64,000 bases of DNA, from the IMG/VR virus record IMGVR_UViG_3300028173_000008. The stretch is one strand, 5' to 3'. Every line of letters starts with the position of its first letter. The stretch's first letter is position 1. The notes under the pieces were generated by a model. The model saw only the letters and a list, made by a program, of their open reading frames with translations. It searched no databases and was not told the origin of the DNA. This document shows positions 1 through 64,000 of the stretch, one piece after another. A program made the position numbers and the translations under genes. The DNA comes from an uncultured virus (IMG/VR IMGVR_UViG_3300028173_000008) (lineage: Duplodnaviria; Heunggongvirae; Uroviricota; Caudoviricetes).

Positions 1-449
1 TCAGCGATCCCGGACGTGACCCCCGAGGCCCGGTCATCTCGACCGCCTACATGGGCCTCGTCCGCCCCAAGGACGTGACCGTCAAGGCGGACGACGACGC
101 CTCCGACGCCCGCTGGTTCGACGTGGGCGACCTTCCCGACATGGCCTTCGACCACAACAAGATCCTCGCAGAGGGCCTCAAGCGCCTGCGCTCCAAGCTC
201 CGCTGGCAACCCGTTGGCCTCGGCCTGTTGGACGAGGAGTTCACCCTGACCGAGTTGCAGACCGTGTACGAGATTATCCTCGGCCACCAACTCCACAAGG
301 CCAGCTTCCGCCGCAAGGTGGAGAAGCTGGAGGTGCTCATCGACACCGGCAAGACCCGCAAGGCAGGCCACCGGCCCGCCAAGGTCTACCGCTTTGACAC
401 CCCCGCCTACCTCCAACTGGAGGGGCAGGGCATCGAGTTTGAGGTGTGA
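1..449 (+). CDS. nrtR: NrtR-like Nudix/winged-helix regulator (5' partial)
   Basis: DDASDARWF..LP.MAFDH..IL Nudix end, then EEFTLTELQTVYE.ILG..L.KASFRRK..GHRPAKVYRF NrtR wHTH; next to nadD. Confidence 0.85.
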   Translation, partial: SDPGRDPRGPVISTAYMGLVRPKDVTVKADDDASDARWFDVGDLPDMAFDHNKILAEGLKRLRSKLRWQPVGLGLLDEEFTLTELQTVYEIILGHQLHKASFRRKVEKLEVLIDTGKTRKAGHRPAKVYRFDTPAYLQLEGQGIEFEV

Positions 450-450
450 C

Positions 451-690
451 ATGGGAGACGTCTGCTACCAGCCTTCGGGCAGCACCAAGCCCGCCTGCGG
501 CAACAAGGGCAACCAGACCACCTCGGACATGGGGCAGGCCACCTGTCCTGACTGCTACCGTGTGATGCGGGACGGCTACGACCGTACACAGCTACAGATG
601 GTGGACTACCGGGAGTACGGGGCTTCTCCGCCCACGCCCAGTGAGCCAGAGCCCGAATGGAGCTTCTTCAACCTCGACACGGTGCATTAG
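451..690 (+). CDS. small hypothetical protein (CxxC)
   Basis: ORF packed between neighbouring genes. Confidence 0.5.
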   Translation: MGDVCYQPSGSTKPACGNKGNQTTSDMGQATCPDCYRVMRDGYDRTQLQMVDYREYGASPPTPSEPEPEWSFFNLDTVH

Positions 691-960
691 ATGACTGGAC
701 AGGCAGGAACACCCGACGGCCCTGAGTGCGTGTGCTTGAACTGTGAGAGAGGCGTGCTCAGCAAGGTGTTCCTCCACGAGGAGCAGCAAGGGTTCGTCAT
801 CTTCGCCATGGAGGGGGAGACGGACGGCCTCATCGTCCAGCGTGACCCCCGTGACGGCAAGGCCAAGGTCATGATCGGGCCGGTACGCATCGAGACGCCG
901 CCTACCGTGACGGAAGACCCCGACTGCTACGAGATGGGCAGCTACGGAGGCACCGACTGA
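691..960 (+). CDS. hypothetical protein
   Basis: ORF abutting both neighbours. Confidence 0.55.
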   Translation: MTGQAGTPDGPECVCLNCERGVLSKVFLHEEQQGFVIFAMEGETDGLIVQRDPRDGKAKVMIGPVRIETPPTVTEDPDCYEMGSYGGTD

Positions 961-1532
961 TGTGGCGCTACGGGATCTTCGGGGGCGGCTTCAACCCGCC
1001 ACACCTTGCCCATGTCATGACGGCGGCCTACGCCATCGCACAGCGCAACCTCGAGATCCTGTACGTCAGCCCCTGCGGCCACCACGCCTTCGCCAAGAAC
1101 GACAAGCTGATCCCGTGGGAACACCGGGCCGAGATGTGCCGCAGGGCCTTCGAGGGCTTCGGAGGCACCGTCCGCATCCCCAAGTGGGAGGAGAAGGGCG
1201 ACTACACCTATACGGTCGATCTGCTCCGTGACGTAGCCCGCCACGGGGAACCCCACCTCATCATCGGATCGGACAACTGGGATCTCCGCCACCAGTGGAA
1301 GGGGTGGGACGAGATCCTCGACATCCTTGGCGGGGAGGAGCGCATCCTCGTGGTCCCCCGTCCCGATACCAAGATGGCCGAACAGTTGGGGTGGGCGATG
1401 CCCGACGTTTCATCCACCCGCCTCCGGGAATTGATCGCTGCGGGCAATACGGACGAGGTTCTTAAGTGGGTGCCCCCGTCTGTGGTCGCCTACATCAGAC
1501 ACCACGGTCTCTACGGACACACCACACGATAG
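960..1532 (+). CDS. nadD: nicotinate-nucleotide adenylyltransferase
   Basis: GIFGGGFNPPHLAH, IIGSDN..L.QW, DVSST..R, YIR.HGLY. Confidence 0.9.
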   Translation: MWRYGIFGGGFNPPHLAHVMTAAYAIAQRNLEILYVSPCGHHAFAKNDKLIPWEHRAEMCRRAFEGFGGTVRIPKWEEKGDYTYTVDLLRDVARHGEPHLIIGSDNWDLRHQWKGWDEILDILGGEERILVVPRPDTKMAEQLGWAMPDVSSTRLRELIAAGNTDEVLKWVPPSVVAYIRHHGLYGHTTR

Positions 1533-1575
1533 ACCCCCGACATCACACCAGATCCAACTTTTCTTCCCCGAAGTG

Positions 1576-1603
1576 GGCTTAGGCCCCTCCGGTTTCGGGT
1601 TGA
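1576..1603 (+). promoter_or_regulatory. phage bipartite promoter motif GGCTTAG-N14-GGGTTGA
   Basis: one of at least 15 intergenic copies with the same spacing. Confidence 0.7.
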
Positions 1604-1644
1604 GGGAAAGTAACGGGGAAAGTTCCCCGGCCTGAGAAAAACCC

Positions 1645-1673
1645 TTGACAGGGACCCAGGCTGCCGTTATTCC
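1645..1673 (+). promoter_or_regulatory. sigma70-type promoter of + tRNA operon
   Basis: TTGACA-17-TATTCC; context TGAGAAAA..CCTTGACAGG also found at the - operon. Confidence 0.6.
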
Positions 1674-1720
1674 TTTGAGCAAGTGCCGCCGAATGATCGG
1701 CGAGCGGAGGTTTTGGTTCC

Positions 1721-1879
1721 ATGTTGATCACGACGAAAAACGAACGCAGAAAGCGTCAAGCGCACGGGGCAACCCTGGCGTCGAAGCGCGACTCTCTGTT
1801 CGCAGCAGTCGTGAATCACCAGCCTGCCCCCGCCGCCATTGAGGGTTGTGATGACCCGATGGGGGCACCCGGCGAGTAA
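1721..1879 (+). CDS. 52-aa leader peptide (putative attenuator) MLITTKNERRKRQAHGATLASKRDSLFAAVVNHQPAPAAIEGCDDPMGAPGE
   Basis: GGAGG RBS, ATG 1721, TAA 1877-1879, terminator directly downstream. Confidence 0.75.
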   Translation: MLITTKNERRKRQAHGATLASKRDSLFAAVVNHQPAPAAIEGCDDPMGAPGE

Positions 1880-1903
1880 CCAAGCTCCATAAGTGGACTG
1901 GTG

Positions 1904-1938
1904 AAAGCCGGGTAACCGAAAGGTTCCCCGGCTTTTTT
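1904..1938 (+). terminator. intrinsic terminator (attenuator)
   Basis: AAGCCGGG-TAACC-GAAA-GGTT-CCCCGGCTT-TTTT. Confidence 0.85.
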
Positions 1939-1968
1939 GCTTCTTGGGCCTGAGTTGGAACGTAGGGC

Positions 1969-2014
1969 CTACCCGGTAGCACCGGGAGTTGCGGTCTTTG
2001 ACAACTGAATAGTA
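1969..2014 (+). promoter_or_regulatory. rrn-like boxB hairpin + boxA antitermination site
   Basis: hairpin CCCGGT-agc-ACCGGG then GGTCTTTGACAACTGAATAGTA. Confidence 0.75.
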
Positions 2015-2165
2015 CGTGAAAACGCACCAACGAGGGCAGGGCGGGTCTAGCCCACTCGTCCTGCCCTCATTTTCATAATGAACCCGTGCCCCGGTGGGCA
2101 CGGCCAATCCCCTAACGGGGCAAGGTCAAGCAGGCTCAACACCTGCCACGGGTTCCCATGTTCAT

Positions 2166-2242
2166 GGTGGACGTAGCTCAATAGGTAGAGCCCCGGGTTG
2201 TGATCCCGGTGGTTGCGGGTTCGAAGCCCGTCGTTCACCCCA
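2166..2242 (+). tRNA. tRNA-His(GTG)
   Basis: cloverleaf, G-1:C73, CCA. Confidence 0.9.
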
Positions 2243-2255
2243 TGAGAGGGGCTAA

Positions 2256-2337
2256 GGTCTGGTGTCCCGCACGGAGACGTGCAAAGGCAGCGTCGTCTAG
2301 GGTAGGCCACCCAACGATGACGGCGTTGTACTAGACC
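2256..2337 (+). ncRNA. unassigned structured RNA
   Basis: GGTCTGGT/ACTAGACC closing stem; 11-bp GCAGCGTCGTC/GACGGCGTTGT helix. Confidence 0.45.
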
Positions 2338-2410
2338 ACATTATTCCGGCGAAGCTCATCTGGTAGAGCGGGCGGTTGACAACCGAAGGGTCTTGCCTTA
2401 CTTTGAGGGC

Positions 2411-2821
2411 ATGAACAAGAGCCCTAAAACTATCGGCGAGCGCAGTGAAGGCATGGTGCTGGCAGCCCTCTTGAGGGCGGGCAAGGTTGTGTTGCAACCC
2501 TTCGGGGACAACCAACGGTACGACCTTGTGGTGGATGAGGATGGGAAATTCATCCGGGTCCAGTGCAAGACCGCCCGCTTGAAGAACGGCGCTTTGGCCT
2601 TCGATACATGCTCCTCTCAAACCCATCGGGGGAAGGGGAAGCAAGATTACAGGGGGCAAGCGGACTTGTTTGGGGTCTATTCTCCTGACAGGGACGCCGT
2701 GTACCTTGTACCCGTTGAGGATGTCGGGGTTACCCAAGCCCGACTCAGGCTGTCCAAACCTCGTAATGGCCAATCCAAAGGCGTCCGCTTTGCGGCGGAT
2801 TATCTTCTCGATCTGGGGTAG
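2411..2821 (+). CDS. PD-(D/E)XK endonuclease (I-Ssp6803I/PDDEXK_5-like)
   Basis: GERSE..V...L..PFGDNQRYDLVVD..RVQCKT..Y..ADLFGVY. Confidence 0.85.
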   Translation: MNKSPKTIGERSEGMVLAALLRAGKVVLQPFGDNQRYDLVVDEDGKFIRVQCKTARLKNGALAFDTCSSQTHRGKGKQDYRGQADLFGVYSPDRDAVYLVPVEDVGVTQARLRLSKPRNGQSKGVRFAADYLLDLG

Positions 2822-2884
2822 CTCAATAGGTAGAGCGCCGGTCTGTTAAATCGGTTGTTGAGGGTTCAAGTCCCTCCCCCAGAG
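2812..2884 (+). tRNA. tRNA-Asn(GTT), cassette cargo
   Basis: cloverleaf; ORF stop TAG = positions 8-10. Confidence 0.9.
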
Positions 2885-2931
2885 CTACAAGCTCCTCATG
2901 TTGTGGGTTCGAGTCCCACCGCCGGAGCTTG

Positions 2932-3431
2932 AAGGGCTGGCTGTTCCCTTTCGGGGGTTCAGTCTGTGACGGGCCGTATGGGGTCCGTAGGAAACATCGG
3001 AGCAATCCGGTGGAAGGGGAGTCCTTGTCACAGGCCCCCGCCAGTCACCTCTCGGGGTGGTTGGTCCGTCCATGCAAGCCGTAGGTAGCCCGGTCAGGGC
3101 GGGTCGTCCACCAAAGGCGGCTCTAGTCCCGAGTCTGGGGTTGGCCCCACCGACAGGTGGGTGAAGCATGGCCTGTCAGCGATGGCAGTCATGCGAAGGA
3201 TAGGCGGGGACGCCTTGAGCCAACCAATCCAACTGGACGAAGGAGGATTCCCAAGCGGCAGTCGGTCAGTTTGAGGGGTGGGAGCCCTGAAGGCGGTCGG
3301 CATGTAGAGGGGCGAAGGGTGAAATCCCCGGAGTCCTGAAGACAGGGTAAAGCCCGCCGGGGCGAATACCAGAGGACGTGTTGCATTCCCCTCCTCAAAA
3401 GGGAAGGGAACGACTGGCAGGGCACGCCCTT
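2932..3431 (+). ncRNA. large (~500 nt) structured non-coding RNA
   Basis: no credible ORF; AAGGGC/GCCCTT ends pair; UUCG/GNRA-type hairpins; flanked by tRNAs. Confidence 0.55.
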
Positions 3432-3437
3432 ATGACA

Positions 3438-3510
3438 TGCGAATTAGCTCAGTTGGTAGAGCGCATCCTTCGTAGGGATGAGGTCGTTGGTTCAAGTCCA
3501 ACCCTTGCAA
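3438..3510 (+). tRNA. tRNA-Thr(CGT), imperfect acceptor stem
   Basis: good D, anticodon and T arms; 2 acceptor mismatches. Confidence 0.6.
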
Positions 3511-3845
3511 ACAAAGGAAAGACCCTGCCGGTCTGTGTGGTAAGTGACCTAATCCCGTCCCCGCAAGGGAAGGCGGGCCGGTGAAGCCCCCAAGGTGGAG
3601 CCGGTTGGTGGGAAGCTGAAGCGTAGGGGCGGCCACCCCTGCCGGATGTGGAAAGCCGATGCAGCACAGGCGACGAGGGAAACGCCACCCTCCAACAAAG
3701 GCGGTCACGACTGGCTACCGGGGAGACCCGGTGGACACGGGGAGAACTTGGCGGGGGACCGTCAAGGTAATGCCCTGAGAGGCCGGTTATGAAAACGGGT
3801 AGTCTCACCGTTCCTCATTCTCCCCTCCCTTCGGGGCGGGGACTA
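3511..3845 (+). ncRNA. ~330 nt structured non-coding RNA
   Basis: CCCC-GCAA-GGGG, CCGGG-gaga-CCCGG, CCC-TTCG-GGG hairpins; between tRNAs. Confidence 0.45.
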
Positions 3846-3846
3846 T

Positions 3847-3923
3847 CGGAGAGTAGCGCAGCCTGGTAGCGCACCTGGTTCGGGACCAGGGGGTCGGGGG
3901 TTCGAATCCCCCCTCTCCGACCA
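3847..3923 (+). tRNA. tRNA-Pro(CGG)
   Basis: cloverleaf, CCA. Confidence 0.92.
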
Positions 3924-3955
3924 CGACAGAGACAGCCCGGAGAGACGGGCACCAT

Positions 3956-4029
3956 CGGGATGTGGCGCAGTCTGGCAGCGCACTTGGCTGGGGGCCAAGG
4001 GGCCGTCGGTTCGAATCCGACCATCCCGA
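3956..4029 (+). tRNA. tRNA-Pro(GGG)
   Basis: cloverleaf. Confidence 0.9.
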
Positions 4030-4037
4030 CTTTCAAT

Positions 4038-4108
4038 CCTGACCTAGCTCAATGGCAGAGCGCTCGGCTGTGGACCGGGAGATTCGGGTTCAACTCCCGG
4101 GGTTAGGA
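4038..4108 (+). tRNA. tRNA with GTG anticodon (atypical His, U-1:A73)
   Basis: cloverleaf CCTGACC/GGTTAGG. Confidence 0.7.
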
Positions 4109-4190
4109 CGGACAAGGGCTATGGGGTAGAGGCCGAAGTTGGACGAGGCACATTAGACTGGCTATACTCTCCTCATTAGTAGGAGGTAGC

Positions 4191-4811
4191 ATGTACAAGG
4201 AAGCCACGAAGCAAGAGGCCCTCCGCCTTCGCCAACAGCAGCGCCTTTCCCTTCGAGAGATCCAAGCCCAAACAGGGGTCTCTAAAGGAACCCTCTCCAA
4301 GTGGTTGCAGGGGATGCCGTTAGACAGGGAAGAGGTGCGGGCAAAACTCCGCCTCAATGGAACCAGCAAGGGACGAGCAAAAGCTGACCGGGTTGAATCT
4401 GCCTTACACCGCCGTTTCGGTGTTCCCATGAACAGCCACTACAAGGCTAAGATTGCAGAAGCAGCGATCCTTCTTCGGGCTGGCTTGTTGGGGGTGGATA
4501 CCTACCAGAGCCCCTTTGATGGAGACAAGGCCGACTGGGTGTTTGATGTGAAGGGACGCCTCCTTAAGGTGCAGGTGAAATGGGCGGCCACACCAGCCAA
4601 ACATGGGGCACCACAAGTGAAAGTACGATGTGCCGGGGGCCGTTCTGGACTCCGGTGCTACACGGAGGGGGAATTCGACATTCTTGTAGGATATGACCTT
4701 TACACCGACACTGCCTATGTGTGGACGTGGGATGAGGTGAAGGATTTCACCAGCACTGTTTCCTGTTGGGATGAAGCAGAGGAACGCTGGGACAAGATCA
4801 CGGTCTCATAG
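4191..4811 (+). CDS. HTH + PD-(D/E)XK endonuclease
   Basis: LSLREIQAQTGVSKGTLSKWL HTH; IAEAA..PFDGDKADW..KVQVK..Y.EGEFD. Confidence 0.85.
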   Translation: MYKEATKQEALRLRQQQRLSLREIQAQTGVSKGTLSKWLQGMPLDREEVRAKLRLNGTSKGRAKADRVESALHRRFGVPMNSHYKAKIAEAAILLRAGLLGVDTYQSPFDGDKADWVFDVKGRLLKVQVKWAATPAKHGAPQVKVRCAGGRSGLRCYTEGEFDILVGYDLYTDTAYVWTWDEVKDFTSTVSCWDEAEERWDKITVS

Positions 4812-4879
4812 GGGAGTCAGGAGTCCCCACCTGCCTGTCACGCAGGAGATCCCGGGTTCAAATCCCGGTGGGACCGCCA
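4802..4879 (+). tRNA. tRNA-Asp(GTC), cassette cargo
   Basis: cloverleaf, CCA; ORF stop TAG = positions 8-10. Confidence 0.9.
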
Positions 4880-5050
4880 GAGGAAGCGGGTTCGAGTCCC
4901 GTCTATCCCGCCAATCGCCGGGGGTGAAACCCGGAGGAACACAGTGGAAGCAGCAGGCTCCCCCTCGGGGGAGGCCGTGCAAGCGTAACTCCTGCCGTGG
5001 AAGCTGTGGAAAACCGGGCGAATCCCCACTTGGGACCTTGTGGACACGCA

Positions 5051-5138
5051 GGCTGGGTAGCTCCAATCGGCAGAGCGCTGGGCAACGCTTGCACGGCTTT
5101 GGGCCCAGAGGTAGGGGGTTCGAGTCCTTCCCTGGGTA
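5051..5138 (+). pseudogene. tRNA-like RNA with ~19-21 nt anticodon loop
   Basis: D and T arms intact, CTGGGC/GCCCAG stem, weak acceptor. Confidence 0.55.
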
Positions 5139-5179
5139 CACAAGAAGCGGGATGTCCAAGTTCCAACGGCGATTTTCAT

Positions 5180-5252
5180 GGGGGTGAGGTCTGCTGGGCG
5201 GACGCTGGCTTGTCAGGTCAGAACGGGGAGGGTTCGATTCCCTTCACTCCCG
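5180..5252 (+). tRNA. tRNA-Asp(GTC)
   Basis: cloverleaf. Confidence 0.75.
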
Positions 5253-5256
5253 CTTT

Positions 5257-5329
5257 GGGTCCGTAGTGTTAATGTAGCATCCCTGGCTCTTAACCAGGCG
5301 GGTGGCGGGTTCAAGTCCCCCCGGACTCA
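5257..5329 (+). tRNA. tRNA-Lys(CTT)
   Basis: cloverleaf, atypical D loop. Confidence 0.7.
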
Positions 5330-5344
5330 CTGAAGTGTTTTCAT

Positions 5345-5417
5345 CCCTCCGTGGCGCAATTGGTAGCGCAAACGGCTCTTAACCGTGAGGTTGAAGGTTC
5401 GATTCCTTCCGGGGGGA
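5345..5417 (+). tRNA. tRNA-Lys(CTT)
   Basis: cloverleaf. Confidence 0.88.
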
Positions 5418-5435
5418 CTAGCGTTTGTACTTTGT

Positions 5436-5512
5436 GACCCCGTCGTCTAGTTGGCTAGGACACCAGACTCTCAATCTGGAGATCGCCGGTTCAAACCCGG
5501 TCGGGGTTACCA
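5436..5512 (+). tRNA. tRNA-Glu(CTC)
   Basis: cloverleaf, CCA. Confidence 0.9.
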
Positions 5513-5513
5513 T

Positions 5514-5587
5514 CCTCCCGTAGCTCAGTAGGTAGAGCGGCGGCCCGATAAGCCGTGACAGCGAAGGTTCAATTCCTTTCGGGAGGA
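5514..5587 (+). tRNA. tRNA-Ile(GAT)
   Basis: cloverleaf (C33). Confidence 0.85.
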
Positions 5588-5614
5588 CTAGCAGAGGACT
5601 GTGGTGCTGGTTCA

Positions 5615-5687
5615 GCATAGATAGCTCAATTGGTTGAGCATCGGTCATTCAAACCGACGGTTACAGGTTCGATCCCTGTTCGTTTGC
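5615..5687 (+). pseudogene. degenerate tRNA (TTC loop)
   Basis: D, anticodon and T arms present; acceptor poorly paired; A33. Confidence 0.5.
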
Positions 5688-5721
5688 AACAGCCCGACAC
5701 CCGACCTTCCTCTGCTTCCCT

Positions 5722-5841
5722 CGAACAGTAGCTCAGTGTTGATGTACCCCCGCCAAGTTGCCGGTTGATGAAGCGGAAGGGCATCGATAGGGAGAGCGCC
5801 GGGACACTCGGAGGCCGCTGGTTCAAACCCAGCCTGTTCGA
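5722..5841 (+). ncRNA. tRNA-like RNA with ~53-nt D-loop hairpin insert and no anticodon loop
   Basis: CGAACAG/CTGTTCG acceptor, GCTC/GAGC D stem, CCGGG-ACA-CTCGG, GCTGG-TTCAAAC-CCAGC. Confidence 0.75.
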
Positions 5842-5845
5842 CTTT

Positions 5846-5917
5846 GCGGGCGTAGCTCAGTGGTAGAGCATCGGGTTGCCAATCCGAAGGTCGTGGGTTC
5901 GAATCCCATCGCCCGCT
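5846..5917 (+). tRNA. tRNA-Gly(GCC)
   Basis: cloverleaf. Confidence 0.92.
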
Positions 5918-5921
5918 CTAT

Positions 5922-5995
5922 GGTGTGGTCTTCTAATTGGCTAGGAAATCGGCCTTTCAAGCCGGGGAATGCGGGTTCGAATCCCGTCCACACTA
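5922..5995 (+). tRNA. tRNA-Glu(TTC)
   Basis: cloverleaf. Confidence 0.9.
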
Positions 5996-6168
5996 CAAGA
6001 AGTCCGGTAGCCACCGGACGCGGCCGGAGACACCCCCGGTCGTCAGTCAGGTTGGCATCTGACGAACAGGGTAGCCGATCCCCGGTAATGGGGCGTCGTC
6101 AGGGAGGCGAAAGTAGGGCAACCGAAGGACGGTCTGAAATACATCGTCCGGGTCTTACCCCTGATCAT

Positions 6169-6244
6169 GGGGCCTTAGCTCACTTGGGAGAGCGTCGGGA
6201 TGGCATTCCGAAGGTAGCGGGTTCGATCCCCGCAGGCTCCACCA
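6169..6244 (+). tRNA. tRNA-Ala(GGC)
   Basis: cloverleaf, G3:U70, CCA. Confidence 0.92.
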
Positions 6245-6273
6245 GGGCTTAGTTGCAGATCTATCTGCGTTGA

Positions 6274-6347
6274 TGGGGCGTCGTCCAAAGGCAGGACCCT
6301 GGGTTTTGGTCCCAGTGATGAGGGTTCGAATCCTTCCGCCTCAGCCA
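6274..6347 (+). tRNA. tRNA-Gln(TTG)
   Basis: cloverleaf, CCA. Confidence 0.9.
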
Positions 6348-6361
6348 TTCAAGGAGGTGTC

Positions 6362-7162
6362 ATGAGCAAGATAGTAAAAGGCACCTCCCGGAGCGGTGTA
6401 GGAACTACGTTGGTGGTTCCGCAGCACCGGCTGGTGTTCGACATGGGGGCTCCCCTGGTGGAGTCCTTGGGCGTCCGTAAGGTGTTCATCACCCACGGGC
6501 ACATGGATCACGCAGGGGCTCTGGTGTTCCACGCCAGCACACGGGGAATGATGGGAATGGGGCCGCCCCTGTTCCACGTCCCGGCCTGGATGGAAGCCGA
6601 CCTTCGGGTGATACTGAAGGCCGCCGCCCGCCTCAACGGTGGGGGAGTCCAGTTCGACATGGTCCCCATGGAAGCGGGCAAGAGTCACGATCTGGGAGGG
6701 CCTCGCAGAGTGGTGCCCTTCTACACCGACCACCGGCTACCGTGCCTCGGCTACAAGGTCTACCAGACCCGAAACAAGCTCCGGGATGAGTTCATAGGAC
6801 TTCCCGGAGAGGAGATCGGGCGGCTTCGGAAGGGTGGAACGGAAGTCACCCGTGAGGTAGAAGCCTTGGCACACACGCACGTAGGGGACAGCCGGGTGAC
6901 CGTGCTGGACAAACACCCCGAGGTGTTCCAGTCAGATGTGCTGGTGCTGGAGTGTACGTTCGTGGGCGACTACTCCTTGGAGGAGACCCACAGGCGGGGA
7001 CACACGCACCTGTCCGAACTGGCGGAACGTGCGGAACTGTTCAAGGACGTGAAGGCCGTTGTCCTGACACACTTCTCGATGCGACACAGCGAGAAGGAGG
7101 TCAAGGCGGAGGTCGCCAAGCTCCCCGAGTCCCTTCGGGACAAGATCCACCTCGTTTTCTAG
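6362..7162 (+). CDS. rnz: ribonuclease Z (MBL fold)
   Basis: FITHGHMDH, GDS, LECTF, RGHTH, LTHFSMRH, short exosite. Confidence 0.85.
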   Translation: MSKIVKGTSRSGVGTTLVVPQHRLVFDMGAPLVESLGVRKVFITHGHMDHAGALVFHASTRGMMGMGPPLFHVPAWMEADLRVILKAAARLNGGGVQFDMVPMEAGKSHDLGGPRRVVPFYTDHRLPCLGYKVYQTRNKLRDEFIGLPGEEIGRLRKGGTEVTREVEALAHTHVGDSRVTVLDKHPEVFQSDVLVLECTFVGDYSLEETHRRGHTHLSELAERAELFKDVKAVVLTHFSMRHSEKEVKAEVAKLPESLRDKIHLVF

Positions 7163-7246
7163 CCCCCTCTCGGGGGCATCATTGGGGCATAGCTCAATTG
7201 GTAGAGTACCGTTGAACTTTGTGCGCTTTACCCTTACACTAGAAGC

Positions 7247-7828
7247 ATGGGACGAAAGAGCCACATCTGGGACACACCCCCGGAACGCTTCCGCCAACTG
7301 GTACACACCCACACCACATGGAAAGGGCTCGCATTAGCCCTTGGGATGTCGATCTGTGGGGGGACATTCAAGACCATCCGTAAAAGGATCCAGCAAGATG
7401 GGTTGGACGATCATCATTTGCGAGAGGGGGCCTCAAAACGAGGTGGCCTTTTGGCCGCTAAGAAACAGGAGCAGCCCCTTTCAGAGATCATGGTGAAAGA
7501 TTCTTCCTACTCACGGTACCACCTAAAGGCCCGTCTACTGCGAGACAGGGTGTTGGAAAACAAGTGTGCCATGTGCGGTCTCGATCCTGTTTGGGAAGGA
7601 GATCCCCTCGTGATGGTTCTTGACCACATAAACGGGGAACCCCAAGACCACCGGGCAGGGAATCTGAGGTTGGTCTGCCCCAACTGCAACTCACAGCTTC
7701 CAACCTTTGCAGGTCGGAAAACGAAAAAGGGCGAGGTTCTTTGTGTGGACTGCGGGACACCCATCCACACAAGAAGTACCAGATGTCGTTCATGTAGCGG
7801 CAGGCATCGTTATTTTACTGGGGAGTAA
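7247..7828 (+). CDS. HNH endonuclease
   Basis: CAMCG..LDHING..D.R..NLRLVCPNCNSQ. Confidence 0.9.
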   Translation: MGRKSHIWDTPPERFRQLVHTHTTWKGLALALGMSICGGTFKTIRKRIQQDGLDDHHLREGASKRGGLLAAKKQEQPLSEIMVKDSSYSRYHLKARLLRDRVLENKCAMCGLDPVWEGDPLVMVLDHINGEPQDHRAGNLRLVCPNCNSQLPTFAGRKTKKGEVLCVDCGTPIHTRSTRCRSCSGRHRYFTGE

Positions 7829-7891
7829 CTCAACTGGCAGAGTGCCGTCCTCTGAAGGCGGATGTTGTGGGTTCGAGTCCCACCTCCCCAG
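7819..7891 (+). tRNA. tRNA-Gln(CTG), cassette cargo
   Basis: cloverleaf; ORF stop TAA = positions 8-10. Confidence 0.9.
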
Positions 7892-7962
7892 CCCATAGGT
7901 TGAAGGTTCAAGTCCTTCTGCCCCAGCTATGGCGGGACGCACAGGCAGTGCAGGCCGTCTAA

Positions 7963-8035
7963 CGCAGTGTAGCTCAACAGGTAGAGCGCTGGTCTCATAA
8001 GCCGGAGGTTCCCGGTTCAATTCCGGGCACTGCGA
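7963..8035 (+). tRNA. tRNA-Met(CAT)
   Basis: cloverleaf. Confidence 0.85.
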
Positions 8036-8050
8036 CTACAGCGGTACTAG

Positions 8051-8124
8051 GGCGACGTAGCCAAGTTGGTTAAAGCACTGGTCTGCAAAACCAGAGATCC
8101 CCGGTTCGAATCCGGGCGTCGCCT
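8051..8124 (+). tRNA. tRNA-Cys(GCA)
   Basis: cloverleaf, U73. Confidence 0.9.
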
Positions 8125-8197
8125 CTTTTCGGACGGTAGCTCAGTGGTAGAGCTTCGGTAGCTCTCCTATCAGGAGTCTCATGGTAGGAGGTGGGCT

Positions 8198-8545
8198 GTG
8201 ACAACCATCGTGAAATGTGAGCAGTGCGGCAGGGAGTACGTCCCGGACAGGAAAAAGGGACACCGTGGAACCCTTTGCAACTCTTGTGTGGTCAACACCA
8301 GGAGAGCAAGCGTAAAGGAAAAGGCAGTCTCCTACAAAGGAGGGGCGTGCGCCATCTGCGGTTACGACCGGTGTGCGAGAGCCTTGGGGTTCCACCATAA
8401 GGACCCTGCCAAGAAGGATTTTCCTCTTGGGGCCAACTACACGAGGTCGTGGGACAAACTGAAGGTGGAGTTGGATAAGTGCATCCTCCTCTGCGCCAAC
8501 TGTCACGCTGAAGTTCATGATGGGATGGTTGAACTCGGGGGGTAG
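8198..8545 (+). CDS. HNH endonuclease
   Basis: YKGGACAICGY..ALGFHHKDP..ELDKCILLCANCHAEVH. Confidence 0.9.
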   Translation: MTTIVKCEQCGREYVPDRKKGHRGTLCNSCVVNTRRASVKEKAVSYKGGACAICGYDRCARALGFHHKDPAKKDFPLGANYTRSWDKLKVELDKCILLCANCHAEVHDGMVELGG

Positions 8546-8608
8546 CTCAGTGGCTAGAGCGAACGGCTGATAACCGTTAGGGCGAGGGTTCGAGTCCCTC
8601 TCTCCCGA
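8536..8608 (+). tRNA. tRNA-Ile(GAT), cassette cargo
   Basis: cloverleaf; ORF stop TAG = positions 8-10. Confidence 0.9.
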
Positions 8609-8752
8609 CTTTTACTACCGTGGGGCCGGAGGTTCGAATCCTCCTCGTCCGACCAGTAGGGAAAGGTGGCGGTCTGAGAGCCTGCCGGGTTCTGCAAGGC
8701 CCAATGGTTCAACGTCTGTTGCAGCAGGCCCCGTGCGCCGCCCTGCGTTCAT

Positions 8753-8822
8753 GCCCTCGCCCGTGGATCGGGGCTTTGGTCTTCTAAACCGGAGGTCGAG
8801 GGTTCGATTCCTTCCGGGGGCG
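8753..8822 (+). tRNA. tRNA-Arg(TCT), shortened D arm
   Basis: acceptor, anticodon and T arms canonical. Confidence 0.7.
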
Positions 8823-8881
8823 CTAGTTTGTCTATGGGCAGGGGATGGTAGAGTGGATCGACTCCACGAGGAGATACCGTC

Positions 8882-10054
8882 ATGGGCTACAACGTCCCCG
8901 AACCTTACGCCTCGCTCCTTGCCACGTACCCCGACGTAGCGAACGTCAAGTACGTGTCCCCACCGGATGCTAACCATCTGGAGGGAACGGGGGACGGCTC
9001 ATTGGTCAACCCGTACAGGGGCATCCAGACGGCCATCGATGCTTTTCCGCCCACAGAGATGCCTCCGCCTGACCCGGCGGACATGGGCCCAGAGGATCTG
9101 GTCAACCTGTTCCGGTTCATCGTCGTCAATTCGGGTGTGTACGACGAGAGCCCCATTATCACAGAGGCAGGGCTCTGGTCCTTTCAATCAGCAGGGCAGG
9201 TCCTGCTGATCTCCCCTGTGGCTTTCGCTTACCTGTGGGATCCTGAGCACGAGCCGCCCCCGTCCATTGACGACATGCGGTTCTTCCACCTGAACCCGGA
9301 TGAAACCAAGCTTGACGCTTGGGGCATGTTCATCTTGGACATTCAGCCCCTCTACGGTGCCCCGAAAGACAAGATGATCGGCGGCATCGGCAGGAACGGC
9401 AGCACCGGGGGTCTGCAGATGTGGACCCTTATGGGCGGGATCGTCTACGAGGTGGAAGCACCCCTCGGTGGCTGGACGCACACCCCGTCGCCGTCCATTA
9501 GCTTGAAAGATGTCTACGGCCTGGTACTCGTCCCTGGAGAGAACGGGGATTGGGAAGCCGACATCAACATCGACTGTGACCGAGTCTCGTTCAACTACTT
9601 CGAAGTCCTGGGGCTGGAGAAGTACGACGTCGAGATCCTCAACTCCGCCTTCAGTGGCCTTGAGCAGTACTCTGGACCTGGTGCCCCTATCTACACGCAG
9701 ACCTGCCGGTTCTGGGCCAGCAACTGCAACATCACGGGCGACGTGTTCGTGGCAGACGCCGACATCGTGTTCGACCACGTTTCCATGAGCGGTGGAGACC
9801 TGATTTTCAGGACCTACTGGTCCATCCTGGACTGCAACCTGGACGTCAACGAGTGGGAACACACACAGTCCCCGTCGGGATCGGTCATCATCAACACCTA
9901 CTTCGACGTGAACTCGTGGGGTGCGGCCCTTCCCCTGAACGCCCTGAACGTCTGCGCCACCACCTGTGCGATGAGCAGTTCGGCCCTGTCCAGCTTGCCC
10001 GTCCCACATAGCAACTACGCATCAGTCACGAACAGCGTCGTGATCCCCCCGTAA
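8882..10054 (+). CDS. acidic hypothetical protein (possibly beta-helix/virion)
   Basis: 390-aa ORF with GGAG RBS; GDGSLVNPY..IQ.AIDA motif. Confidence 0.7.
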   Translation: MGYNVPEPYASLLATYPDVANVKYVSPPDANHLEGTGDGSLVNPYRGIQTAIDAFPPTEMPPPDPADMGPEDLVNLFRFIVVNSGVYDESPIITEAGLWSFQSAGQVLLISPVAFAYLWDPEHEPPPSIDDMRFFHLNPDETKLDAWGMFILDIQPLYGAPKDKMIGGIGRNGSTGGLQMWTLMGGIVYEVEAPLGGWTHTPSPSISLKDVYGLVLVPGENGDWEADINIDCDRVSFNYFEVLGLEKYDVEILNSAFSGLEQYSGPGAPIYTQTCRFWASNCNITGDVFVADADIVFDHVSMSGGDLIFRTYWSILDCNLDVNEWEHTQSPSGSVIINTYFDVNSWGAALPLNALNVCATTCAMSSSALSSLPVPHSNYASVTNSVVIPP

Positions 10055-10057
10055 CCT

Positions 10058-10130
10058 GCCCCAGTAGCTCAGTGGATAGAGCATCGGTCTCCTAAACCGA
10101 GGGCCGCAGGTTCGATTCCTGCTTGGGGCA
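10058..10130 (+). tRNA. tRNA-Arg(CCT)
   Basis: cloverleaf. Confidence 0.92.
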
Positions 10131-10164
10131 CTCCCTTCAACAGCACCGCAACAAGGAGAACACC

Positions 10165-10218
10165 ATGGTACTTCGTCTCAAACAGCCGCCGACCCCCATT
10201 CGTTTACTGGGCCGGTAG
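10165..10218 (+). CDS. 17-aa mini-ORF MVLRLKQPPTPIRLLGR ending inside tRNA-Lys
   Basis: AAGGAG RBS; TAG = tRNA positions 8-10. Confidence 0.45.
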   Translation: MVLRLKQPPTPIRLLGR

Positions 10219-10284
10219 CTCAACTGGATAGTCAGCAAGCGGCTTTTAACCGCTAGGTTCCGGGTTCAAGTCCCGGTCGGCCCA
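10209..10284 (+). tRNA. tRNA-Lys(TTT)
   Basis: cloverleaf. Confidence 0.88.
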
Positions 10285-10289
10285 CTATT

Positions 10290-10363
10290 GCGGACGTAGC
10301 CAAGAGGTAAGGCATCGGGCTTCCACCCCGTGAGCGCCGGTTCGATTCCGGTCGTCCGCTCCA
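10290..10363 (+). tRNA. tRNA-Gly(TCC)
   Basis: cloverleaf, CCA. Confidence 0.9.
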
Positions 10364-10404
10364 CCAACAGGGCTTAGGTAGTTCCTCTATTGCGTAGACA
10401 CCCA

Positions 10405-10772
10405 TGGGTAGGATGTCAGCCTCGGTGAAGCTGGGTACGCAGTGGAGGGGCACAAAACGACGCCTGCACCGCCCGTGAGATAGGCCCAAACGGGGAACCG
10501 TCAACCGGGGAGGGGGTGGAAGTCCTCTTGACCCGCCCGGAAGGGTCCTGCGTTGAGCCGTCATCTTGAGGGCGGCCTTGAAGGGCAGCGTAGGTACACC
10601 CCCTGAAGGACGCCCTTTGGCTGGTGCTTGGACTGGCCCCTGTGGATGAGGGTTTGTATCAACCAAGCTGGAAGCGGAGTACTCGTCCCCATTGTTGAAT
10701 CCCACCTTCGGGTGCGGTACTGGACGAGCCGGAAGTACCCCATGGCACGGCGTACTTCCGGCTGTGGGCGTG
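10405..10772 (+). ncRNA. ~370 nt structured non-coding RNA
   Basis: directly after a GGCTTAG promoter; 12-bp AGCCGGAAGTAC/GTACTTCCGGCT helix; no credible ORF. Confidence 0.5.
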
Positions 10773-10773
10773 A

Positions 10774-10845
10774 GGGCGTATAACTCAGCGGAAGAGTGCC
10801 GTCTTGACAAGGCGGAAGTCCCTGGTTCAATCCCAGGTACGCCCA
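10774..10845 (+). tRNA. tRNA-Val(GAC)
   Basis: cloverleaf. Confidence 0.9.
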
Positions 10846-10862
10846 CTGAATCGGAGGGCTAG

Positions 10863-11048
10863 GTGACGAACAAGGACAAGTGGTTCGCAACCTGTATGGT
10901 GTTGATGCTTGTGACAGGCTTCGGTCTTGTGGGGCTTGGCCTCGACTCAACGCTGGCATCGATCTTTGAGGTGGCCGCAGCCGCCATCTGGCTCTTTGGA
11001 GTTCCGAAAGTCAGCCGTAGAGCACACCAGTACATCTACGGCAGGTAG
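10863..11048 (+). CDS. small membrane protein
   Basis: GGAGG RBS, two hydrophobic segments. Confidence 0.6.
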   Translation: MTNKDKWFATCMVLMLVTGFGLVGLGLDSTLASIFEVAAAAIWLFGVPKVSRRAHQYIYGR

Positions 11049-11054
11049 TTTTGG

Positions 11055-11126
11055 CGCGGGGTAGGGAAGTGGCATCCTCCTTGGCTCATAACCAAGGGAT
11101 CGGCGGTTCAAGTCCGCCCCCCGCAA
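11055..11126 (+). tRNA. tRNA-fMet(CAT)
   Basis: CGCGGGG start, C1:A72 mismatch. Confidence 0.8.
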
Positions 11127-11273
11127 CCTCTCGGGCAATCTGACTCGGCCCGTAAGCCCGCCCCACGTCCCCGTCAGGGTGACGAGCACCCGAAAGGGTA
11201 GGGCAACAGGAGCAGACCGTGGGAAGACGCTTTGTACAGCGTCGGAATGCGTCCCGGAGGGACGCCCCACCGT

Positions 11274-11345
11274 GCGGGTGTAGTTCAGGGGTAGAACGTC
11301 AGCTTCCCAAGCTGGATGTCGTGGGTTCGAATCCCATCACCCGCT
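11274..11345 (+). tRNA. tRNA-Gly(CCC)
   Basis: cloverleaf. Confidence 0.92.
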
Positions 11346-11349
11346 CTAT

Positions 11350-11422
11350 GGGGCCTTAGCTCACTTGGGAGAGCGCCGCTTTTGCAAGGCGGAGGTAGCC
11401 GGTTCGATCCCGGCAGGCTCCA
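11350..11422 (+). tRNA. tRNA-Ala(TGC)
   Basis: cloverleaf, G3:U70. Confidence 0.92.
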
Positions 11423-11425
11423 CTA

Positions 11426-11480
11426 TGGGGAGGGCGGGGTGGTCAGGCCCGAAAGGGAGCAGCCATCCTGACCCTACCCA
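11426..11480 (+). ncRNA. ffs: minimal SRP (4.5S) RNA, helix 8 domain
   Basis: GGTCAGGCCC-GAAA-GGGAGCAGCC matches helix-8 GGUCAGGUCCGGAAGGAAGCAGCC; closed by TGGG..CCCA. Confidence 0.85.
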
Positions 11481-11534
11481 CCAGGCTTAGCCTCCCGTTC
11501 ACCTGTGTTGAAGAGGTGGACGACGGAGGACGAC

Positions 11535-11981
11535 ATGAGCGTTACATTTTGGTGCCCCGAAGCTCCCCGAGAGGCCATCGAGACCCCTTGCTGGGGCGAG
11601 TGCGACGAAACCTGCCCCATGTGTCACGGCACCAACGTGACCACGGAACAGGTCAGCCCGCACGAGATGAACCTCGCCAACGCCAACGCCTACAACATCC
11701 TCCTCGCCTTGGGTGTCCAGAGTGACGAATCCATGTGCGGCGGGTGGGAGACCCCCGAGGACATCCGCACCATCAGGGCGGCGATCCTCAAGGCCCGCAA
11801 CGTGACAGGCCGCAGGGAAGGGGCACACCGAGACGCCGAATCCTACGGCGGGCCGGGAACTGGAACCTGCCGGGTCGTTTCGCAGGGCTACACCGACGAG
11901 CAGGTACTCGACCGGCTGACCCGGTTGGACAAGCTCCTCGCCTACGCTTTGGAGAACAGTCACCGGGTGGTTTGGGGATGA
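11535..11981 (+). CDS. hypothetical protein (Zn ribbon)
   Basis: GGAGG RBS, CxxC motifs. Confidence 0.7.
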   Translation: MSVTFWCPEAPREAIETPCWGECDETCPMCHGTNVTTEQVSPHEMNLANANAYNILLALGVQSDESMCGGWETPEDIRTIRAAILKARNVTGRREGAHRDAESYGGPGTGTCRVVSQGYTDEQVLDRLTRLDKLLAYALENSHRVVWG

Positions 11982-12556
11982 GTGCTCACCGTGAGCGTGT
12001 GAAAATGCTCAAGCGGGTCAACGCCCACCAGCAAGTCAACGACCCCTTCTGGTTGTCCGGCTACACCGACGGAAGCCACCATCCCGACACAGGGAAGGGC
12101 GGCGTGGGCCTGTGGGTACGGGACAACGAGACCCGAATCCTCAAGGCTATACCGACCCCTCCGTGGGCTGTGAACTCCAACCTCGTGGAACTGTTCGGGG
12201 TCTGCGCCGCCATTGAGACGGCCCTGACGGAACTCACACAGGAAGCCAACATCCTCGTCATCAAGACGGACAGCCAGAGCACGGCCAACTGGTTCGGCTG
12301 GCAGGGCAACAAGTCCGTACCGAAGCAGCCTGAAGCCCTCGAGATGATGCAGCACGTCCTAGAGCTTGCCACCGACCGCCGAGTGAAGGTGGTCGTCAAG
12401 TGGGTGAAGGGACACCAAGGCACGGGCAGCGTCGTGGGCTACTTGAACAACCGGGTCGACAAGATGGCCCGTGATGCACGACTGAAAGGTGTACCCTCTC
12501 GCTGGTCCTGCCGGGTCAACGAGGAACGCAAGCAAGGGCCTGTAGCTCAACGGTAG
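11978..12556 (+). CDS. rnhA: ribonuclease HI
   Basis: YTDGS, NSNLVEL, KTDSQ, KWVKGH, NNRVDKMA. Confidence 0.85.
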   Translation: MSAHRERVKMLKRVNAHQQVNDPFWLSGYTDGSHHPDTGKGGVGLWVRDNETRILKAIPTPPWAVNSNLVELFGVCAAIETALTELTQEANILVIKTDSQSTANWFGWQGNKSVPKQPEALEMMQHVLELATDRRVKVVVKWVKGHQGTGSVVGYLNNRVDKMARDARLKGVPSRWSCRVNEERKQGPVAQR

Positions 12557-12608
12557 AGCCTCCCGCTCATAACGGGACGGTCGACGGGTTCGACTCCCTC
12601 CGGGCCCA
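12536..12608 (+). tRNA. tRNA(CAT), probably Ile2
   Basis: GGGCCTG acceptor typical of Ile2; overlaps rnhA end. Confidence 0.75.
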
Positions 12609-12658
12609 CTAGCCCCTAAACAGCAAGCAGCAGGGTAGGATAAGGCAGGAGGTGCCTC

Positions 12659-12898
12659 ATGCCGGATCTACCCTACGTGATGCTCACTGGACTCATCCTC
12701 ATGCTGGTCGGTGTTCCCCTCTGGATGTACCGCTCAGAGAAGAAGAAGGTGGAGGCCGGGTGTTGCGGGAAGCCGTGGATCTCCTACTGCCGTGACTCAC
12801 AGGGCGGCATCGGCTTGAACTGTCAGGAGTGCGACAACGGCACTTGGGTATCCTACTACCGCAAGGGCTTCGTTGAGGGCGAACAGCAACCATTCTAG
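12659..12898 (+). CDS. small membrane-anchored protein
   Basis: GGAGG RBS, N-terminal TM. Confidence 0.6.
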   Translation: MPDLPYVMLTGLILMLVGVPLWMYRSEKKKVEAGCCGKPWISYCRDSQGGIGLNCQECDNGTWVSYYRKGFVEGEQQPF

Positions 12899-12968
12899 GC
12901 TCGTAGCTCAGTGGGAGAGCGCCTGCTTCACACGCAGGAAGTCCCCGGTTCAAAACCGGGCGGGCCTA
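12897..12968 (+). tRNA. tRNA-Val(CAC)
   Basis: cloverleaf. Confidence 0.9.
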
Positions 12969-12986
12969 CTTTGAAGGAGGGCTAAC

Positions 12987-13514
12987 ATGGAAAGCACACG
13001 CAGAGGGTTCCTTGCAGGAGCCGCTGGAGTCACAGGTTGGCTCCTGTTCGGCAAGGGTGCCGAAGCCGCAGCGAAGGCCGAGGGCAACCGTGTCCTGCGG
13101 GAGTTCGATGAGGACGTTGAGGGGTTTCCGCATCACGTCATCGAGATGCAGTTGACCTACGACAACCCGATGCTCCAGTTCGACGTGCCACTGCCGGACT
13201 CGGACTTCGATGGCCTACAGATCAGCATCCCAAGGCGTCAGACGGTGGGCCGCCACACGGCGACGGAGCTTGTGGACTACCACAAGCGGAGCCAACCCGA
13301 CGGTGACATCTGGGGGATCATCCGCCAGCGTGTACCCCAGATGGCACAGGCGAGGGTGAAGAATCCCGCCTACGGCGACCACAAGATGCACATCGCCACG
13401 GTGGTGTGCCACTGCCCGAGCGGGATCGAGGTGGGCATGACGGTGTTGCCCGTAGGCGTGACCGTCGAGGACATGCACCTGACCATCCCGGCAACGCTGT
13501 TGCCGCAGTCCTGA
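12987..13514 (+). CDS. hypothetical protein with Tat-like signal
   Basis: STRRGFLAG. Confidence 0.7.
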   Translation: MESTRRGFLAGAAGVTGWLLFGKGAEAAAKAEGNRVLREFDEDVEGFPHHVIEMQLTYDNPMLQFDVPLPDSDFDGLQISIPRRQTVGRHTATELVDYHKRSQPDGDIWGIIRQRVPQMAQARVKNPAYGDHKMHIATVVCHCPSGIEVGMTVLPVGVTVEDMHLTIPATLLPQS

Positions 13515-13532
13515 CAACGCACAAGGCTCCAA

Positions 13533-13608
13533 GGGCGAGTAGCGCAGTGGAAGTAGCACCGGCTTTACAAGCCGTAGGTCGTGGGTTCAATCCCCACCTC
13601 GCCCACCA
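13533..13608 (+). tRNA. tRNA-Val(TAC)
   Basis: cloverleaf, CCA. Confidence 0.85.
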
Positions 13609-13647
13609 TTCAGGCTTAGCCGGACGCCCGTCCGTGTAGAGAACCTC

Positions 13648-13953
13648 ATGAAGCAGGAAACCCAAGAGTGCCCCCTGTGCCACCGTGACTGCCCACAGGC
13701 GATCATGACGGAGCACCACTTGAAGACCCGCAGGGTGGACAAGGACGACACGGCGATGCTGTGCCGGGAGTGCCACAAGACGGTACACGGGCTCTTTGAC
13801 AACAAGGAACTACGGGACTCGTCCAGAGGGCTGGACACGGTCGAGGGGCTGCTTGCAGACCCCTTGATCCGAAAGGCCCTCTCCCACATCAGGAAGCTCC
13901 CGCCCGGTCAGTTCATGCGGATGTATCGGGCCGGACGCCGCAAGAAGCGCTAG
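13648..13953 (+). CDS. small HNH-like protein
   Basis: CPLCHR..TEHHL..LCRECHKTVH. Confidence 0.75.
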   Translation: MKQETQECPLCHRDCPQAIMTEHHLKTRRVDKDDTAMLCRECHKTVHGLFDNKELRDSSRGLDTVEGLLADPLIRKALSHIRKLPPGQFMRMYRAGRRKKR

Positions 13954-13969
13954 ACACCAATCCAAACAT

Positions 13970-14043
13970 GCCCCGGTAGCTCAGTGGATTAGAGCACACC
14001 CCTGCGGAGGGTGGGGTCGGAGGTTCGAATCCTCTCCGGGGTA
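13970..14043 (+). tRNA. tRNA-Arg(GCG)
   Basis: cloverleaf. Confidence 0.88.
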
Positions 14044-14103
14044 CTTGTGCGCCCGTAGCTTTATGGTTTCTCCTCCGGTATTATCCGGGCAACAGGAGGA
14101 ACC

Positions 14104-14616
14104 ATGCCAACCTGCAAGAAATGTGGTGTCTCATTCCCCAACAGGATAACGGTTGAGGGGGGCAGGCGAAACATCTCCAGACGGAAATTCTGCCTGACAT
14201 GTTCCCCTTGGGGGTCTCGAAACCGAAAAGACCTGAGTGCCCCCTCGATTACCAGCGGAGTGAAAACCTGCCCTCGGTGTGGGGACGTGAAGGAACTCAC
14301 TGAGTTCTACACCAGACGGAGAGGTAAGGAGTCCGAGCCTTCCTCCTACTGTAAGGCATGCGCCGCAGAGGAAGCACGGGGACGTATGCGGGCATTGAAA
14401 GCCCGTTGCGTTGAGTACAAGGGAGGCGGGTGCCGGGTTTGTGGGTACTCGAAAAGCCTCGCTGCGTTGGATTTCCATCACAGGGATCCCAAGGAGAAAG
14501 GTTACGGGATTTCGCAGATCCGAGGTTGGAAATTCGAACGGGTAAAGGAAGAATTAGATAAATGTGACCTTCTGTGTCGGAATTGCCACTCAGAGGTTCA
14601 TGACGAGGCCCTGTAA
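14104..14616 (+). CDS. HNH endonuclease
   Basis: YKGGGCRVCGY..ALDFHHRDP..ELDKCDLLCRNCHSEVH. Confidence 0.9.
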   Translation: MPTCKKCGVSFPNRITVEGGRRNISRRKFCLTCSPWGSRNRKDLSAPSITSGVKTCPRCGDVKELTEFYTRRRGKESEPSSYCKACAAEEARGRMRALKARCVEYKGGGCRVCGYSKSLAALDFHHRDPKEKGYGISQIRGWKFERVKEELDKCDLLCRNCHSEVHDEAL

Positions 14617-14679
14617 CCCAGTGGATAGGGTGCCTGACTTCGAATCAGGTTGTCGCAGGTTCGAGTCCTGCCAGGGCCA
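14607..14679 (+). tRNA. tRNA-Arg(TCG), cassette cargo
   Basis: cloverleaf; ORF stop TAA = positions 8-10. Confidence 0.9.
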
Positions 14680-14716
14680 TCAGGTTGGGAGTTCGAATCT
14701 CCCCGGGCGTTCTTTT

Positions 14717-14793
14717 CAGGGGGTAGCTCAGTCTGGCAGAGTCCCGGCCTTGGACGCCGGTTGTCGCGGGTTCGAATCCCGCCTCCCTGACCA
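14717..14793 (+). tRNA. tRNA-Pro(TGG)
   Basis: cloverleaf, CCA. Confidence 0.92.
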
Positions 14794-14893
14794 GCCGTAG
14801 GAAAAGCGTTGATCACGTATTGTTCAGATAGGAGTATGAGGGGGAGTGCCATGACCGGCATGTCGTAATCAACAACCCTCCGAGGAGGCGGAG

Positions 14894-15439
14894 ATGGAAA
14901 CCTTGGTTTTGAGTCAGAGTTACACGCCGATAAGCCGAGTCCCGTGGCAGAAGGCCATCACATGGGTCGTGCTGGATCGTGCCGAAGTCGTAGAAGAGTA
15001 CGACGAGGCCCAGATCCGCTCCGCCTACAAGGTCTTCCCGATGCCGTCGGTTATCCGTCTGCTCCACAACGTGACTGGCTTGTTCCGCAAGGGTGCGAAG
15101 TTCAACCGCAAGAACGTATGGCTCCGTGACAAGGGGAAGTGCCAGTACTGCGGGACCAAGGTCTCCATGTCTGACTTCACGTTCGACCACGTCGTGCCCC
15201 AGTCCAAGGGCGGGCGCACCAAGTGGGAGAACATCGTCGTGGCCTGCTACAAGTGCAACCAGCGGAAGGGTGACCTCACCTTGGAGAAGGCACGGATGCG
15301 CCTGCGTGTCCCGCCGGTAAAGCCGAGGTCGCTGCCCGGTATGGCGTTCCCGACGTTGACGTGGGGAGACAAGATGCCGGAGACGTGGAAGGACTACCTC
15401 GGCTCCTACAGCTACTGGAACCAGTCCCTCAAGGAATGA
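14894..15439 (+). CDS. HNH endonuclease (McrA-like)
   Basis: LRDKGKCQYCG..TFDHVVPQSKGG..WENIVVACYKCNQRKG. Confidence 0.9.
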   Translation: METLVLSQSYTPISRVPWQKAITWVVLDRAEVVEEYDEAQIRSAYKVFPMPSVIRLLHNVTGLFRKGAKFNRKNVWLRDKGKCQYCGTKVSMSDFTFDHVVPQSKGGRTKWENIVVACYKCNQRKGDLTLEKARMRLRVPPVKPRSLPGMAFPTLTWGDKMPETWKDYLGSYSYWNQSLKE

Positions 15440-15444
15440 CCTGG

Positions 15445-15477
15445 CCGGGGTCGGATTCGTCCGACCCCGGTTTCTTT
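15445..15477 (+). terminator. intrinsic terminator
   Basis: CCGGGGTCGGA-TTCG-TCCGACCCCGG-TTTCTTT. Confidence 0.8.
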
Positions 15478-15539
15478 CCTCTACTACCATCGGCTTAGCC
15501 GCCCTACTTCTAGGGTAGAGTCCCATGAGGAGGTGCTGC

Positions 15540-16115
15540 ATGGCCGGACACGATCAACTAGAACTCGACGTCGCCTATCACGGCGGACAGATCATCAACC
15601 TGACCCCCGACGCTGATTGGGTTTCTCTTCGCAAGATCGAGATCCCCTCCAAGAACATCGGATACGACTACGCCCACGAGGAGAAGTCCCGTGGACACAT
15701 CATCGCCGTGCTCCCCTTCAGGGTGTCCTACGTGAGTGGGAACCGTGAGTATCTCATCCGCTCCGAAGTGATCCCGCCGTGGGGCCTCGCTCCGCAAACG
15801 TGTGCCGTCACAGGCTCATGGGACAAGGAAGGCGAAACCTTCGATGAGGTAGCCGTTCGGGAGATGCTGGAGGAGACCGGGTTCACCGTGACCCTCGGCG
15901 AACTGATCGACTTGGGAACCTGCCGGGGCACCAAGGCGCTGGACACCGTCTACCACCTCTACGCCGTGGACACGTCCGGGAAGATCCCGGAGGAACCGAC
16001 AGGTGATGGTTCAGAGATGGAAGCCCTCGCCGGGATGCTTTGGGTAGAGTCGTTGGTGGACGTGGAGGATCCCCTGGTCCCCACGATGTTCCTTCGTCTT
16101 CAGTCCAAGGGGTAG
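15540..16115 (+). CDS. Nudix hydrolase
   Basis: G..DKEGET..EVAVREMLEETG. Confidence 0.85.
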   Translation: MAGHDQLELDVAYHGGQIINLTPDADWVSLRKIEIPSKNIGYDYAHEEKSRGHIIAVLPFRVSYVSGNREYLIRSEVIPPWGLAPQTCAVTGSWDKEGETFDEVAVREMLEETGFTVTLGELIDLGTCRGTKALDTVYHLYAVDTSGKIPEEPTGDGSEMEALAGMLWVESLVDVEDPLVPTMFLRLQSKG

Positions 16116-16118
16116 CGG

Positions 16119-16745
16119 ATGGCTCACAAGATCAAGCCCACAGATATCACCCTCGCCCACAGACGCCCTCCAACGTGGAAGGGCTGGATCCCAACCTTCA
16201 CCGGAGACGGGTTCAACGTCCTGAAACCCGAGGTAGACCAGATCCGATTGGAGGACCTGGCCCACGGCCTCGCCTTCAAGTTCCGGTACGCTGGACAGAC
16301 GACGCCCGTGACGGTCGCCGAGCACTCCATCATGGTTTCAAGGGTGATCGGGATTCTGTGGCCCGAGTCCAAAGAGATGGCGGGCGGCCTACTCCATGAC
16401 TCCTGCCAAGCGTACCTGCACGACATCCAGAGTCCCGTCCGGCGATACGCCCGCATGGATCTCCCCCACGGAGAGAGCATCCCGTGGGACAAGCTAGAGG
16501 CCAAGGTCAACGGGATCATCGCCAAGGCGTTGGGGCTGGAGCCCCGATTCTGGGCCACCGCTACGGTGAAGGCTGCGAACCTGCTGGCAGTAGTGATCGA
16601 ACGCAGGGACTGTGCGGTCCTCTCAAGGCAGACCCGCAAGGGCCTCCCCAAGCTGCCGGAGGAGATCGACCACCTGCATCTGTCCTACTTGTCGCCGGAG
16701 GATGCACAGGAAGCGTTCTTGGCCGAGTACAGCAGCCTGACCTAG
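16119..16745 (+). CDS. HD-domain 5'-deoxynucleotidase-like (YfdR)
   Basis: EDLAHGLA..RYAG..VAEHS..LLHD..AYLHDI.SP. Confidence 0.8.
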   Translation: MAHKIKPTDITLAHRRPPTWKGWIPTFTGDGFNVLKPEVDQIRLEDLAHGLAFKFRYAGQTTPVTVAEHSIMVSRVIGILWPESKEMAGGLLHDSCQAYLHDIQSPVRRYARMDLPHGESIPWDKLEAKVNGIIAKALGLEPRFWATATVKAANLLAVVIERRDCAVLSRQTRKGLPKLPEEIDHLHLSYLSPEDAQEAFLAEYSSLT

Positions 16746-16954
16746 TCCTCTTCCTCTGCCACGTCGACGGTGATCTCCTTCTCAGGGACCAACTCCAACA
16801 GGTCTTCCGCAATATCGCCGATCAGGTCAGCGTTCTCTGCCAGTTGTACCCGCTGAACCACGACGGTCTCTTCCGTCCCTGCGGTAGCGGCCTTCAACAA
16901 GGCCGAGAACTCTTTGAGGAGTGAGATCCTCTTGGCAAGCGCACGCTGGTTCAT
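16742..16954 (-). CDS. hypothetical protein
   Basis: ORF coupled to neighbour. Confidence 0.55.
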   Translation of the reverse strand: MNQRALAKRISLLKEFSALLKAATAGTEETVVVQRVQLAENADLIGDIAEDLLELVPEKEITVDVAEEED

Positions 16955-17409
16955 GGTTCCCCCGTAATGGCTCTGCACGCCGCCCTGAGTGCCCCCTGGA
17001 GCGTTTGCTCTGCGATGTGGGCATCGTCGGGCAGGAACGGCCCCTTGCAGCCCCAGCAGTCATTCTCGGGGCAATCAGGGTCCGTGTAGAACACAGGCTC
17101 GAGACTGAAGGCGTTGGCGTTGTCCAACAGGGCCTCTGCGTCGTTCGCCTCTACGAACAGGTCGGCGTAGGACTGGAGGAGCGTGGCCTTCAGGACAGGG
17201 TCCATGGTGAAGCCCGTCTCACAACACCCCGTGCGGAGGATGCCGAGGCGGCTGTCCCCGTTGTGCTTGCCGTGGATGTAGGAGTGCCGAGTGCAACGAC
17301 CCCACAGGGCGTGCAGGGACGGGAACTCTCCCCGCTTGCACAGGCCGCAGTGAGGCTTGATCTGGTAGCCTACATCCCGAAGGGTCTGGAACTTCATCTC
17401 GTCGGGCAT
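16951..17409 (-). CDS. Cys-rich hypothetical protein
   Basis: GAGGAG RBS. Confidence 0.6.
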   Translation of the reverse strand: MPDEMKFQTLRDVGYQIKPHCGLCKRGEFPSLHALWGRCTRHSYIHGKHNGDSRLGILRTGCCETGFTMDPVLKATLLQSYADLFVEANDAEALLDNANAFSLEPVFYTDPDCPENDCWGCKGPFLPDDAHIAEQTLQGALRAACRAITGEP

Positions 17410-17419
17410 GTTCTCCTCC

Positions 17420-17905
17420 TCAGTACAGGGCGAGCACCACGATAGGCCAGAGGAAGGCCAGATGCCATAGTTGGTCAATGACCAGCACGAGGGACGGGCG
17501 GAACAGGAGCGGGGTCGTGATGAATTCATAGTTGGGGAATATGTCGGTCGGGACTTGGACATCAGTGCCCGTGAAGCTGCCGTCGTCCTCCGGTATCCGC
17601 ATCGAAGTCATGCGGCGGAGGTACTTCGCCCACAGGAACACCACGAGGTAGGTGTCCCCGATGAAGTGGCTGACGTACAGGAGCAGGAAGCCCAACACCA
17701 TCTCCCACGACTCCAGCCCGTACAGGTAGAAAGCCGGGATGAACATCACGGAGTAAATCAGGCAGTGGAGCGCCAGAATCCCGAACTTGTGGGACTTGGC
17801 CTCCGCCATCTTCTCGGTCTGGGTCAGCCAGTCGGCCACGAAATGCCAGAACACGAGGGGGACGAACAGGCCACCCGCTAGTGCGATGGTTTCAAGGGTG
17901 ATCAT
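17420..17905 (-). CDS. membrane protein (DUF3307-like)
   Basis: HFVADW..Q, H..IY, SHF.GD, DQLWH. Confidence 0.75.
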   Translation of the reverse strand: MITLETIALAGGLFVPLVFWHFVADWLTQTEKMAEAKSHKFGILALHCLIYSVMFIPAFYLYGLESWEMVLGFLLLYVSHFIGDTYLVVFLWAKYLRRMTSMRIPEDDGSFTGTDVQVPTDIFPNYEFITTPLLFRPSLVLVIDQLWHLAFLWPIVVLALY

Positions 17906-18246
17906 GGTTTCTCCCTTGGGTGTTCCTCAACGACCACCCCGATGACAGACCCGCAGTAGGATGAGAACACACGCTTGACGTCGCCGTTCCCGAACTGCAT
18001 CAGGCCGTCCTTCAGGAAGATGGCAGGGCCCTGGTAGTGGGTGTCTTGGACGTAGCAGACGGAGGATTGCTCGAACCAGTCTACCCGAGGGTGGCTGGCG
18101 AACCGGACACGCAGGGTCTCCCCGGTGTTCGGGTGTTGGATAGTGGCCCACACATCCTCATCTGCCCGGAGCGCTCGTACCTTGTCCTGCGGCAGGGGGA
18201 AACACTGAGGTTTCTTGTGTCTCTTGTCGTGTCCGGGTTTGGGCAT
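17902..18246 (-). CDS. hypothetical protein
   Basis: ORF in operon. Confidence 0.6.
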   Translation of the reverse strand: MPKPGHDKRHKKPQCFPLPQDKVRALRADEDVWATIQHPNTGETLRVRFASHPRVDWFEQSSVCYVQDTHYQGPAIFLKDGLMQFGNGDVKRVFSSYCGSVIGVVVEEHPREKP

Positions 18247-18247
18247 G

Positions 18248-18976
18248 TCAGCCTCGTAGCTTGGCGAGGATGCCTGGTAGGTCACTCATGGGTCGGAAAG
18301 AGGGCTTCCCCATGCGGTGAGCCATGTAGTTGCAGCCGGGGTGGATCGGATTCGGCCCCACGGCAGGCTTGTCGTCCACGAACTGCCCCGTCCACCCGCA
18401 CTTGGTGCAGATGTACACGTCCAGGTCGGGACAGGCCAACAGGTCGCCCCTGTGGATGAAGTTCTCCGGGGTCTCTCCGTTCTCGAACAGCTTGGTCGCT
18501 GCCAGCACGGCCCAAGCCTTGTCGCTGGAGTGGATCTCCCCGTAGAAGGTCAGGAGGACGTCGGGCCGCACGACCTTCGAACCGTCAGGCAACTCCAGCG
18601 TGGGGTAGTCCCCGACGAAGAAGTCGATGGTCAGGCGGTACTCCGGGTGCTTCTTGTCGTCCACGACCCGCTCGTACCGGCGGAAGTCCTCTGCGCTGGG
18701 CAGGCGGTCGTACTTCGTATTGACCTTCTTGTACCCCAGGACGCTCAGGAGGCCCATGACGGTGCCTACTGCCTCCTTCGGGCAGTGTATGTCCACGTCC
18801 TTGTGATCGTGGGCGTGCTTGCGTTCAGCGTGGCCTGGGGGCGAGAGCAGGTGCCAAGCCCAACCGCCAGAGAACACGACGAAGGGCTTGAGAGGTTCCA
18901 TGTCCGTTGCATAGGCGTCGATCTTGTACTGGTGCCAGCACTCGCCGTACCGCTCAGGGTTGTGTGGATCAGCCAT
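18248..18976 (-). CDS. nucleotidyltransferase-fold protein
   Basis: VFSGGWA..HDHKDVDI..IDFF. Confidence 0.65.
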   Translation of the reverse strand: MADPHNPERYGECWHQYKIDAYATDMEPLKPFVVFSGGWAWHLLSPPGHAERKHAHDHKDVDIHCPKEAVGTVMGLLSVLGYKKVNTKYDRLPSAEDFRRYERVVDDKKHPEYRLTIDFFVGDYPTLELPDGSKVVRPDVLLTFYGEIHSSDKAWAVLAATKLFENGETPENFIHRGDLLACPDLDVYICTKCGWTGQFVDDKPAVGPNPIHPGCNYMAHRMGKPSFRPMSDLPGILAKLRG

Positions 18977-18979
18977 CTG

Positions 18980-19240
18980 TCAATCCTTATCAAACATGCG
19001 GTCGAGCGACCGGCTCATTGAATCCAAGGACTTCGACATCTCCGCCATGGACTCGTCGAACGCTGCGAGGGCCTTCTTGCCCTCCGGGCTCTCCGGGTCG
19101 ATGTCCTTGCCGTTGACACGCAGGACAGTCACCTCGCCGTTCTCTCGAACGACCTTGGTGGAGGTGGACTCGAAAACCTCCCGGTCGATGGGGTTTATGA
19201 CCCTCTTCAGGCGGCGGAAGGCTCGTCCAAGGGCACTCAT
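18980..19240 (-). CDS. hypothetical protein
   Basis: ORF in operon. Confidence 0.55.
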   Translation of the reverse strand: MSALGRAFRRLKRVINPIDREVFESTSTKVVRENGEVTVLRVNGKDIDPESPEGKKALAAFDESMAEMSKSLDSMSRSLDRMFDKD

Positions 19241-20172
19241 TTCAGGGCATCTCCGATCTCTTCCCAAAGGCCGTCGTCGTCCATCGAGGTGCCCGAAAGG
19301 GCGTCCCTCGTGTCCGAGATGACCTCAAGGTCGTCAATGACGGACACGTCTACGAGGTTGTCCACCGTGGTGTCGAGCAGCTTGCTGGACACGTCGGCCA
19401 TACCCGCCGACCGAACCTGCTGGTTCACCTTCTCGATGTGGTGGGCGATGCCTTCGGCCTGTGCCACGGCCAGCCCCTCACGGCGTTCCAGCTTGGGGAT
19501 CGACTCCACCTTGGACTTCAGGGTACGGAGGCGCTCGCTGATCACGATCCGGGTGCTGGGGTCGGCCTCTGCGGCCTGTTCCCGTAGACGCCCGAACTCC
19601 GTCCGCAGGCTGTCCTTGTCCATACGGAGGAGGGCGGCCTTGGCATCCTTGGCCGTGTTGTGCAGGGCCAGCCAGTTGTTGATCATCTCGTCCAGCTTCC
19701 TGATCTGGCTGGTGGAGATCGAACTCTTGCGAACGTCATGCAGCTTGCGGAGTTCGTGGACGACCTCGCACATCCGCAGGAACGTCCGCTTGTGCTCCAT
19801 CGTGCTGTCTTGGTTACGGACTCGCCGGTAACCGCTGTCCGGGTTCAGGTCTAGCTGGTGCCATGCCACGTCTACACCGAACACGGCACCGAGGAACCCA
19901 AGGGATTGATCAGGCTCCAACCCCCACAGGGAGCGGAGGTAGTACCAGCGCTGCTCATCCACGTCCTCGGTCTTGGCGGTCACCGTGAGGAACCGCTGGA
20001 CGAGGGCTAGGTCGGGAAGGATCCACAGGAAGGCGACCTCAATCCCGAGCACCACGAACAACCCCGTCATGCCACCCGAGGCGAGTCCGATGACAATGCC
20101 TCCTGCGAGGAATGACAGGTTGAGCCAATGCGTCAGGAAGGCCATCCGGTAGTTGGGGGTTTTATCGGACAC
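19237..20172 (-). CDS. membrane-anchored coiled-coil protein
   Basis: two N-terminal TMs, helical tail. Confidence 0.7.
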   Translation of the reverse strand: MSDKTPNYRMAFLTHWLNLSFLAGGIVIGLASGGMTGLFVVLGIEVAFLWILPDLALVQRFLTVTAKTEDVDEQRWYYLRSLWGLEPDQSLGFLGAVFGVDVAWHQLDLNPDSGYRRVRNQDSTMEHKRTFLRMCEVVHELRKLHDVRKSSISTSQIRKLDEMINNWLALHNTAKDAKAALLRMDKDSLRTEFGRLREQAAEADPSTRIVISERLRTLKSKVESIPKLERREGLAVAQAEGIAHHIEKVNQQVRSAGMADVSSKLLDTTVDNLVDVSVIDDLEVISDTRDALSGTSMDDDGLWEEIGDALK

Positions 20173-20181
20173 GGGGGCCTC

Positions 20182-21213
20182 CTAAACGCTGATGGTCAAC
20201 TCACCGCCACTGTCAGAAGCCTCTGAGGCGTCACTGATCAGGTGCAGGATCTTGGCTTCCAGACCGGCATACTCCGGCGTGTGCTTCCAGTCCTCCGGCC
20301 TGTTCGCAGGCAGTCGGATGTCGCCAGCGATGGTAGCCGGTCGGGTGGAGAGCACGATGATGCGGTCGGCCAGATCGAGGGCACGGCGCACGTTGTGCGT
20401 CACGAACAGGATAAGGCAGGGGTACTTGTCCCGCAAGCGCACGATGATCTCTTGCATCGCCTTGCTGGACGTCGGGTCGAGGGCGCTGAACGGCTCGTCC
20501 ATGCACAGGATCTTGGGCTCAACGACCAGCGAGGTAGCGAGGCTACACCGCTGCTTCATCCCACCCGAAAGCTGATGCGGGAACTGGTGAAGGGAGTCAC
20601 CCAACCCGACCTCTTTCAGCAGGGTGATGGCCTTGGCCTCGATCTCCTTGTAGGGATCCGAACACGGGATCTTCAGGCGGGTGGCCTCAAAGCGGTCACC
20701 GATGGCCGCTACGAAGTCCTGCGCCACCTCCCAGGGCCAACGGGGCCGGGGGCCGAACAGGAACGGCTTGAAGGAGAGCATGACGTTGCCCAACACGGAC
20801 AGCCACGGGACCAGCACAGGGCTCTGGAACACCGTGACGACGTCGTCGTGCGGGGTCAGCACGGCCTCTCCGTTGATGCAGCACTCGCCCACCGTCGGCA
20901 TCCGAATGCCTCTGGGGTGCATGCCGGACACCATCCGCAGGAGGGTGGACTTGCCGCAGCCGGACGGCCCGAGGATGGCGATGGTCTGGTTGCCCTCCAC
21001 CGTGAAGGTGATGTCCTTGACCACCTCGACCAGTTCGCCGTCGTTCCTGAAGGTCTGCCCGCAGCCCTTGAAGTCCAGCTTCAGGTCGCTGCCCTTGGCC
21101 GCCACGGGGGCGGGAACGGGAGCCGGGGTAGCCGCCACAGGGGCAGCGGGTGCGGCGAAAGCCTCGTCGATGGAGACGTGTCCGTCTCCGGTGTTGTCCG
21201 CTGTGCCGCTCAT
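20182..21213 (-). CDS. ABC transporter ATPase (NitT/TauT family)
   Basis: GPSGCGKST, LSGGMKQR, MDEPFSALD, VTH. Confidence 0.92.
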   Translation of the reverse strand: MSGTADNTGDGHVSIDEAFAAPAAPVAATPAPVPAPVAAKGSDLKLDFKGCGQTFRNDGELVEVVKDITFTVEGNQTIAILGPSGCGKSTLLRMVSGMHPRGIRMPTVGECCINGEAVLTPHDDVVTVFQSPVLVPWLSVLGNVMLSFKPFLFGPRPRWPWEVAQDFVAAIGDRFEATRLKIPCSDPYKEIEAKAITLLKEVGLGDSLHQFPHQLSGGMKQRCSLATSLVVEPKILCMDEPFSALDPTSSKAMQEIIVRLRDKYPCLILFVTHNVRRALDLADRIIVLSTRPATIAGDIRLPANRPEDWKHTPEYAGLEAKILHLISDASEASDSGGELTISV

Positions 21214-22088
21214 GCTTCGCTCCCTTGGTTCAACATCGGGACGACCTTCTTGATGACCCGGAACAGGTAGTCGGAAAGCACCCCGAGGATCAGGATAATG
21301 AGGATCGCAGCGTAGACCCTCGGTGTATTTTGGAACCGCTGTGCGTTGGCTTCCATAGCCCCGAGGCCGGTGGTGACGTTCATCACCTCCGCTGCTACGA
21401 GGTACGTCCACGCTACGCCCGTACACAGGCGGATGCCGTCCCACAGACGGGGCAGCGCTGACGGCAGGACGTAGTACCAGAGCGTTCCCATGGGGCGGAA
21501 CCCCATGTCGACCGCCTTGTCGATGATCAGGGGCGGCACGTTCCTCACGGCGTCAAACGCCGCAGGGATAATGAACACGATGGTGCCGAAGGCGAGGAAG
21601 CTGATCTTCATCTGCTCCTCGATCCCGTAGATCAGGATGAACAGCGGGGCGAAGGCCATGATCGGGGCGTTCCGCATGGGCATCACGAGGGCCTGTAGCA
21701 GACTCTCAAACCACCCGAAGGCCCCCATGAAGATCCCGATGGGGATCCCGAACAGGCACGCCCAAAACAACGCCAAGAAGATGCGCTTCAAGCTGAAGCC
21801 CGCCCCTTGGATTGCGCTGGAGTGGACGAAGGTGTCCCACCCCGGCTGGATGTCCCGCCATTCGCCCTTGGTCCCCTCCACGAGTGTCTGCGGGGGTGCG
21901 TCCACGAACGCTTCCGCCAGCGCCCCGAAGGTTGCCTTGGGGGAAGGGAGGAAGTTGGGATTCACCAGTTCAAGCTTGGTCACGGCTACCCATGCCAGCA
22001 GGAACAGGACAAGCCCCGCGACCGGGAGCACATAGCGCATGCTCCCGGTCGTAGGCGTGCAGATGTACTTCGCAGAGTGGGCCGACAT
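21210..22088 (-). CDS. ABC transporter permease (NitT/TauT)
   Basis: FLPSP, P..AFAPLFI, AWTYLVAAE, GLG. Confidence 0.9.
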   Translation of the reverse strand: MSAHSAKYICTPTTGSMRYVLPVAGLVLFLLAWVAVTKLELVNPNFLPSPKATFGALAEAFVDAPPQTLVEGTKGEWRDIQPGWDTFVHSSAIQGAGFSLKRIFLALFWACLFGIPIGIFMGAFGWFESLLQALVMPMRNAPIMAFAPLFILIYGIEEQMKISFLAFGTIVFIIPAAFDAVRNVPPLIIDKAVDMGFRPMGTLWYYVLPSALPRLWDGIRLCTGVAWTYLVAAEVMNVTTGLGAMEANAQRFQNTPRVYAAILIILILGVLSDYLFRVIKKVVPMLNQGSEA

Positions 22089-22098
22089 GATCGCCCTC

Positions 22099-23784
22099 CT
22101 AGTTGGCCGAAACGAACAGGATCTCGGTGCGGCGGTTCCGTGAACGGCAGTCGGGGGTCTTCAGGTCGCAGAGCGGGTTGTCCTCGCCGTTGCCCTGTGC
22201 CGCAATACGGGCCGGGTCGATGCCCTGCGAGATCAGGTAGTCAACGACCGCCTGCGCCCGCTTGCCCGAGAGGGTCTTGTTGCCGCTGTCACTGCCCACG
22301 TCGTCGGTGTTGCCCTCGACACGGATGCTCATGGCCGTCGCCAGCATCAACTGCGGCAACACCTGACGCTTCAGGATCGAGCGGGACTGCGTGTCGATGG
22401 CGTAGGCACCCGTGTCGAAGTGGATGCTCACCGGCTTGACCAGCTTGGGTGCCGCCGTCTTGGCGACCTGCGGGTTGTAGACCGGCTTCGCCGCTGCCAC
22501 GGGAACCGCTGCCACACCGGACGAGGCGGCGACCTGCTGGCGTCGGGCCATCTCAGCGTCGTACAGGGGCTTCACGATGGCTGCGGTACGCAGACCGTGG
22601 GCGCTGAAGCGCTGCGAGAGGACCGGGGTGCCGTCAGGCTCCGTGTACTCCGACCAGATGCTGTCCGCCTGCTTGTAGACCGTGTCGAAGAGGGGCGCAG
22701 TCCCGCCGAGGCCGAAGAAGGACGTGTTGTCGCCGAGATCGTTCCAGCGGACCCAGTTGAGCGCCTTGAGGGTGCCCTCGTACTTGAGTTCGTCACGGAA
22801 ACGGGGCACGACCGTCGAGATCAGGCGGGCCGCTGCGGGCTTGTCCGCCGTACCTAGCTTGGCACCTTCCATGAAGATCTTCGCCACCTTGCGGGCGATC
22901 TCGGGCTGCTGCTGGAGGAAGTCCTTCTTACCGAGCAGCACGTCGGCGACCAGCGTGTCGGCGTCCTTGGTGCTGAACACACGGTGGGCACCGGGGCGGC
23001 ACTCAAGGGCGAGCGTCACGTCAGGCTCCCACAGGCATGCCACGTCGACCTGCTTCTGACAGAACAGGTTGCGCCCGAACTCCCATGAGTCCATCGAGAA
23101 CTTGGTCTGCTGGCGAAGCTGCCGCACTTCCTGCGGGTTCAGGTCGCTGTTGTTGATCCAGAACTCGTAGACCGTGTGGTCGGGGCTGAACTTCATCATG
23201 GCTGCGCCACGGCTGGCCAGCAGATCACGGGGCGTCTTCACGTTGGCCGCTGCCACACAGGCGTCACCGCCACGGGACCAGTCGATCTGGACGAACGCCT
23301 GCGCTTCGACGCCGGAGCGTGCGTAACCGGGCATGTTCAGGGGCATCTCGTCGACCACCTGCCAAGTGAAGTCGACCTCGCCGGACTGGAGGGCAGCGTT
23401 CTTCTTGTCCGGCTCCTCGATGAAGACGAACTCAAGCTGGATCCCCTCCTTGGCACAGATGGAACCCGGCTGCGTCGTCAGGCCGCCGCAGGCGATGATG
23501 CCCGCCATGTGACCGGGCCACTGCGACAGGGCCACCTTGTAGTGGGTCTTGGGCTGGACGCCGGTCGGCTTGATCGCCGCAGGGGCCTGGACACCCGCCA
23601 CCGCACCGGGGGTCGTCGTGGGGGTCACAGCCGCAGGCTGCGTCGTGGTGGCGGTCGCCGTCGCCGGAGCGGTGGCGGTCGCCGTCTCGGTCGTGGACTC
23701 GTGGAAGAACCCGAAGTACGCACCCGCCGCCGCTCCCGCGACGACTAGGACGAGCAGGATCTTTCCCATCGGCTTGAGCTTCAT
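22099..23784 (-). CDS. substrate-binding protein fused to OmpA C-terminal domain
   Basis: WPGH, DWSRGGD, WEP; FDTG..VEGNTD..N..LS.KRA..NRRTE. Confidence 0.88.
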   Translation of the reverse strand: MKLKPMGKILLVLVVAGAAAGAYFGFFHESTTETATATAPATATATTTQPAAVTPTTTPGAVAGVQAPAAIKPTGVQPKTHYKVALSQWPGHMAGIIACGGLTTQPGSICAKEGIQLEFVFIEEPDKKNAALQSGEVDFTWQVVDEMPLNMPGYARSGVEAQAFVQIDWSRGGDACVAAANVKTPRDLLASRGAAMMKFSPDHTVYEFWINNSDLNPQEVRQLRQQTKFSMDSWEFGRNLFCQKQVDVACLWEPDVTLALECRPGAHRVFSTKDADTLVADVLLGKKDFLQQQPEIARKVAKIFMEGAKLGTADKPAAARLISTVVPRFRDELKYEGTLKALNWVRWNDLGDNTSFFGLGGTAPLFDTVYKQADSIWSEYTEPDGTPVLSQRFSAHGLRTAAIVKPLYDAEMARRQQVAASSGVAAVPVAAAKPVYNPQVAKTAAPKLVKPVSIHFDTGAYAIDTQSRSILKRQVLPQLMLATAMSIRVEGNTDDVGSDSGNKTLSGKRAQAVVDYLISQGIDPARIAAQGNGEDNPLCDLKTPDCRSRNRRTEILFVSAN

Positions 23785-23850
23785 CTCGAACCTCCCTTGC
23801 GAATTGTCTGTCTCACCGTACCGGGGTCATTCCCGGCAGGCACCTTCGGC

Positions 23851-24567
23851 CTAGCCCTTCTGCTGGCCGAAGAAAGTCACGAGCTTGGTGTAACGGACGC
23901 CTTCCTTGGCCGCTGCGGCCTTGGCATCCTCGCCACGCTTGGTCACCGCTGCCGCCCTGTCCTTGGCCGAAACCTGAGACTCGGAGATGTCCTGCATCAC
24001 CTGCTCACGTTCGGACTGGAGGGCGGCGATCTGCGCCTCAAGCGCCTTGATGCGGTCATCGCTGCTGGTCTTCAGGCCCTCGAACTGGCTCTGGATCGCC
24101 GTACAGCGGGTGGCTACGTCCTTGTCGATGAAGGATCCGTACTGGCGCAGGACGTTGACACGCTTCTCAGCGTCCGCCTTGACCGTGGGCTCGTCCCATG
24201 CGTCGTCGGCGGCGTCCATCGCCCGGATCATGGCGAGGCGCTGCGGTTCGGGGAACTGTGCGAGGTTGTCCAGCAGGGTGAGGACGGTGTGGGCCGAGTT
24301 CGCCCCGGTGCCTACCTTGCCTGCGGCGAAGACCTCGTCGAGCGTCCAGTCCAACGCTGTCCGCTTGGGGGCCGGAGGCGCTGCCGGGGCGGCGGGTGCC
24401 GCCTCTACGGGTGCCGTTGGGGTAGCCGTGAAGGCTGCCAGCGGGTCATCGGACACCGCAGGAGCGGCGACCTCGGTCACGTCGGTCGCATCGTCGGGGG
24501 TCTCTTCCGTGTCGTAGTCCACGAACATGGACAGGAACCCGCCCTTCTTTTTCTCTTCACCGGCCAT
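23851..24567 (-). CDS. coiled-coil hypothetical protein
   Basis: GGAGG RBS, first gene after GGCTTAG promoter. Confidence 0.75.
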   Translation of the reverse strand: MAGEEKKKGGFLSMFVDYDTEETPDDATDVTEVAAPAVSDDPLAAFTATPTAPVEAAPAAPAAPPAPKRTALDWTLDEVFAAGKVGTGANSAHTVLTLLDNLAQFPEPQRLAMIRAMDAADDAWDEPTVKADAEKRVNVLRQYGSFIDKDVATRCTAIQSQFEGLKTSSDDRIKALEAQIAALQSEREQVMQDISESQVSAKDRAAAVTKRGEDAKAAAAKEGVRYTKLVTFFGQQKG

Positions 24568-24627
24568 CAGGCACCTCCTCTTGCTCTATCTCTACCCGAA
24601 CCACGAAAGGGCTAAGCCCCCCGAGGG

Positions 24628-25629
24628 TCAGGCATCTTCACTTTTGTCTTCATCAGGGGTGCTCTCGTGCCACCCCATGACATACCCACACGTCTTGCAG
24701 AACCCGTCCCCGTCGTCCTCACAGGCCGAGATCCAGTCCCCATTCATGGCATCATCGTTCTCGAAGGAGCCCTCGCACTTCTCGGGGGCCTCTGCCCTCT
24801 CGGTGCCGTCGTCGTGGTAGAAGAACCGGACGAGGCGGGCGAGTTCCATCAGAGCCGTTTCCCAGTCCGGGCCGCCACAGTCGAGGCGGATGTCGTGACA
24901 GGACTGCCAGCGGTTGTACTTGTTCCACCCCTCCTCCGGGATCATCTCGTTGTCGTCCTCGGAGCGGTCGTACCAGCCTCCGGCTTCGACCCAGACACGG
25001 GACGCATTGTTGCGGGGGTCGTCCACGCCGTCGGAAAGCTCGTCGTGGATGCGCTCCGCCAGCGGGTCGACGTGGTGGAAGGTGGTCTCAACGGACTCGT
25101 AGAACCCGCCGCCGATCCGGTGTACCTCGTCCTGCCAGTCCGGGCCGTCGAACAGCATGGGGACGGCCTTGAGCACGCCCTCCGAGTCCGGCTCCGCCGA
25201 AACGACCTTGTGGCCGGACTTGTCGACGTCCCCGATCTCAATGGGGTCCCCGAAGTAGCTGCCTCCCTCGGGCGGGCAGCGCATCTCGACAGGGTACGTC
25301 CACAGGGGGTGCTCCATCAGCCACTCGACCTCTGCCTTGCGGAGAGGGGCGTCCACGGGGAGCGGGGGAGCCGTCCGGTGGAACGGGAGTTCCTTGAACT
25401 GGAGGTGGGACAGGATGGTCTTCGCCAGACGTTCGGCGTCGTCCGACCGGAGGCCGAACCCCCGAACGGACTCGTCGAAGGACACCATGACGGAGCCCAA
25501 CGCAGGGTTCCATCCAATGGTCAGGTTGAACTGTTGCGGGGCGGCCTGTTTCGGAGCGCCGCCCATCTCAGGGAACAGGGTGATGATCTTGCCGTTCCCG
25601 TTCCCGTTCCCGTTACCCTTGTCCGTCAT
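24628..25629 (-). CDS. hypothetical protein
   Basis: 333-aa ORF. Confidence 0.7.
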   Translation of the reverse strand: MTDKGNGNGNGNGKIITLFPEMGGAPKQAAPQQFNLTIGWNPALGSVMVSFDESVRGFGLRSDDAERLAKTILSHLQFKELPFHRTAPPLPVDAPLRKAEVEWLMEHPLWTYPVEMRCPPEGGSYFGDPIEIGDVDKSGHKVVSAEPDSEGVLKAVPMLFDGPDWQDEVHRIGGGFYESVETTFHHVDPLAERIHDELSDGVDDPRNNASRVWVEAGGWYDRSEDDNEMIPEEGWNKYNRWQSCHDIRLDCGGPDWETALMELARLVRFFYHDDGTERAEAPEKCEGSFENDDAMNGDWISACEDDGDGFCKTCGYVMGWHESTPDEDKSEDA

Positions 25630-25630
25630 G

Positions 25631-25891
25631 CTAGTCTCCGTTTCGGATCCATCTCAGGAGCCGGGGTTCCACTAAACGCCACCAGAGGGTCATGGCTACG
25701 ATACCGAACAGGATGCCTCGGGCGTAATAGTACCGGGCCTCAAGGTTCTCGGACGCCATGTTGGTGTTCATGGTGATCTCGATCCCGGCCTCCGCACCAG
25801 CCATGAAGCCGGTGACGATCATGGCCAGCACCACACCGCACACAACTAGCCCGAACAGACAGGCGCAGGCCGTCCTTTGGAGTTTCGTCAT
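25631..25891 (-). CDS. small membrane protein
   Basis: two TMs. Confidence 0.6.
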   Translation of the reverse strand: MTKLQRTACACLFGLVVCGVVLAMIVTGFMAGAEAGIEITMNTNMASENLEARYYYARGILFGIVAMTLWWRLVEPRLLRWIRNGD

Positions 25892-25894
25892 CCG

Positions 25895-26095
25895 TCACCT
25901 CTGCTTGAAGGCTCTGCCCTTACCGCACAGGAACAGGAAGGTGTCCCCGTCCCGTTCTTGGATCATCAGGTCGAAGTGCAGAGCCAACTCCTCGATCTCG
26001 TGGTACTCAAAGCTCACGTACCCCTCACGGGGCGGAGCCTTCGGGTGGCCCTTCACCTCGGGCCACATCACGACTTTCAGACTGATGTCGTTCAT
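25895..26095 (-). CDS. hypothetical protein
   Basis: start overlaps rtcB stop (TAATG). Confidence 0.55.
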   Translation of the reverse strand: MNDISLKVVMWPEVKGHPKAPPREGYVSFEYHEIEELALHFDLMIQERDGDTFLFLCGKGRAFKQR

Positions 26096-27507
26096 TACTC
26101 CAGCCCCTTGAGGTTGGCGACCGGGAACAGGCGCAGGGTCATCTTGGCGATGCCCTCGTCCTCCAACACCCGGAGCACAGCGTTGAGATCCTTGTAGGCG
26201 TGGCCGCACTCGTCCAGCGGCGTCCGCTCCGAGTTCATGACGATGCCCTCGACGATGGTTCCGTCCGCGCAGACGACACGGGCGTCCCGCATCTCCTCGT
26301 CGATCTCATCGTGGATTGCCCGAAGCTCACGCTTGGCCTCCCCACGTCCCATGAGCCGTCCGGCCCCGTGGTTGACGGAGCAGCCCGTCTTCCTCGTCCC
26401 GGAGAGCGGGAACAGGATCGCAGCCCCGTCCTTCATGGAACCGGGGATCAAGCACGGGTGGCCCGTCTCAGCCCACTTCGTGCGGGCGAGATCCGGGTGT
26501 CCAGCCGGGAAGGCACGGGTCGCCCCCTTGCGGTGAACGAAGCCCTCCGTCAGCGAACCGTCCGGCAGGTAGATGCGCTCCTGCTGGATCAGGTTGTGGC
26601 TGATCTCGTACAGGGTCTCAGACTCAGCCCCTCCGAACACCGTCGCCGTGGCGTCCGCCAGCCCTCTGGCTATGACGTGCCTGTTGGCGATGGCGTAGTT
26701 GGCCGCCGAGTTGTGGTGCGCCCAATACTCCTTCCCGAGATCCTCGTCCATGCGGAGGTAGGACTCCTCCCGTCGCTTGGACTGGAGGCACCGCAATCGG
26801 GCACCCTCGTAGAAGTAGTGGTTGGCCGTGTGCCACCCGTACCCACGGGAGCCGCAGTGCAGCATCAGCCAGACAGAGGAGTCCGTCGGGTCTACCTGCA
26901 TCTCGATGAAGTGGTTCCCACCACCGAGGGATCCCATCTGCGGGACGGCCTTCGGCCACGCCCGGTCGATGCGGTTGGCCTTGAAGTGCGCCGTGTCCAC
27001 ACGCATGAAGACACGCTCGCACTCGTCCGCCGTGACACCCACCGGCTCTCCGCCGTGGGCAAGCATCTCCTGCACGTCCGTCCACCCGTAGGTCGGCATC
27101 TTGACCGGACGGTGCGAACCGAGGCCCGTGGCTACACGCTCCTCAACCGCATGAATCCACTCCAGCCGCTTGGCCGGATCGACGATGTCCGCCGCCTTGA
27201 GGCTCGTCTTCATGTAGAGGACGCCGCACGAGATGTCGTAGCCGGAGCCTGACTGGACCAGCGTGTCGTCGGTCACGATGACGCTGCCGATGGGAACCCC
27301 GAACCCGAAGTGGGTGTCCGGCATCAGGAAGGCGTGAGTCACACCCTTGTAGGATGCGGCCTGTACAGCCTGTGCCCAGAGCCCCTCTTCGGTGGCCTCC
27401 CATAGTTCCTTGGTGAGGAAAGCTGTGACGTCGCACCGCATCCCGGCCCGTGCGGGCAGGACACAGCAGTTGTCAGTCAGCCAGTGGATGTCGTACTTGT
27501 GAGACAT
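26095..27507 (-). CDS. rtcB: RNA 2',3'-cyclic phosphate ligase RtcB
   Basis: MPDTHFGFGVPIG, GYDISCG, LGGGNHFIE, HCGSRG, HN, HRKGAT, HGAGR, DE..HAYKD. Confidence 0.95.
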   Translation of the reverse strand: MSHKYDIHWLTDNCCVLPARAGMRCDVTAFLTKELWEATEEGLWAQAVQAASYKGVTHAFLMPDTHFGFGVPIGSVIVTDDTLVQSGSGYDISCGVLYMKTSLKAADIVDPAKRLEWIHAVEERVATGLGSHRPVKMPTYGWTDVQEMLAHGGEPVGVTADECERVFMRVDTAHFKANRIDRAWPKAVPQMGSLGGGNHFIEMQVDPTDSSVWLMLHCGSRGYGWHTANHYFYEGARLRCLQSKRREESYLRMDEDLGKEYWAHHNSAANYAIANRHVIARGLADATATVFGGAESETLYEISHNLIQQERIYLPDGSLTEGFVHRKGATRAFPAGHPDLARTKWAETGHPCLIPGSMKDGAAILFPLSGTRKTGCSVNHGAGRLMGRGEAKRELRAIHDEIDEEMRDARVVCADGTIVEGIVMNSERTPLDECGHAYKDLNAVLRVLEDEGIAKMTLRLFPVANLKGLE

Positions 27508-27556
27508 GAGTCCCTCCTCGGGTCATCTACACGGAAGCGGAGGGCACTAAGCCCGC

Positions 27557-28567
27557 TCAGGGCTCGACAGGCAAGAACTCAAGGGCAGCGAGGAGGTATT
27601 CGATCAGCTTGTCACGGCCCCATGCGTGGATCGTCATGGACTTGGCGTGGTCTTCGGGGCCCTGCCAGCGACCACTGGATTCGTAGGTCACCTTGTCCCG
27701 CTTCCCGAGATCCCGGAGGTGGTCCACGGCGAACAGGCGTTCCGACTTCATGGACAGGCTGATTACCCGCTTGCGGGGGCCGACCGTGAACTCGGTCTCG
27801 GCGTAGACGAACGTGTACCACGGCTCCGACTTCGTGCTGTCCCCGTAGTACTGGTTGGGGATCACGGTGGGTTCGAAGGTGCGGCCCGACTTGTCCTGCA
27901 CCTCCTTGAACACCCCGGCCCAGAACTCGTCGTGGTTGCGGCGGATCGGGTCAATGATCTCTTCGGTGCGGGCCTCTTCTCGGGGGACGTGCTTCCAGCC
28001 GCCCTCCGTCCCGAGGTAGACACGGAAGATCATTTCCGGCCAGAGCGGCGGGTTCTCGGGGGCGAGGAGCGTCCGGGGGTTGTACTGGACGTACCCGGCA
28101 CGGAACGCTTCGATCAGGGCCTTGCCGTCCACGGGGAGGCGGTTCCCCTCGTCGTCCTCGTACCACTCGCCCACCAGCTTGTGGTCGTCGTTGTACTCGG
28201 ACTTGTAGTGGTAGCCCTTGGCCGGGTCGAGGCCGAATGTCCCAGCGATGGCGTCGGCGTCTTCGTTCTCCTTGGCCTTCTTGAGGGGCATCCAGCCGTC
28301 CATCTCGTAGGCACGGGAAGCGGTGGCCAGCTTGGTGTTGAACCAATCGAACACCGGCTGGAGGAACGTCTCGGTAAAGTCGTCGGGGACGCCCTTCGGA
28401 CCATCCGGGAAGATGGAGAACGTGCTGTAGCCGTTGTTGCTGATCTCCAAGGCACGGAGGCCGCAGGGGCAGAAGTGATGGGCCGAGTAACCGGCTCCCA
28501 TCGTGCAGCCACCTTGTCGCCACTCGTTGCGGCCACAGGTGCAGTTGGGGAGTACTCGTTCAGTCAT
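27557..28567 (-). CDS. hypothetical protein
   Basis: AGGAGG RBS, 336 aa. Confidence 0.7.
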   Translation of the reverse strand: MTERVLPNCTCGRNEWRQGGCTMGAGYSAHHFCPCGLRALEISNNGYSTFSIFPDGPKGVPDDFTETFLQPVFDWFNTKLATASRAYEMDGWMPLKKAKENEDADAIAGTFGLDPAKGYHYKSEYNDDHKLVGEWYEDDEGNRLPVDGKALIEAFRAGYVQYNPRTLLAPENPPLWPEMIFRVYLGTEGGWKHVPREEARTEEIIDPIRRNHDEFWAGVFKEVQDKSGRTFEPTVIPNQYYGDSTKSEPWYTFVYAETEFTVGPRKRVISLSMKSERLFAVDHLRDLGKRDKVTYESSGRWQGPEDHAKSMTIHAWGRDKLIEYLLAALEFLPVEP

Positions 28568-28623
28568 GGGCTCCTCCTATTCAGGGATCCCACACGGAAC
28601 AGGAAGGGGCTAAGCCGGATCCG

Positions 28624-29106
28624 CTACTTGAAGTACACCCGAGGGGTGCCCTCTTTCACGTCCACCGCTTCAAGGACGGCATCCCGCTTGGCTTGATCAG
28701 CCCCGGCGACACGGGTAGCGAGGGTATCACGGGCCTTGTAGGTCACGACCGTGTCGAAGAAGCGGTCGAAGTCATCTCCCAGAATCCCCTTCAAGCCGTC
28801 CATGTCGGCGTCCTTGCGAACGACCGTGTTGGGCTTGGGGATCGAGACCGTACAGCGGGAGCCGTCGTTCCCATCGAAGTGCTCTGCGCCGGGATCTCCC
28901 GCACGGGCCTGTACGGCCAGTTCACGCAGCTTGCCCTTGATGGGTTCCAAGGCTTCCCCGGCCTCTTTGGAGATGCCCGCCAGCTTGTGCCCCAAGGCCA
29001 CAGCCTCCTCGTCCGGCATGGCGGTGAGGAGGCTGGGCAGGGCACGGCGGAGGTCTTCGATGGTACGGATAACCGTGATCAGGTCGGCAGTTTTCGGCGT
29101 GGGCAT
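28624..29106 (-). CDS. hypothetical protein
   Basis: ORF in operon. Confidence 0.65.
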   Translation of the reverse strand: MPTPKTADLITVIRTIEDLRRALPSLLTAMPDEEAVALGHKLAGISKEAGEALEPIKGKLRELAVQARAGDPGAEHFDGNDGSRCTVSIPKPNTVVRKDADMDGLKGILGDDFDRFFDTVVTYKARDTLATRVAGADQAKRDAVLEAVDVKEGTPRVYFK

Positions 29107-29948
29107 CAATCTTCCTCGTAGCAGTGAACGTGGTAGATGCCGGGTGGGCCTTGTGACGCATTCGCCGAGCGAATCCAGACAGCATCCTCACCCTTCGACA
29201 CCACGTTACCGCACTTCTTGCAGATGGCCTTCTGCTGACAGGTGATTCGTTGCGTTTCACCCGACATGCTCGTGGCACCACTCGTCGCCGGTCGGGCGGC
29301 GGGCTTTGAGGGCTTCACGGCAGGCCCCACGACGGTCGAGGGCTGTACCTGCTTGGCGGCAGCGGCGTCGATGTCCTCTTTGGCCAACAGGGTGGACAGC
29401 CGGGACAGGTGAGCCGCCATGGCGTTGAGGCAGCGGTTCTTCACCGCACAGTCGGTGCATACGTCCGACTTGTCCGAGTACGCCCCGTAACAGGGCGTCT
29501 GCTCGATGGCCAGCCCCCGAATGTAGGCGTCGTCGTGGTAATCGTTGCCCTCGTCGTGTCCGGGGGACACCGGCAAGGGCATCGAGGCTACCTGAGTTTT
29601 GTCACCGTCCACGCTGTCCTCCGAGGACTTGGCATCCCGTAGGGACTGTGCCTTGATTACTCCATCCGGGGTCAGCTTCCACGTACCCCGGCCTTCACGG
29701 GCGGCCCAACCCTCTGCGATGAGGGTCTTGAACGCCGCCTGCATCCAACGCACGGTGCTGAAAGCGTTGACCCCTGCGGGCTTTCCGAACTGGTCGATGG
29801 TGATGCCCATGTCCACACAGGTCGGATCGTAGGTGGCCTCGCTTTGGACGGGGACGTCCGGCTTGAACCCGGAGAGCTTCCCCAGAGTCAGGAGCAGCGG
29901 GCTAACGAAGCTCTTGGCGCTAACGGTGTGCTTGGGTGTGCCTCTCAT
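29106..29948 (-). CDS. winged-helix (Mrr_N-like) + Zn-finger protein
   Basis: GRGTWKLTPDG; CxxC pairs. Confidence 0.6.
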   Translation of the reverse strand: MRGTPKHTVSAKSFVSPLLLTLGKLSGFKPDVPVQSEATYDPTCVDMGITIDQFGKPAGVNAFSTVRWMQAAFKTLIAEGWAAREGRGTWKLTPDGVIKAQSLRDAKSSEDSVDGDKTQVASMPLPVSPGHDEGNDYHDDAYIRGLAIEQTPCYGAYSDKSDVCTDCAVKNRCLNAMAAHLSRLSTLLAKEDIDAAAAKQVQPSTVVGPAVKPSKPAARPATSGATSMSGETQRITCQQKAICKKCGNVVSKGEDAVWIRSANASQGPPGIYHVHCYEED

Positions 29949-29949
29949 C

Positions 29950-31188
29950 CTATCGGCCCCCCTTGAACCCGCCGACAGTGGATCCCGGAGGAGCCTTGCC
30001 AACGTCCAGCATGGAGATGTGGGGATCCATGATCTTGATCGCCGATTCCCGGTTCTCCTCGTCGGGTAGCCGGTCGAGCCACGAACGGGAGGCCAGCTTC
30101 AACAGGTTCTTCGGCACCTTGGCAGAGCCGTTGCACTCCAGCATGTCCTCTGCGTGCATCAGGATCGAGCACAGGCCACGGTGGGAGAACTCGCCGTACA
30201 GTTCGCCGTCGAGGATGGCCTCACGGAGCGACTTCGTCACCTTGCCCATCTTCTCGAACAGGGTGTCTCCGACCCGCTGTGCCAGCACCGGGAACTTGGC
30301 CCGGACAATGGACTCCTCGTCCCGCCAGTCCATCCAGCGGAACTGGAAGACCTTCTCAAAGCGGTCGAGCAGGGAGGCGTCGATGGGGTTGGCCGAGATC
30401 ATACGCCCACGTTCGTCGCCCGAACCCGCCGTGTTGCCTGTAGCGGCGACCAGCGTGCCGGGGAGTACCGGGTAGACCTTGCCAGCGGGGCCGTCGATGC
30501 GGCCTTGGATGGAGTCCGTGATGAGGCGGAGGTGTTCGGCCTGTTCCCGGTCGGCCCGGTCGAAGTCAGTGACCAGCATCATGTAAGGGATGCGTCGTCC
30601 GGTAGGGGTGACGAACCCGTCACGCAGGGCCTTGAGGGCCTCGCCCTCTTCCCAATGCGTGCCCGCCTCTGTGAACCCACGGCTGAAGAACCACGCCTCG
30701 ATGTCCGTGCCCGGTTTCACCTGCCGGATCATCGCCGGGGTGCGGGTCAGGTTGCTCCAAGCGTGGAACAGGGCGTCCTTCCCGCTACCGGGAAGCCCCC
30801 ACACGTAGATCGACCGCTTGAAGAACAGGGACACGACAGCGTGCTCCACGTCCTCCCCGAGCAGTCCGTACCGGGGGATCCGGTAATGGTCCGGCATGGG
30901 GAGGCAGTTTTCCACTGGCACGTCCACGTTGACCGGGAACTCGATCCGCCCAAACTTCACCTTCAGGGAGGTGGGCTTGGGCGGGTGCGCCCGCTTGCGG
31001 GGGTTCACAGTCTGCTGGAAGCGGGCATGGAGCCGCTGGCTGACGGTGCCCGCATCCGGGTACGTGTCGAGGTACTTTGATGCTGTCATGCCGTGGGCTT
31101 CCAAGAGGTGGTCCCCCAGGAAGTCCTGCTCTACGTGACCGCAGATCCGGCACTTGAGCCCATCAGGCTTGGTCTTGCTATCCGTCAC
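29950..31188 (-). CDS. MoxR/CobS-like AAA+ ATPase
   Basis: GLPGSGKD, TDFDRA, ATGNT, SLLDRF. Confidence 0.85.
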   Translation of the reverse strand: MTDSKTKPDGLKCRICGHVEQDFLGDHLLEAHGMTASKYLDTYPDAGTVSQRLHARFQQTVNPRKRAHPPKPTSLKVKFGRIEFPVNVDVPVENCLPMPDHYRIPRYGLLGEDVEHAVVSLFFKRSIYVWGLPGSGKDALFHAWSNLTRTPAMIRQVKPGTDIEAWFFSRGFTEAGTHWEEGEALKALRDGFVTPTGRRIPYMMLVTDFDRADREQAEHLRLITDSIQGRIDGPAGKVYPVLPGTLVAATGNTAGSGDERGRMISANPIDASLLDRFEKVFQFRWMDWRDEESIVRAKFPVLAQRVGDTLFEKMGKVTKSLREAILDGELYGEFSHRGLCSILMHAEDMLECNGSAKVPKNLLKLASRSWLDRLPDEENRESAIKIMDPHISMLDVGKAPPGSTVGGFKGGR

Positions 31189-31336
31189 TTGCCCCTCTCG
31201 GTGAGTAGGGTTTCTCGTCCGTCTGCCCCTTCTACCCGTTGCCCCCTTTCGCTAAGCCCCCCGAAGCGTGGGCTTAGGCTTTTCTCGTTCCGGGTAGAAT
31301 GGTCACCGGGTGGTAACTTGCGCCCCGTGAGGTGAC

Positions 31337-34000
31337 ATGGCCAAGCCAGCAGCGAAACAGGAACTCACCCCCGTTGTAAGGGGAGACCGCTACCGACGAA
31401 CCCACAGGGCCTCCGTGATCGGTGTCCTGGGCCGTCAGGCTCCTCCCGTTCTCAGCCGGGGATCCATGTTCTACAACCTTGACCGCTGGACTGCACGGGC
31501 GCTCGTGTCCGAGATGTGCCAGTGGGCCGGGAAGAACAGGGGCTGCACCCCCACAGCGAAGGACGTAGCCGACTGGGTCTCCAAGGCCAACAACATGACC
31601 GCCCCGGAGCGGTGCATCGTCATTGCCAACACACCCGACAAGCTGCCCCTCAAGGTAGCCCTTGGCCTGACCGGCGGGGCGTACCACGAGGCGTTCCACA
31701 CGAAGTACTCCTGCCGCAGACCACTACAGGTGAAGGAGTGCGTGAACTTCATCCTGCCCCGTTGGGCGCTGGTGAAGGACTGGAGTGGGCTCCACAAGGC
31801 CCTCCAAGAGTGGAACAACATCATCGAGGACATACGCATCGAGCGCCGGGGCCGTGAGGACTACGAGGGTTCGCACACGAAGCTGGCCGACTTGCAGGAC
31901 TTCATCCTCGACAAGGAGGCCGCAGGCGTCGAACAGGTGCGCTCCCACGGGGGCAAGCCGGGAGCCTTGTCTGTGATCGTCCGGGCGTTCCGTGACGTGG
32001 GTCTTGGGTACAACACCGAGCGCCAGCGTGAAGCCTTCGCCGAGTACAAGACGGACAACCCGGATGCCGTCGACCTTGTGATGACCGGCCCGCTGACCCC
32101 GATGCTTCAGGACACCATCGATCTGTCCGCCAAGGACGATCTCGGGTGCATCCGACTGGCGATGGACGTCGTTGCCAAGATCGGGGAGTTGGGCGGTATG
32201 GACGAGTCCGACGACAAGGCCCAGGACGGGCAGCACGGCGACGGGATGCAAACGTGCCCCGGTTGTGGCGCACCCGCCTCCAAGATCGTTGTACGGCCCC
32301 TCTCAGACGGCAAGGGAGGCAAGGTTCGGGGCAAGGGCCTCGCTACCTGCACGGCCTGTGGCCATCAGGAAGAGGTCGACGTCAAGAAGAAGTCTGCCGC
32401 CGATAAGGCCAAGGACAAGAAGGACAAGCAGGCGGGCAAGAAGTCCGCACCCGGCCCCAAGTTCGAAGGCTTCGACGAGGACGACTTCGACGATGAAGGC
32501 GACGGTGGGGGCGAAGGTGAGGCCGGTGACGGTCAGGGTGGCTCCGGTTCGTCCGGTGGCAAGTCTGACGGGGACGAGGACGGCGACGGTTCGTCCGGCT
32601 CCGGTGGAGACGAAGACGGCGATGACGACGGGGACGGCTCCGGGTCTGGGAAAGACGGCGATGAGGGTGACGAAGACGGCGACGGTTCCAAGGACGGCAG
32701 CGACAAGGATGGCGATGCTGCCGGTGGCGATGGTGGTGACGGAGACGGGGACGGGGACGACGAGGGCAAGGACGGCAAGGCCGGACAGGGAGCCAATCAG
32801 GGAAGCGCCAGCCAGCACCAAGGCATCGACCAGCCGGACATAGGCCCGGACGGGAGCGACCAGTCGGGCGGGGCCGGGGGGCACCACCACGCCCAAGGCC
32901 CCCACGCAGGCAACGATCACAAGTGGGAGGACGTCGCCGAGCAGGCGTTGAACGACGCACAGTCCGGCAAGGACACCCACGCCCTCGACAACAACAAGGC
33001 GCTGGAGAATGCGGTCAACGCTGCCGAGGACAAGGAAGACTCGGACACGGAGACCGGCGAGGCCCCGTGGAAGCCCTACAATCCGGGCCTCGATGAAGCG
33101 CTGCTGGTTCCTCATTCGGGCCGGGGCCGGGAACACGACATGGCCGAAGCCACGAAGCTGGTCAAGTCCGTTACGTCCGAGTCCGCCTACACGAGAGCCC
33201 GCCTGCGGAACATCGTCCGGGCACTGGAGATGACCAGCACTGTTCATGGCGTACAGCACGGGCGCAACCTGTCCACCCGCTACCTCGTGGACTCCAAGGC
33301 GTGCCTGCGGGGCGGGGAGATGCCGAAGCGTCCCTACTACCGCAAGGGCTTGCAGACGGACATGTCGATGGCGGCAGCGGTTGTCGTGGACGAGTCCGGT
33401 TCGATGAGCGGGTGGCTGGCCGACGCCGCCCGGATCATGATCGCCATCACGGAGCCTCTGGACGCCCTCAACTGCCCGACACTGGCCTTGGGATTCAGGG
33501 ACGGGCGTCGGGGAGGGCGGTACAACGACTACCGGACTGACCCGGACGAGGACGTCAAGAACCGCCTGTACCACCGCCATGAGGGCGTCATCTACGACAT
33601 CTTCAAGCAGTGGCACGAAGGATTCCGCACCGTGAAGTGGCGCTTCGCCAACACGAGGGCCACTGGCGGCACCCCGATGTCCGACGGGATCCAGTACGCC
33701 CTCAACGCCATCTCCCTGCGGAGCGAAGCTCACCGCTTCGTGTTCGTAGTCACGGACGGTTGCCCCAACTACGGGCACGAGGCCGTGATCAAGCGGCAGA
33801 TCCGCCTCGCCAAGCAGGCCAACATCCACGTCGTCGGGGTTGGGATGGGCTACGGAGCCAAGTACGTCGAGGCCCTGTTCGTGGACTCGGTCTACTCCGA
33901 CAAGATCCCCGAGATCCCCAAGGGGCTCGTCGCCAAGATGAACGAACTGGTCGATGCCCGCACGGGACGCCGGGGCATGGTCTACAAAGACAAGGGCTAG
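31337..34000 (+). CDS. CobT-like VWA protein with HExxH and D/G-rich linker
   Basis: HEAFH, NIIEDIRIE, DESGSM, GGTP, VTDG. Confidence 0.85.
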   Translation: MAKPAAKQELTPVVRGDRYRRTHRASVIGVLGRQAPPVLSRGSMFYNLDRWTARALVSEMCQWAGKNRGCTPTAKDVADWVSKANNMTAPERCIVIANTPDKLPLKVALGLTGGAYHEAFHTKYSCRRPLQVKECVNFILPRWALVKDWSGLHKALQEWNNIIEDIRIERRGREDYEGSHTKLADLQDFILDKEAAGVEQVRSHGGKPGALSVIVRAFRDVGLGYNTERQREAFAEYKTDNPDAVDLVMTGPLTPMLQDTIDLSAKDDLGCIRLAMDVVAKIGELGGMDESDDKAQDGQHGDGMQTCPGCGAPASKIVVRPLSDGKGGKVRGKGLATCTACGHQEEVDVKKKSAADKAKDKKDKQAGKKSAPGPKFEGFDEDDFDDEGDGGGEGEAGDGQGGSGSSGGKSDGDEDGDGSSGSGGDEDGDDDGDGSGSGKDGDEGDEDGDGSKDGSDKDGDAAGGDGGDGDGDGDDEGKDGKAGQGANQGSASQHQGIDQPDIGPDGSDQSGGAGGHHHAQGPHAGNDHKWEDVAEQALNDAQSGKDTHALDNNKALENAVNAAEDKEDSDTETGEAPWKPYNPGLDEALLVPHSGRGREHDMAEATKLVKSVTSESAYTRARLRNIVRALEMTSTVHGVQHGRNLSTRYLVDSKACLRGGEMPKRPYYRKGLQTDMSMAAAVVVDESGSMSGWLADAARIMIAITEPLDALNCPTLALGFRDGRRGGRYNDYRTDPDEDVKNRLYHRHEGVIYDIFKQWHEGFRTVKWRFANTRATGGTPMSDGIQYALNAISLRSEAHRFVFVVTDGCPNYGHEAVIKRQIRLAKQANIHVVGVGMGYGAKYVEALFVDSVYSDKIPEIPKGLVAKMNELVDARTGRRGMVYKDKG

Positions 34001-34034
34001 GGCTTAGCCCTTCTTCCAGACGGGTTGGGTATGT

Positions 34035-35255
34035 ATGGAAGCTGACACCCACATCCTGATCCAGTCCGTCTCCAAGGACCCAGTCGTACAGGCCCTGATC
34101 CGGGAGCACCTTGCCAAGAAGGTGAAGTCCCTCATGGGGATCCGTGAGAACTCGGACGACTTCGTTCGGGATCTCAAGGTGTACCTCGGCCCGCAAACCC
34201 TCGTGACGAAGGGCAAGGGTCGCTGGTGGGTATGGGAACTGGAGGGCCTCCGTGTCCGTGCCCGCAAGCAGGCGTGTGAGTTCCTCGTCCCCAAGGGTTC
34301 CAGCGTAGAGGAAGCCTTCAAGGCTTTGGAGGACATCCCTGTCCTCTGGCCCGACCACGACAAGGAACTGCTGACGTGGGATGAGAAGCTGGCCCTCCGC
34401 AAGTTAGGCCACAAGGCTCTCGGACGGTTCCGCCTGCGGATCGGATCTTACCCACAGGACGAACTGAAAGCGTTTGTCATGGGAGTCTGCAACCGGCAGA
34501 TCTGGACGGACAAGGACGTCCGTTCCGCACAGGACATGAGCCTCTGCTTCCCCCTGCTTGCGATGGGGGCACTCAGCATCTCCGACAAGAAGCGGGCGAA
34601 GATTGAGGCCCGTGGATTCCTGCCGCCCGAACCGGGCAAGGAGCCGGAGGAGCCTGAGAGTGACCCGCCCAAGATGCCAAAGCTGCCGACCGACCCTCCG
34701 AAGCCCGAACCACCGGAGCTTCAGGAAGAGGTGATCCTCGACCCGGAGGCCATGTCCGACATCGAACAGCGGATCGGCTGGCAACAGGCCCCGGACAACG
34801 CACGGGCCGAGTACGAGGGCAAGATCAAGCGGCAGAACGAGGTCATCCGGCACGCCAACGACAAGCTGATGCAGGCGTACAAGGAAGAGACCCTCGCTGC
34901 TTGGGAGGCGGCTTGTGCGGGTGTGTTCGACCAGATCAAACAGATCACGGCGGACCACGATAAAGCGGTCGCCGACTACCACACCAGCCGGGAACCTTTG
35001 ATGGCCGAGTACAAGGCCAAGCTGGCCAAGTGGGAACTGGTCAACGCCCGCAGGAGCGAGGCCGAGGGTGCCGCAAACATGCGGTACGCCGAGGACATCG
35101 GCTGCGTCTGGGATTGGTTCGACAAGTGCGCTCCCCGCTCCGTGAACGGGATGCCCATGTTCTTTTCCTTGCGGCTGATGAACCGGGCGGATTGGGAACG
35201 GGCACACAAGGCAATCATGGCTGAAATCAAGAGGCGGCAGTCGTTTACCGTTTGA
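34035..35255 (+). CDS. hypothetical protein
   Basis: 406-aa ORF. Confidence 0.7.
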   Translation: MEADTHILIQSVSKDPVVQALIREHLAKKVKSLMGIRENSDDFVRDLKVYLGPQTLVTKGKGRWWVWELEGLRVRARKQACEFLVPKGSSVEEAFKALEDIPVLWPDHDKELLTWDEKLALRKLGHKALGRFRLRIGSYPQDELKAFVMGVCNRQIWTDKDVRSAQDMSLCFPLLAMGALSISDKKRAKIEARGFLPPEPGKEPEEPESDPPKMPKLPTDPPKPEPPELQEEVILDPEAMSDIEQRIGWQQAPDNARAEYEGKIKRQNEVIRHANDKLMQAYKEETLAAWEAACAGVFDQIKQITADHDKAVADYHTSREPLMAEYKAKLAKWELVNARRSEAEGAANMRYAEDIGCVWDWFDKCAPRSVNGMPMFFSLRLMNRADWERAHKAIMAEIKRRQSFTV

Positions 35256-35338
35256 GGTGGGCTTAGGGCTGGCCGTTCTTGTGTAGAGAAGGTGAACGGG
35301 CCGAAAGGCCCCTGAAGGACGCTTACAAGGAGCACGAA

Positions 35339-35818
35339 ATGGACACCATCCTCACCCCCGAAGTTCGGCTGGCCATCGAGACCGGCATCAAGGACGGCCT
35401 CAAGCAGGTCGCCAAGGCCCAGGGCGACGCCAAGGACTCGGCCTCCCCCGACACGAAGACGAAGGGTCTCGTGATCAACCTCACGCTGGAAGTGGACGAG
35501 TTGGCCGTGGGCCACGACACCGACCGAGCGCCGACGTGCTCGATCCCCCTCCTGCCGACGCTGGCCCTCCTGACCAAGCGCATGGGTGCGACCCGCAAGG
35601 ACGCCCTCGCCATGATCAAGGACGCCATGACCGAGGCCCTCACGCTGGACAAGCCCGCCGCCGCCATCCTGCTCGAAGAGTTCGGCGTGGCCGAGGCCGA
35701 GGAAGCCATCAAGACGCAGGTCATCAACGAACTGCCCCGCACCCCGGTCAAGAAGACCGCCAAGGCCAAGGGCGTGACGATGACCGTGACCGGCGTGGCA
35801 ACCCGCCCGACGGAGTAG
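35339..35818 (+). CDS. hypothetical protein
   Basis: AAGGAG RBS. Confidence 0.7.
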   Translation: MDTILTPEVRLAIETGIKDGLKQVAKAQGDAKDSASPDTKTKGLVINLTLEVDELAVGHDTDRAPTCSIPLLPTLALLTKRMGATRKDALAMIKDAMTEALTLDKPAAAILLEEFGVAEAEEAIKTQVINELPRTPVKKTAKAKGVTMTVTGVATRPTE

Positions 35819-35821
35819 TTG

Positions 35822-36097
35822 ATGCGAGCCACCTACGAACGGGCGGCAGACAAGCGACGACTGATCCGGGTCATGTTCGAACGCCAGACGCCTGATGCCA
35901 GTGCGCCCGTCATCGAGGCGGTGTACGAGGTAAAGTACCCGGAGGACAACTTCATCTGTGATGACACGGCGGTCTTGATCCCCTTGTCCGTCACCCGGAC
36001 GGACACGAAGGAAACCGTTGTGCTCACCGACGAAGAACGGGACGATTGCCATCAGGCGGCAACCGAGAAGGCCGCAGCGATGGCCAACGAGGGGTAA
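35822..36097 (+). CDS. hypothetical protein
   Basis: ORF in operon. Confidence 0.6.
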   Translation: MRATYERAADKRRLIRVMFERQTPDASAPVIEAVYEVKYPEDNFICDDTAVLIPLSVTRTDTKETVVLTDEERDDCHQAATEKAAAMANEG

Positions 36098-36582
36098 TGG
36101 GCGACGGGCTCAAAAGGGTAGCCAAGAACTGCGGCGGCCTCATCGTGAACGACCCGGACGGCAACGTCACCCGGTACGACGCCCAAGGCCGTCTCTACGT
36201 GCGGGGATCCAAGCTCCGCCACATGATGGACAAACCCTCGACCCCCCTCTGGAACCTCACCTCTTACAGCACCGAACTACTGGCCTGCATGGACATTGTG
36301 ATGAGGGCACGGCACGCCTCCGGGCTGTCCAGCGTAGCCTTCCACAAGGAGCGCCTCGGCAAGCAGGACTTCTGTTGGACAAGCTCCAAGCGCCTGTACG
36401 TGTGGGAGTACATCGCCGCCGACGGGACGTTCCTCGGGCGTGTGTTCGCCTCCAAGGAGGGCACCTCACCGGAGGCCGCTACCGTACAGGGTGTGCCTTG
36501 GCCGTCCTTCACCCTTGAACGGGGCAGGCAATTCATGAGAGTCTACATGACCGCCCTTGGGCTGGAGTACCCTGATGCTTGA
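36097..36582 (+). CDS. hypothetical protein
   Basis: TAATG coupling. Confidence 0.6.
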   Translation: MGDGLKRVAKNCGGLIVNDPDGNVTRYDAQGRLYVRGSKLRHMMDKPSTPLWNLTSYSTELLACMDIVMRARHASGLSSVAFHKERLGKQDFCWTSSKRLYVWEYIAADGTFLGRVFASKEGTSPEAATVQGVPWPSFTLERGRQFMRVYMTALGLEYPDA

Positions 36583-36853
36583 GTTCCCGATGAACAAGTT
36601 CCCCAAGCTCTCTCAGGCCGAACTGATGATGGGGCTGCGGAACTGGGAGGATCTGGACGGGGCCGCCTACCTGTTGGGCAGGTCGATGGGGATGTTTGAT
36701 CCCGACGCCAGCTTCCAGACCGACCTGAAGTGGGTCTTCTGGTCCGCCAACCCGACCGGCGACTTCCTGTACCACATGATCTGTGGCCTTGTTGCGATGG
36801 GGATCTGGGAGCAGGACGAGGAAGGGGACAAGGTACGGTGGCACCATGACTGA
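36575..36853 (+). CDS. hypothetical protein
   Basis: ORF in operon. Confidence 0.55.
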   Translation: MLEFPMNKFPKLSQAELMMGLRNWEDLDGAAYLLGRSMGMFDPDASFQTDLKWVFWSANPTGDFLYHMICGLVAMGIWEQDEEGDKVRWHHD

Positions 36854-37259
36854 TCGAGGCTGGCCGAAACAGATCATCATCCTCCGCACCGACCTCGGCA
36901 TGCGGAAGGGCAAGATGGTCGCACAGGGAGCGCACGCCTCCTTGGGCGGGATTCTGGATCACTGCACAGAGGTCGGGGACGGCACCTTCGTGATCGGCCC
37001 CGGACACACAGGGTGGAATTGGGAAGCCGTCAAGCTGTGGCTCTCCGGCAAGTTCACCAAGATCGTGGTCGGGGTGGAGACCGAGCAGGAACTCCTCGAC
37101 CTATACGGTACGGCCCTGCGGGCCGGGATCGCCTGTTTCCTCTGCACCGACGCCGGGGACACTGAGTTCCACGGCGTACCTACGAACACTGCGGTCTGCA
37201 TCGGGCCGGATTTTCCAGACGTGATCGACCCTATCACCGGCCACTTGAGGCTCCTCTAA
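36846..37259 (+). CDS. pth2: peptidyl-tRNA hydrolase Pth2
   Basis: KQIIILRTDLGMRKGKMVAQGAHAS, KIVV, DAGDTE, IGP, ITGHLRLL. Confidence 0.92.
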   Translation: MTDRGWPKQIIILRTDLGMRKGKMVAQGAHASLGGILDHCTEVGDGTFVIGPGHTGWNWEAVKLWLSGKFTKIVVGVETEQELLDLYGTALRAGIACFLCTDAGDTEFHGVPTNTAVCIGPDFPDVIDPITGHLRLL

Positions 37260-37264
37260 CGAGG

Positions 37265-37290
37265 AAAGCCGGACATCGCTGTCCGGCTTT
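37265..37290. terminator. bidirectional terminator
   Basis: AAAGCCGGACA-tcgc-TGTCCGGCTTT between convergent pth2 and ssrA. Confidence 0.75.
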
Positions 37291-37298
37291 CAAGCACT

Positions 37299-37664
37299 TG
37301 GTGGAGGTGCGGGGAATCGAACCCCGGTCCTAAGATGCCTACGCCAACGCACTACGCTCATTTCCCGTGTTTATCCCGCACGGGCAAGGTGCTTCGATCC
37401 TCAACGCACATGCTGCTGTTAGTCATCGCCTTCAGGTAGCCGCCTGCCCGCTATCCTGAACGCCAACCCGTTTCTGCTGTAACCTCACGCCCCGAATCGG
37501 GTGCTCTGACGTGAGAATGAAGCACCAGCACAGTCTTTCGACTACGCTGCCGCCTGCATCGGAAGGGTCTCGTTGGCAATTAAGCCTTTGCCGTCTGTAA
37601 CGCCCGACAGCACTCGGAACGAACGTTTAGCCTCGTACACCCCAGTCGAAACCAGTACACCCCC
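37299..37664 (-). ncRNA. ssrA: tmRNA, tag ANETLPMQAAA*
   Basis: GGGGGTGTACTGGTTTCGAC 5' end; GGTTCGATTCCCCGCACCTCCACCA 3' end; tag at 37577-37542. Confidence 0.95.
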
Positions 37665-37784
37665 AAGTTTTCAAAGAACAGCGTGTCCTTCTATACCATC
37701 AACCCAATAGAAGGATCCTCTAAGCCTACTTCGTGTAGGTGCATGGCGTAGGCTCACGGGGTAGAGTGGATGAGGAGGACGCAC

Positions 37785-38783
37785 ATGAAGATCACATGCT
37801 TCGGTTCCCGAGGTTCGCTTCCGGCCCCGTCCCGTAAGGACTTCAGCACCGTGGAGTTTGGCGGCAACACCAACTGCTTCTTCATCGAGGCAGGGCCTTT
37901 CAAGATCATCGTCGGGTGCGGTTCTGGGGTTTCCATCCTGGGGGACGAACTGATGAAGCGTTGGGTGGAACAGGAGTTCCCCCATCAGCACTTCATCGTC
38001 CTGTTGACGCACTACCACTGGGACCACATCCAAGGGCTCCCGTTCTGCACCCCGTTCTACTTGGCCCACAACACGTTCCACTTCCACGGTCTCCGGCCTT
38101 CCGGTCACGAGGGCGGGGAACGGCTGGCGGACGGCTCGCACCCCAAGACGGTCGTGGAGACGATGCTGTCCCATCAGCAGTCCAACCCGCACTTCCCGGT
38201 GGCCCACGAGTCTCTCCCGGCCCACAAGGAGTACCAGAGCCATGACCGCCAGTTCAGCGAGGCGTTCTGGTACGCCCACGAATGGCACAGGGGTCAGGAG
38301 CAAGACGAGGCCACCCTGTTCCCCCACGGCCCCAGTACGGTGGGCGACAGGCCCGTTGGCGGCCCGGAGAACTGGATCAAGATCACGACCGTCCCGCTGG
38401 AGCACCCGAACGGCTGCCTCGGCTGGGTCATCGAGTACGAGGGCAAGAAGGCGGCGTTCTGCTACGACATGGAACCCTTGCGGTTCCCGAACCAGAAGGT
38501 CTCCAAGCTGGGCCACAACGCCGACCTGATGGTTCTGGACGGTGCCTACACGGAGCAGCAGCTTCAGGGCATGCAGCAAGGCTTCGGCCACGGTTCCCCT
38601 GAATCCTGCATCGAACAGGCCAAGGACTCCGACGCCAAGTTCTGCCTCATCCACCACCACGACCCCAAGCACGACGACGACAAGCTCCGGGAGATGGAAG
38701 CCCACGCACAGGACTATGCCCTTGGGGCGATGTTCCGGGGCCGGGTCGACTTCGCCCGTGAAGGCAACGTCTACGATCTCTGA
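37785..38783 (+). CDS. MBL-fold metallo-hydrolase
   Basis: GSRGSLP, GGNT.C, THYHWDHIQG, HPNG, GFGH, HHDP. Confidence 0.9.
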   Translation: MKITCFGSRGSLPAPSRKDFSTVEFGGNTNCFFIEAGPFKIIVGCGSGVSILGDELMKRWVEQEFPHQHFIVLLTHYHWDHIQGLPFCTPFYLAHNTFHFHGLRPSGHEGGERLADGSHPKTVVETMLSHQQSNPHFPVAHESLPAHKEYQSHDRQFSEAFWYAHEWHRGQEQDEATLFPHGPSTVGDRPVGGPENWIKITTVPLEHPNGCLGWVIEYEGKKAAFCYDMEPLRFPNQKVSKLGHNADLMVLDGAYTEQQLQGMQQGFGHGSPESCIEQAKDSDAKFCLIHHHDPKHDDDKLREMEAHAQDYALGAMFRGRVDFAREGNVYDL

Positions 38784-39320
38784 TCCCCTCACTTTTTAGA
38801 GGTTCACCACCATCACCACCACAACTACGGCAACACCTACGGCAACCCGTGGGGCACCCGCAGCCTCCTGGGTAGTAACAACACCCTCAGTAGCCACAGC
38901 CGCAGCCGTAGCGCCTCCAAGGGCATCGGCAGCGCCACGAAGGGTGCAGGCGGCCAGTCCGTAGACTACGGGTGTAACACCATCGGTGAGAGGAGCATGG
39001 ACTTCGTCGAGGACAGCCTCTGCTCCACCGAGTGTTCGGTGGCAGCGGCGTCGGCCAGCTTCGAGGACGAGGCACCCAGCAGGGGCATCCTCCGGGACGT
39101 CGGCACGAAGTACGGCCACGAGGTCTCTTTCCACACGACCGAGACCACGTTCACCAAGGCCACGGACGCCCCGGTACTCGTCTGCACGCTGCGCTACGCC
39201 ACCCGTGAGCGGCTGGAGACGTGGGGCGTGCCCCTCAAGCCCAAGTCGGGACCGGAAGCGCCCCAGGCGTTCCCTGCGTCCATGGACGGTTGCCCCGCCC
39301 CGAGCGGCTGGAACGGATAA
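38784..39320 (+). pseudogene. open frame in phase with the MBL gene; probable truncated gene
   Basis: no stop between TGA 38783 and 39320; His run; first ATG at 38997. Confidence 0.45.
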
Positions 39321-39373
39321 TCCCATCCTTCTCCCTCTTGCCCCCGGTACAATGGGGGTAGGAGGGAGCCCAC

Positions 39374-39697
39374 ATGTCCAAGTTCACCGTCGACTGTTTC
39401 ACCGAGAAGTCACTCCCGGAGCCGGGGTTCCCTGAGAACACCTACGAGGCGGCCACCGTGCTGGAGGCTGCGGCTGTTGTCCATAACTGCACCCGCAAGC
39501 AGGCCGGGATCAGGATGGTTCAGATCTGGATCGAAGAGCCGGACGACCGAGAGGCCGTCGACACGCTCAAGACGTGCCGGTGTGGGACGAAGGGATGCGA
39601 TACAAAGCGCATTGACCCTGACGAGGTAGCGAAGGCGCTGGGGGCGGAGAAGGCCGTGAAGCCGAAGAACCTGCCCCGCAGGCCGGGGACACGGTAG
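39374..39697 (+). CDS. hypothetical protein
   Basis: GGAGG RBS. Confidence 0.6.
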   Translation: MSKFTVDCFTEKSLPEPGFPENTYEAATVLEAAAVVHNCTRKQAGIRMVQIWIEEPDDREAVDTLKTCRCGTKGCDTKRIDPDEVAKALGAEKAVKPKNLPRRPGTR

Positions 39698-39784
39698 GCG
39701 GAAGCGGAGGGAGTCGAACCCTCAAGGCCGTAAAGCTCGCCTGTTTTCAAGACAGGTGCCGTCGCCACGTCGGCTGGCGCTTCC
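39697..39784 (-). tRNA. tRNA-Ser(TGA)
   Basis: cloverleaf, long variable arm. Confidence 0.9.
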
Positions 39785-39806
39785 AAGTTGAACAGTAGGT
39801 CTTCGT

Positions 39807-39897
39807 TGGCGGAAGGAGGGGGAGTCGAACCCCCAAGGCGCTCATCACGCTCGACCACTTTCCAAGCGGCTGCCATCACCAATTGGCTTGCCCTTCC
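39807..39897 (-). tRNA. tRNA-Ser(GGA)
   Basis: cloverleaf, CCA. Confidence 0.9.
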
Positions 39898-39901
39898 AAA
39901 G

Positions 39902-39988
39902 TGCGACCGGAGGGATTCGAACCCTCACGCCAGTCATTGTTGACACTGGCCCCTCAAGCCAGCGCGTCTACCATTCCGCCACGGTCGC
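39902..39988 (-). tRNA. tRNA-Leu(GAG)
   Basis: cloverleaf. Confidence 0.9.
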
Positions 39989-39993
39989 ATGAG

Positions 39994-40075
39994 TGCTGCC
40001 GGTGGGACTCGAACCCACACACCTCAAGGGCACGGGCCTCTCAGACCCGCATGTCTACCATTCCATCACGACAGC
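39994..40075 (-). tRNA. tRNA-Leu(GAG)
   Basis: cloverleaf. Confidence 0.88.
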
Positions 40076-40078
40076 ATA

Positions 40079-40200
40079 GAAAGCACCCCAGCACGTAGGG
40101 AACCACGGGTTGGTTACCGCTGGCCGCCCACTCCTCCCAGAAGTGCTGCTTCTCTGTGGTCTTGGACACCCCTGATCTACAGCCCCGGCTGGGGTGCCTT
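40079..40200 (-). ncRNA. unassigned ~120 nt hairpin RNA
   Basis: GGCACCCCAGC/GCTGGGGTGCT closing stem. Confidence 0.45.
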
Positions 40201-40290
40201 TGGCGGAAGGACGGGGAGTCGAACCCCGAAGGCCGGTTAAGGCTCGCTGGTTTTCGAAACCAGTGCAGTCGCCCATCTGCTTGCCCTTCC
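40201..40290 (-). tRNA. tRNA-Ser(CGA)
   Basis: cloverleaf, CCA. Confidence 0.9.
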
Positions 40291-40291
40291 A

Positions 40292-40367
40292 TGGAGCGCT
40301 CGCCCGGACTTGAACCGGGGACCACCGGCTTCGGAGGCCGGGACTCTATCCACTGAGCTACGAGCGC
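40292..40367 (-). tRNA. tRNA-Arg(CCG)
   Basis: cloverleaf, CCA. Confidence 0.92.
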
Positions 40368-40370
40368 AAA

Positions 40371-40523
40371 GGTGGGGGAGGTAGGAATCGAACCTACAAT
40401 GCCCTCTCGGGCGGTCTGCTTTACAGGCAGATGTCTATACCTTGCTGAAGTCGCAACAGAGTTCCCGACCGGGGTCAGGATAAGGTCGTCACAACGAGTA
40501 GCGTGACTTTTGACCACTCCCCC
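40371..40523 (-). tRNA. tRNA-Tyr(GTA) with ~68-nt structured D-loop insertion
   Basis: GGGGGAG/CTCCCCC acceptor, TCTGC-CTGTAAA-GCAGA, variable arm, T arm; insert 40442-40509. Confidence 0.8.
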
Positions 40524-40527
40524 ATAG

Positions 40528-40600
40528 AGCCAACGACGGGAATCGAACCCGTAACCCCTTGCTTACCATGCAAGTGCTCTACCGTTGGAGCTACGTTGGC
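40528..40600 (-). tRNA. tRNA-Thr(GGT)
   Basis: cloverleaf. Confidence 0.92.
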
Positions 40601-40618
40601 ATGCTTGAATCAGACAAG

Positions 40619-40690
40619 AGCCCAGTACCGGAGTCGAACCGATGTCAGCGGGTTACAAATCCGCTGCTCTGCCACTTGAGCTAACTGGGC
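40619..40690 (-). tRNA. tRNA-Thr(TGT)
   Basis: cloverleaf. Confidence 0.88.
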
Positions 40691-40723
40691 AAATCAGGTG
40701 CTCTACCGTTGAGCCACGCTAGC
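40691..40723 (-). pseudogene. orphan 5' half of a Thr-type tRNA
   Basis: GCTAGCG-TG-GCTCAACGGTAGAGC-A-CCTGA-TTT fused directly to tRNA-Thr(TGT). Confidence 0.75.
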
Positions 40724-40727
40724 AAAG

Positions 40728-40799
40728 AGCCGAAGGTCGGAATCGAACCGACAACCTGCCGCTTACGAAACGGCTGCTCTACCATTGAGCTACATCGGC
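40728..40799 (-). tRNA. tRNA-Thr(CGT)
   Basis: cloverleaf. Confidence 0.9.
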
Positions 40800-40854
40800 A
40801 AAGTGCGACCGGGGGGAGTCGAACCCCCACGCCTCAAAGGCACCGGATTCTAAG

Positions 40855-40934
40855 TGGCTGAGGTGGGAGTCGAACCCACACGCCCTAAGCGCCCGCCTCT
40901 AAAACGGGTGCGTCTACCGTTCCGCCACTCAGCC
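40855..40934 (-). tRNA. tRNA-Leu(TAG), cassette cargo
   Basis: cloverleaf; ORF stop TGA inside acceptor strand. Confidence 0.88.
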
Positions 40935-41429
40935 TTTTTCTTGTTTGGTCACGGAGGTCAACCCTTTGCTATTACACCACCCAGGTTGTTGGGAGTGGCA
41001 GTTAGGGCACAGGAATCGTAAGTTTTCAGGGCGGTTGTCTAACCAGTCTCGGTTGATGTGGTCCACCTGTAGCATGAGGGGTTTCCCGACCCACACTCCC
41101 TCGATCCCACAAGATTCGCACGCATAGGGCCGCCCACTGTCAAGGAGAGCCCTCCGTAAGCGGTACGCTGCGGTACGCCTCCCTGTGTCCTTCTTTGACA
41201 GGGTAGTTAGCCACGGAGTCTTTCCCGGGCCTCCCTTATGGGCTGTTCCCTTGTTGGATCCTTGACCGTGGAAATGGACTGTGTCGAGTCCGTATTCCCG
41301 TACCTTACGGGTGATGTGCGTTTGTGTCCCGCCCGCCTGTTTCACCCCCAAATCTCGAAGCACGCCCGCCATGGAAGTGTTCTGTTGAACAAGTGGGGCT
41401 AGGATCTCTTTTGTGTAACGTCGTCCCAT
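40929..41429 (-). CDS. HNH endonuclease
   Basis: CESCG..LQVDHINRDWLDNRPENLRFLCPNCHSQ. Confidence 0.9.
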   Translation of the reverse strand: MGRRYTKEILAPLVQQNTSMAGVLRDLGVKQAGGTQTHITRKVREYGLDTVHFHGQGSNKGTAHKGGPGKTPWLTTLSKKDTGRRTAAYRLRRALLDSGRPYACESCGIEGVWVGKPLMLQVDHINRDWLDNRPENLRFLCPNCHSQQPGWCNSKGLTSVTKQEKG

Positions 41430-41496
41430 ACACAGCTTACGGTATAGGCTAGCAACCGGAACCGGCGTGTCTACCGTTTCACCACGGTCGCAAAGG

Positions 41497-42341
41497 ATGA
41501 CCACCCGTAGCCGGGATCCTGTTTTATGGACACATTCATCTAGTGGCCCCTACCCGTCCGCATAGCGCTGCTCACCCGCTCTTGGCCCAACCCCGATGCC
41601 GAGAGCGTTGCCCTGAAAAGAGCTTCTGCATTCCTTGGCGTGTAAGGCCGTGACGTTGGCAGAACAGATTGAGGGACGGGGTCACTTCGTGTTCAGCCCC
41701 GTCAGGAGAACGGACTTTGGGGTAGGGCTGCTTCTTCTTAGTGCGGCTGATCGCCGCCTTTTCCGCTTCCGTTGGGGAAGCCTTCCGACCACCCGATCCC
41801 ACAGCGTTCTTATTGCCCCGCTGCAAAAGTGACAGGGCTTGCTTCGTTTCTTCTGTATGCTTGTAACCCAGGCTGTTGCCTGCTTCTGGGAGGATGTTGT
41901 ACTTCTTGGCTTTCGGGGTCTTGTCCAACCACTCCTGTTCCTTCTCCAAGAGCTTGTCGTGGGCCGCCTGAACAAGCACAAAGAAGCAAATGTCCTCTTC
42001 ACCCCTCTTGGCAAAGGCTCGTTGTAAGGGGGTGTTATGGTGGGTGCCTTTTCGAAGAAGCCTCCCATGTGCTGAGAACCTCTTGTAGAGATCCACTGCG
42101 GACCCGATGTAGAGCTTCCCCGAAGCCCTACTTCTGATGGCATAGACACCGCTCTTACCGTGTAGCGCAGAATAAGGGGTACCTTTCATGGAAGGGTCCA
42201 ATTTCATAGGCCAAAGATACCACGTTCCTGTTTGGGTTGCACCCTCGGAAGTGCGAACGGCCTACGGCCTCCTTCCTTCAGCAGTGGTGTCCCGAGCTTC
42301 CTCACATCCCTTGCGGGGTAGTGCGTGCCCTCAGTGGTCAT
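41497..42341 (-). ncRNA. rnpB: RNase P RNA (reduced), interrupted by GIY-YIG ORF
   Basis: P1 ATGACCAC/GTGGTCAT; P2 GGGCAC/GTGTCC; P4 GAGGA-AGC(U)CGGGA / ACAGGA-TCCCGGCT with bulged U; CGGGTAGG L15-like; CTAGATGAATG. Confidence 0.8.
41572..42207 (-). CDS. GIY-YIG homing endonuclease with NUMOD3-like motif
   Basis: SGVYAI..YIGSA..KRF..H, EKEQ.WLD, YN, HTEETK. Confidence 0.9.
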   Translation of the reverse strand: MKLDPSMKGTPYSALHGKSGVYAIRSRASGKLYIGSAVDLYKRFSAHGRLLRKGTHHNTPLQRAFAKRGEEDICFFVLVQAAHDKLLEKEQEWLDKTPKAKKYNILPEAGNSLGYKHTEETKQALSLLQRGNKNAVGSGGRKASPTEAEKAAISRTKKKQPYPKVRSPDGAEHEVTPSLNLFCQRHGLTRQGMQKLFSGQRSRHRGWAKSG

Positions 42342-42425
42342 GGTGCCAGAGGGGGGACTCGAACCCCCACGCCTCAAGGACAGACGGTTTTGAACCGACC
42401 GCGTCTACCATTCCGCCACTCTGGC
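42341..42425 (-). tRNA. tRNA-Leu(CAA)
   Basis: cloverleaf, CCA. Confidence 0.88.
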
Positions 42426-42433
42426 AAGTAAGT

Positions 42434-42522
42434 TGGTGGAGGAGGTGGGATTCGAACCCACTCACCGCAACGCGGACCAGATTTACAGTCTGGCGTGACT
42501 CTCCAACTTCAACCGCTCCTCC
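42434..42522 (-). tRNA. tRNA-Tyr(GTA)
   Basis: cloverleaf, CCA. Confidence 0.85.
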
Positions 42523-42526
42523 AAAG

Positions 42527-42598
42527 TGGAAAGGGGTGGAATCGAACCACCGACACGGGGATTTTCAGTCCCCTGCTCTACCTCTGAGCTACCCCTCC
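42527..42598 (-). tRNA. tRNA-Phe(GAA)
   Basis: cloverleaf. Confidence 0.9.
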
Positions 42599-42999
42599 AT
42601 GCGTTTCCAGTCCCCGAACTCCTCCTTGCCGCCCCTGCACCCCCAGTCCGAGTCGATGACCAGGCGGGACGAGATCCCGCCACGGGGCCGGAGGTCCGCT
42701 ACGAGGCGCAACCGGGCCGGTTCATAGACCGCCACGAGATCCTCGTAGATGACGTTGATGAGGCGTTCGTAGGAGATCACCTTGGACCTGAAGGCCACCA
42801 CGTACTCCTTGAGTGCCTTCAGTTCGATGATCCAGTCCGCCGGGTAGAAGACCAACGTCAGGTGACCGAAGTCCGGTTGCTGTTTGACGCCCATGAACGT
42901 CAACTCCGGGATCTCCATCCTGATCTCGTACCCGTCTGGGTCGGGGTTCGGCAGCCTCTTCAGCTTGTCCTTCTCCGACCACTTGTCATGCTTGCCCAT
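42589..42999 (-). CDS. queF: QueF-like T-fold protein lacking the catalytic Cys
   Basis: PELTFMGVKQQPDF, IELKALKEY, SYE, PRGGI. Confidence 0.8.
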   Translation of the reverse strand: MGKHDKWSEKDKLKRLPNPDPDGYEIRMEIPELTFMGVKQQPDFGHLTLVFYPADWIIELKALKEYVVAFRSKVISYERLINVIYEDLVAVYEPARLRLVADLRPRGGISSRLVIDSDWGCRGGKEEFGDWKRMEG

Positions 43000-43038
43000 G
43001 TCGTTCCCCCTTGTTGTCCGGGGAACTATACCGATCAG

Positions 43039-43112
43039 TGCCAAGGGGCGGGATCGAACCGCCGACACCCCGGATTTCACCCGAGTGCTCTACCTACCTG
43101 AGCTACCTTGGC
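43039..43112 (-). tRNA. tRNA-Phe(GAA)
   Basis: cloverleaf. Confidence 0.88.
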
Positions 43113-43116
43113 AGAA

Positions 43117-43190
43117 GGCAGAGGTAGTGGGAATCGAACCCACCCGACGGTCGGTTTTGGAGACCAACCCGCTTACCCAGAGCCACCTCT
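43117..43190 (-). tRNA. tRNA-Trp(CCA), short D arm
   Basis: AGAGGTG/TACCTCT, TTGGT-CTCCAAA-ACCGA. Confidence 0.75.
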
Positions 43191-43224
43191 ACAAGAATGT
43201 GCGGGGAATCGAACCGGGGCTTTG

Positions 43225-43680
43225 CTAGCGAATGAACTTGAGGGCTTGGGCGTTGACCATCTTCAGGATGTCACGGGGGGACATGGAGGCGAAGGAGGTC
43301 ATCGACATGGAGTGCGTGCTGGTTTCCTCGTCCTCGATCCCCTTTTCCTCTACATAGACGAACACCCACCACTGTACCTGGTTGCGTTGGAAGTCGGGGG
43401 TGAAGTACGCGATGACGTGGTCCTCACCCGGAGTCGAGGACTGGCTGGGGGAGGGGAGATTCGGGAAAGCGATCTCCACAGTCATCCCCTTCCTGTAAAT
43501 CTCGCCCACATGGTCGGCCTGCGTGGCCTTGCCGACCTTCTTCATCCACTGGAAGAATGCCTTGTGGAACAGACCGATAAGGTCACCCGTTGCCGCCTCT
43601 TTCCGCAGAAGGGGCAGGATGTGCTTGCGGGTTTCAGGTACTTCATGGGCCAGTCTGACCAGTTCGCTTTTAAGATCCAT
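43225..43680 (-). CDS. hypothetical (virion-type N-terminus LVRLAHEVPETRKHILPLLRKEAA)
   Basis: GGAGG RBS. Confidence 0.7.
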   Translation of the reverse strand: MDLKSELVRLAHEVPETRKHILPLLRKEAATGDLIGLFHKAFFQWMKKVGKATQADHVGEIYRKGMTVEIAFPNLPSPSQSSTPGEDHVIAYFTPDFQRNQVQWWVFVYVEEKGIEDEETSTHSMSMTSFASMSPRDILKMVNAQALKFIR

Positions 43681-43722
43681 GGGGTCCTCCTGTGTCCCTA
43701 ATGGAACCTTATAGCCCAAGTA

Positions 43723-43778
43723 GGTGCCAGAGGGGGGACTCGAACCCCCACGCCTCAAGGACAGACGGTTTTGAACCG
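43723..43778. repeat. 56-bp exact direct repeat of 42342-42397
   Basis: GGTGCCAGAGGGGGGACTC...TTTTGAACCG. Confidence 0.9.
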
Positions 43779-43807
43779 GATGCGGCTACCAGTTACGCCA
43801 TCCCGGC
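43723..43807 (-). pseudogene. chimeric tRNA-Leu
   Basis: 3' 56 nt identical to 42342-42397; 5' half does not pair properly with it. Confidence 0.75.
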
Positions 43808-43816
43808 GTATGAAAG

Positions 43817-43902
43817 TGGATGATCAAGGAATCGAACCTTGCTGCCGCGTCAGCGGACCGGGGTTACAGCCCAGCGCAAGCACCAGCTTGACCGTATCAT
43901 CC
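43817..43902 (-). tRNA. tRNA-Tyr(GTA)
   Basis: cloverleaf, atypical D arm. Confidence 0.75.
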
Positions 43903-43905
43903 AGA

Positions 43906-43994
43906 GGCGGAGGGAGAGGGAGTCGAACCCTCAAGGCCGATTAAGGCTCGTCCGGTTAGCAACCGGGTGCAGTCACCGATCTGCTTGCCCCTCC
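43906..43994 (-). tRNA. tRNA-Ser(GCT)
   Basis: cloverleaf. Confidence 0.9.
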
Positions 43995-44005
43995 GTGAAT
44001 TGGAC

Positions 44006-44115
44006 CGGGTCGCTCTTATCGTCTTCCTGGGGCGTTGCCACCCCGCAGACGTTTATCCACGACCAACCGCTGTACAAGCGGCTGCGCTATCCCCCGAGGG
44101 GGAGCCCAACGACCC
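44006..44115 (-). ncRNA. unassigned multibranch RNA
   Basis: GGGTCGTT/AGCGACCC closing stem; CCCCC-tc-GGGGG, CCGCT-tgtac-AGCGG and GGGGTG-gcaa-CGCCCC hairpins. Confidence 0.45.
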
Positions 44116-44119
44116 AAAG

Positions 44120-44202
44120 TGCTGCTGAAAGGAGTCGAACCTTCACGCCCCGAAGGACACTTGGACCTGAACCAAGCGCGTCTACCATTCCGCCACAGCA
44201 GC
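44120..44202 (-). tRNA. tRNA-Leu(CAG)
   Basis: cloverleaf. Confidence 0.92.
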
Positions 44203-44246
44203 AAAGAACGGTGCTGGAAGCTGGGCAACTCCCAGCACCGAAGACC

Positions 44247-44296
44247 TACTATTCAATTGTCAAAGACCCTCTGGCCGCCGCCCTGTGGCAGAGGCC
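44247..44296 (-). promoter_or_regulatory. boxB-like hairpin + boxA
   Basis: GGTCTTTGACAATTGAATAGTA, 21/22 identical to 1993-2014. Confidence 0.75.
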
Positions 44297-44304
44297 CTAA
44301 ACGC

Positions 44305-44338
44305 AAAAAGCCCGCTCCGGGTGTGTCCGGGCGGGCTT
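44305..44338 (-). terminator. intrinsic terminator (attenuator)
   Basis: AAGCCCGCCCGG-acacac-CCGGAGCGGGCTT-TTT. Confidence 0.85.
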
Positions 44339-44360
44339 CCAAGGTCAGCAGATGTTGTGC

Positions 44361-44459
44361 TTACCCCGTTACACCCTCCGGCGCACTCGTGGACAGATAC
44401 GACCAGCCGGTAAGGCTGACGTGCGTCCGCAAGCTGAAGGTTGTAAATAAGGTCTGCAT
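44361..44459 (-). CDS. 32-aa leader peptide (putative attenuator) MQTLFTTFSLRTHVSLTGWSYLSTSAPEGVTG
   Basis: AGGAG RBS, just after promoter, terminator ~22 nt after stop. Confidence 0.78.
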   Translation of the reverse strand: MQTLFTTFSLRTHVSLTGWSYLSTSAPEGVTG

Positions 44460-44483
44460 CTCGGTCTCTCCTGTTCGCCCCTG

Positions 44484-44512
44484 ACGCTAGAGGCCCTTTG
44501 GGCTCCTGTCAA
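44484..44512 (-). promoter_or_regulatory. sigma70-type promoter of - tRNA operon
   Basis: TTGACA-17-TAGCGT. Confidence 0.65.
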
Positions 44513-44554
44513 GGCTTTTCTCACGAAGATCCCCACAGGGGGGCTTCACGTCCG

Positions 44555-44582
44555 TCCACACAGAACAGGAAGGGCCTAAGCC
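44555..44582 (-). promoter_or_regulatory. phage promoter motif GGCTTAG-N14-GTGTGGA
   Basis: motif copy. Confidence 0.65.
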
Positions 44583-44634
44583 CCTTGCCGGTAGATTCGT
44601 TATGAGGCTACTCCAGTAGGACATGGAGGCCCGC

Positions 44635-45234
44635 ATGAGCAAGCACACGAACCGGGTAGCAGCCCGGTATATTAAGAGAGCCGCCAGCGAAGACCGCAAA
44701 CAGTTCGACATGGGCGTCAAGGCCATCGGGACATCGCTCCTGCGGATGAAGGACGTGGTCTTCCTCTGGACAGGGAGGGGAACACCCCCTCCGGGACACG
44801 GGGCAGAGGGCTACGAGTCCCTGGCTGACGTGTACGGCCCTGTGCAGCATGTCGTGAACAAGATCGAGGACCTTGAGAAAGCCTACATCAGCCTCAAGCG
44901 TGTTCGTGTGGCCTCCAAGCGGATGGACCCCAAGTTCAAGCGGGCCGTCATTCCGTTGTTCAAGCGGGCAGGCCTGGATGGCAACGGGCGGTTCAGGAAG
45001 CCCCAACACGGGTACTCCAAGGCGTTGGACATCCTCGCCAAGTTCGAGATCGAACTGGACGACGTCGTGTCGTCCCACCTGTTCAACGGGGACAGCGGGA
45101 CGATCCGGGCGGACCTGGCCTATTCGAACTCAGAGGACCCGTTCTCCCCTGAGTCGATTTCCAACTCGGTGCTGGTCATTTCGTTCACTAAGATGGCCAA
45201 GGACAGCTATGAGGTGCTGGCGTATCTGTCATGA
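44635..45234 (+). CDS. hypothetical (virion-type RVAARY motif)
   Basis: GGAGG RBS. Confidence 0.7.
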   Translation: MSKHTNRVAARYIKRAASEDRKQFDMGVKAIGTSLLRMKDVVFLWTGRGTPPPGHGAEGYESLADVYGPVQHVVNKIEDLEKAYISLKRVRVASKRMDPKFKRAVIPLFKRAGLDGNGRFRKPQHGYSKALDILAKFEIELDDVVSSHLFNGDSGTIRADLAYSNSEDPFSPESISNSVLVISFTKMAKDSYEVLAYLS

Positions 45235-45419
45235 AACGACTGGCCCCGAGGGTACTGGCCGCTATGAAGCAACACCCGGAGTTCAGAGAGTACAAGAAAG
45301 CCCTCATGGGTTGCTGTAGGGCACCGCAAGACAAGGTGATGCGCCGACGGCTGGTCGCCTTCAGTCTCCAGAATCCCAAGTTCCAGCCCATCATCACGGG
45401 GATCCTGGTCAATGCCTGA
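45231..45419 (+). CDS. hypothetical protein
   Basis: ATGA coupling. Confidence 0.55.
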   Translation: MKRLAPRVLAAMKQHPEFREYKKALMGCCRAPQDKVMRRRLVAFSLQNPKFQPIITGILVNA

Positions 45420-45585
45420 GCTTCACCTCTATGACTTCGACGGCACCCTGTTCCGGTCCCCAGAGGAACCGAAGTGGTGGAGCGACGTGTCGAAGAAGAA
45501 CTGGTGGACCTCCGCACCCTCCCTCGATGAGCCCTGTGTCCCCCGGCAGCCAAAGTTCAAGTACACGGGCAAGAACAAGCCCTAG
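45412..45585 (+). pseudogene. truncated HAD phosphatase (RNA-repair HAD-like)
   Basis: MPELHLYDFDGTLFRSP; only 57 aa. Confidence 0.6.
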
Positions 45586-45619
45586 CCCTCATGTCCCACG
45601 CTATCGGGTAGAATGAGGC

Positions 45620-47188
45620 ATGAAGAGCACGCCGAAACATATCAGGCACGGACTCACCGCCCGCAACCCCCTCCTCGAAGGAGCCCTCGCACTGGCCCGT
45701 GCGGTTGCCGTCACCTACGGTCCACATGGGCGTATCGCCTTGTTAGATAGATTCGCAGGGCTTCTCCCCACGAAAGATGGGGTCACAGTGGCGAGGGAGA
45801 TCCAGTTGGAAGGCCCGAGGGCTCTCGGGGCGGACATCCTTAAGTACTCCTGCATAGCCCTGAATGATAAGTGCGGGGACGGAACAACCACCGCCGCCAT
45901 CGTCAGCGCCGCCCTCCTTCGGGAAGGCCACAAGCGGATCGTGGCCGGGGTGGAACCGAGGACGGTTTGCAACGAGTTGCAAACCGCCTCCGAGAGAGCC
46001 ATCGAGGCCATCCGTGAGATGTCCGTCCGGGCCGACAACCAGAAGGACCTGGATCACGTAGCCCGCATCGCCAGCAACGGAGACGATGACGTGGCCCGGT
46101 GCCTCGCTGAAGGTGCCATGGCCGTCGGCAAGGACGGGACGATCTCCATCGAGGACGGCTATGGCACGGAGACCGTGTTGGAGTACAAGGACGGCTTCGA
46201 GTGTGACGCCCGCCTAGCCTCCCACCACTTCCAAGGCCCAGAGGGTGCCCTCAAGTTGGAAGGTGCCCTCGTGGCGGTGGTCAACCAGCCCATCCACCAG
46301 GTGACAGACGTGGTCTCCCTGTTGGAGGAAGCCTCCCAGTGGCCCAACAACCCGCTGCTGATCTTCGCCCCCTCGTTCAGCGGGATGGTCAACATGACCA
46401 TCGGCATGAACATCAAGGCGTCGAACGTCACGGCTTACCCGGTGCTGGCTCCGGGCGTCCACGTCCAGAAGGTCGAGTACCTGAAGGACATCGCCGCCAT
46501 GGCTGGGGCCGTGTTCATTGACCCGGAGGCGGGCCAGAGCGTTAGGAAGTGGCAGCCGGAGTGGTTCGGCTCCTTGCGCCGTGCGACCGTCGGCATGAAG
46601 TCCTCCCTGTTGGAAGGCTATGATGAGCCGGACAAGCAGGCAGCCCGTGACGCACGCATCCGGGAACTGGAGGGCTTGGAGCGCACTACCACCTCTGAGT
46701 TCGACCTGGACAGGATCAAGGAGCGCAAGGCCAAGCTCGCCGACGGCTTCGTGATCCTACGGGTGGGCGGCATCACCGAGTCCGCTATGAAGGAACGCCG
46801 TGCCCGTGTGGAAGACGCCTTTGGAGCCGTCAGGGCGGCCCTCAGAGAGGGCCTGGTTCCCGGTGGCGGCACAGTGTACCTCCGGGCCGCCGAAGCGCTC
46901 ACAGGGGAAGCACGGGGCACAGGGGGCGACATTCTCCGCAAAGCCCTCCAGGCCCCCGCACTGATGTTAGCTGGTAACGCGGGCCTCGACCCTCACGCTG
47001 TCCTGCACCAGATCGCTGAACACGATTCTCCGTGGGGCGGACTAGACGCCCGCACCGGACAAGTAAGGGACCTGTCACAGGACCCCAAGATAGTAGACCC
47101 CACAGCAGTAGCGGTTGAGGTGGTACGTGCCGCCGTGTCCGTTGCTGTAACTCTGCTGACGGTCGAGTGCTCCGTTGGCAAGGCTTAG
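45620..47188 (+). CDS. groL: chaperonin GroEL
   Basis: TYGPHGR, TKDGVTVAREI, GDGTTTA, RVEDA, GLVPGGG, IVDP. Confidence 0.95.
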   Translation: MKSTPKHIRHGLTARNPLLEGALALARAVAVTYGPHGRIALLDRFAGLLPTKDGVTVAREIQLEGPRALGADILKYSCIALNDKCGDGTTTAAIVSAALLREGHKRIVAGVEPRTVCNELQTASERAIEAIREMSVRADNQKDLDHVARIASNGDDDVARCLAEGAMAVGKDGTISIEDGYGTETVLEYKDGFECDARLASHHFQGPEGALKLEGALVAVVNQPIHQVTDVVSLLEEASQWPNNPLLIFAPSFSGMVNMTIGMNIKASNVTAYPVLAPGVHVQKVEYLKDIAAMAGAVFIDPEAGQSVRKWQPEWFGSLRRATVGMKSSLLEGYDEPDKQAARDARIRELEGLERTTTSEFDLDRIKERKAKLADGFVILRVGGITESAMKERRARVEDAFGAVRAALREGLVPGGGTVYLRAAEALTGEARGTGGDILRKALQAPALMLAGNAGLDPHAVLHQIAEHDSPWGGLDARTGQVRDLSQDPKIVDPTAVAVEVVRAAVSVAVTLLTVECSVGKA

Positions 47189-47373
47189 CCCAGTGTTTTC
47201 ACGGGTTGAAGAAGTAGGAGGTGGGAAATGGAAGCACTTGGTTTGACACTCGGAGCCCTTGTCATATTCGGCAAGGCTATCGGCCTGTTCCTGCTCATCT
47301 TCCTCCCCTGTTGGGTGCTGGCACGCCTCGGGAAGGGTTACAAGAGGTGGGAGCGCCGACAGAGGGAGAGCGA

Positions 47374-47814
47374 ATGGTCGATCAAGCTGATCCCGGACTG
47401 ACACCGCCCGCAGAACTGAAGCTCAAGGGCACGAACAACGAACACAAAACCATCGTGGTTGAGGTACGGATCTGCCAGAACCCGAACGGGATGATCTACT
47501 CCTCCCACAACCTACAGGACGCCGGGGACGAACGGGTGTCGAAGGGCATGCTGGGGCATGGCACACAGGCCATCGCTTACGGACTGCTGATCGAAGCCCT
47601 GCGCCGTGAGGCGTACCTGTCCACGCTGGCACAGTTGACCGGGGACAAGGATTTCCTCACCAAGTACAAGGATGGGGACGAGAAAACCCGTGAGGCGTTG
47701 GAGCGCAAGGTGGCCGAAACCCTCCGTCATGTCGTCAACTCCATCATCGAGAAGAACGGCACGGACATGTCGAAGGAAGTCCTGCACATGGCCCTGAAAC
47801 AGATCGGTCGCTAG
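47374..47814 (+). CDS. hypothetical protein
   Basis: GGAG RBS. Confidence 0.65.
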   Translation: MVDQADPGLTPPAELKLKGTNNEHKTIVVEVRICQNPNGMIYSSHNLQDAGDERVSKGMLGHGTQAIAYGLLIEALRREAYLSTLAQLTGDKDFLTKYKDGDEKTREALERKVAETLRHVVNSIIEKNGTDMSKEVLHMALKQIGR

Positions 47815-47862
47815 GTGCTCGCCCGTCAAGTTTCGGGTATCCTATGCAGGAGAGGTGATGTG

Positions 47863-48111
47863 ATGACCAAGTCGAGTGCTGCACTGGCGATCAAACGCCC
47901 GGTCCTGTTCAGGAAGTTCCGGGGCCTCAACGATGAGGATCCGCCTGACGTAGAGACCCCCACAGACCCGCAGGAGGCCATGGAGTTGGGCTACAAGCTC
48001 GGACTCAAGCGTGGGTGGGGCGAGGGACTAGCGGACGGCGTGGACGTTGGGTTGGATGTTGGCGTCGAGGTAGCAGCGGAAGCCGCAGAAGAACCCTTCG
48101 ACGTCAATTAG
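47863..48111 (+). CDS. hypothetical protein
   Basis: GAGG RBS. Confidence 0.55.
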   Translation: MTKSSAALAIKRPVLFRKFRGLNDEDPPDVETPTDPQEAMELGYKLGLKRGWGEGLADGVDVGLDVGVEVAAEAAEEPFDVN

Positions 48112-48374
48112 CCTTTCCTCAACCGTACTCCCCCCTTCAAACGAATAACCAACGACGACGGCACGACGACTCCGTCTTCCGGTCGGCCCATCGGCGGGAC
48201 AACTACTCGAGACTTCGTGCGGTGTGTTCGGAACACGCCCAAGGGGGTTCGGACGGAATCATCCTCTTCCAAGGACAGGAGTGCGTCTGGCAGGCAGAAC
48301 ATGACTGCCCGTACCTGTTCAGCGGGGACACCCGAAAACCGGGCGATCTTCTGTATCAAAAAATCGTATCTCAT
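48108..48374 (-). CDS. HU/IHF-like DNA-binding protein
   Basis: LIQKIA..SG....V.AV, V.TPLGVF, R....P. Confidence 0.65.
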   Translation of the reverse strand: MRYDFLIQKIARFSGVPAEQVRAVMFCLPDALLSLEEDDSVRTPLGVFRTHRTKSRVVVPPMGRPEDGVVVPSSLVIRLKGGVRLRKG

Positions 48375-48485
48375 CTGCACCCTTCCGTAGAGCCCGAGGG
48401 ACTCTCCTACCATACCCTTGGGTTCAATGATCGTCCTATGACGAGGCATAGGTAGAGCGCTCTACGGGACTCTCTGGAGGTCACT

Positions 48486-48935
48486 ATGCCCCAAGGCAAA
48501 CTGTTCAAGATGGCGAGTACGCTCGACGACGCCGTTCTTCGGACTGCCGCACAGGACGAAGATGCACGACGTTTCCTGCTTGCTCTCCACCGGCAGGCCA
48601 AGGGCTGGGACAAGCTCCCGAAGGGCTGGACGCAGGAGAGCGTCAAGAAGTTCTGGTCGTCCCTGACCGGGGACGTGAAGCACAAGGTTACGAAGTGCAT
48701 CAAGGAGATGGACGGGAAGTTCGACGACCCTGGTGCCTTCTGCGCTTCCCTGGCCGACATGGTGACCCCCGGCTGGCGCACCAAGAAGACCGCCTTCAAC
48801 AAGTACAACGCCCCCGAGGTGCTGGCCCAACTGTTCAAGGCCCTTTCCGCCGCCGGGTTGGATGACGCTGTGGCGAACCTCCGGCAACGGAAGGTCCCGC
48901 AGATCGTGGACAAGGCATGGAGGGATCGAGGGTGA
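48486..48935 (+). CDS. hypothetical virion-type protein
   Basis: GGAGG RBS; KMAS/RTAA/KTA motifs. Confidence 0.7.
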   Translation: MPQGKLFKMASTLDDAVLRTAAQDEDARRFLLALHRQAKGWDKLPKGWTQESVKKFWSSLTGDVKHKVTKCIKEMDGKFDDPGAFCASLADMVTPGWRTKKTAFNKYNAPEVLAQLFKALSAAGLDDAVANLRQRKVPQIVDKAWRDRG

Positions 48936-49855
48936 ACAAGCAAGCCGCAGCAGCCGTAGACCCCGTCCGCCAGCGGACTCAGTACACCTGCACTAAAGGG
49001 ATCAACTGGGACGATGCCCCTTTGGGCAAATTGTCTGATGGTGATGTGGCTCGCATGTATAAGGTCGCCCGTCCTGTGGTCTGTAATGCCCGCAATCGAA
49101 GAGGCATCCCGCCCTTCACGTCACGGTATGTAAATGTGGTGTGGGATGATGTTCCTCTTGGTGGTTTTCCAGATGCTGTGCTGGCAAAGGAGCTTGGAGT
49201 GTCCGAGCCCACGGTTTCACGGCATCGTAACCAGAAAGGCATATGCCCCTTCCAGTCAAGGTTCATCACCACTGAGGGGGAGGCTGCACAAAGCTACCCA
49301 GAAGCCCTCATCGATCTTTTTTGGCATGAACAGGACATTGCACATCAATTCCAAGTCCCAATCGGCCCCTACGTGGCTGATTGGGTGGTGGGAAACACCG
49401 TAGTTGAGTACGCAGGGTTCATCGAAAGCCGAACTTTTGGGGACAGGTACCGGGAGAGGCTCGCTGTCAAGGTCTCCTTCTACAAGTCGCAGGGGTGGCA
49501 TGTGCAGGTCATCTACCCCAATGACCTGGAATCTTTCAAGCCCAAAGGTTCGCCTGAAATGACACGGGACATCATCTCAGGAGGTGTTAATTGGTCAGGA
49601 CAACCTCTCGGGAAAATGACGGACATGGATCTTGCATCTCGTCTGGGTGTCGGACAGACGACGGTGTCCCGATGGAGAAACATCTTTGGGATTGCCCCCT
49701 ACAAGAAAAAGAAGCGGGACTGGACTCATGAGCCTCTCGGAAAGATGCCCGACCCGGCACTTGCAGCTCGTTTAGGGGTGAGCAAAGAAACTGTCCGACG
49801 TGCTCGTGTCATGTTCGGGATCCCGTCTTACAGGAGTGTCTGTCATGCAGCGTGA
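48932..49855 (+). CDS. Vsr/DUF559-like endonuclease with repeated HTH modules
   Basis: 4x PLG...D..(L)A HTH-like repeats; PE..FQVPIGPYVADW..VVEYAG; lower GC. Confidence 0.75.
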   Translation: MNKQAAAAVDPVRQRTQYTCTKGINWDDAPLGKLSDGDVARMYKVARPVVCNARNRRGIPPFTSRYVNVVWDDVPLGGFPDAVLAKELGVSEPTVSRHRNQKGICPFQSRFITTEGEAAQSYPEALIDLFWHEQDIAHQFQVPIGPYVADWVVGNTVVEYAGFIESRTFGDRYRERLAVKVSFYKSQGWHVQVIYPNDLESFKPKGSPEMTRDIISGGVNWSGQPLGKMTDMDLASRLGVGQTTVSRWRNIFGIAPYKKKKRDWTHEPLGKMPDPALAARLGVSKETVRRARVMFGIPSYRSVCHAA

Positions 49856-51443
49856 GGCCAAAGCAAACGTGACCCCTGTAAGGCAACGCACTCAATTTTC
49901 GTGCATGAGTTGCTCCATGATGATGTGCCTCAAGGCCAACGGGGTCGACACGAACGAGGACGAGGTGAACCGGGTCATGGGTGCCAAGCCCATGCAGGGT
50001 GCCGCCTGGGAGGAAGCCCTGGCCGCGGCCCAGCACTACGGCATGCGGGCTACCCTCACCGTTCCAGCTACCGTCCAGCAGTTGAAGAAGTGGACTGACC
50101 GGGGCGTCCCCGTGATGATCGCTTGGAACCCCGAAGGCCGGGACTGGTCCCACGCCTCTGTGGTGTTCGACGTGGACGAGGACCTCAACGTCTACGTGGC
50201 CGACCCCAACATCCCGGACCCCGATGAGACCGTCCGCATCGTTCCCAAGGCCGAGTTCTACGGCAAGTGGTACGAGAAGTGGCCGAACTACCTCGTGCGT
50301 CGGCCCGCGATGGCCGTCGAGCGTGAGGTGTCCCCCGAGGGTCGCCAGATGGTCGCCAGCAAGGTGCCCGCCGACGCTGAGCCCGTGAAGGGCACCAAGT
50401 TCTTCGTCTCGAAGAAGCCCTCGAAGAGCCCCTACCGTGGCCAGCCTGAGCAGTTCAAAATCTTCAACGAGCACGGCGGCGTGGTCGGGGGATATCCCGA
50501 CCGGGGTGAAGCCATCGCCAAGGCCAAGAAGATGAAGACGGCCAAGACCCTCATGCAGGTCAAAGTGAAAAACAAGGCCCCTCGTGACCCCGGCGCTGCA
50601 CGCCACGGGAAGCCGGGCGGAGCCGCAGGCGCTCACCACAACCGCGACCGCGACGTGTCCAAAGGGCGGAGCCGCAAGCCCAAGCACAAGAAGCCGATGG
50701 TGGAGCGTGAGGCGTCCCTGTTGGAGAAGCTGGCCCGGATCGACGAGAAGGACATGAACCGGGCCGCCCAACTCCTCCAGTACATGACTGAGAAGGAAGC
50801 GATGAAGCACCTCGTGAAGCAGGGGATGCATCGTCAAAACGCTTTCTTGGCGCTTAAGGCGGGCAAGATCCTCAACAAGGACCATAAGGGGCGCCTCGCC
50901 GCTTCCAAAGAGGCAGGCTACAAGGGGAACCCAGATGGCAAGGACATCTACCCAAACGAGATCGAACACGGGTACGGTGAGCCCATCGCTGGAGGAACTG
51001 ACGTGATGCGACAACTACAGAACAAGCTCATCCATGAACAGGGTGATGCAGTACCACAGCGGCCCGAGAGCCCCCGGATGGCCAGTCAGCTTTCCCTCTC
51101 CTCTGGTAAACCAGACCCCAAGATGACGGCTGCATTGAAGCAACGAGCCGAAAGGAAATTGCTCCGTTCCCGTAGCAAAGGTGATTTTGAGGGGGCATTG
51201 ATGTCGGCTGGTTTCCACGCGAGGAAACACAGCACGACCGCCTTCGTCTATGCAGGCAACAGCTACGGGGCCGGTGTGTGGCGTGTCTCTTTCAAGGCAG
51301 GGGAATACCTGAACCCCATCAACAACACAGGGGTCCGGGTACTGTCAGTGACCCCAGACCTCGACGTGACGGTCTTCCAAATCAAACAACGCCCCAGGAT
51401 GGCCGCCCGTGTGGCCCACCTGTACCTCAAGAGGAGCCAGTAA
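49845..51443 (+). CDS. C39-like cysteine peptidase domain + basic modules
   Basis: Q..QFSC, PVMIAW, HASVV, YVADPN. Confidence 0.75.
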   Translation: MQREAKANVTPVRQRTQFSCMSCSMMMCLKANGVDTNEDEVNRVMGAKPMQGAAWEEALAAAQHYGMRATLTVPATVQQLKKWTDRGVPVMIAWNPEGRDWSHASVVFDVDEDLNVYVADPNIPDPDETVRIVPKAEFYGKWYEKWPNYLVRRPAMAVEREVSPEGRQMVASKVPADAEPVKGTKFFVSKKPSKSPYRGQPEQFKIFNEHGGVVGGYPDRGEAIAKAKKMKTAKTLMQVKVKNKAPRDPGAARHGKPGGAAGAHHNRDRDVSKGRSRKPKHKKPMVEREASLLEKLARIDEKDMNRAAQLLQYMTEKEAMKHLVKQGMHRQNAFLALKAGKILNKDHKGRLAASKEAGYKGNPDGKDIYPNEIEHGYGEPIAGGTDVMRQLQNKLIHEQGDAVPQRPESPRMASQLSLSSGKPDPKMTAALKQRAERKLLRSRSKGDFEGALMSAGFHARKHSTTAFVYAGNSYGAGVWRVSFKAGEYLNPINNTGVRVLSVTPDLDVTVFQIKQRPRMAARVAHLYLKRSQ

Positions 51444-53710
51444 TGGCCGTCAAGCCCCTCACATGGTCCGTAAGCTGGCGGGAGATCGCCGAACGCATCC
51501 TGCTCACCTACGACCTGACCCCCACAGGGAACGGATTGTACCGGGTGAACCTTGATGGCCATTGTTACGGGTCAGCCACCAAAGACAAGGCGGTGGCATG
51601 GGCGCTGGCCGATTTCACGAAGAAGTTGGAGACGGTGATGAAGTCCGTCGCCAAGTCTGCAAGGAGTGATCAGATGAAGAACGCGATGCAGGAACTCCGG
51701 GATCTCGCCGCCAGGTTCACTGAGGGCGAGTCTGTAGACGTGGCCAAGTACCTCCGTGACCACGGCAACCCCGAGGCCGCCGACAAGTGGGAAGCCATGA
51801 ACGAAGAGTACGGCGACCTGCTCAAGAAGGCCGCTAAGAAGCCCCGCCCGGAAGAATACGGCATCGACCCCAGGAAGCATTACGTCTGGGCTGTGGATGA
51901 GGGCGATGCATATGGCCCCTTCAACCCGAAGGATGCCCGGACATTTTTGGACAAGGTCCAGTCGCTGGGGTACAGCGTCCTGATCAAGACCGGCAAGGAA
52001 CTCTTCGACTCCCTGGTGTTCCACAACCGCCTCGACCAAACGACGATCTACCCTCTCCGGGAAGCCCTGAAGAAGTACCGCATCAGGCTCGCTACCGCCT
52101 CTCTAGAGAAGATGGCCTCCTCGATGGAAGAGGGTAAGCTCTACCACTCCACGAAGGTGTCCAGTGACATCGAGGGGTCGTGGTTCTACGCCATCGAGCG
52201 GATGAAGAACGGCAAAATGAAAGGCGTCGTTGTCCACCAAGATGCGGGCCGCAAAGTACCCAACAAGGCGAAGAGCTACATCATCGACAGCCAGTGGGCG
52301 AGCACCGCATGGAAAGAGACCGCCTCCTCCAAGGTCCCTTCCAATGTCATATCCAAGCTCAAGGGTTCGGGCAAGATGGCCTCCGACGTCACCGTCATGT
52401 TAGCGGAGAAGGACGGCAAGCATGTGATGCACAACCTTGCGATGGAAACCCTGGGGAAAATGGCTGCTCTGCTCACAGCCGCCAAGAACACCGAGGGTGA
52501 GTACTGGGGCCGCCGTGCGAAGGACAGTAAGCACGTCAAGATGAAGCCCGCAGAGGCCAAGAAGGTCATCAAGCAGAAGAAAGGGGACGGGAAAGACTGG
52601 CTCGCCGTTTGGTTGGTGCCTCCCGAGTACGTAGACGCCAAGGAGCAGGATTACCGTATCAAGCAGGGTTGGATCAATCCTGTCTGGGAATGGAACCTCG
52701 GTCCTCAGAAGGGTGGGGTCAAGGGACGCACAGCAGCAGCGTCCAACCCACTTCGATGGTCCGTAGACTGGCAAGAGATCGTTGACCGCATCATGGACAC
52801 GTATCCCATTCATCTCACAGGACCGCGTTCCTACGCTGTAGAGAGCCCGTTTGGGTCCGGTGTTCATACACCAGACCTGAATGGAGCTAAGATGTGGGCC
52901 GTAGAAGACTTCGTGAAGCACCTGATGCAAGTGGCCAAGCGAACTCGTGTCAAGCTGGGTAGCACGGCGATGAAGGAACTGGAGAGGATGGCCGACTGGA
53001 AGCCCGGTGAGGTCGACCCTGAAGGTTCGTGGACCGAAGGCGAAGTGTTCACCGACGAAGAGGAGCCCAAACCCGAAGGTTCTATGATCCCCGGTCTGGA
53101 AGAGCGCATGGCCGCCCTGGTCAAGACAGCAGCGGCCCCGTCTGGCCTTTACGGCTACACCAAGCGGGTTCAGGCCGACTGTGAGTCCGCAACCCGCAAG
53201 ATCGCCAAGCGTGCCCTCCTCATCGCCAAGAACGCCTACCGCAAGGATGAGAGGGTGGCGCAGTTCCTGGCCATGCACGCCAAGCGGGCCAAAAGCTCCT
53301 CCGCCCGCATCATCCTGACCGCCCTCAAGGAAATGGCCCCCAAGGTCGCCTCCTACAACGACGACGAAGCCTCGTGGCCCCACATCGCAACGGACAGCCG
53401 GGACGTGATCCTTCAGGCCAAGCGGGCCGGGGTGAGGTCCTACGGGCTGTACGGGTTCCCCACGAAGACTGCCAGCCTCGGCCTGTCCGCCTGCACGCAA
53501 CTCCGTGAGGCCGCAGGGCACGTAGCCTCCGACATGCACGTCCGCCGTGCGGCCAAGCACGCCCTCTACACGGGCTTCCTCAAGCAGCACAGCAAGGAGG
53601 CCAAGTGTCATTACGCACGGCTCCTCCACGCCAGCTACCCGGAGGCCAACACGAAGGTCGCCGCAACCGCACCTTCGACCGTGGCCGGTTGGCTGTCCCA
53701 CGACGAGTAG
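51443..53710 (+). CDS. modular virion-type protein with internal repeats
   Basis: PLTWSVSWREI/PLRWSVDWQEI and GLYGY/GLYGF duplications. Confidence 0.75.
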   Translation: MAVKPLTWSVSWREIAERILLTYDLTPTGNGLYRVNLDGHCYGSATKDKAVAWALADFTKKLETVMKSVAKSARSDQMKNAMQELRDLAARFTEGESVDVAKYLRDHGNPEAADKWEAMNEEYGDLLKKAAKKPRPEEYGIDPRKHYVWAVDEGDAYGPFNPKDARTFLDKVQSLGYSVLIKTGKELFDSLVFHNRLDQTTIYPLREALKKYRIRLATASLEKMASSMEEGKLYHSTKVSSDIEGSWFYAIERMKNGKMKGVVVHQDAGRKVPNKAKSYIIDSQWASTAWKETASSKVPSNVISKLKGSGKMASDVTVMLAEKDGKHVMHNLAMETLGKMAALLTAAKNTEGEYWGRRAKDSKHVKMKPAEAKKVIKQKKGDGKDWLAVWLVPPEYVDAKEQDYRIKQGWINPVWEWNLGPQKGGVKGRTAAASNPLRWSVDWQEIVDRIMDTYPIHLTGPRSYAVESPFGSGVHTPDLNGAKMWAVEDFVKHLMQVAKRTRVKLGSTAMKELERMADWKPGEVDPEGSWTEGEVFTDEEEPKPEGSMIPGLEERMAALVKTAAAPSGLYGYTKRVQADCESATRKIAKRALLIAKNAYRKDERVAQFLAMHAKRAKSSSARIILTALKEMAPKVASYNDDEASWPHIATDSRDVILQAKRAGVRSYGLYGFPTKTASLGLSACTQLREAAGHVASDMHVRRAAKHALYTGFLKQHSKEAKCHYARLLHASYPEANTKVAATAPSTVAGWLSHDE

Positions 53711-53718
53711 GAGGTGCC

Positions 53719-56700
53719 GTGACAGCGACAGATCAGATCCTCCGGCGGGCGGTTGAAGAAGCCGTTGACCTGGAGAAAGAACTCAAGAAAGCGGAGTCCC
53801 TGGTCCCTCAGTCCGTGTGGCTGAAGCTCCGCAAGGCGTTTACCCCCAGGGGTTTGCCGTTCTTCGAGTTCTACATCCTCCTCAAGAGGATCGAGATGGG
53901 CGAAGATGTCCCGGACGACATCCGCAGGATGTTCATGCGGGCCGCCAACCGGCTCCTTCAGATCACCTCCCCCGTAGACGGACGCAACGTCTCTCCGGCC
54001 ATCGCCAATCAGATCGCTGAGATCCGCCCGGAGATGAACATGCTCCTCGGGCGGCTCCTAATGGGCCGGACAGAGGACAACACGACCTGGCGCAAGATCA
54101 CGGAGTTGTTCGTCCCGCTGTTCGTCGCCGTGGCACGGGACAAAGAGGTCTACATCAAGGCCCGCCCCTACGGCCCGAGGCGTTGGGGGATCATCCGCAG
54201 GATGACAGGGAAGCAGGAGAGCGTAGAGAAGCTGCGGGACAACGATCCCGAAGCCTACGCCCTAACCAAAAAGTACAATGCCACGCTGGCCGAGATCGAT
54301 GAGGGCGTCAAAGTACTCATCACCCGTCAGGGCCTGGAACCTGAGACGGGCTTCATCATGGGCCGCCCCGTCCAGTACGGGATCAACCAGGAGACTGGCG
54401 AGAAGCTCATATTCGACCGGGATGGCGACGTCCTGACTCAGGATGAGTATGTCACCAAGCGCCGGGAGAACGCAGAGGCCCGCAAGAAGATGGCGCTCAT
54501 CCCCACCCGCACGGAGGTCCCTGTTCGGGATCTCCTCCGGTTGGACCCCAACGACACTGACCAGCTTCTGGGTGAGATGGAGTGGGTGTCCCTTACAGAT
54601 GACAAGGCCAAACAGGGACGTCTAACCCGCATCTTCCCGGTCAAGCAGAAGCCCACCTTCATCGTGGACGAGGACGGTGACACAGAGGCTCAGTACCACC
54701 CGGTCATCGTGTCCGGGCGGTTCAAGGGCGTCTACCTCGACGACATGGTGAACTCACAGGGCCGCCTCATTGAAGGCACGGCCTACACGTACAGCGCCAC
54801 CACGGGGCACGGCGGTAAGGTCCCCGTCCGCATCGATCCCGCTGACAGGGAGCCCTACGTGACTGTGGCCGACGTGACCACGGTGCGGACGTTCAAAGGC
54901 CGCAAGCTCCGCCAGAAGTCACAGAAGCTCTTCTTGAAGGTGCCCGGGTCCAAGGACTACACGGTGCTCAGGAACGCCCTCAAGGAACTGGCCTGCAACG
55001 TGGGCCGCAAGCGAGGGTGCATCCCAAGCATCACCCACGAGAAGGTGGAGGGCAGCCGTGCGGCAGCCTTCTACCTCGACCCCAAGGACTTCGGCGTCGT
55101 CATGGAGACCCTCCAAGGGATGTCGCTGTCAGCGTCCGCCCTGGAACTGGTCAAGTCCTACTACAAGGACCTCTCCAACGCAGAGGCGGCCACGGCGGAG
55201 GATAACCTTACCAATTACACTGCGGGCAACCTTGGCGGCTTCGTGACCCGCAAGACGGACAGGGAGACGGGCCTCATCAAGCCCTTCGACCTGAACGTGA
55301 TCCAGAAGCAGGCACTGGCCTGGATGGACGCCAACGGCGGGAACGGGGTTCTGGCACCGGAGACGGGCGTGGGTAAGACCCTCATCGCCATCGCAGGGAT
55401 GCAGAAGCTCATCCGGGACGGGCTGGCCGACGAGGATGCCTCCTACACCCGGCCCGACGGCAAAGAGATCCAGACTAACGGACGGTTCCTCTTCGTGTGC
55501 CCGCCTGCCCTCAAGGGCAACCTCCCGAAAGAGATCCGGGCGTTCATCTCGGACTCCAAGGAACTCCGGGCACGGGTAGACATCATCTCGTACTCAGAGT
55601 TCTCCGGGTCGTCCAAGACAGGCAAGCCGCCCTCCCACATCGCTAAGTACTGGAAGCGTCGTCGGTGGAACACGGCCCTCTACGTGGCCATCTACTTCGA
55701 CGAGGCCCACAAGATGCGGAACAGGGAGGCAGGCGCTGCGTCGGCAGCCCTGGACCTGTGGCACCCCCGCAAGATCTGCCTGACCGCCAGCCCTATGGAC
55801 AAGCGCCCCATGGACGCCTACGTCCTGACAGCGATCACGAACAACACGCCCCTGAACGGCCCCTCCATTGAGGCCAAGGACAACCGCAAGGAGATGCGGC
55901 GGTTCAAGGAGCGGTTCTGTGAGACCATCGGTGGCCGCATCGTTGGGGTGAAGACCGACCCCCTCGTCCGCAGGGACCTGCACACATGGGTAAAGCGGAA
56001 CATCTACTACGCCGATAAGCGGAACACAGGGGACGAGCTACCCCCCCTCCAGGCTGAGAACATGGTCGCCGTGATGCCGCCCCAGGTGGAAGACGCCTAC
56101 AGGGCGGTCACCGACCAGTTCGCCTACATGATGAAAGGGCTCGCCACCAGGTTCAAAGACAGGGAGAAAGCGGGGATCTCAGGCCGCCATCCCGACGTAG
56201 AGCGCATCTTCGGCAAGGCGTTCAAGCCCGTCGTCAAGCTGCTCAACGACCTGGCGAACCACCCCGAGATCGCCCTGACGGACATCGCCCACATGATGCG
56301 GACGGAGACGCTCCCCTACCCGGACAAGTTGGGGGACCCGATCCCGCTCCCGCACCAGTTCAAGAGGGCACTCAAGGTCTGGGCTACCAGGTTCTCCCCG
56401 GAGGAGTTGGAGGCGGAGGCCGAACACATCCAGAGTCCGAAGCTCCTGGTGGCCGAAGAGGTCATCCGGGACAAGGTCGATGCCACGGACGGAGCCAGCC
56501 GTGCCCTCCTGTTCACGGACGACACCAGGCTCATCTGGTCGGCGGCCCGTCACATGGCGAAGAAGATCACCGGCTGGCACGCTGTAGCCCTCAAAGACGA
56601 GATCCACTTCATGGACGGGGACGCCCCTATCCAGAAGATCACGTTTGAGATGCCGAGGGACCTCCTGGCCAAGATGAAGCCGGAGAAGCGTGACCAGGTA

Positions 56701-57279
56701 CTCGCCGAGACAGGGGGCGTAACAACGCACACGCTGCCTTTCCATAAGAAGACGTACCGTAGGCACCCCCTGCTCCCTGCGGGCCCCGACAACGTCCATT
56801 ACAAGGCCGACAACTGGCAACAGTTCGTCCTCAAGGAGATCATCACGCCCGACAGGCGGATCAGGACGTTGGCGTTGTACGGCCCGACCTATCAGTACGG
56901 GCACAACCTCCAGGCCTTCGACACGGTCATTCACCTCGACCGGGACGGTTGGAACTCTGAGTCCATGAAGCAGCGGACAGCGAGGGCGTGGCGTCAGGGG
57001 CAAGACCAGCCGGTCGACGAGATCACCATCGACGCAGTCTACGACCCGAACACCCCGGAGGCTCAGACGGAACTTGATGGCACGCTGGACGAGATCCGCA
57101 GGTACTTCCAGGAGATGGACGCTGACGTGTTCAACGCCATCATGCGGGAGGCACAGGGACTGGACCTGGGCGGTGAGTGGGAGGGCCTTGCCCGTCACGA
57201 GTCCTCCAAGACCAGGCTGAACCAGGACATCATGGAACTCATGACTTCGCCCTACGTGGGCCGGGTGAGGGGAGTCTAA
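53719..57279 (+). CDS. SNF2-family helicase-like protein
   Basis: APETGVGKT, DEAH, LTASP, GHNLQ, QRTARAWRQGQ. Confidence 0.88.
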   Translation: MTATDQILRRAVEEAVDLEKELKKAESLVPQSVWLKLRKAFTPRGLPFFEFYILLKRIEMGEDVPDDIRRMFMRAANRLLQITSPVDGRNVSPAIANQIAEIRPEMNMLLGRLLMGRTEDNTTWRKITELFVPLFVAVARDKEVYIKARPYGPRRWGIIRRMTGKQESVEKLRDNDPEAYALTKKYNATLAEIDEGVKVLITRQGLEPETGFIMGRPVQYGINQETGEKLIFDRDGDVLTQDEYVTKRRENAEARKKMALIPTRTEVPVRDLLRLDPNDTDQLLGEMEWVSLTDDKAKQGRLTRIFPVKQKPTFIVDEDGDTEAQYHPVIVSGRFKGVYLDDMVNSQGRLIEGTAYTYSATTGHGGKVPVRIDPADREPYVTVADVTTVRTFKGRKLRQKSQKLFLKVPGSKDYTVLRNALKELACNVGRKRGCIPSITHEKVEGSRAAAFYLDPKDFGVVMETLQGMSLSASALELVKSYYKDLSNAEAATAEDNLTNYTAGNLGGFVTRKTDRETGLIKPFDLNVIQKQALAWMDANGGNGVLAPETGVGKTLIAIAGMQKLIRDGLADEDASYTRPDGKEIQTNGRFLFVCPPALKGNLPKEIRAFISDSKELRARVDIISYSEFSGSSKTGKPPSHIAKYWKRRRWNTALYVAIYFDEAHKMRNREAGAASAALDLWHPRKICLTASPMDKRPMDAYVLTAITNNTPLNGPSIEAKDNRKEMRRFKERFCETIGGRIVGVKTDPLVRRDLHTWVKRNIYYADKRNTGDELPPLQAENMVAVMPPQVEDAYRAVTDQFAYMMKGLATRFKDREKAGISGRHPDVERIFGKAFKPVVKLLNDLANHPEIALTDIAHMMRTETLPYPDKLGDPIPLPHQFKRALKVWATRFSPEELEAEAEHIQSPKLLVAEEVIRDKVDATDGASRALLFTDDTRLIWSAARHMAKKITGWHAVALKDEIHFMDGDAPIQKITFEMPRDLLAKMKPEKRDQVLAETGGVTTHTLPFHKKTYRRHPLLPAGPDNVHYKADNWQQFVLKEIITPDRRIRTLALYGPTYQYGHNLQAFDTVIHLDRDGWNSESMKQRTARAWRQGQDQPVDEITIDAVYDPNTPEAQTELDGTLDEIRRYFQEMDADVFNAIMREAQGLDLGGEWEGLARHESSKTRLNQDIMELMTSPYVGRVRGV

Positions 57280-57521
57280 TGGGCGACCGCTTACCCGAAA
57301 CCATGGCCGAGTGGCAGGAATACATCGATGGGCTACGGGGAGCCGCCTTGTGGTCCAAGGCGGTCAACGCCAACACGCAACTCTTCGCCGACATCTTGCT
57401 GGCGGAAGGTTTCAAGATGGATGACGTGAGGGGCATCGTCACGATGTTCGCCGAACGTCTACTGGTCGATGACCAGCGCCTCCCCGAACACGGGGCCTAC
57501 GACATGCGGTCCCTCGTCTAG
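57279..57521 (+). CDS. hypothetical protein
   Basis: TAATG coupling. Confidence 0.6.
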   Translation: MGDRLPETMAEWQEYIDGLRGAALWSKAVNANTQLFADILLAEGFKMDDVRGIVTMFAERLLVDDQRLPEHGAYDMRSLV

Positions 57522-58882
57522 CACATCAACAGGGAATCCGAACCAGCCTCTTTCACACAGCGGCGGGCCTCCGCCACGATAGAAGCCGCACGGTGGGGGC
57601 TGACGCCCTCCTCGTGAGCGATCTCCTTGACGGTGAACCCACAGACCCGCATGCGGATGATGCCGACGTAGCGCATCCACGCCTTCGGCTTCTTCTCCCG
57701 CACGATGTCCTCGATCCGCTCCATGATCCCTTCGAACTGGATCCAGTCGTCTACGGCGTTGGGGGCGTCCAAGGGTTCAGAGGCGATGTCCATCATTTCG
57801 CCTGCGTGCCCGTCATCGCCACGCTGCCACACGATCCGGGGGTCGGACATGGGAGCCGTAACGACGCCGTGCTGACGCTCCGACTGAGTCCGTGCCCCGT
57901 ACAGTTCCCGTGCGACGGGGTCTTTCCCCTCGTCCCGGATGTCCGTGTAACCGGCCCGGACAGCGTAGGTGGACAGCAGGGAGTCGGGGATCTTCTTGCC
58001 TGCCAGAATCCGCTCTCTCAGGCTGTCACGCTGGATCAACCGCAGGAGACAGTTCTGGACGTGGTCCTCGACCCGGTTCGTGCGGGCTGAGATAGGGAGC
58101 TTCTTCGCCACGGCACCGGCCATCATCTTCATCAGGTCGCCCTGGTGGCCGCCGGTCTCCTTGATCCGCTGACCCAGGAACTCGCCCGTGAGGTTGGCCT
58201 TCTTGGCTCCGGTGAGGCGGCGGGCCTCCTCGATCCCTGCGGTGGTCAGCCGCCACTTGCCGTGTCCGGCCTTTTCCACGTAGGGGATGGCCCGGTCACA
58301 GAGGTTCTTCATGGCCCAACGGGCACGCTCCGGGGCCAGCAGGGTGCCATTGGAAGTCTTCACGTCCCAGCCACGAGGGAGGGCCGCCAAGTCGTACCCC
58401 AGAACCTGGAACACGTCCGGGAGAATCTCCTTGAAACTCAAGGGGTCAGGCTCGTAGTCGGTGGCCTGACCCAGCGCCTTGAGGATGGGTTCGTGGAATA
58501 GGGCGGGGGACGGAGCGGGGAGGGGACGGGGGCACAGCTTCTCGGCGAGGGCTACCCCTGCATCGGTGAGTCCCCACTTGCCACGGTGGCCGGTCAAGAC
58601 CATCGGATTCTGGGAACGCCAGTGGAGGCGACGGTACGAGTACCAGATGCGCCGGTCGAAGCCGTTGGGCTTGTCCCGACCGGGGCGCTGCCAGCCGTCC
58701 TTCGGGTCGCCGTACTGACTGAGGTTGTCCGGGTCGTACCCGGCGTCACGGATCACGTCGGGGAGGATGTCCGCACTAGAGACCAGAATCCCGCTTTTGA
58801 AGTCGGTGGCCTTGCCTAGCTGCTTGATCAGGTGGGGCGTGAACTGTTGGGGAGACGGGAGACAGGGATTCACATTGGTCAT
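57518..58882 (-). CDS. ECF-like sigma factor with two N-terminal winged-helix (Mrr_N-like) domains
   Basis: GKWGLT..G/GKWRLT..G repeats; VEDHVQ region 2; GFTVKEIA..EGVS....SIV..AR region 4. Confidence 0.7.
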   Translation of the reverse strand: MTNVNPCLPSPQQFTPHLIKQLGKATDFKSGILVSSADILPDVIRDAGYDPDNLSQYGDPKDGWQRPGRDKPNGFDRRIWYSYRRLHWRSQNPMVLTGHRGKWGLTDAGVALAEKLCPRPLPAPSPALFHEPILKALGQATDYEPDPLSFKEILPDVFQVLGYDLAALPRGWDVKTSNGTLLAPERARWAMKNLCDRAIPYVEKAGHGKWRLTTAGIEEARRLTGAKKANLTGEFLGQRIKETGGHQGDLMKMMAGAVAKKLPISARTNRVEDHVQNCLLRLIQRDSLRERILAGKKIPDSLLSTYAVRAGYTDIRDEGKDPVARELYGARTQSERQHGVVTAPMSDPRIVWQRGDDGHAGEMMDIASEPLDAPNAVDDWIQFEGIMERIEDIVREKKPKAWMRYVGIIRMRVCGFTVKEIAHEEGVSPHRAASIVAEARRCVKEAGSDSLLMC

Positions 58883-59127
58883 CCGGGGTTCCTCCTTAGG
58901 CAATCGCTCTTTCGAGCATGAGCCTTGGCTGGGTTTCGACCACCAACTTGAACGGGCTTTCTTACGAGCAGGTTGCGGTGGTGGCCTGTGCCTTGAATGT
59001 ACCACGCTCCTGTTGCCTGTCAAGGAAAACGCCATCCTAGATTCTGGAATGATAACAAGAACTTGCACGTCGCTCGGTGTTCGTTCTATACTGGTGTCGT
59101 GGTAGACAGTGCTGAAAGGAAGCCAGC

Positions 59128-60312
59128 ATGACGCTGAACACATTGAAAAGAGACCTGGTGGCCCTCAACCGTGTTGCCCGGGATCTAGCATCCCGTGAGG
59201 CCGCTGCGGTCACCGATACGGACAAGCTGACACACAGGGTGGCCTCCCGCTGGGTGTCCGGTGCGTCCGGTGCCATGCGCCGTGAGTACGACATCATGCT
59301 TCGCCTCCAGACGCTAGAGGGTGCGGCCAACGTCAAGGACGGCATCTGGTGGAAGAAGGGCAAGCGCGGCCTTCCTCTGGCACAGGCGGCGTTTGAGAAG
59401 GCCACAGTAGACCCCGAGTGGTTCTCCACCGGCTACACCCGCATGTATGAGGCGGTCGAGGCCAACGTGGCCCGTACCATCTCGTCGATGGGCCTGCCGG
59501 TCGAGGCGGACGAACTCATCAATCTGACCCTGATGGGCCAGTCGTTGACGAAGGAGGACAAGGCGGCCACGCCGATCCCCCGGTCAGCAGGCAAGACCTT
59601 GAAGAGCGGGATCCTGTCCGGCAAGGAGTCCCCTGTCATGGTCGGCAAGGGTGTCATCGCCTCGTGGATCAAGCAGAAGCTCATTACCCTCAAGCGTGAC
59701 GCCCCTCCCGAACAGGAGATGCCCACGGACGAGGACGGCAAGGACTACGAGTTCGCTGCCCCGAGTGATGAGCCGGAGCCCGAATACAGCACCCCGCATG
59801 AGTTCCTGTCAGCCATCACCTACCGTAAGATGGGTGACCCGTTGGGCAAGAAGTTCCGTGCCTTGATGAAGAAGGCGTTTACCAACAACCGGGACTGGTC
59901 CCCCGCCATGCTGTACTGGCTGGAGCAGGCCGAGAAGGGCCGCTTCGTGCAGAGGAACCAGATGGCCGATTGGGCGAACATCTCACCCGGCAGCTTCTCC
60001 GTGAACTACTGGAAGGCCGCTTGGGCGGCGTTCTTCAAGGAACTGTGGGCCGACAAGAGCCTCCTCAAGGAGATCAAGAAGCGCCTACAGGCCGAGGAAT
60101 TGTTCGACGAGATCGTCAAGCCCGACCTGACCAAGCTCAAGGACGGCAACCCGCTGTCCATCATCCTCCCCCGCAACCGGAACCGTAAAAAGAAGAAGGC
60201 CGACAGGGACATGGTCGAGCACGTCACCACCCGGTGGATGGACGGCAGCATCATCGAGAAAGTCGTCCACCGTCATGTCGCCGAAAGGCCCGACAGCGTC
60301 CCGGTTTCCTGA
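59128..60312 (+). CDS. hypothetical (RVASRW motif)
   Basis: 394-aa ORF. Confidence 0.7.
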   Translation: MTLNTLKRDLVALNRVARDLASREAAAVTDTDKLTHRVASRWVSGASGAMRREYDIMLRLQTLEGAANVKDGIWWKKGKRGLPLAQAAFEKATVDPEWFSTGYTRMYEAVEANVARTISSMGLPVEADELINLTLMGQSLTKEDKAATPIPRSAGKTLKSGILSGKESPVMVGKGVIASWIKQKLITLKRDAPPEQEMPTDEDGKDYEFAAPSDEPEPEYSTPHEFLSAITYRKMGDPLGKKFRALMKKAFTNNRDWSPAMLYWLEQAEKGRFVQRNQMADWANISPGSFSVNYWKAAWAAFFKELWADKSLLKEIKKRLQAEELFDEIVKPDLTKLKDGNPLSIILPRNRNRKKKKADRDMVEHVTTRWMDGSIIEKVVHRHVAERPDSVPVS

Positions 60313-61035
60313 ACCCCACTCATCCTGCCCCCTTACAGCCCCCTCTGTTTCCTTGACGTCGTGCCCTAACGGCGACTACCCTTTGTACTTGGTTCGACCG
60401 ACCGACCTGATCTCTGAAAATGAGACGTACTGTTGCCGCTCCGGTGCCGTTGAGTACTGGTCCCCTTGGGGATCGTGGAAAGCCACTGGAGGCAGAGAGT
60501 CATAGTCCTAATGACTTGGCAGGTATCCGGGTAACCGGAGGGGAAGCCATTGAGCTTTGAGAGCGCCCCCACAGGACGGTCTGTTCTTTGAACATGTCGA
60601 ACCTCGTCATCTGCGGGACTCCTTGGTCCCCTCGATGGTGAAGGTGATTTGAGGTTTGCCCTTTCCGTATGGGAGAGGGCCTGGATGGGAGCCTTCAGGT
60701 GTAACGAGGAACGCACCTGACCCCGGGTAGCCCATCACGGACTGCGGTAGAATGACCCTGACTCTCAGGACCATGATGAGAGAAAAGGGCGTCCGTAGGA
60801 CGACCGGATGATGAGTAGGGATAGCGGTTAAGATTCCAGTGCTTGTTCTCGTCAACGTAGTAGCGACTGCAACGGCAGCCGGAAAATCCAGCGCAGGTTA
60901 CCCCTAGTGGGGCTTGGGCGACGTGTATTAAAAACTCCCAAGTTTGCCTCTCCGCCAAAGTTCCACCCCAATAGTTTCAAGTTTAGACCCCGGCCTCGGT
61001 ATTCTGTGTCTACGGGACCTCTGTAGGAGGGTGCT

Positions 61036-61593
61036 GTGACGATCAGGACATCAGAGTACGAACGCTTCGACACCCGCAAGATGGCTGTGGGCTGCCTGCA
61101 TATCCTGTTAAGCCGTGCTCATGCGGACTTCCCTGGGACTACAAGGGCTGCTCCTGCACGTTGGGTGGTTGTTCAGTTGGCCCCTGGAGGGCCTCTAGCT
61201 CCCGCCTACAAGGGCTACTTCCCCTACAAGGTCATCTGGTACGTCTGGCAAAACGTGGTCGTTCCTGTGCTGGAAGACCCGACCTACCAGATCGTGACAG
61301 AGGACACGACGTCCCTGCGTGTGTCGTTGAACCAAGCCCTGATTGAGGAGGGTGACTACAAGGGGGTGACCGACAAGATCGAAGCAGCCCTGATCGTCCG
61401 TCTCAAGGAACAGGGTATGGTACAACCGGATGCAGAACCGGAGTCGTCCAGCACGCTGGTTGATCCTGTTGCACCCGGGGAGCCTATCGTCCTGCCTGAC
61501 ACAGACCCCATGGACACGGGGGACTCCCTTGTGTGGCCGGAGGGGCACCCCAAGTTGACGTACCCCGAAGTGGATGGAGGCCCCAATGGCTGA
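61036..61593 (+). CDS. hypothetical protein
   Basis: AGGAGG RBS. Confidence 0.65.
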   Translation: MTIRTSEYERFDTRKMAVGCLHILLSRAHADFPGTTRAAPARWVVVQLAPGGPLAPAYKGYFPYKVIWYVWQNVVVPVLEDPTYQIVTEDTTSLRVSLNQALIEEGDYKGVTDKIEAALIVRLKEQGMVQPDAEPESSSTLVDPVAPGEPIVLPDTDPMDTGDSLVWPEGHPKLTYPEVDGGPNG

Positions 61594-61804
61594 CGAGAAG
61601 AAAAAGGTTCCTGTCCCCAAGACGCTCTGGATCAAGTGCCGTGCGAGTGAGAAGTGTGAGGGCAACCAGGCCGAGATCATCATGCAGCGGGCACAGAAGC
61701 CCATGGGTCGTGCTGGGGGAGCCTTCAACCTGGCGGAGCGGGCCGGAAAGCTCATCAGATATCGCTGTACGACCTGCAAGGGCATCTTCCAGATCGGTCA
61801 GTAG
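61586..61804 (+). CDS. small Zn-ribbon protein
   Basis: C..C and CxxC. Confidence 0.6.
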   Translation: MADEKKKVPVPKTLWIKCRASEKCEGNQAEIIMQRAQKPMGRAGGAFNLAERAGKLIRYRCTTCKGIFQIGQ

Positions 61805-61852
61805 GCTCCTCGCCCGCTTTCCTCGGGTAAGATTCCCTTACAGGAGGTAAGC

Positions 61853-62515
61853 GTGGCATCCTGCATATTGCTCCACGGGCCTGGTGCCCGACAAGCCGCA
61901 TACAGCAAGGCCATCGAGGTCGGTCACCTGTCAGGTGATTTCGGGGACACTGAGGAGAAGCGGGCCAAGCCCAAGAAGGACCAGACCCTCTTCTCCCTGA
62001 ATGTCGCCGAAGCCCGTGAAGCGATGGCCCTACTGTTGGACACCCCCCTCTATGACTCCGTCGGTTGCGTCGTCATAGGCCCCGTGGACGAGGCACAAGC
62101 CAAGGCGACCGACGTCCTGCTCAAAGGGATCGAGGAGTTCGCTGAAGGCGTCGTGCAGCCGATCCTGTGGGCCTACGACTATGGCTCAGTGTCCGCTACC
62201 GTGCGCTCCCGGTGCATGGAACAGTGGGTGCCGGGAGCGGGCGAGTCCGACGAGGATGAAGACCTTGTGGCCACGGCGTGGGTCGCGGTGGACAACGCCC
62301 TGTCCGGTGACGTCCACCTAATCCCGTCTGATGTCCAGAAGTTCGCCAAGAAGACCCGGGATGTGCTGTCCTTCTTGAAGGCGTCGGCTGATGCGGTCAG
62401 TACAGACCTGGACTGCCCCAAGAGACGGGCGCTGTGGGAACGGCTACGCAAGGTGGCCTCGCACTACAACCCGACGCCGACGGAGTTGATCTCCGCCTTG
62501 ATGGGGGTGGGCTGA
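61853..62515 (+). CDS. clamp loader delta'-like subunit
   Basis: LLHGPG, ATDVLLKGIEE, TVRSRC. Confidence 0.7.
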   Translation: MASCILLHGPGARQAAYSKAIEVGHLSGDFGDTEEKRAKPKKDQTLFSLNVAEAREAMALLLDTPLYDSVGCVVIGPVDEAQAKATDVLLKGIEEFAEGVVQPILWAYDYGSVSATVRSRCMEQWVPGAGESDEDEDLVATAWVAVDNALSGDVHLIPSDVQKFAKKTRDVLSFLKASADAVSTDLDCPKRRALWERLRKVASHYNPTPTELISALMGVG

Positions 62516-63510
62516 TGGCCAAAGAGAAGAAGGCACCCCCGAAGCTGGTTGCCATCGCAGGCACTGACGGGTTCAACCGTCGCCGTGCCCTCCGTAAGAC
62601 CATCCTCGATCAGGAGAAGGTCGGGTGGCGTGTGTCCTACGCTGACGCCACCGACCCTATGTCCATTTGGGACGCCGCTGCGGCGGACGTGATGTTCGAA
62701 GCCCCGGTGCTGGTGGTCGTAGAGAAGCCCCACAAGGGGAAGCTCGATCTGTACCGTGAGTTCATGAAGCGGGATGAGGGCGAGTCCGTCCTGTTGCTGT
62801 ACGTGGACGGGAAGCTGGACACACGGACCAAGGCGGGCAAAGCGTTCGCCGAGTTCCTGAAGAAAGAGGTGAAGGCCAAACAGATATACGACGAGGCCGA
62901 GTCCCCGTGGAAGCGTGAGGAACTGGCCGTCGAGTTCGTGATCATGGAGGCCAAGGACACCTTCGATAAGAAGATCTCGTTCCCCCTCGCCAGTGGGATC
63001 GTCCAGAGGGTCGGGACAGACAAGGGGCTCATCCACTACGAGTTGCTCAAGATGGCCGAACTGGCCTCCCTGGACGGGTCCACCACCATAGACGGCACGC
63101 ACGTCAAAGGTGGCCTCGCACCTCTAGGGGTGGCCCTCACTACGCCCCTGACGAACGCCCTGTCCCGCAAGGATGGCGTGAAGGTGGCCAAGGTCCTGGA
63201 CCGCATCAAGAAGACGAACAAGGGTGACCCCACGATCTACATCTGCCGGTTGCTGGCCTCCACAGTCTACAGGTGGCTGGGTCCGCTCAGGATGAAGGCG
63301 GAGGGGATCGGGTTCAAGGAGGCCGCCCTCCGGCTGAACATCAACGAGTGGTACTACAAGAACAAGCTCGCCCCACAATCCGCCATGTGGACTCAAGGCG
63401 ACGTGCAGGCTCTGATCGGCAAGCTGGCCCTCACCGAAAGAGACCTTTTGACCGGTGCCTTGAACCCCTGGATGAGTCTGACTGCTCGGCTTCTGGCCTT
63501 CTGTGGGTAG
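62515..63510 (+). CDS. clamp loader delta (HolA)-like subunit
   Basis: KLDTRTK, VGTDKGLIHYELLK; adjacent to delta'. Confidence 0.7.
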   Translation: MAKEKKAPPKLVAIAGTDGFNRRRALRKTILDQEKVGWRVSYADATDPMSIWDAAAADVMFEAPVLVVVEKPHKGKLDLYREFMKRDEGESVLLLYVDGKLDTRTKAGKAFAEFLKKEVKAKQIYDEAESPWKREELAVEFVIMEAKDTFDKKISFPLASGIVQRVGTDKGLIHYELLKMAELASLDGSTTIDGTHVKGGLAPLGVALTTPLTNALSRKDGVKVAKVLDRIKKTNKGDPTIYICRLLASTVYRWLGPLRMKAEGIGFKEAALRLNINEWYYKNKLAPQSAMWTQGDVQALIGKLALTERDLLTGALNPWMSLTARLLAFCG

Positions 63511-63648
63511 GGTGATGCGGAGGGGGTTCGTTTTCCCTTCTATGAGCCCTACTCTGATGGAGTCCATGATGAAAACCCACCCCTCTAATACAGGGTGGTG
63601 CTCGTGCCACCCCCTTGCCCGAGGCGTCTTCGTAGGAGTAGTCACACA

Positions 63649-64000
63649 ATGATTTTCAGTCAGGCTGCCGGTGACCGAAAGGTCCGTGCTTTTTCCTTGT
63701 CCAGTTCGTTCCTTGAGGAGTTCCACGGCAAGCAGCCCAACTGGGGTCCGGTAGGCTATTTCACGTTCAAGCGAACCTACGCCCGTGAGCTACCCGAGGG
63801 TGGCACGGAGGAGTTCTGGCAGACGTGTAAGCGGGTCGTCGAGGGTTGCTTCCAGATCCAGAAGATCCACTGCCGCCGGATGGCCCTCCCGTGGAATGAG
63901 GCCAAGGGCCAGAACTCGGCGCAGGAGATGTTCCGCCGCATGTTCGATTTCAAGTTCACGCCACCGGGGCGTGGCCTGTGGATGATGGGCACGGACGTCG
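63649..64000 (+). CDS. nrdJ: class II ribonucleotide reductase (3' partial)
   Basis: GYFTFKRTYAR..EEFWQTCKRVVEG..FKFTPPGRGLWMMGT. Confidence 0.9.
   Translation, partial: MIFSQAAGDRKVRAFSLSSSFLEEFHGKQPNWGPVGYFTFKRTYARELPEGGTEEFWQTCKRVVEGCFQIQKIHCRRMALPWNEAKGQNSAQEMFRRMFDFKFTPPGRGLWMMGTDV

Follow-up and report, generated by a model that had tools for sequence, protein, structure and literature searches.

Codon-matched leader reading frames ahead of two tRNA arrays of an uncultured phage as candidate ribosome-read attenuators

For decades there has been debate over why phages carry tRNA genes and when these genes are used. Expression that is matched to need would be explained by a leader reading the codons served by the array behind it, and the locus considered here raises the question of whether a phage tRNA array is headed by such a leader. 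The DNA analysed (referred to as the window, 64,000 nucleotides of an uncultured virus of the Caudoviricetes) comes from a viral contig of 106,830 bases and 61.7% GC, and near-identical DNA was contained in seawater and marine metagenome runs of 17 studies, with no RNA run found among them. An initial annotation of the window had proposed that a short ORF on the minus strand acts as an attenuator whose codons match the tRNAs of its own operon. Our analysis supports this interpretation in part. The in silico checks that the annotation had proposed came out favourable or neutral, and the analysis identified two features that had been overlooked, namely a twin leader on the plus strand and a hairpin within the ORF itself.

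ARAGORN at default settings made 52 calls in the window, comprising 34 plus-strand tRNAs, 17 minus-strand tRNAs and one tmRNA. The minus array was extended with Rfam by tRNA-Trp(CCA) at 43191..43117 and a second tRNA-Tyr(GTA) at 43896..43818, both of which ARAGORN reported only at a relaxed threshold. The resulting array of 19 tRNAs opens with tRNA-Leu(CAG) from 44202 and, by ARAGORN and Rfam together, serves Leu, Ser, Thr, Phe, Tyr, Trp and Arg(CCG) only, in agreement with what had been annotated. The plus array, which opens with tRNA-His, has the specificities His, Asn, Pro, Asp, Lys, Glu, Ile, Gly, Ala, Gln, Met, Cys and Val, together with four Arg species (other than CCG) and Thr-CGT.

The minus array also contains embedded genes (QueF-like, GIY-YIG, HNH and one unknown gene) and a structured spacer RNA. 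The homing-endonuclease genes of the HNH and GIY-YIG types and the QueF-like gene occupy 40929..42207 and 42592..42999 on the minus strand. The spacer RNA of approximately 124 nt (44118..43995, minus strand) lies between tRNA-Leu(CAG) and tRNA-Ser(GCT) and has a counterpart at 782..657 of a related metagenomic locus (L006, described below), with a consensus of 35 pairs, five of them compensatory and none broken. No Rfam match was found for this RNA, and contigs of run X19 contain two further copies, both diverged. The tmRNA (37299..37664, minus strand; tag ANETLPMQAAA) lies beyond the downstream end of the minus array, and a Cpn60-type chaperonin gene (45620..47188, plus strand) and a cytidylyltransferase-like (NadD-like) gene (960..1532, plus strand) flank both leader modules.

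In both modules a promoter and a short ORF with a ribosome-binding site are present upstream of the array and on its strand, an arrangement that was kept in L006, and in all three leaders (window minus, window plus and L006) a GC-rich hairpin with a U-tract lies between the ORF and the tRNAs (Table 1). The AGGAG motif, the 32-codon ORF, the hairpin with its U-tract and the tRNA array beyond it were read in the minus-strand sequence as the initial annotation had described them, with about 96 nt from the terminator to the 19-tRNA array. The promoter that it claimed is likewise present, as TTGACA and TAGCGT, and was located at 44512..44484, outside the interval 44305..44459 to which the attenuator had been assigned. 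A simple sigma-70 scan missed this promoter because its -10 element matches at just three of six positions, and a simple terminator scan did not list the terminator T1 because its stem has a bulge (AAGCCCGCCCGG-ACACAC-CCGGAGCGGGCTT, then TTTGCGTTT; stability approximately -23.6 kcal/mol, obtained by difference). As neither element was flagged by simple scans, their standing rests on conservation and folding. The tail segment of the minus leader is predicted to have two alternative partners, codons 4-8 (the 1:2 hairpin) or the 5' arm of T1. In the plus module, the flank of the promoter (GAGAAAAACCCTTGACAGG) resembles that of the minus module, and the leader tail ACCCGGC (1867..1873) is predicted to pair with the 5' arm of its terminator.

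Table 1. Positions of the elements of the two leader modules and of the tRNA arrays in the window
Feature	Position	Strand	Description
Promoter P1, minus module	44484..44512	-	TTGACA 44512..44507, 17-nt spacer, TAGCGT 44489..44484
Shine-Dalgarno AGGAG	44468..44472	-	8 nt ahead of ATG
Leader ORF	44361..44459	-	32 codons + TAA, MQTLFTTFSLRTHVSLTGWSYLSTSAPEGVTG; sensor zone codons 3-25, tail codons 26-32
Tail segment CCGGAGGGTGT	44371..44381	-	Codons 26-30; candidate antiterminator strand
Intrinsic terminator T1	44299..44338	-	5' arm 44338..44327, loop 44326..44321, 3' arm 44320..44308, U-tract to 44299
Box TCTTTGACAATTGAATAGTA	44247..44266	-	20 nt; candidate second promoter, operator or processing site
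Second hairpin, minus module	44209..44240	-	14 pairs, tail TTCTTTGCTG, abuts first tRNA
Minus array	39697..44202	-	19 tRNAs: Leu x7, Ser x5, Thr x3, Phe x2, Tyr x2, Trp, Arg-CCG
Promoter P1, plus module	1645..1673	+	TTGACA 1645..1650, weak -10 TATTCC 1668..1673
Shine-Dalgarno GGAGG	1706..1710	+	10 nt ahead of ATG
Twin leader ORF	1721..1879	+	52 codons + TAA, MLITTKNERRKRQAHGATLASKRDSLFAAVVNHQPAPAAIEGCDDPMGAPGE
Intrinsic terminator, plus module	1904..1938	+	AAAGCCGGGTAACC-GAAA-GGTTCCCCGGCTTTTTT, U-tract
Box, second copy TCTTTGACAACTGAATAGTA	1995..2014	+	One base different from minus-module box
Second hairpin, plus module	2032..2076	+	GAGGGCAGG...CCTGCCCTC, hairpin 2032..2068, tail ATTTTCAT
Plus array	2167..14793	+	34 tRNAs (ARAGORN); first = tRNA-His from 2167

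Our recount of codons 3-25 of the minus leader agreed that 20 of the 23 are Thr, Leu, Phe, Ser, Trp, Tyr or Arg-CGG, and the synonymous Leu, Ser, Thr and Phe codons that had been listed were correct. The codon set of the array makes up 28.8% of the codons in long ORFs, and among 88,491 segments of 23 codons drawn from all six-frame ORFs of the contig the leader was the sole maximum, with three segments at 19 and 17 segments at 18. The proposed enrichment relative to the phage's own ORFs was therefore found to be a unique maximum, and it was specific to one reading frame. The other five frames of the same DNA gave 6, 8, 5, 10 and 1 of 23, and none of 20,000 nucleotide shuffles of the leader reached 20, which indicates that base composition is not the cause of the match; composition bias as its source was ruled out by the frame test.

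At the level of anticodons, the minus leader covers 14 of the 16 that the array provides and is the sole segment to reach 14 among 77,110 segments of 32 codons. The annotated correspondence between leader and tRNAs needs correction for the codon TTA: the cognate tRNA-Leu(TAA) was found in assembly G000 and in two IMG/VR copies, and the window has a CAA-like loop in its place. The only Arg codon of the leader was confirmed to be CGG, which is also the case in L006. When the amino acids were held fixed and synonymous codons were drawn according to phage codon usage, a coverage of 14 was obtained in a fraction of 0.0098 for the minus leader of the window, which uses TTA (1% of Leu codons), TTT, TAT, AGT and ACA. 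This diversity of synonymous codons was significant in the minus leader of the window alone, the corresponding values being 0.13 for L006 and 0.19 for the plus leader. The sensor zone of the minus leader includes four codons of the other set (Q2, H13, V14 and G18). The leaders sample each anticodon between one and three times, with no codon runs. As single, dispersed codons are unlike the codon arrangement of classical leaders, the sensitivity to any one tRNA may be low.

The peptide of 52 residues encoded ahead of the plus array has no sequence relation to the minus leader. All 14 amino acids of the plus array are present in it and Trp and Tyr are absent; its Arg codons are CGC, AGA, CGT and CGC, with none being CGG, and ACG, the single Thr codon served by the plus array, accounts for two of its three Thr codons. 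In-set codons account for 45 of its 52 (a value matched by 2,852 of 59,147 segments, 4.8%), it covers 23 of the 28 plus-array anticodons (matched by 482 of the 59,147, 0.8%), and it contains seven codons of the minus set. The frame of the ORF gave 43 of 50 in comparison to 34, 36, 34, 31 and 39 elsewhere, with a shuffle fraction of 0.0056. By itself the plus leader is moderately unusual, and the signal is strong when it is joined with the minus leader: of 38,760 possible choices of six amino acids, the real set {L,S,T,F,Y,W} alone reaches the joint score of both leaders.

These results can be interpreted as each array being headed by a ribosome-read attenuator of the trp/ilv type, with a leader written in the codons of its array and with feedback control for each tRNA set, and on the sequence and the modelled folds we regard this reading as moderately probable. 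With an array placed behind a codon-matched ORF and a transcription stop, its tRNA set would probably be made only when ribosomes read those codons slowly.

Related phages had been suggested as a source of comparative evidence, and our comparison covers two diverged orthologues of the minus leader, one of them known as a peptide only. The divergently oriented neighbour gene of the minus module (44623..45234), which encodes a 203-aa protein, has many distant relatives, and a metagenome scan identified 75 loci with relatives of this protein; among the loci fetched, and apart from L005 (the window's own contig), L006 alone has an array beside this gene. This locus of 1,897 bases encodes a neighbour protein with 59% identity and has a promoter with TTGACA and TAGCGT identical to those of the window, separated by a diverged spacer of 18 nt. 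Its leader ORF (1099..1001; 32 codons, MRTLFTTYSTRTDTSLTSWLSLSTCVPGVATG) is followed by a terminator with the same arms as T1 and a different loop, and then by tRNAs for Leu(GAG), Ser(GCT) and Ser(GGA). The window and L006 ORFs show 27 differences in 96 nucleotides and no indels, with several indels in the flanks.

The composition of the leader was conserved across this divergence. In L006, 21 of the 23 codons belong to the set, in comparison to 4, 6, 7, 12 and 1 in the other frames, and none of 20,000 shuffles reached 21. Random substitution starting from the window leader gave a mean of 13.3 and reached 21 in a fraction of 0.00015 (20,000 simulations), and the corresponding fraction for substitution in the reverse direction, from L006 to the window, was 0.0018. 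A profile search of 1.84 billion proteins identified the third orthologue, P0037 (32 residues, MRTLFTTSSARAADSLTSWSYLSTSVPGVGTR), with 18 of 23 residues in the set, or 19 of 23 if its Arg codon is CGG. Replacements among the three orthologues stayed within the set at position 8 (F/Y/S), position 20 (S/L/S) and position 21 (Y/S/Y), and a central patch at positions 10-14 is looser, with L/T/A at position 10.

Alternatively, the two ORFs may be independent small genes, each an early gene that stands alone between a separate promoter and terminator and yields a small functional peptide, with the arrays transcribed from the box or from a promoter downstream and the codon match a coincidence. Invariance of 17 of the 32 residues in the three orthologues would also be expected of a functional peptide, and gene callers have recorded the leader peptides as proteins. 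The substitutions that did occur are chemically radical, yet they remain inside the tRNA set, and searches of Pfam and PHROGs assigned the three leader peptides to no family. Also in contrast with this explanation are the twin modules, in which unrelated peptides in paralogous settings divide the amino acids as the arrays do, a division reached by one of the 38,760 partitions. We consider independent genes to be an unlikely account of the locus, and return to them below with the antiterminator and the box, both of which bear on it.

When 50,697 phage records were searched for distant DNA similarity, the tRNA genes alone gave matches. Scans of viral contigs yielded, apart from chance matches, a pair of near-identical contigs from this phage and nothing further, and 23 of the 25 matches of a pattern search were unrelated AT-rich DNA. 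Similarly, a scan of genome contigs gave two chance matches inside coding regions, without tRNAs, and a protein search with the plus leader recovered only itself. Comparison of the 203-aa protein to phage records by tblastn identified one uncultured 485-kb phage. No leader-like ORF with a terminator was found before the arrays of L091, L098, L078, L096 and Caulobacter phage CcrRogue, and the record behind L098 holds about 20 tRNAs that are unsorted. A codon-matched leader is therefore not universal, being absent from the arrays of the more distant phages that were examined.

Folding of the full leaders gave structures in which the terminator is formed and the ORF lies in a long hairpin, with codons 3-8 pairing to the tail. 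This upstream 1:2 hairpin, which would hold segment 2 when there is no translation, was conserved between the window and L006, the consensus of which contains 46 pairs across the in-ORF hairpin and the terminator, with none broken and four compensatory. Such conservation raises the explanation that the module is an untranslated structured leader RNA, such as an sRNA, a platform for tRNA-precursor processing or a protein-binding switch, in which the open frame is incidental. It would account for the intact pairs and for the start and stop regions being part of the base of the hairpin, and a 32-codon open frame is not rare at 62% GC. It does not account for a codon enrichment that each of the three ORFs shows in a single frame out of six, for ribosome-binding sites at 8 and 10 nt, or for ORFs that remained free of indels next to flanks with several, and no Rfam family was matched; an untranslated RNA is accordingly given a small probability.

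The attenuation reading makes use of the same folds with a ribosome placed on them. In constrained folds, the bases covered by the ribosome were blocked and the 3' arm of the terminator was left out. Pairing of the tail with the 5' arm was predicted for an A site at or before codon 22 of 32 in the window and L006 leaders, and at or before codon 44 of 52 in the plus leader, and was lost in all three as the ribosome neared the stop codon. The modelled folds thus follow the 1:2, 2:3 and 3:4 logic of classical attenuators.

The initial annotation had noted that the 3' end of the minus leader can pair imperfectly with the terminator hairpin, and this pairing between CCGGAGGGTGT and the 5' arm was reproduced as one that depends on ribosome position, albeit with an energy gain that 23.5% of 400 shuffles equalled. 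In addition, 65.5% of the shuffles paired as many bases of the arm, and in GC-rich shuffles the arm finds some partner almost as often. An antiterminator in the window minus leader that is no better than shuffled sequence is a point in favour of the ORFs being independent genes. The other two leaders gave a clearer signal, with 1.3% of shuffles as good for L006 and none of 400 for the plus leader. In every case the terminator was the more stable fold, so any switch must be kinetic.

With ribosome-read attenuation as the working model, the sequence of events would be as follows. A host-type RNA polymerase would start at P1 and a ribosome would load on the leader. If the sampled aminoacyl-tRNAs were all plentiful, the ribosome would reach the stop codon and cover the tail, the terminator would form, and transcription would end approximately 96 nt ahead of the array. 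If any sampled tRNA were scarce, the ribosome would linger in the sensor zone (codons 3-25 of 32, or approximately 2-44 of 52), leaving the tail free to pair with the 5' arm of the terminator, and the polymerase would read through into the tRNA genes. If the leader were not translated, the start of the ORF would sequester the tail in the long hairpin, and the terminator would again form.

Since each array would yield the tRNAs read by its leader, the loop would amount to negative feedback on tRNA supply, with one such loop for each of two halves of the code that complement each other. Candidate causes of scarcity include rare codons in a GC-rich host, host shut-off and tRNA-cleaving defence, and anticodon nucleases are the putative trigger that the initial annotation gave as an example. 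A broader proposal, that two complementary codon samplers split the genetic code, each reading almost all anticodons of its block, gate approximately 53 tRNA genes set by set in a closed loop, and act as a built-in sensor that switches on replacement tRNAs upon depletion of the host pool, including that caused by tRNA-cleaving defence, is advanced here tentatively and as the more doubtful part of the model.

Another explanation accepts the attenuator as real and takes it to be unspecific, sensing overall translation capacity, or how closely transcription and translation are coupled (by way of Rho or ribosome availability, for instance), in place of the supply of particular tRNAs. The absence of codon runs is consistent with this, as is the weak synonymous-codon signal in two of the three leaders, and the wrong-set codons would produce cross-talk between the leaders. 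A set-matched composition would not be needed by such a device, yet the match is specific to the frame, conserved and complementary between modules, and we consider an unspecific sensor to be improbable.

Between the terminator and the first tRNA, each module of the window carries a box that includes TTGACA, and two copies of it were found at up to four mismatches in the 106,830-base contig, one behind each leader terminator. The box is partly kept in L006. The second, terminator-like hairpin of the minus module has analogues both in L006 and in the plus module. A conserved, TTGACA-containing box downstream of both terminators is what separate promoters for the arrays, and hence independent leader genes, would call for. 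As a canonical sigma-70 promoter, however, the box was rejected, as neither copy has a -10-like hexamer 16-18 nt after TTGACA, and this stands equally against the independent-gene explanation. The box could serve a phage factor or a processing enzyme, and box and second hairpin together may act as a second promoter. If the box is a promoter, the arrays could be transcribed without passing the attenuator, which would then be one of two inputs.

Multivalent attenuators are known from amino-acid operons, the ilvGMEDA leader having Ile, Val and Leu codons and the thr leader Thr and Ile codons. The phage modules resemble these in having a promoter, a short leader with several kinds of regulatory codon, alternative hairpins and a terminator before the regulated genes, all known here from sequence and predicted folds, and in that ribosome position is predicted to choose the fold. 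They differ in that the phage minus leader samples seven amino acids and 14 anticodons, dispersed and without runs, that the regulated genes are tRNAs as opposed to biosynthetic enzymes, that two phage-borne modules split the code between them, and that the modules show no sequence similarity to these operon leaders.

The leaders trpL, hisL, leuL and pheL are specific to single amino acids, and the pheST leader controls an aminoacyl-tRNA synthetase operon, in which attenuation is applied to the translation apparatus itself. The phage modules would share with these leaders a three-segment logic and the position of the stop codon, at which a ribosome that terminates would cover segment 2. Such leaders carry tandem runs of one codon, whereas the phage leader draws on a codon set that equals what the tRNA array behind it contains. 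Uncharged tRNA is bound directly by T-box riboswitches, which need no translation; the phage system would be alike in sensing tRNA status and in choosing between terminator and antiterminator, and would be unlike them in needing translation of its leader. Searches of 36000-46000 and 1400-2300 at E values up to 1 found no match to the Rfam Trp, His, Leu and Thr leaders or to the T-box. By analogy, the module would work like the Rfam leader families without being a member by homology.

In the literature that could be searched as full text, with subscription journals largely uncovered, no account was found of leader-peptide attenuation of tRNA genes. A 2010 Nucleic Acids Research paper (PMC3082878) deals with pheL. 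Phage tRNAs have been tied to escape from tRNA-cleaving defence in a 2023 eLife paper (PMC10264068), the text of which, as far as covered by a term search, returned nothing on leaders, attenuation, terminators or promoters. If the model is true, attenuation would be extended from amino-acid supply to tRNA supply, in a simple cis element of approximately 200 nt. The sorting of tRNA genes into amino-acid blocks would also gain a rationale, with one sensor per block. The system would then be a known kind of control, leader attenuation, in a new form.

Strain differences were also recorded. The leader region was free of any differing letter in contigs of four DNA runs, and the window and assembly G000 differ at 30 positions in six patches. 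One patch (43762..43773) lies inside the tRNA at 43807..43723, where the anticodon arm of a tRNA-Leu is rewritten in the window: the perfect stem with anticodon TAA of G000 and the two IMG/VR copies is replaced by a weakened stem with the CAA-like loop. A second patch (4879..4912), just after tRNA-Asp, includes a change on each side of a T-stem-like helix and falls in a tRNA-like stretch without an ARAGORN call. Eight further differences are clustered at 1589..1656, just upstream of and within the spacer of the plus-leader promoter.

Follow-up and report, generated by a model that had tools for sequence, protein, structure and literature searches.

The 5' end of a predicted peptidase gene in this phage genome probably houses a 913-bp cassette, in which a predicted homing nuclease is followed by a spare 5' end that is divergent and has a start codon of its own. 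Such a cassette would spread when its nuclease cuts an empty allele close to the codon of the predicted catalytic Cys and the cassette is copied in as the repair template, and the peptidase would be kept whole without splicing. The features are listed in Table 1. "The window" refers to the entire 64,000-nt stretch analyzed.

Table 1. Features of the peptidase locus in the window.
Feature	Position	Strand	Description
Host gene upstream	48486..48935	+	149 aa, no known family; TGA overlaps GTG of the next ORF
GGAGG, ribosome-binding-site-like	48919..48923	+	8 nt before GTG 48932; putative original peptidase start signal
Old peptidase 5' end	48932..48991	+	20 codons to Cys codon TGC 48989-48991; serves today as the nuclease ORF's N-terminus; modeled with low pLDDT
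Nuclease-like ORF	48932..49855	+	307 aa: old start, two HTH-like repeats, nuclease core, two HTH-like repeats
Predicted Vsr/DUF559-like nuclease core	49256..49546	+	residues about 109-205
Putative mobile cassette	48992..49904	+	913 bp: nuclease body and replacement 5' end; based on GC3 drop and block identities; right edge placed only to within a few codons of Cys
AGGAG, ribosome-binding-site-like	49832..49836	+	within the last nuclease codons, 8 nt before ATG 49845
Replacement peptidase 5' end	49845..49904	+	20 codons; Cys codon 49902-49904; ATG overlaps the nuclease end by 11 nt
Intact peptidase gene	49845..51443	+	532 aa; N-terminal C39-like domain with Q14, C20, H103, and D120

ORF 48932-49855 (GTG start) reads VNKQAAAAVDPVRQRTQYTC, followed by TKGINW, and ORF 49845-51443 reads MQREAKANVTPVRQRTQFSC, followed by MSCSMMM. 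Both motifs lie where the sequence-only reading had placed them, but its description of one motif in different codons needs a small correction. Between the 10-codon stretches 48962-48991 and 49875-49904, the codons differ (19/30 nt alike), and the residues change too (8/10 alike, with Y to F and T to S). In the six frames of the window, the best other 10-residue stretch reaches at most 6/10. The pair was too diverged to be picked up by the repeat finder at the DNA level. In the 76-kb contig, the peptidase start pair is the only case found of termini duplicated at the protein level, and a search for a second nuclease copy found none. The nuclease uses the original start, as had been claimed, with GGAGG 8 nt before its GTG and the GTG overlapping the upstream stop. 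The C-terminal module of the upstream gene is fused straight to the peptidase in the empty locus L037, and lies ahead of the old start in L041. Between 48300 and 50100, a sigma-70 promoter scan found none, and the one weak terminator-like site scores below the shuffle mean.

The peptidase matches PF13529 (C39_2) at 27.5 bits, with a cut-off of 24, and its C39-like assignment stands at 0.97 in the atlas. The pattern of Gln-x5-Cys, His, and Asp is present, with Q14, C20, H103, and D120 conserved; the His motif is seen in 45/45 loci and the Asp motif in 43/45. We take these positions to have the catalytic roles of the C39-like family. The family match and the conserved residues agree with the earlier prediction that the Cys is the catalytic residue of the peptidase.

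Among distinct related phage loci, a nuclease lies directly before the peptidase in 12; another 33 have no insert and run colinear with the join proposed. These counts omit exact duplicates and L120 (same start as L008), loci whose available sequence does not cover the peptidase Cys region (L061-L063, L069, L071, L072), a decayed element (L203), and three further intact peptidase starts whose upstream sequence is outside the nuclease screen (L205, L207, L208). Neither nuclease, the Vsr-like one or the GIY-YIG one described below, is present up to 1.7 kb upstream in the 33 empty loci. The sequence-only reading had supposed that empty alleles join 48991 to 49905; the 33 do so at the codon level, and no nucleotide-identical one was found. 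The closest is only about 79% identical in protein, and the related loci yielded no near-identical empty allele. All close homologs of the Vsr-like nuclease with downstream DNA abut the peptidase start (11 distinct loci and L062), and two distant homologs (L071 and L072) are located elsewhere. A decayed version in LR745208.1 has the HTH repeats only.

Old-start fragments are seen in 8/12 occupied loci, one of them out of frame (L064), and in 12/20 Vsr-like proteins. No old start is detectable in the other four loci (L026, L065, L068, L070), and their nucleases have their own start; the old start is thus not required. Across the family, the outermost junctions lie about 12 codons ahead of the Cys and 24 codons past it. 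The earlier claim of an insertion at the Cys codon thus holds for the clade of this allele, but not for the family, with its spread of junctions and its four loci lacking an old start. Nuclease stop and replacement start overlap, or almost touch, in the loci read (stop 49853-49855 and start 49845 here). GGAG, GAGG, or AGGA precedes the start in 10/12 occupied loci, a loose pattern counted with no control.

GC3 of the old-start copy is 0.74, compared with 0.81 upstream and 0.88 in the peptidase body. In the cassette interior it is 0.55 and 0.50, compared with 0.74-0.88 outside. The old-start copy is nearer than the replacement to 26/33 empty alleles. Its GC3 close to the surroundings and this proximity indicate that the old-start copy is host-type. 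The first 10 codons of the replacement are identical to those of the L009 replacement at 28/30 nt, whereas the next peptidase blocks are identical at only 7-10/15, which indicates that the replacement travels with the nuclease. The 5' end had been called recoded. From these comparisons, a divergent start that came along with the element is the better reading, rather than recoding in this genome.

In occupied genes, the conserved R-Q-R-x-Q-Y codons are spelled differently. For R-Q-R, the spelling CGnCARCG is seen in 25/33 empty alleles and 0/12 occupied intact genes, for a motif chosen post hoc and among relatives that are not independent. AT-rich composition on the nuclease side could add to this difference. 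Arg is found at Cys-5 in 32/33 empty and 4/12 occupied alleles. GC3 drops over the 15 codons before the Cys by a mean of -0.24 in occupied and -0.08 in empty alleles (Mann-Whitney p 0.005). Element-like spelling is also seen in some empty loci (L037, L117). L004 contains a duplicated peptidase start without a nuclease, which a deletion running from one R-Q codon pair to another explains. A palindrome search around the Cys codon of empty alleles gave no clear center (best mean 4.0 of 8).

Occupied alleles are scattered over the peptidase tree. The occupied label requires 9 changes, each of which may be a gain or a loss; of these, at least 6 are forced by starred branches, and a single occupied clade appears in 0/200 bootstrap trees. 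The peptidases of L067 and L073 are sisters (100/91), and their nucleases belong to different starred clades. ORF 48932-49855, P0005, and P0006 constitute a starred clade, in which the YTC junction is common but the first residues differ; crossovers inside the fragment would give that pattern. P0159 and L073 carry element-like old starts, which hint at re-invasion. Tandem copies were not seen in the loci read.

The core of ORF 48932-49855 is predicted to have a Vsr-like catalytic fold in which the full EDxHD motif is missing. With the predicted model, the top Foldseek match in PDB is the catalytic domain of I-Bth0305I (3r3p; prob 1.0, E 0.011), and no PDB match reaches E 0.001. The predicted core aligns with I-Bth0305I at VIA Z 8.6 (rmsd 3.5, 84 residues aligned) and with Vsr (1cw0) at Z 8.1. 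Two RAP-type mitoribosome domains are above I-Bth0305I (Z 10.2 and 8.9). E124, D150, and E159 are invariant across 22 homologs. I-Bth0305I is a member of the EDxHD family, intron-encoded in recA (PMC3239194; PDB 3r3p). In the available part of its description, it resembles the predicted nuclease in the catalytic fold, the N-terminal HTH-type DNA-binding parts, and the 26-residue spacing from Glu to Asp (E170/D196 and E124/D150, respectively). Unlike I-Bth0305I, the predicted nuclease has extra C-terminal repeats, and at the sequence spacing of H213/D222 there is no conserved counterpart of the His and the second Asp of EDxHD; E159-Y-A-G follows D150. Because of the incomplete EDxHD motif, the Foldseek E-values, and the higher Z of the RAP-type domains, nuclease activity is not certain. 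Comparison of the core with Pfam, PHROGs, and PDB sequences gave only DUF559 (E 0.12, one homolog) and spurious CoREST matches, and the family matches of the ORF are dominated by the four HTH-like repeats. No relative of the nuclease was found in GTDB genomes, and the annotated phages searched yielded one unannotated record only.

An unrelated GIY-YIG nuclease is present in L103, with the same layout at the same peptidase gene. Of its homologs with >50% identity, 11/14 begin with the peptidase N-terminus, with the DNA context known from L103 only.

The cassette is inferred to move as follows. During co-infection, the nuclease would cut a site in an empty allele that straddles the junction. The carrier would be immune, since the left half of its intact gene is altered and its old-start fragment is without the right half. 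The peptidase body would serve as the right homology arm, and the old-start fragment would provide the left homology arm and the translation signals. As upstream neighbors differ between phages, fresh old-start fragments likely form by joining of the left broken end to the 5' end of the nuclease gene, with no long homology involved; the wide variety of junctions would follow from this. The concentration of divergence in the adjacent 20 codons suggests that the cleavage site may be near the nuclease gene.

A conventional homing endonuclease, free-standing as in T4 seg/mob, could reside beside its target and co-drag a resistant allele, the old start being a scar or a source of translation signals and not a homology arm. 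The widely varying fragment lengths and the four loci whose nucleases have only their own start would fit, and co-conversion of neighbors is established for T4 in the available text of the review (PMC2988022). This explanation is nonetheless unlikely, given the old starts in eight of the 12 loci and in most GIY-YIG homologs (11/14), the tight packing of nuclease stop and replacement start in the loci read, and the YTC junction common to a clade with different first residues. According to the same text (PMC2988022), T4 enzymes cut hundreds to thousands of bp off, while the divergence here does not extend beyond about 20 codons next to the nuclease. A DNA-binding regulator that became domesticated, or a weapon used against other phages in co-infection, with the peptidase-like N-terminus as a targeting or processing tag, would be compatible with the dominant HTH-like repeats, the incomplete EDxHD motif, and the mostly in-frame fragments. 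The out-of-frame fragment of L064, the several loci without a fragment, the variable lengths, the same pattern with an unrelated GIY-YIG nuclease, the patchy distribution on the tree, and the decayed copy make it quite improbable. Homing could also hamper competitors as a by-product.

Removal of the insert at the RNA or protein level, as an intron, an intein, or a bypass, would rejoin 48991 to 49905 and restore an in-frame, empty-type peptidase. This is scarcely credible for a 913-bp insert, not divisible by three, that is coding throughout and has a stop codon, and whose complete second start and ribosome-binding motif would be unneeded after splicing. An Rfam intron search gave no match in 48400-50400 even at E 10, nor in the window. 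Introns of group I and of group II are rejected on this result and on the end-to-end coding of the insert, and an intein on its length, its stop codon, and the separate start at 49845. The 48991-49905 joint was seen in none of 4 runs covered out of the 20 listed; the single RNA run among them yielded two pieces of 151 nt, both within the nuclease ORF, too little to judge splicing or expression. The nuclease-free duplicate start in L004 recalls a further origin, in which the peptidase start would have been duplicated in tandem in this genome, then respelled where it lay, an unrelated gene having come between the copies. The replacement moves with the nuclease, as the comparison with L009 indicates, which largely refutes duplication in place, and the pattern recurs in many lineages and with two nuclease families; this origin has almost no likelihood.

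By analogy, the cassette is best read as a 5'-end mirror of the yeast WHO elements and the fungal mORFs. As described in the available parts of the sources, WHO elements at yeast FBA1 contain a nuclease gene and a divergent host-gene piece restoring the gene without splicing; the displaced old piece is on the other side, as a proposed homology arm, and the target is diversified in carriers (PMC7282813; bioRxiv 10.64898/2026.08.13.744650). The peptidase element likewise has a predicted nuclease gene with an allelic host-gene piece restoring the peptidase without splicing, and, in the majority of occupied loci (8/12), a displaced host-gene fragment beyond the nuclease gene. WHO elements replace the 3' half and encode an HO-related LAGLIDADG/zinc-finger enzyme, whereas the 5' end is replaced here, with a Vsr-like or GIY-YIG enzyme. 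They are nuclear and eukaryotic and form tandem clusters by successive homing, whereas the peptidase element is in phages. Allele-specific cutting was shown for WHO; for the peptidase element it is putative, with the R-Q-R spelling of empty and occupied genes as an indirect sign. Unlike in WHO, the old piece is the nuclease's own start.

Fungal mitochondrial mORFs, in the parts of the reports available, are known from Glomus atp6, atp9, cox2, and nad3, Allomyces atp6, and Ophiostoma rps3 (PMC3630166; PMC4019555). Similar to the peptidase element, an intron-less endonuclease ORF arrives with a gene terminus of foreign origin that takes the place of the native one, resulting in a hybrid gene. 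The mORFs described replace C-termini in mitochondria, whereas the peptidase element replaces the 5' end in phages. Free-standing phage homing endonucleases include T4 seg/mob, Hef, Aeh1 mobE in nrdA, and T4 mobA in gene 60 (PMC2988022), and ICP1 nuclease genes (PMC10448857) are grouped with them. Shared features are intron-less genes overlapping neighbors, conserved codons as targets, and allele exchange. An intron-less nuclease gene beside its target, as in T4, is present here, and is just what is seen at the four loci lacking an old start. The free-standing enzymes, in contrast, have cleavage sites distant from their own gene, or leave the host gene encoding two separate polypeptides. No replacement-terminus cassette appears in the parts of this literature examined, and the string "duplicat" is absent from the available T4 review text (PMC2988022). 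The literature search found no phage paper on a nuclease replacing a gene start this way.

In this family of very large phages, the layout likely allows genes to be invaded with no need for splicing. It is possible, at somewhat less than an even chance, that jumbo phages have a general class of splicing-free homing elements replacing gene starts. Vsr-like and GIY-YIG nucleases would then have converged on the peptidase, compete, re-invade resistant alleles, and diversify residues beside the catalytic Cys, a mirror image of the WHO/FBA1 arms race. Dozens of alleles, some empty and some occupied, and a pair of unrelated nucleases sharing one site make this phage family a compact, testable system on the bacterial side. 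It offers 60-bp targets, natural candidate pairs of sensitive and resistant alleles, and candidate site-specific nucleases with an unusual Vsr-like active site. Start replacement would account for orphan duplicated N-termini in phage annotation, and may be a route for selfish nucleases to swap and diversify active-site-proximal sequence between phages.

Two adjacent genes of the window, a nuclease-like ORF and a peptidase ORF, start with the same motif, as the sequence-only reading had claimed. The first 20 codons of the nuclease ORF end with PVRQRTQYTC, and the peptidase ORF begins MQREAKANVTPVRQRTQFSC. The two 10-codon copies share 8 of 10 residues and 19 of 30 nucleotides; in a six-frame comparison of the window, the next best match to the 10-residue stretch is 6/10. 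The peptidase ORF contains a C39-like peptidase domain with Gln14, Cys20, His103, and Asp120, which we take to be the usual C39-like pattern. The duplicated stretch thus ends at the predicted catalytic cysteine.

Coordinates of the features in the window and at one related locus
Feature	Sequence	Position	Strand	Remarks
Nuclease-like ORF	window	48932-49855	+	GTG overlaps the upstream stop; GGAGG 8 nt 5' of GTG
Peptidase ORF	window	49845-51443	+	overlaps the nuclease ORF end by 11 nt; AGGAG 8 nt 5' of ATG
GOLLD RNA	window	3371-3811		
tmRNA	window	37299-37664		
GIY-YIG/NUMOD3 ORF	window	41572-42207		
Decayed element copy	L203 (LR745208.1)	2558-3019 region		HTH repeats only, no nuclease core; overlaps a divergent peptidase start

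The window appears to be part of the genome of a very large phage. It contains 51 tRNA genes, a tmRNA, and GroEL and SNF2 genes, and its relatives sit on viral contigs of as much as 618 kb. The sequencing runs in which the stretch occurs carry marine or seawater metagenome labels, and 14 of the 20 are flagged as possible sources. Three IMG/VR contigs with proteins 100% identical to those of the window were counted as one allele. Two near-identical tRNA-Leu(CAA) genes lie ~1.4 kb apart (42341-42425 and 43723-43807). In 48486-57279 and in relatives, the genes neighbouring the peptidase consist of shuffled modules whose edges are short K/R-T/Q/V-A motifs. Such a motif precedes the peptidase domain, which is joined to very different C-terminal parts. 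These modular genes may serve as a system for virion processing.

Viral and metagenome contigs were scanned, and 45 distinct loci containing the Cys region were recovered. At 33 of them ("empty"), no homolog of either nuclease family described here is present in up to 1.7 kb upstream of the peptidase; 12, including the window, are "occupied" by a nuclease gene directly before it. All 33 empty loci are uninterrupted across the join, for example AKAAVDPVRQRTQYSC-MSCSMMMCLRANG at L028, and at L037 the module found at the end of the window's upstream gene runs directly into the peptidase as a fusion. The proposed joining of 48991 to 49905 in empty alleles is therefore upheld at the codon level, but not at the nucleotide level, since the closest empty allele is ~79% identical in protein and the joint is absent from the assembled contigs examined (4/20 runs).

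At L037 and L117, which have no upstream nuclease, the peptidase starts show element-like spelling (QFSC; an AGA codon in L117), and these are possibly alleles from which the nuclease was lost. A 301-nt contig of depth 16 (run X15, record 6) matches the peptidase start (49857-49930) at ~86% with unrelated upstream sequence, which suggests a co-occurring relative without the cassette. At L004, a nuclease-free duplicate start, MKKQSKANLTPKRQ, lies ~727 nt 5' of the peptidase start and is joined directly to sequence after the peptidase domain. It seems to have arisen when the sequence separating two R-Q codon pairs was deleted. The GIY-YIG protein P0045 has almost the same start.

GC at third codon positions (GC3) falls from 0.81 for the upstream gene to 0.74 for the first copy, 0.55 within the nuclease body, and 0.50 for the second copy, then rises to 0.88 across the peptidase body. 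When the last 10 codons are compared, 26 of the 33 empty alleles are nearer to the first copy and 7 to the second; the split is weaker over 16 codons (19 and 11 of 31). The replacements of the window and L009, another occupied locus, are identical at 14/15 and 14/15 nucleotides in the first two blocks, against only 7, 9, and 10 of 15 in the first blocks after Cys. Together, these comparisons indicate that the first copy is the old start of the host gene, taken over by the nuclease as had been proposed, and that the second copy moves along with the nuclease. The proposed recoding of the 5' end does not hold: the replacement appears to be inherited with the nuclease, not respelled in the window genome.

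A Vsr-like nuclease lies directly before the peptidase start at 11 distinct loci, and on a twelfth contig (L062) the sequence stops shortly past such a start. Distant homologs at L071 and L072 adjoin other genes; that of L071 (2477-3331) overlaps the 5' end of a tRNA nucleotidyltransferase-like gene (assigned to this family by eye) and may represent the same strategy at another gene. The old start is kept at 7 of the 11 loci. It reaches to or into the Cys codon in the window, L009, and L073, is shorter in L064 (out of frame), L067, L058, and L041, and is missing at L026, L065, L068, and L070. The fragments of L041 and L058 are 20 nt with scores near background and were identified by their position at the ORF start. 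The peptidase N-terminus begins 12 of 20 full Vsr-like proteins, and a wide search added P0159 and P0204; P0159 extends 24 residues past Cys. Insertion at the catalytic-Cys codon thus describes the window allele and its clade, but across the family the junctions vary. The old starts of P0159 and L073 (~815 nt before the Cys codon) resemble element-type replacements (P0159 and the L070 start, 20/40 identical), a hint of possible re-invasion of resistant alleles. P0004, the cluster representative of the window nuclease, is an identical protein with the first residues MKTLTAAAAV versus VNKQAAAAV. Either a recent move into a different upstream context or a variant of the assembly could account for this.

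The nuclease model (AlphaFold2, 22-sequence alignment, mean pLDDT 86) has a core at ~109-205 flanked on each side by a pair of repeats, the first pair HTH-like; the captured residues are disordered. In PDB, Foldseek ranks the I-Bth0305I catalytic domain first (3r3p; prob 1.0; E 0.011, above the 0.001 level), then ngo0050 and Vsr. In a wide structure search, Z was 8.6 for 3r3p and 8.1 for Vsr, with two mitoribosomal domains higher (10.2 and 8.9); the matches include viral models that bear the names VSR, DUF559, or homing endonuclease. E124, D150, and E159 are invariant among 22 homologs, and the E124-D150 spacing equals that of E170-D196 in I-Bth0305I, according to the available text of PMC3239194. 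The nuclease was not assigned to EDxHD: the E-D spacing fits, but E124-D150 is not followed by a conserved His or a second conserved Asp in the 22 homologs. It is predicted to act as a Vsr-type homing nuclease.

At L103, a GIY-YIG/NUMOD3 ORF begins MMDRRTAKADVAP, runs on into the GIY motif, and overlaps the replacement start. The replacement reads VRPMRQTTQYNC, the same as at L064, which has the Vsr-like enzyme. By eye, the peptidase N-terminus starts 11 of 14 L103 homologs of >50% identity, with several cut points. The viral scan contained no other close GIY-YIG locus, and DNA context is that of L103 alone.

In intact peptidase genes, CGnCARCG is seen at Cys-7 to Cys-5 (codons counted back from the catalytic Cys) in 25/33 empty and 0/12 occupied loci, Arg at Cys-5 in 32/33 and 4/12, and TAC at Cys-2 in 23/33 and 2/12. 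Codons from Cys onward differ little. The p-values of this contrast are too strong because the motif was picked after the data were seen and the loci are related. The old start of the window retains CGnCARCG, so the homing model requires a site spanning the junction, and we infer that the nuclease target is such a site.

Based on the peptidase tree (region after Cys, 42 rows), the occupied label requires 9 changes, at least 6 of them forced by starred branches, and is not more clustered than shuffled labels; this tree alone does not separate gains from losses of the nuclease. The peptidases of L067 and L073 are sisters and their nucleases fall in different starred clades, so the two trees disagree. 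The window nuclease groups with P0005 and P0006 in a starred clade whose members have a common YTC junction and different first residues, as would be expected of one insertion spreading with crossovers inside the old start.

The duplicated-start nuclease cassette is real. Its observed layout, distribution, and sequence signature are probably explained by homing by end replacement, with putative cutting, resistance, and a role of the fragment. The nuclease would cut an empty allele close to its Cys codon, and repair would copy the cassette, using the peptidase body as the right arm and the old-start fragment as the left arm. The nuclease would thereby acquire the recipient's start, and the peptidase that of the cassette. 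The main rival, a plain free-standing nuclease whose scar is incidental, is considered unlikely beside homing by end replacement.

Yeast WHO elements, termed a rare third category of homing element in the available part of bioRxiv 10.64898/2026.08.13.744650, replace the 3' half of FBA1 (PMC7282813, available text). The phage cassette is a mirror image, replacing the peptidase 5' end. Fungal mitochondrial mORFs use the same trick, but at C-termini, in the accessible portions of PMC3630166 and PMC4019555; those of PMC7487136 mention an atp9 N-terminal duplication adjoining GIY genes. In the phage precedents, by contrast, the nuclease cuts at a distance or splits the host gene (PMC2988022 and PMC10448857, in excerpt). 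No phage description of such a cassette was found in the literature searched, which covered few subscription papers and no supplements. End replacement itself is known from WHO elements and mORFs; this analysis adds the convergence of two nuclease families, statistics on the alleles, and the variation among junctions.
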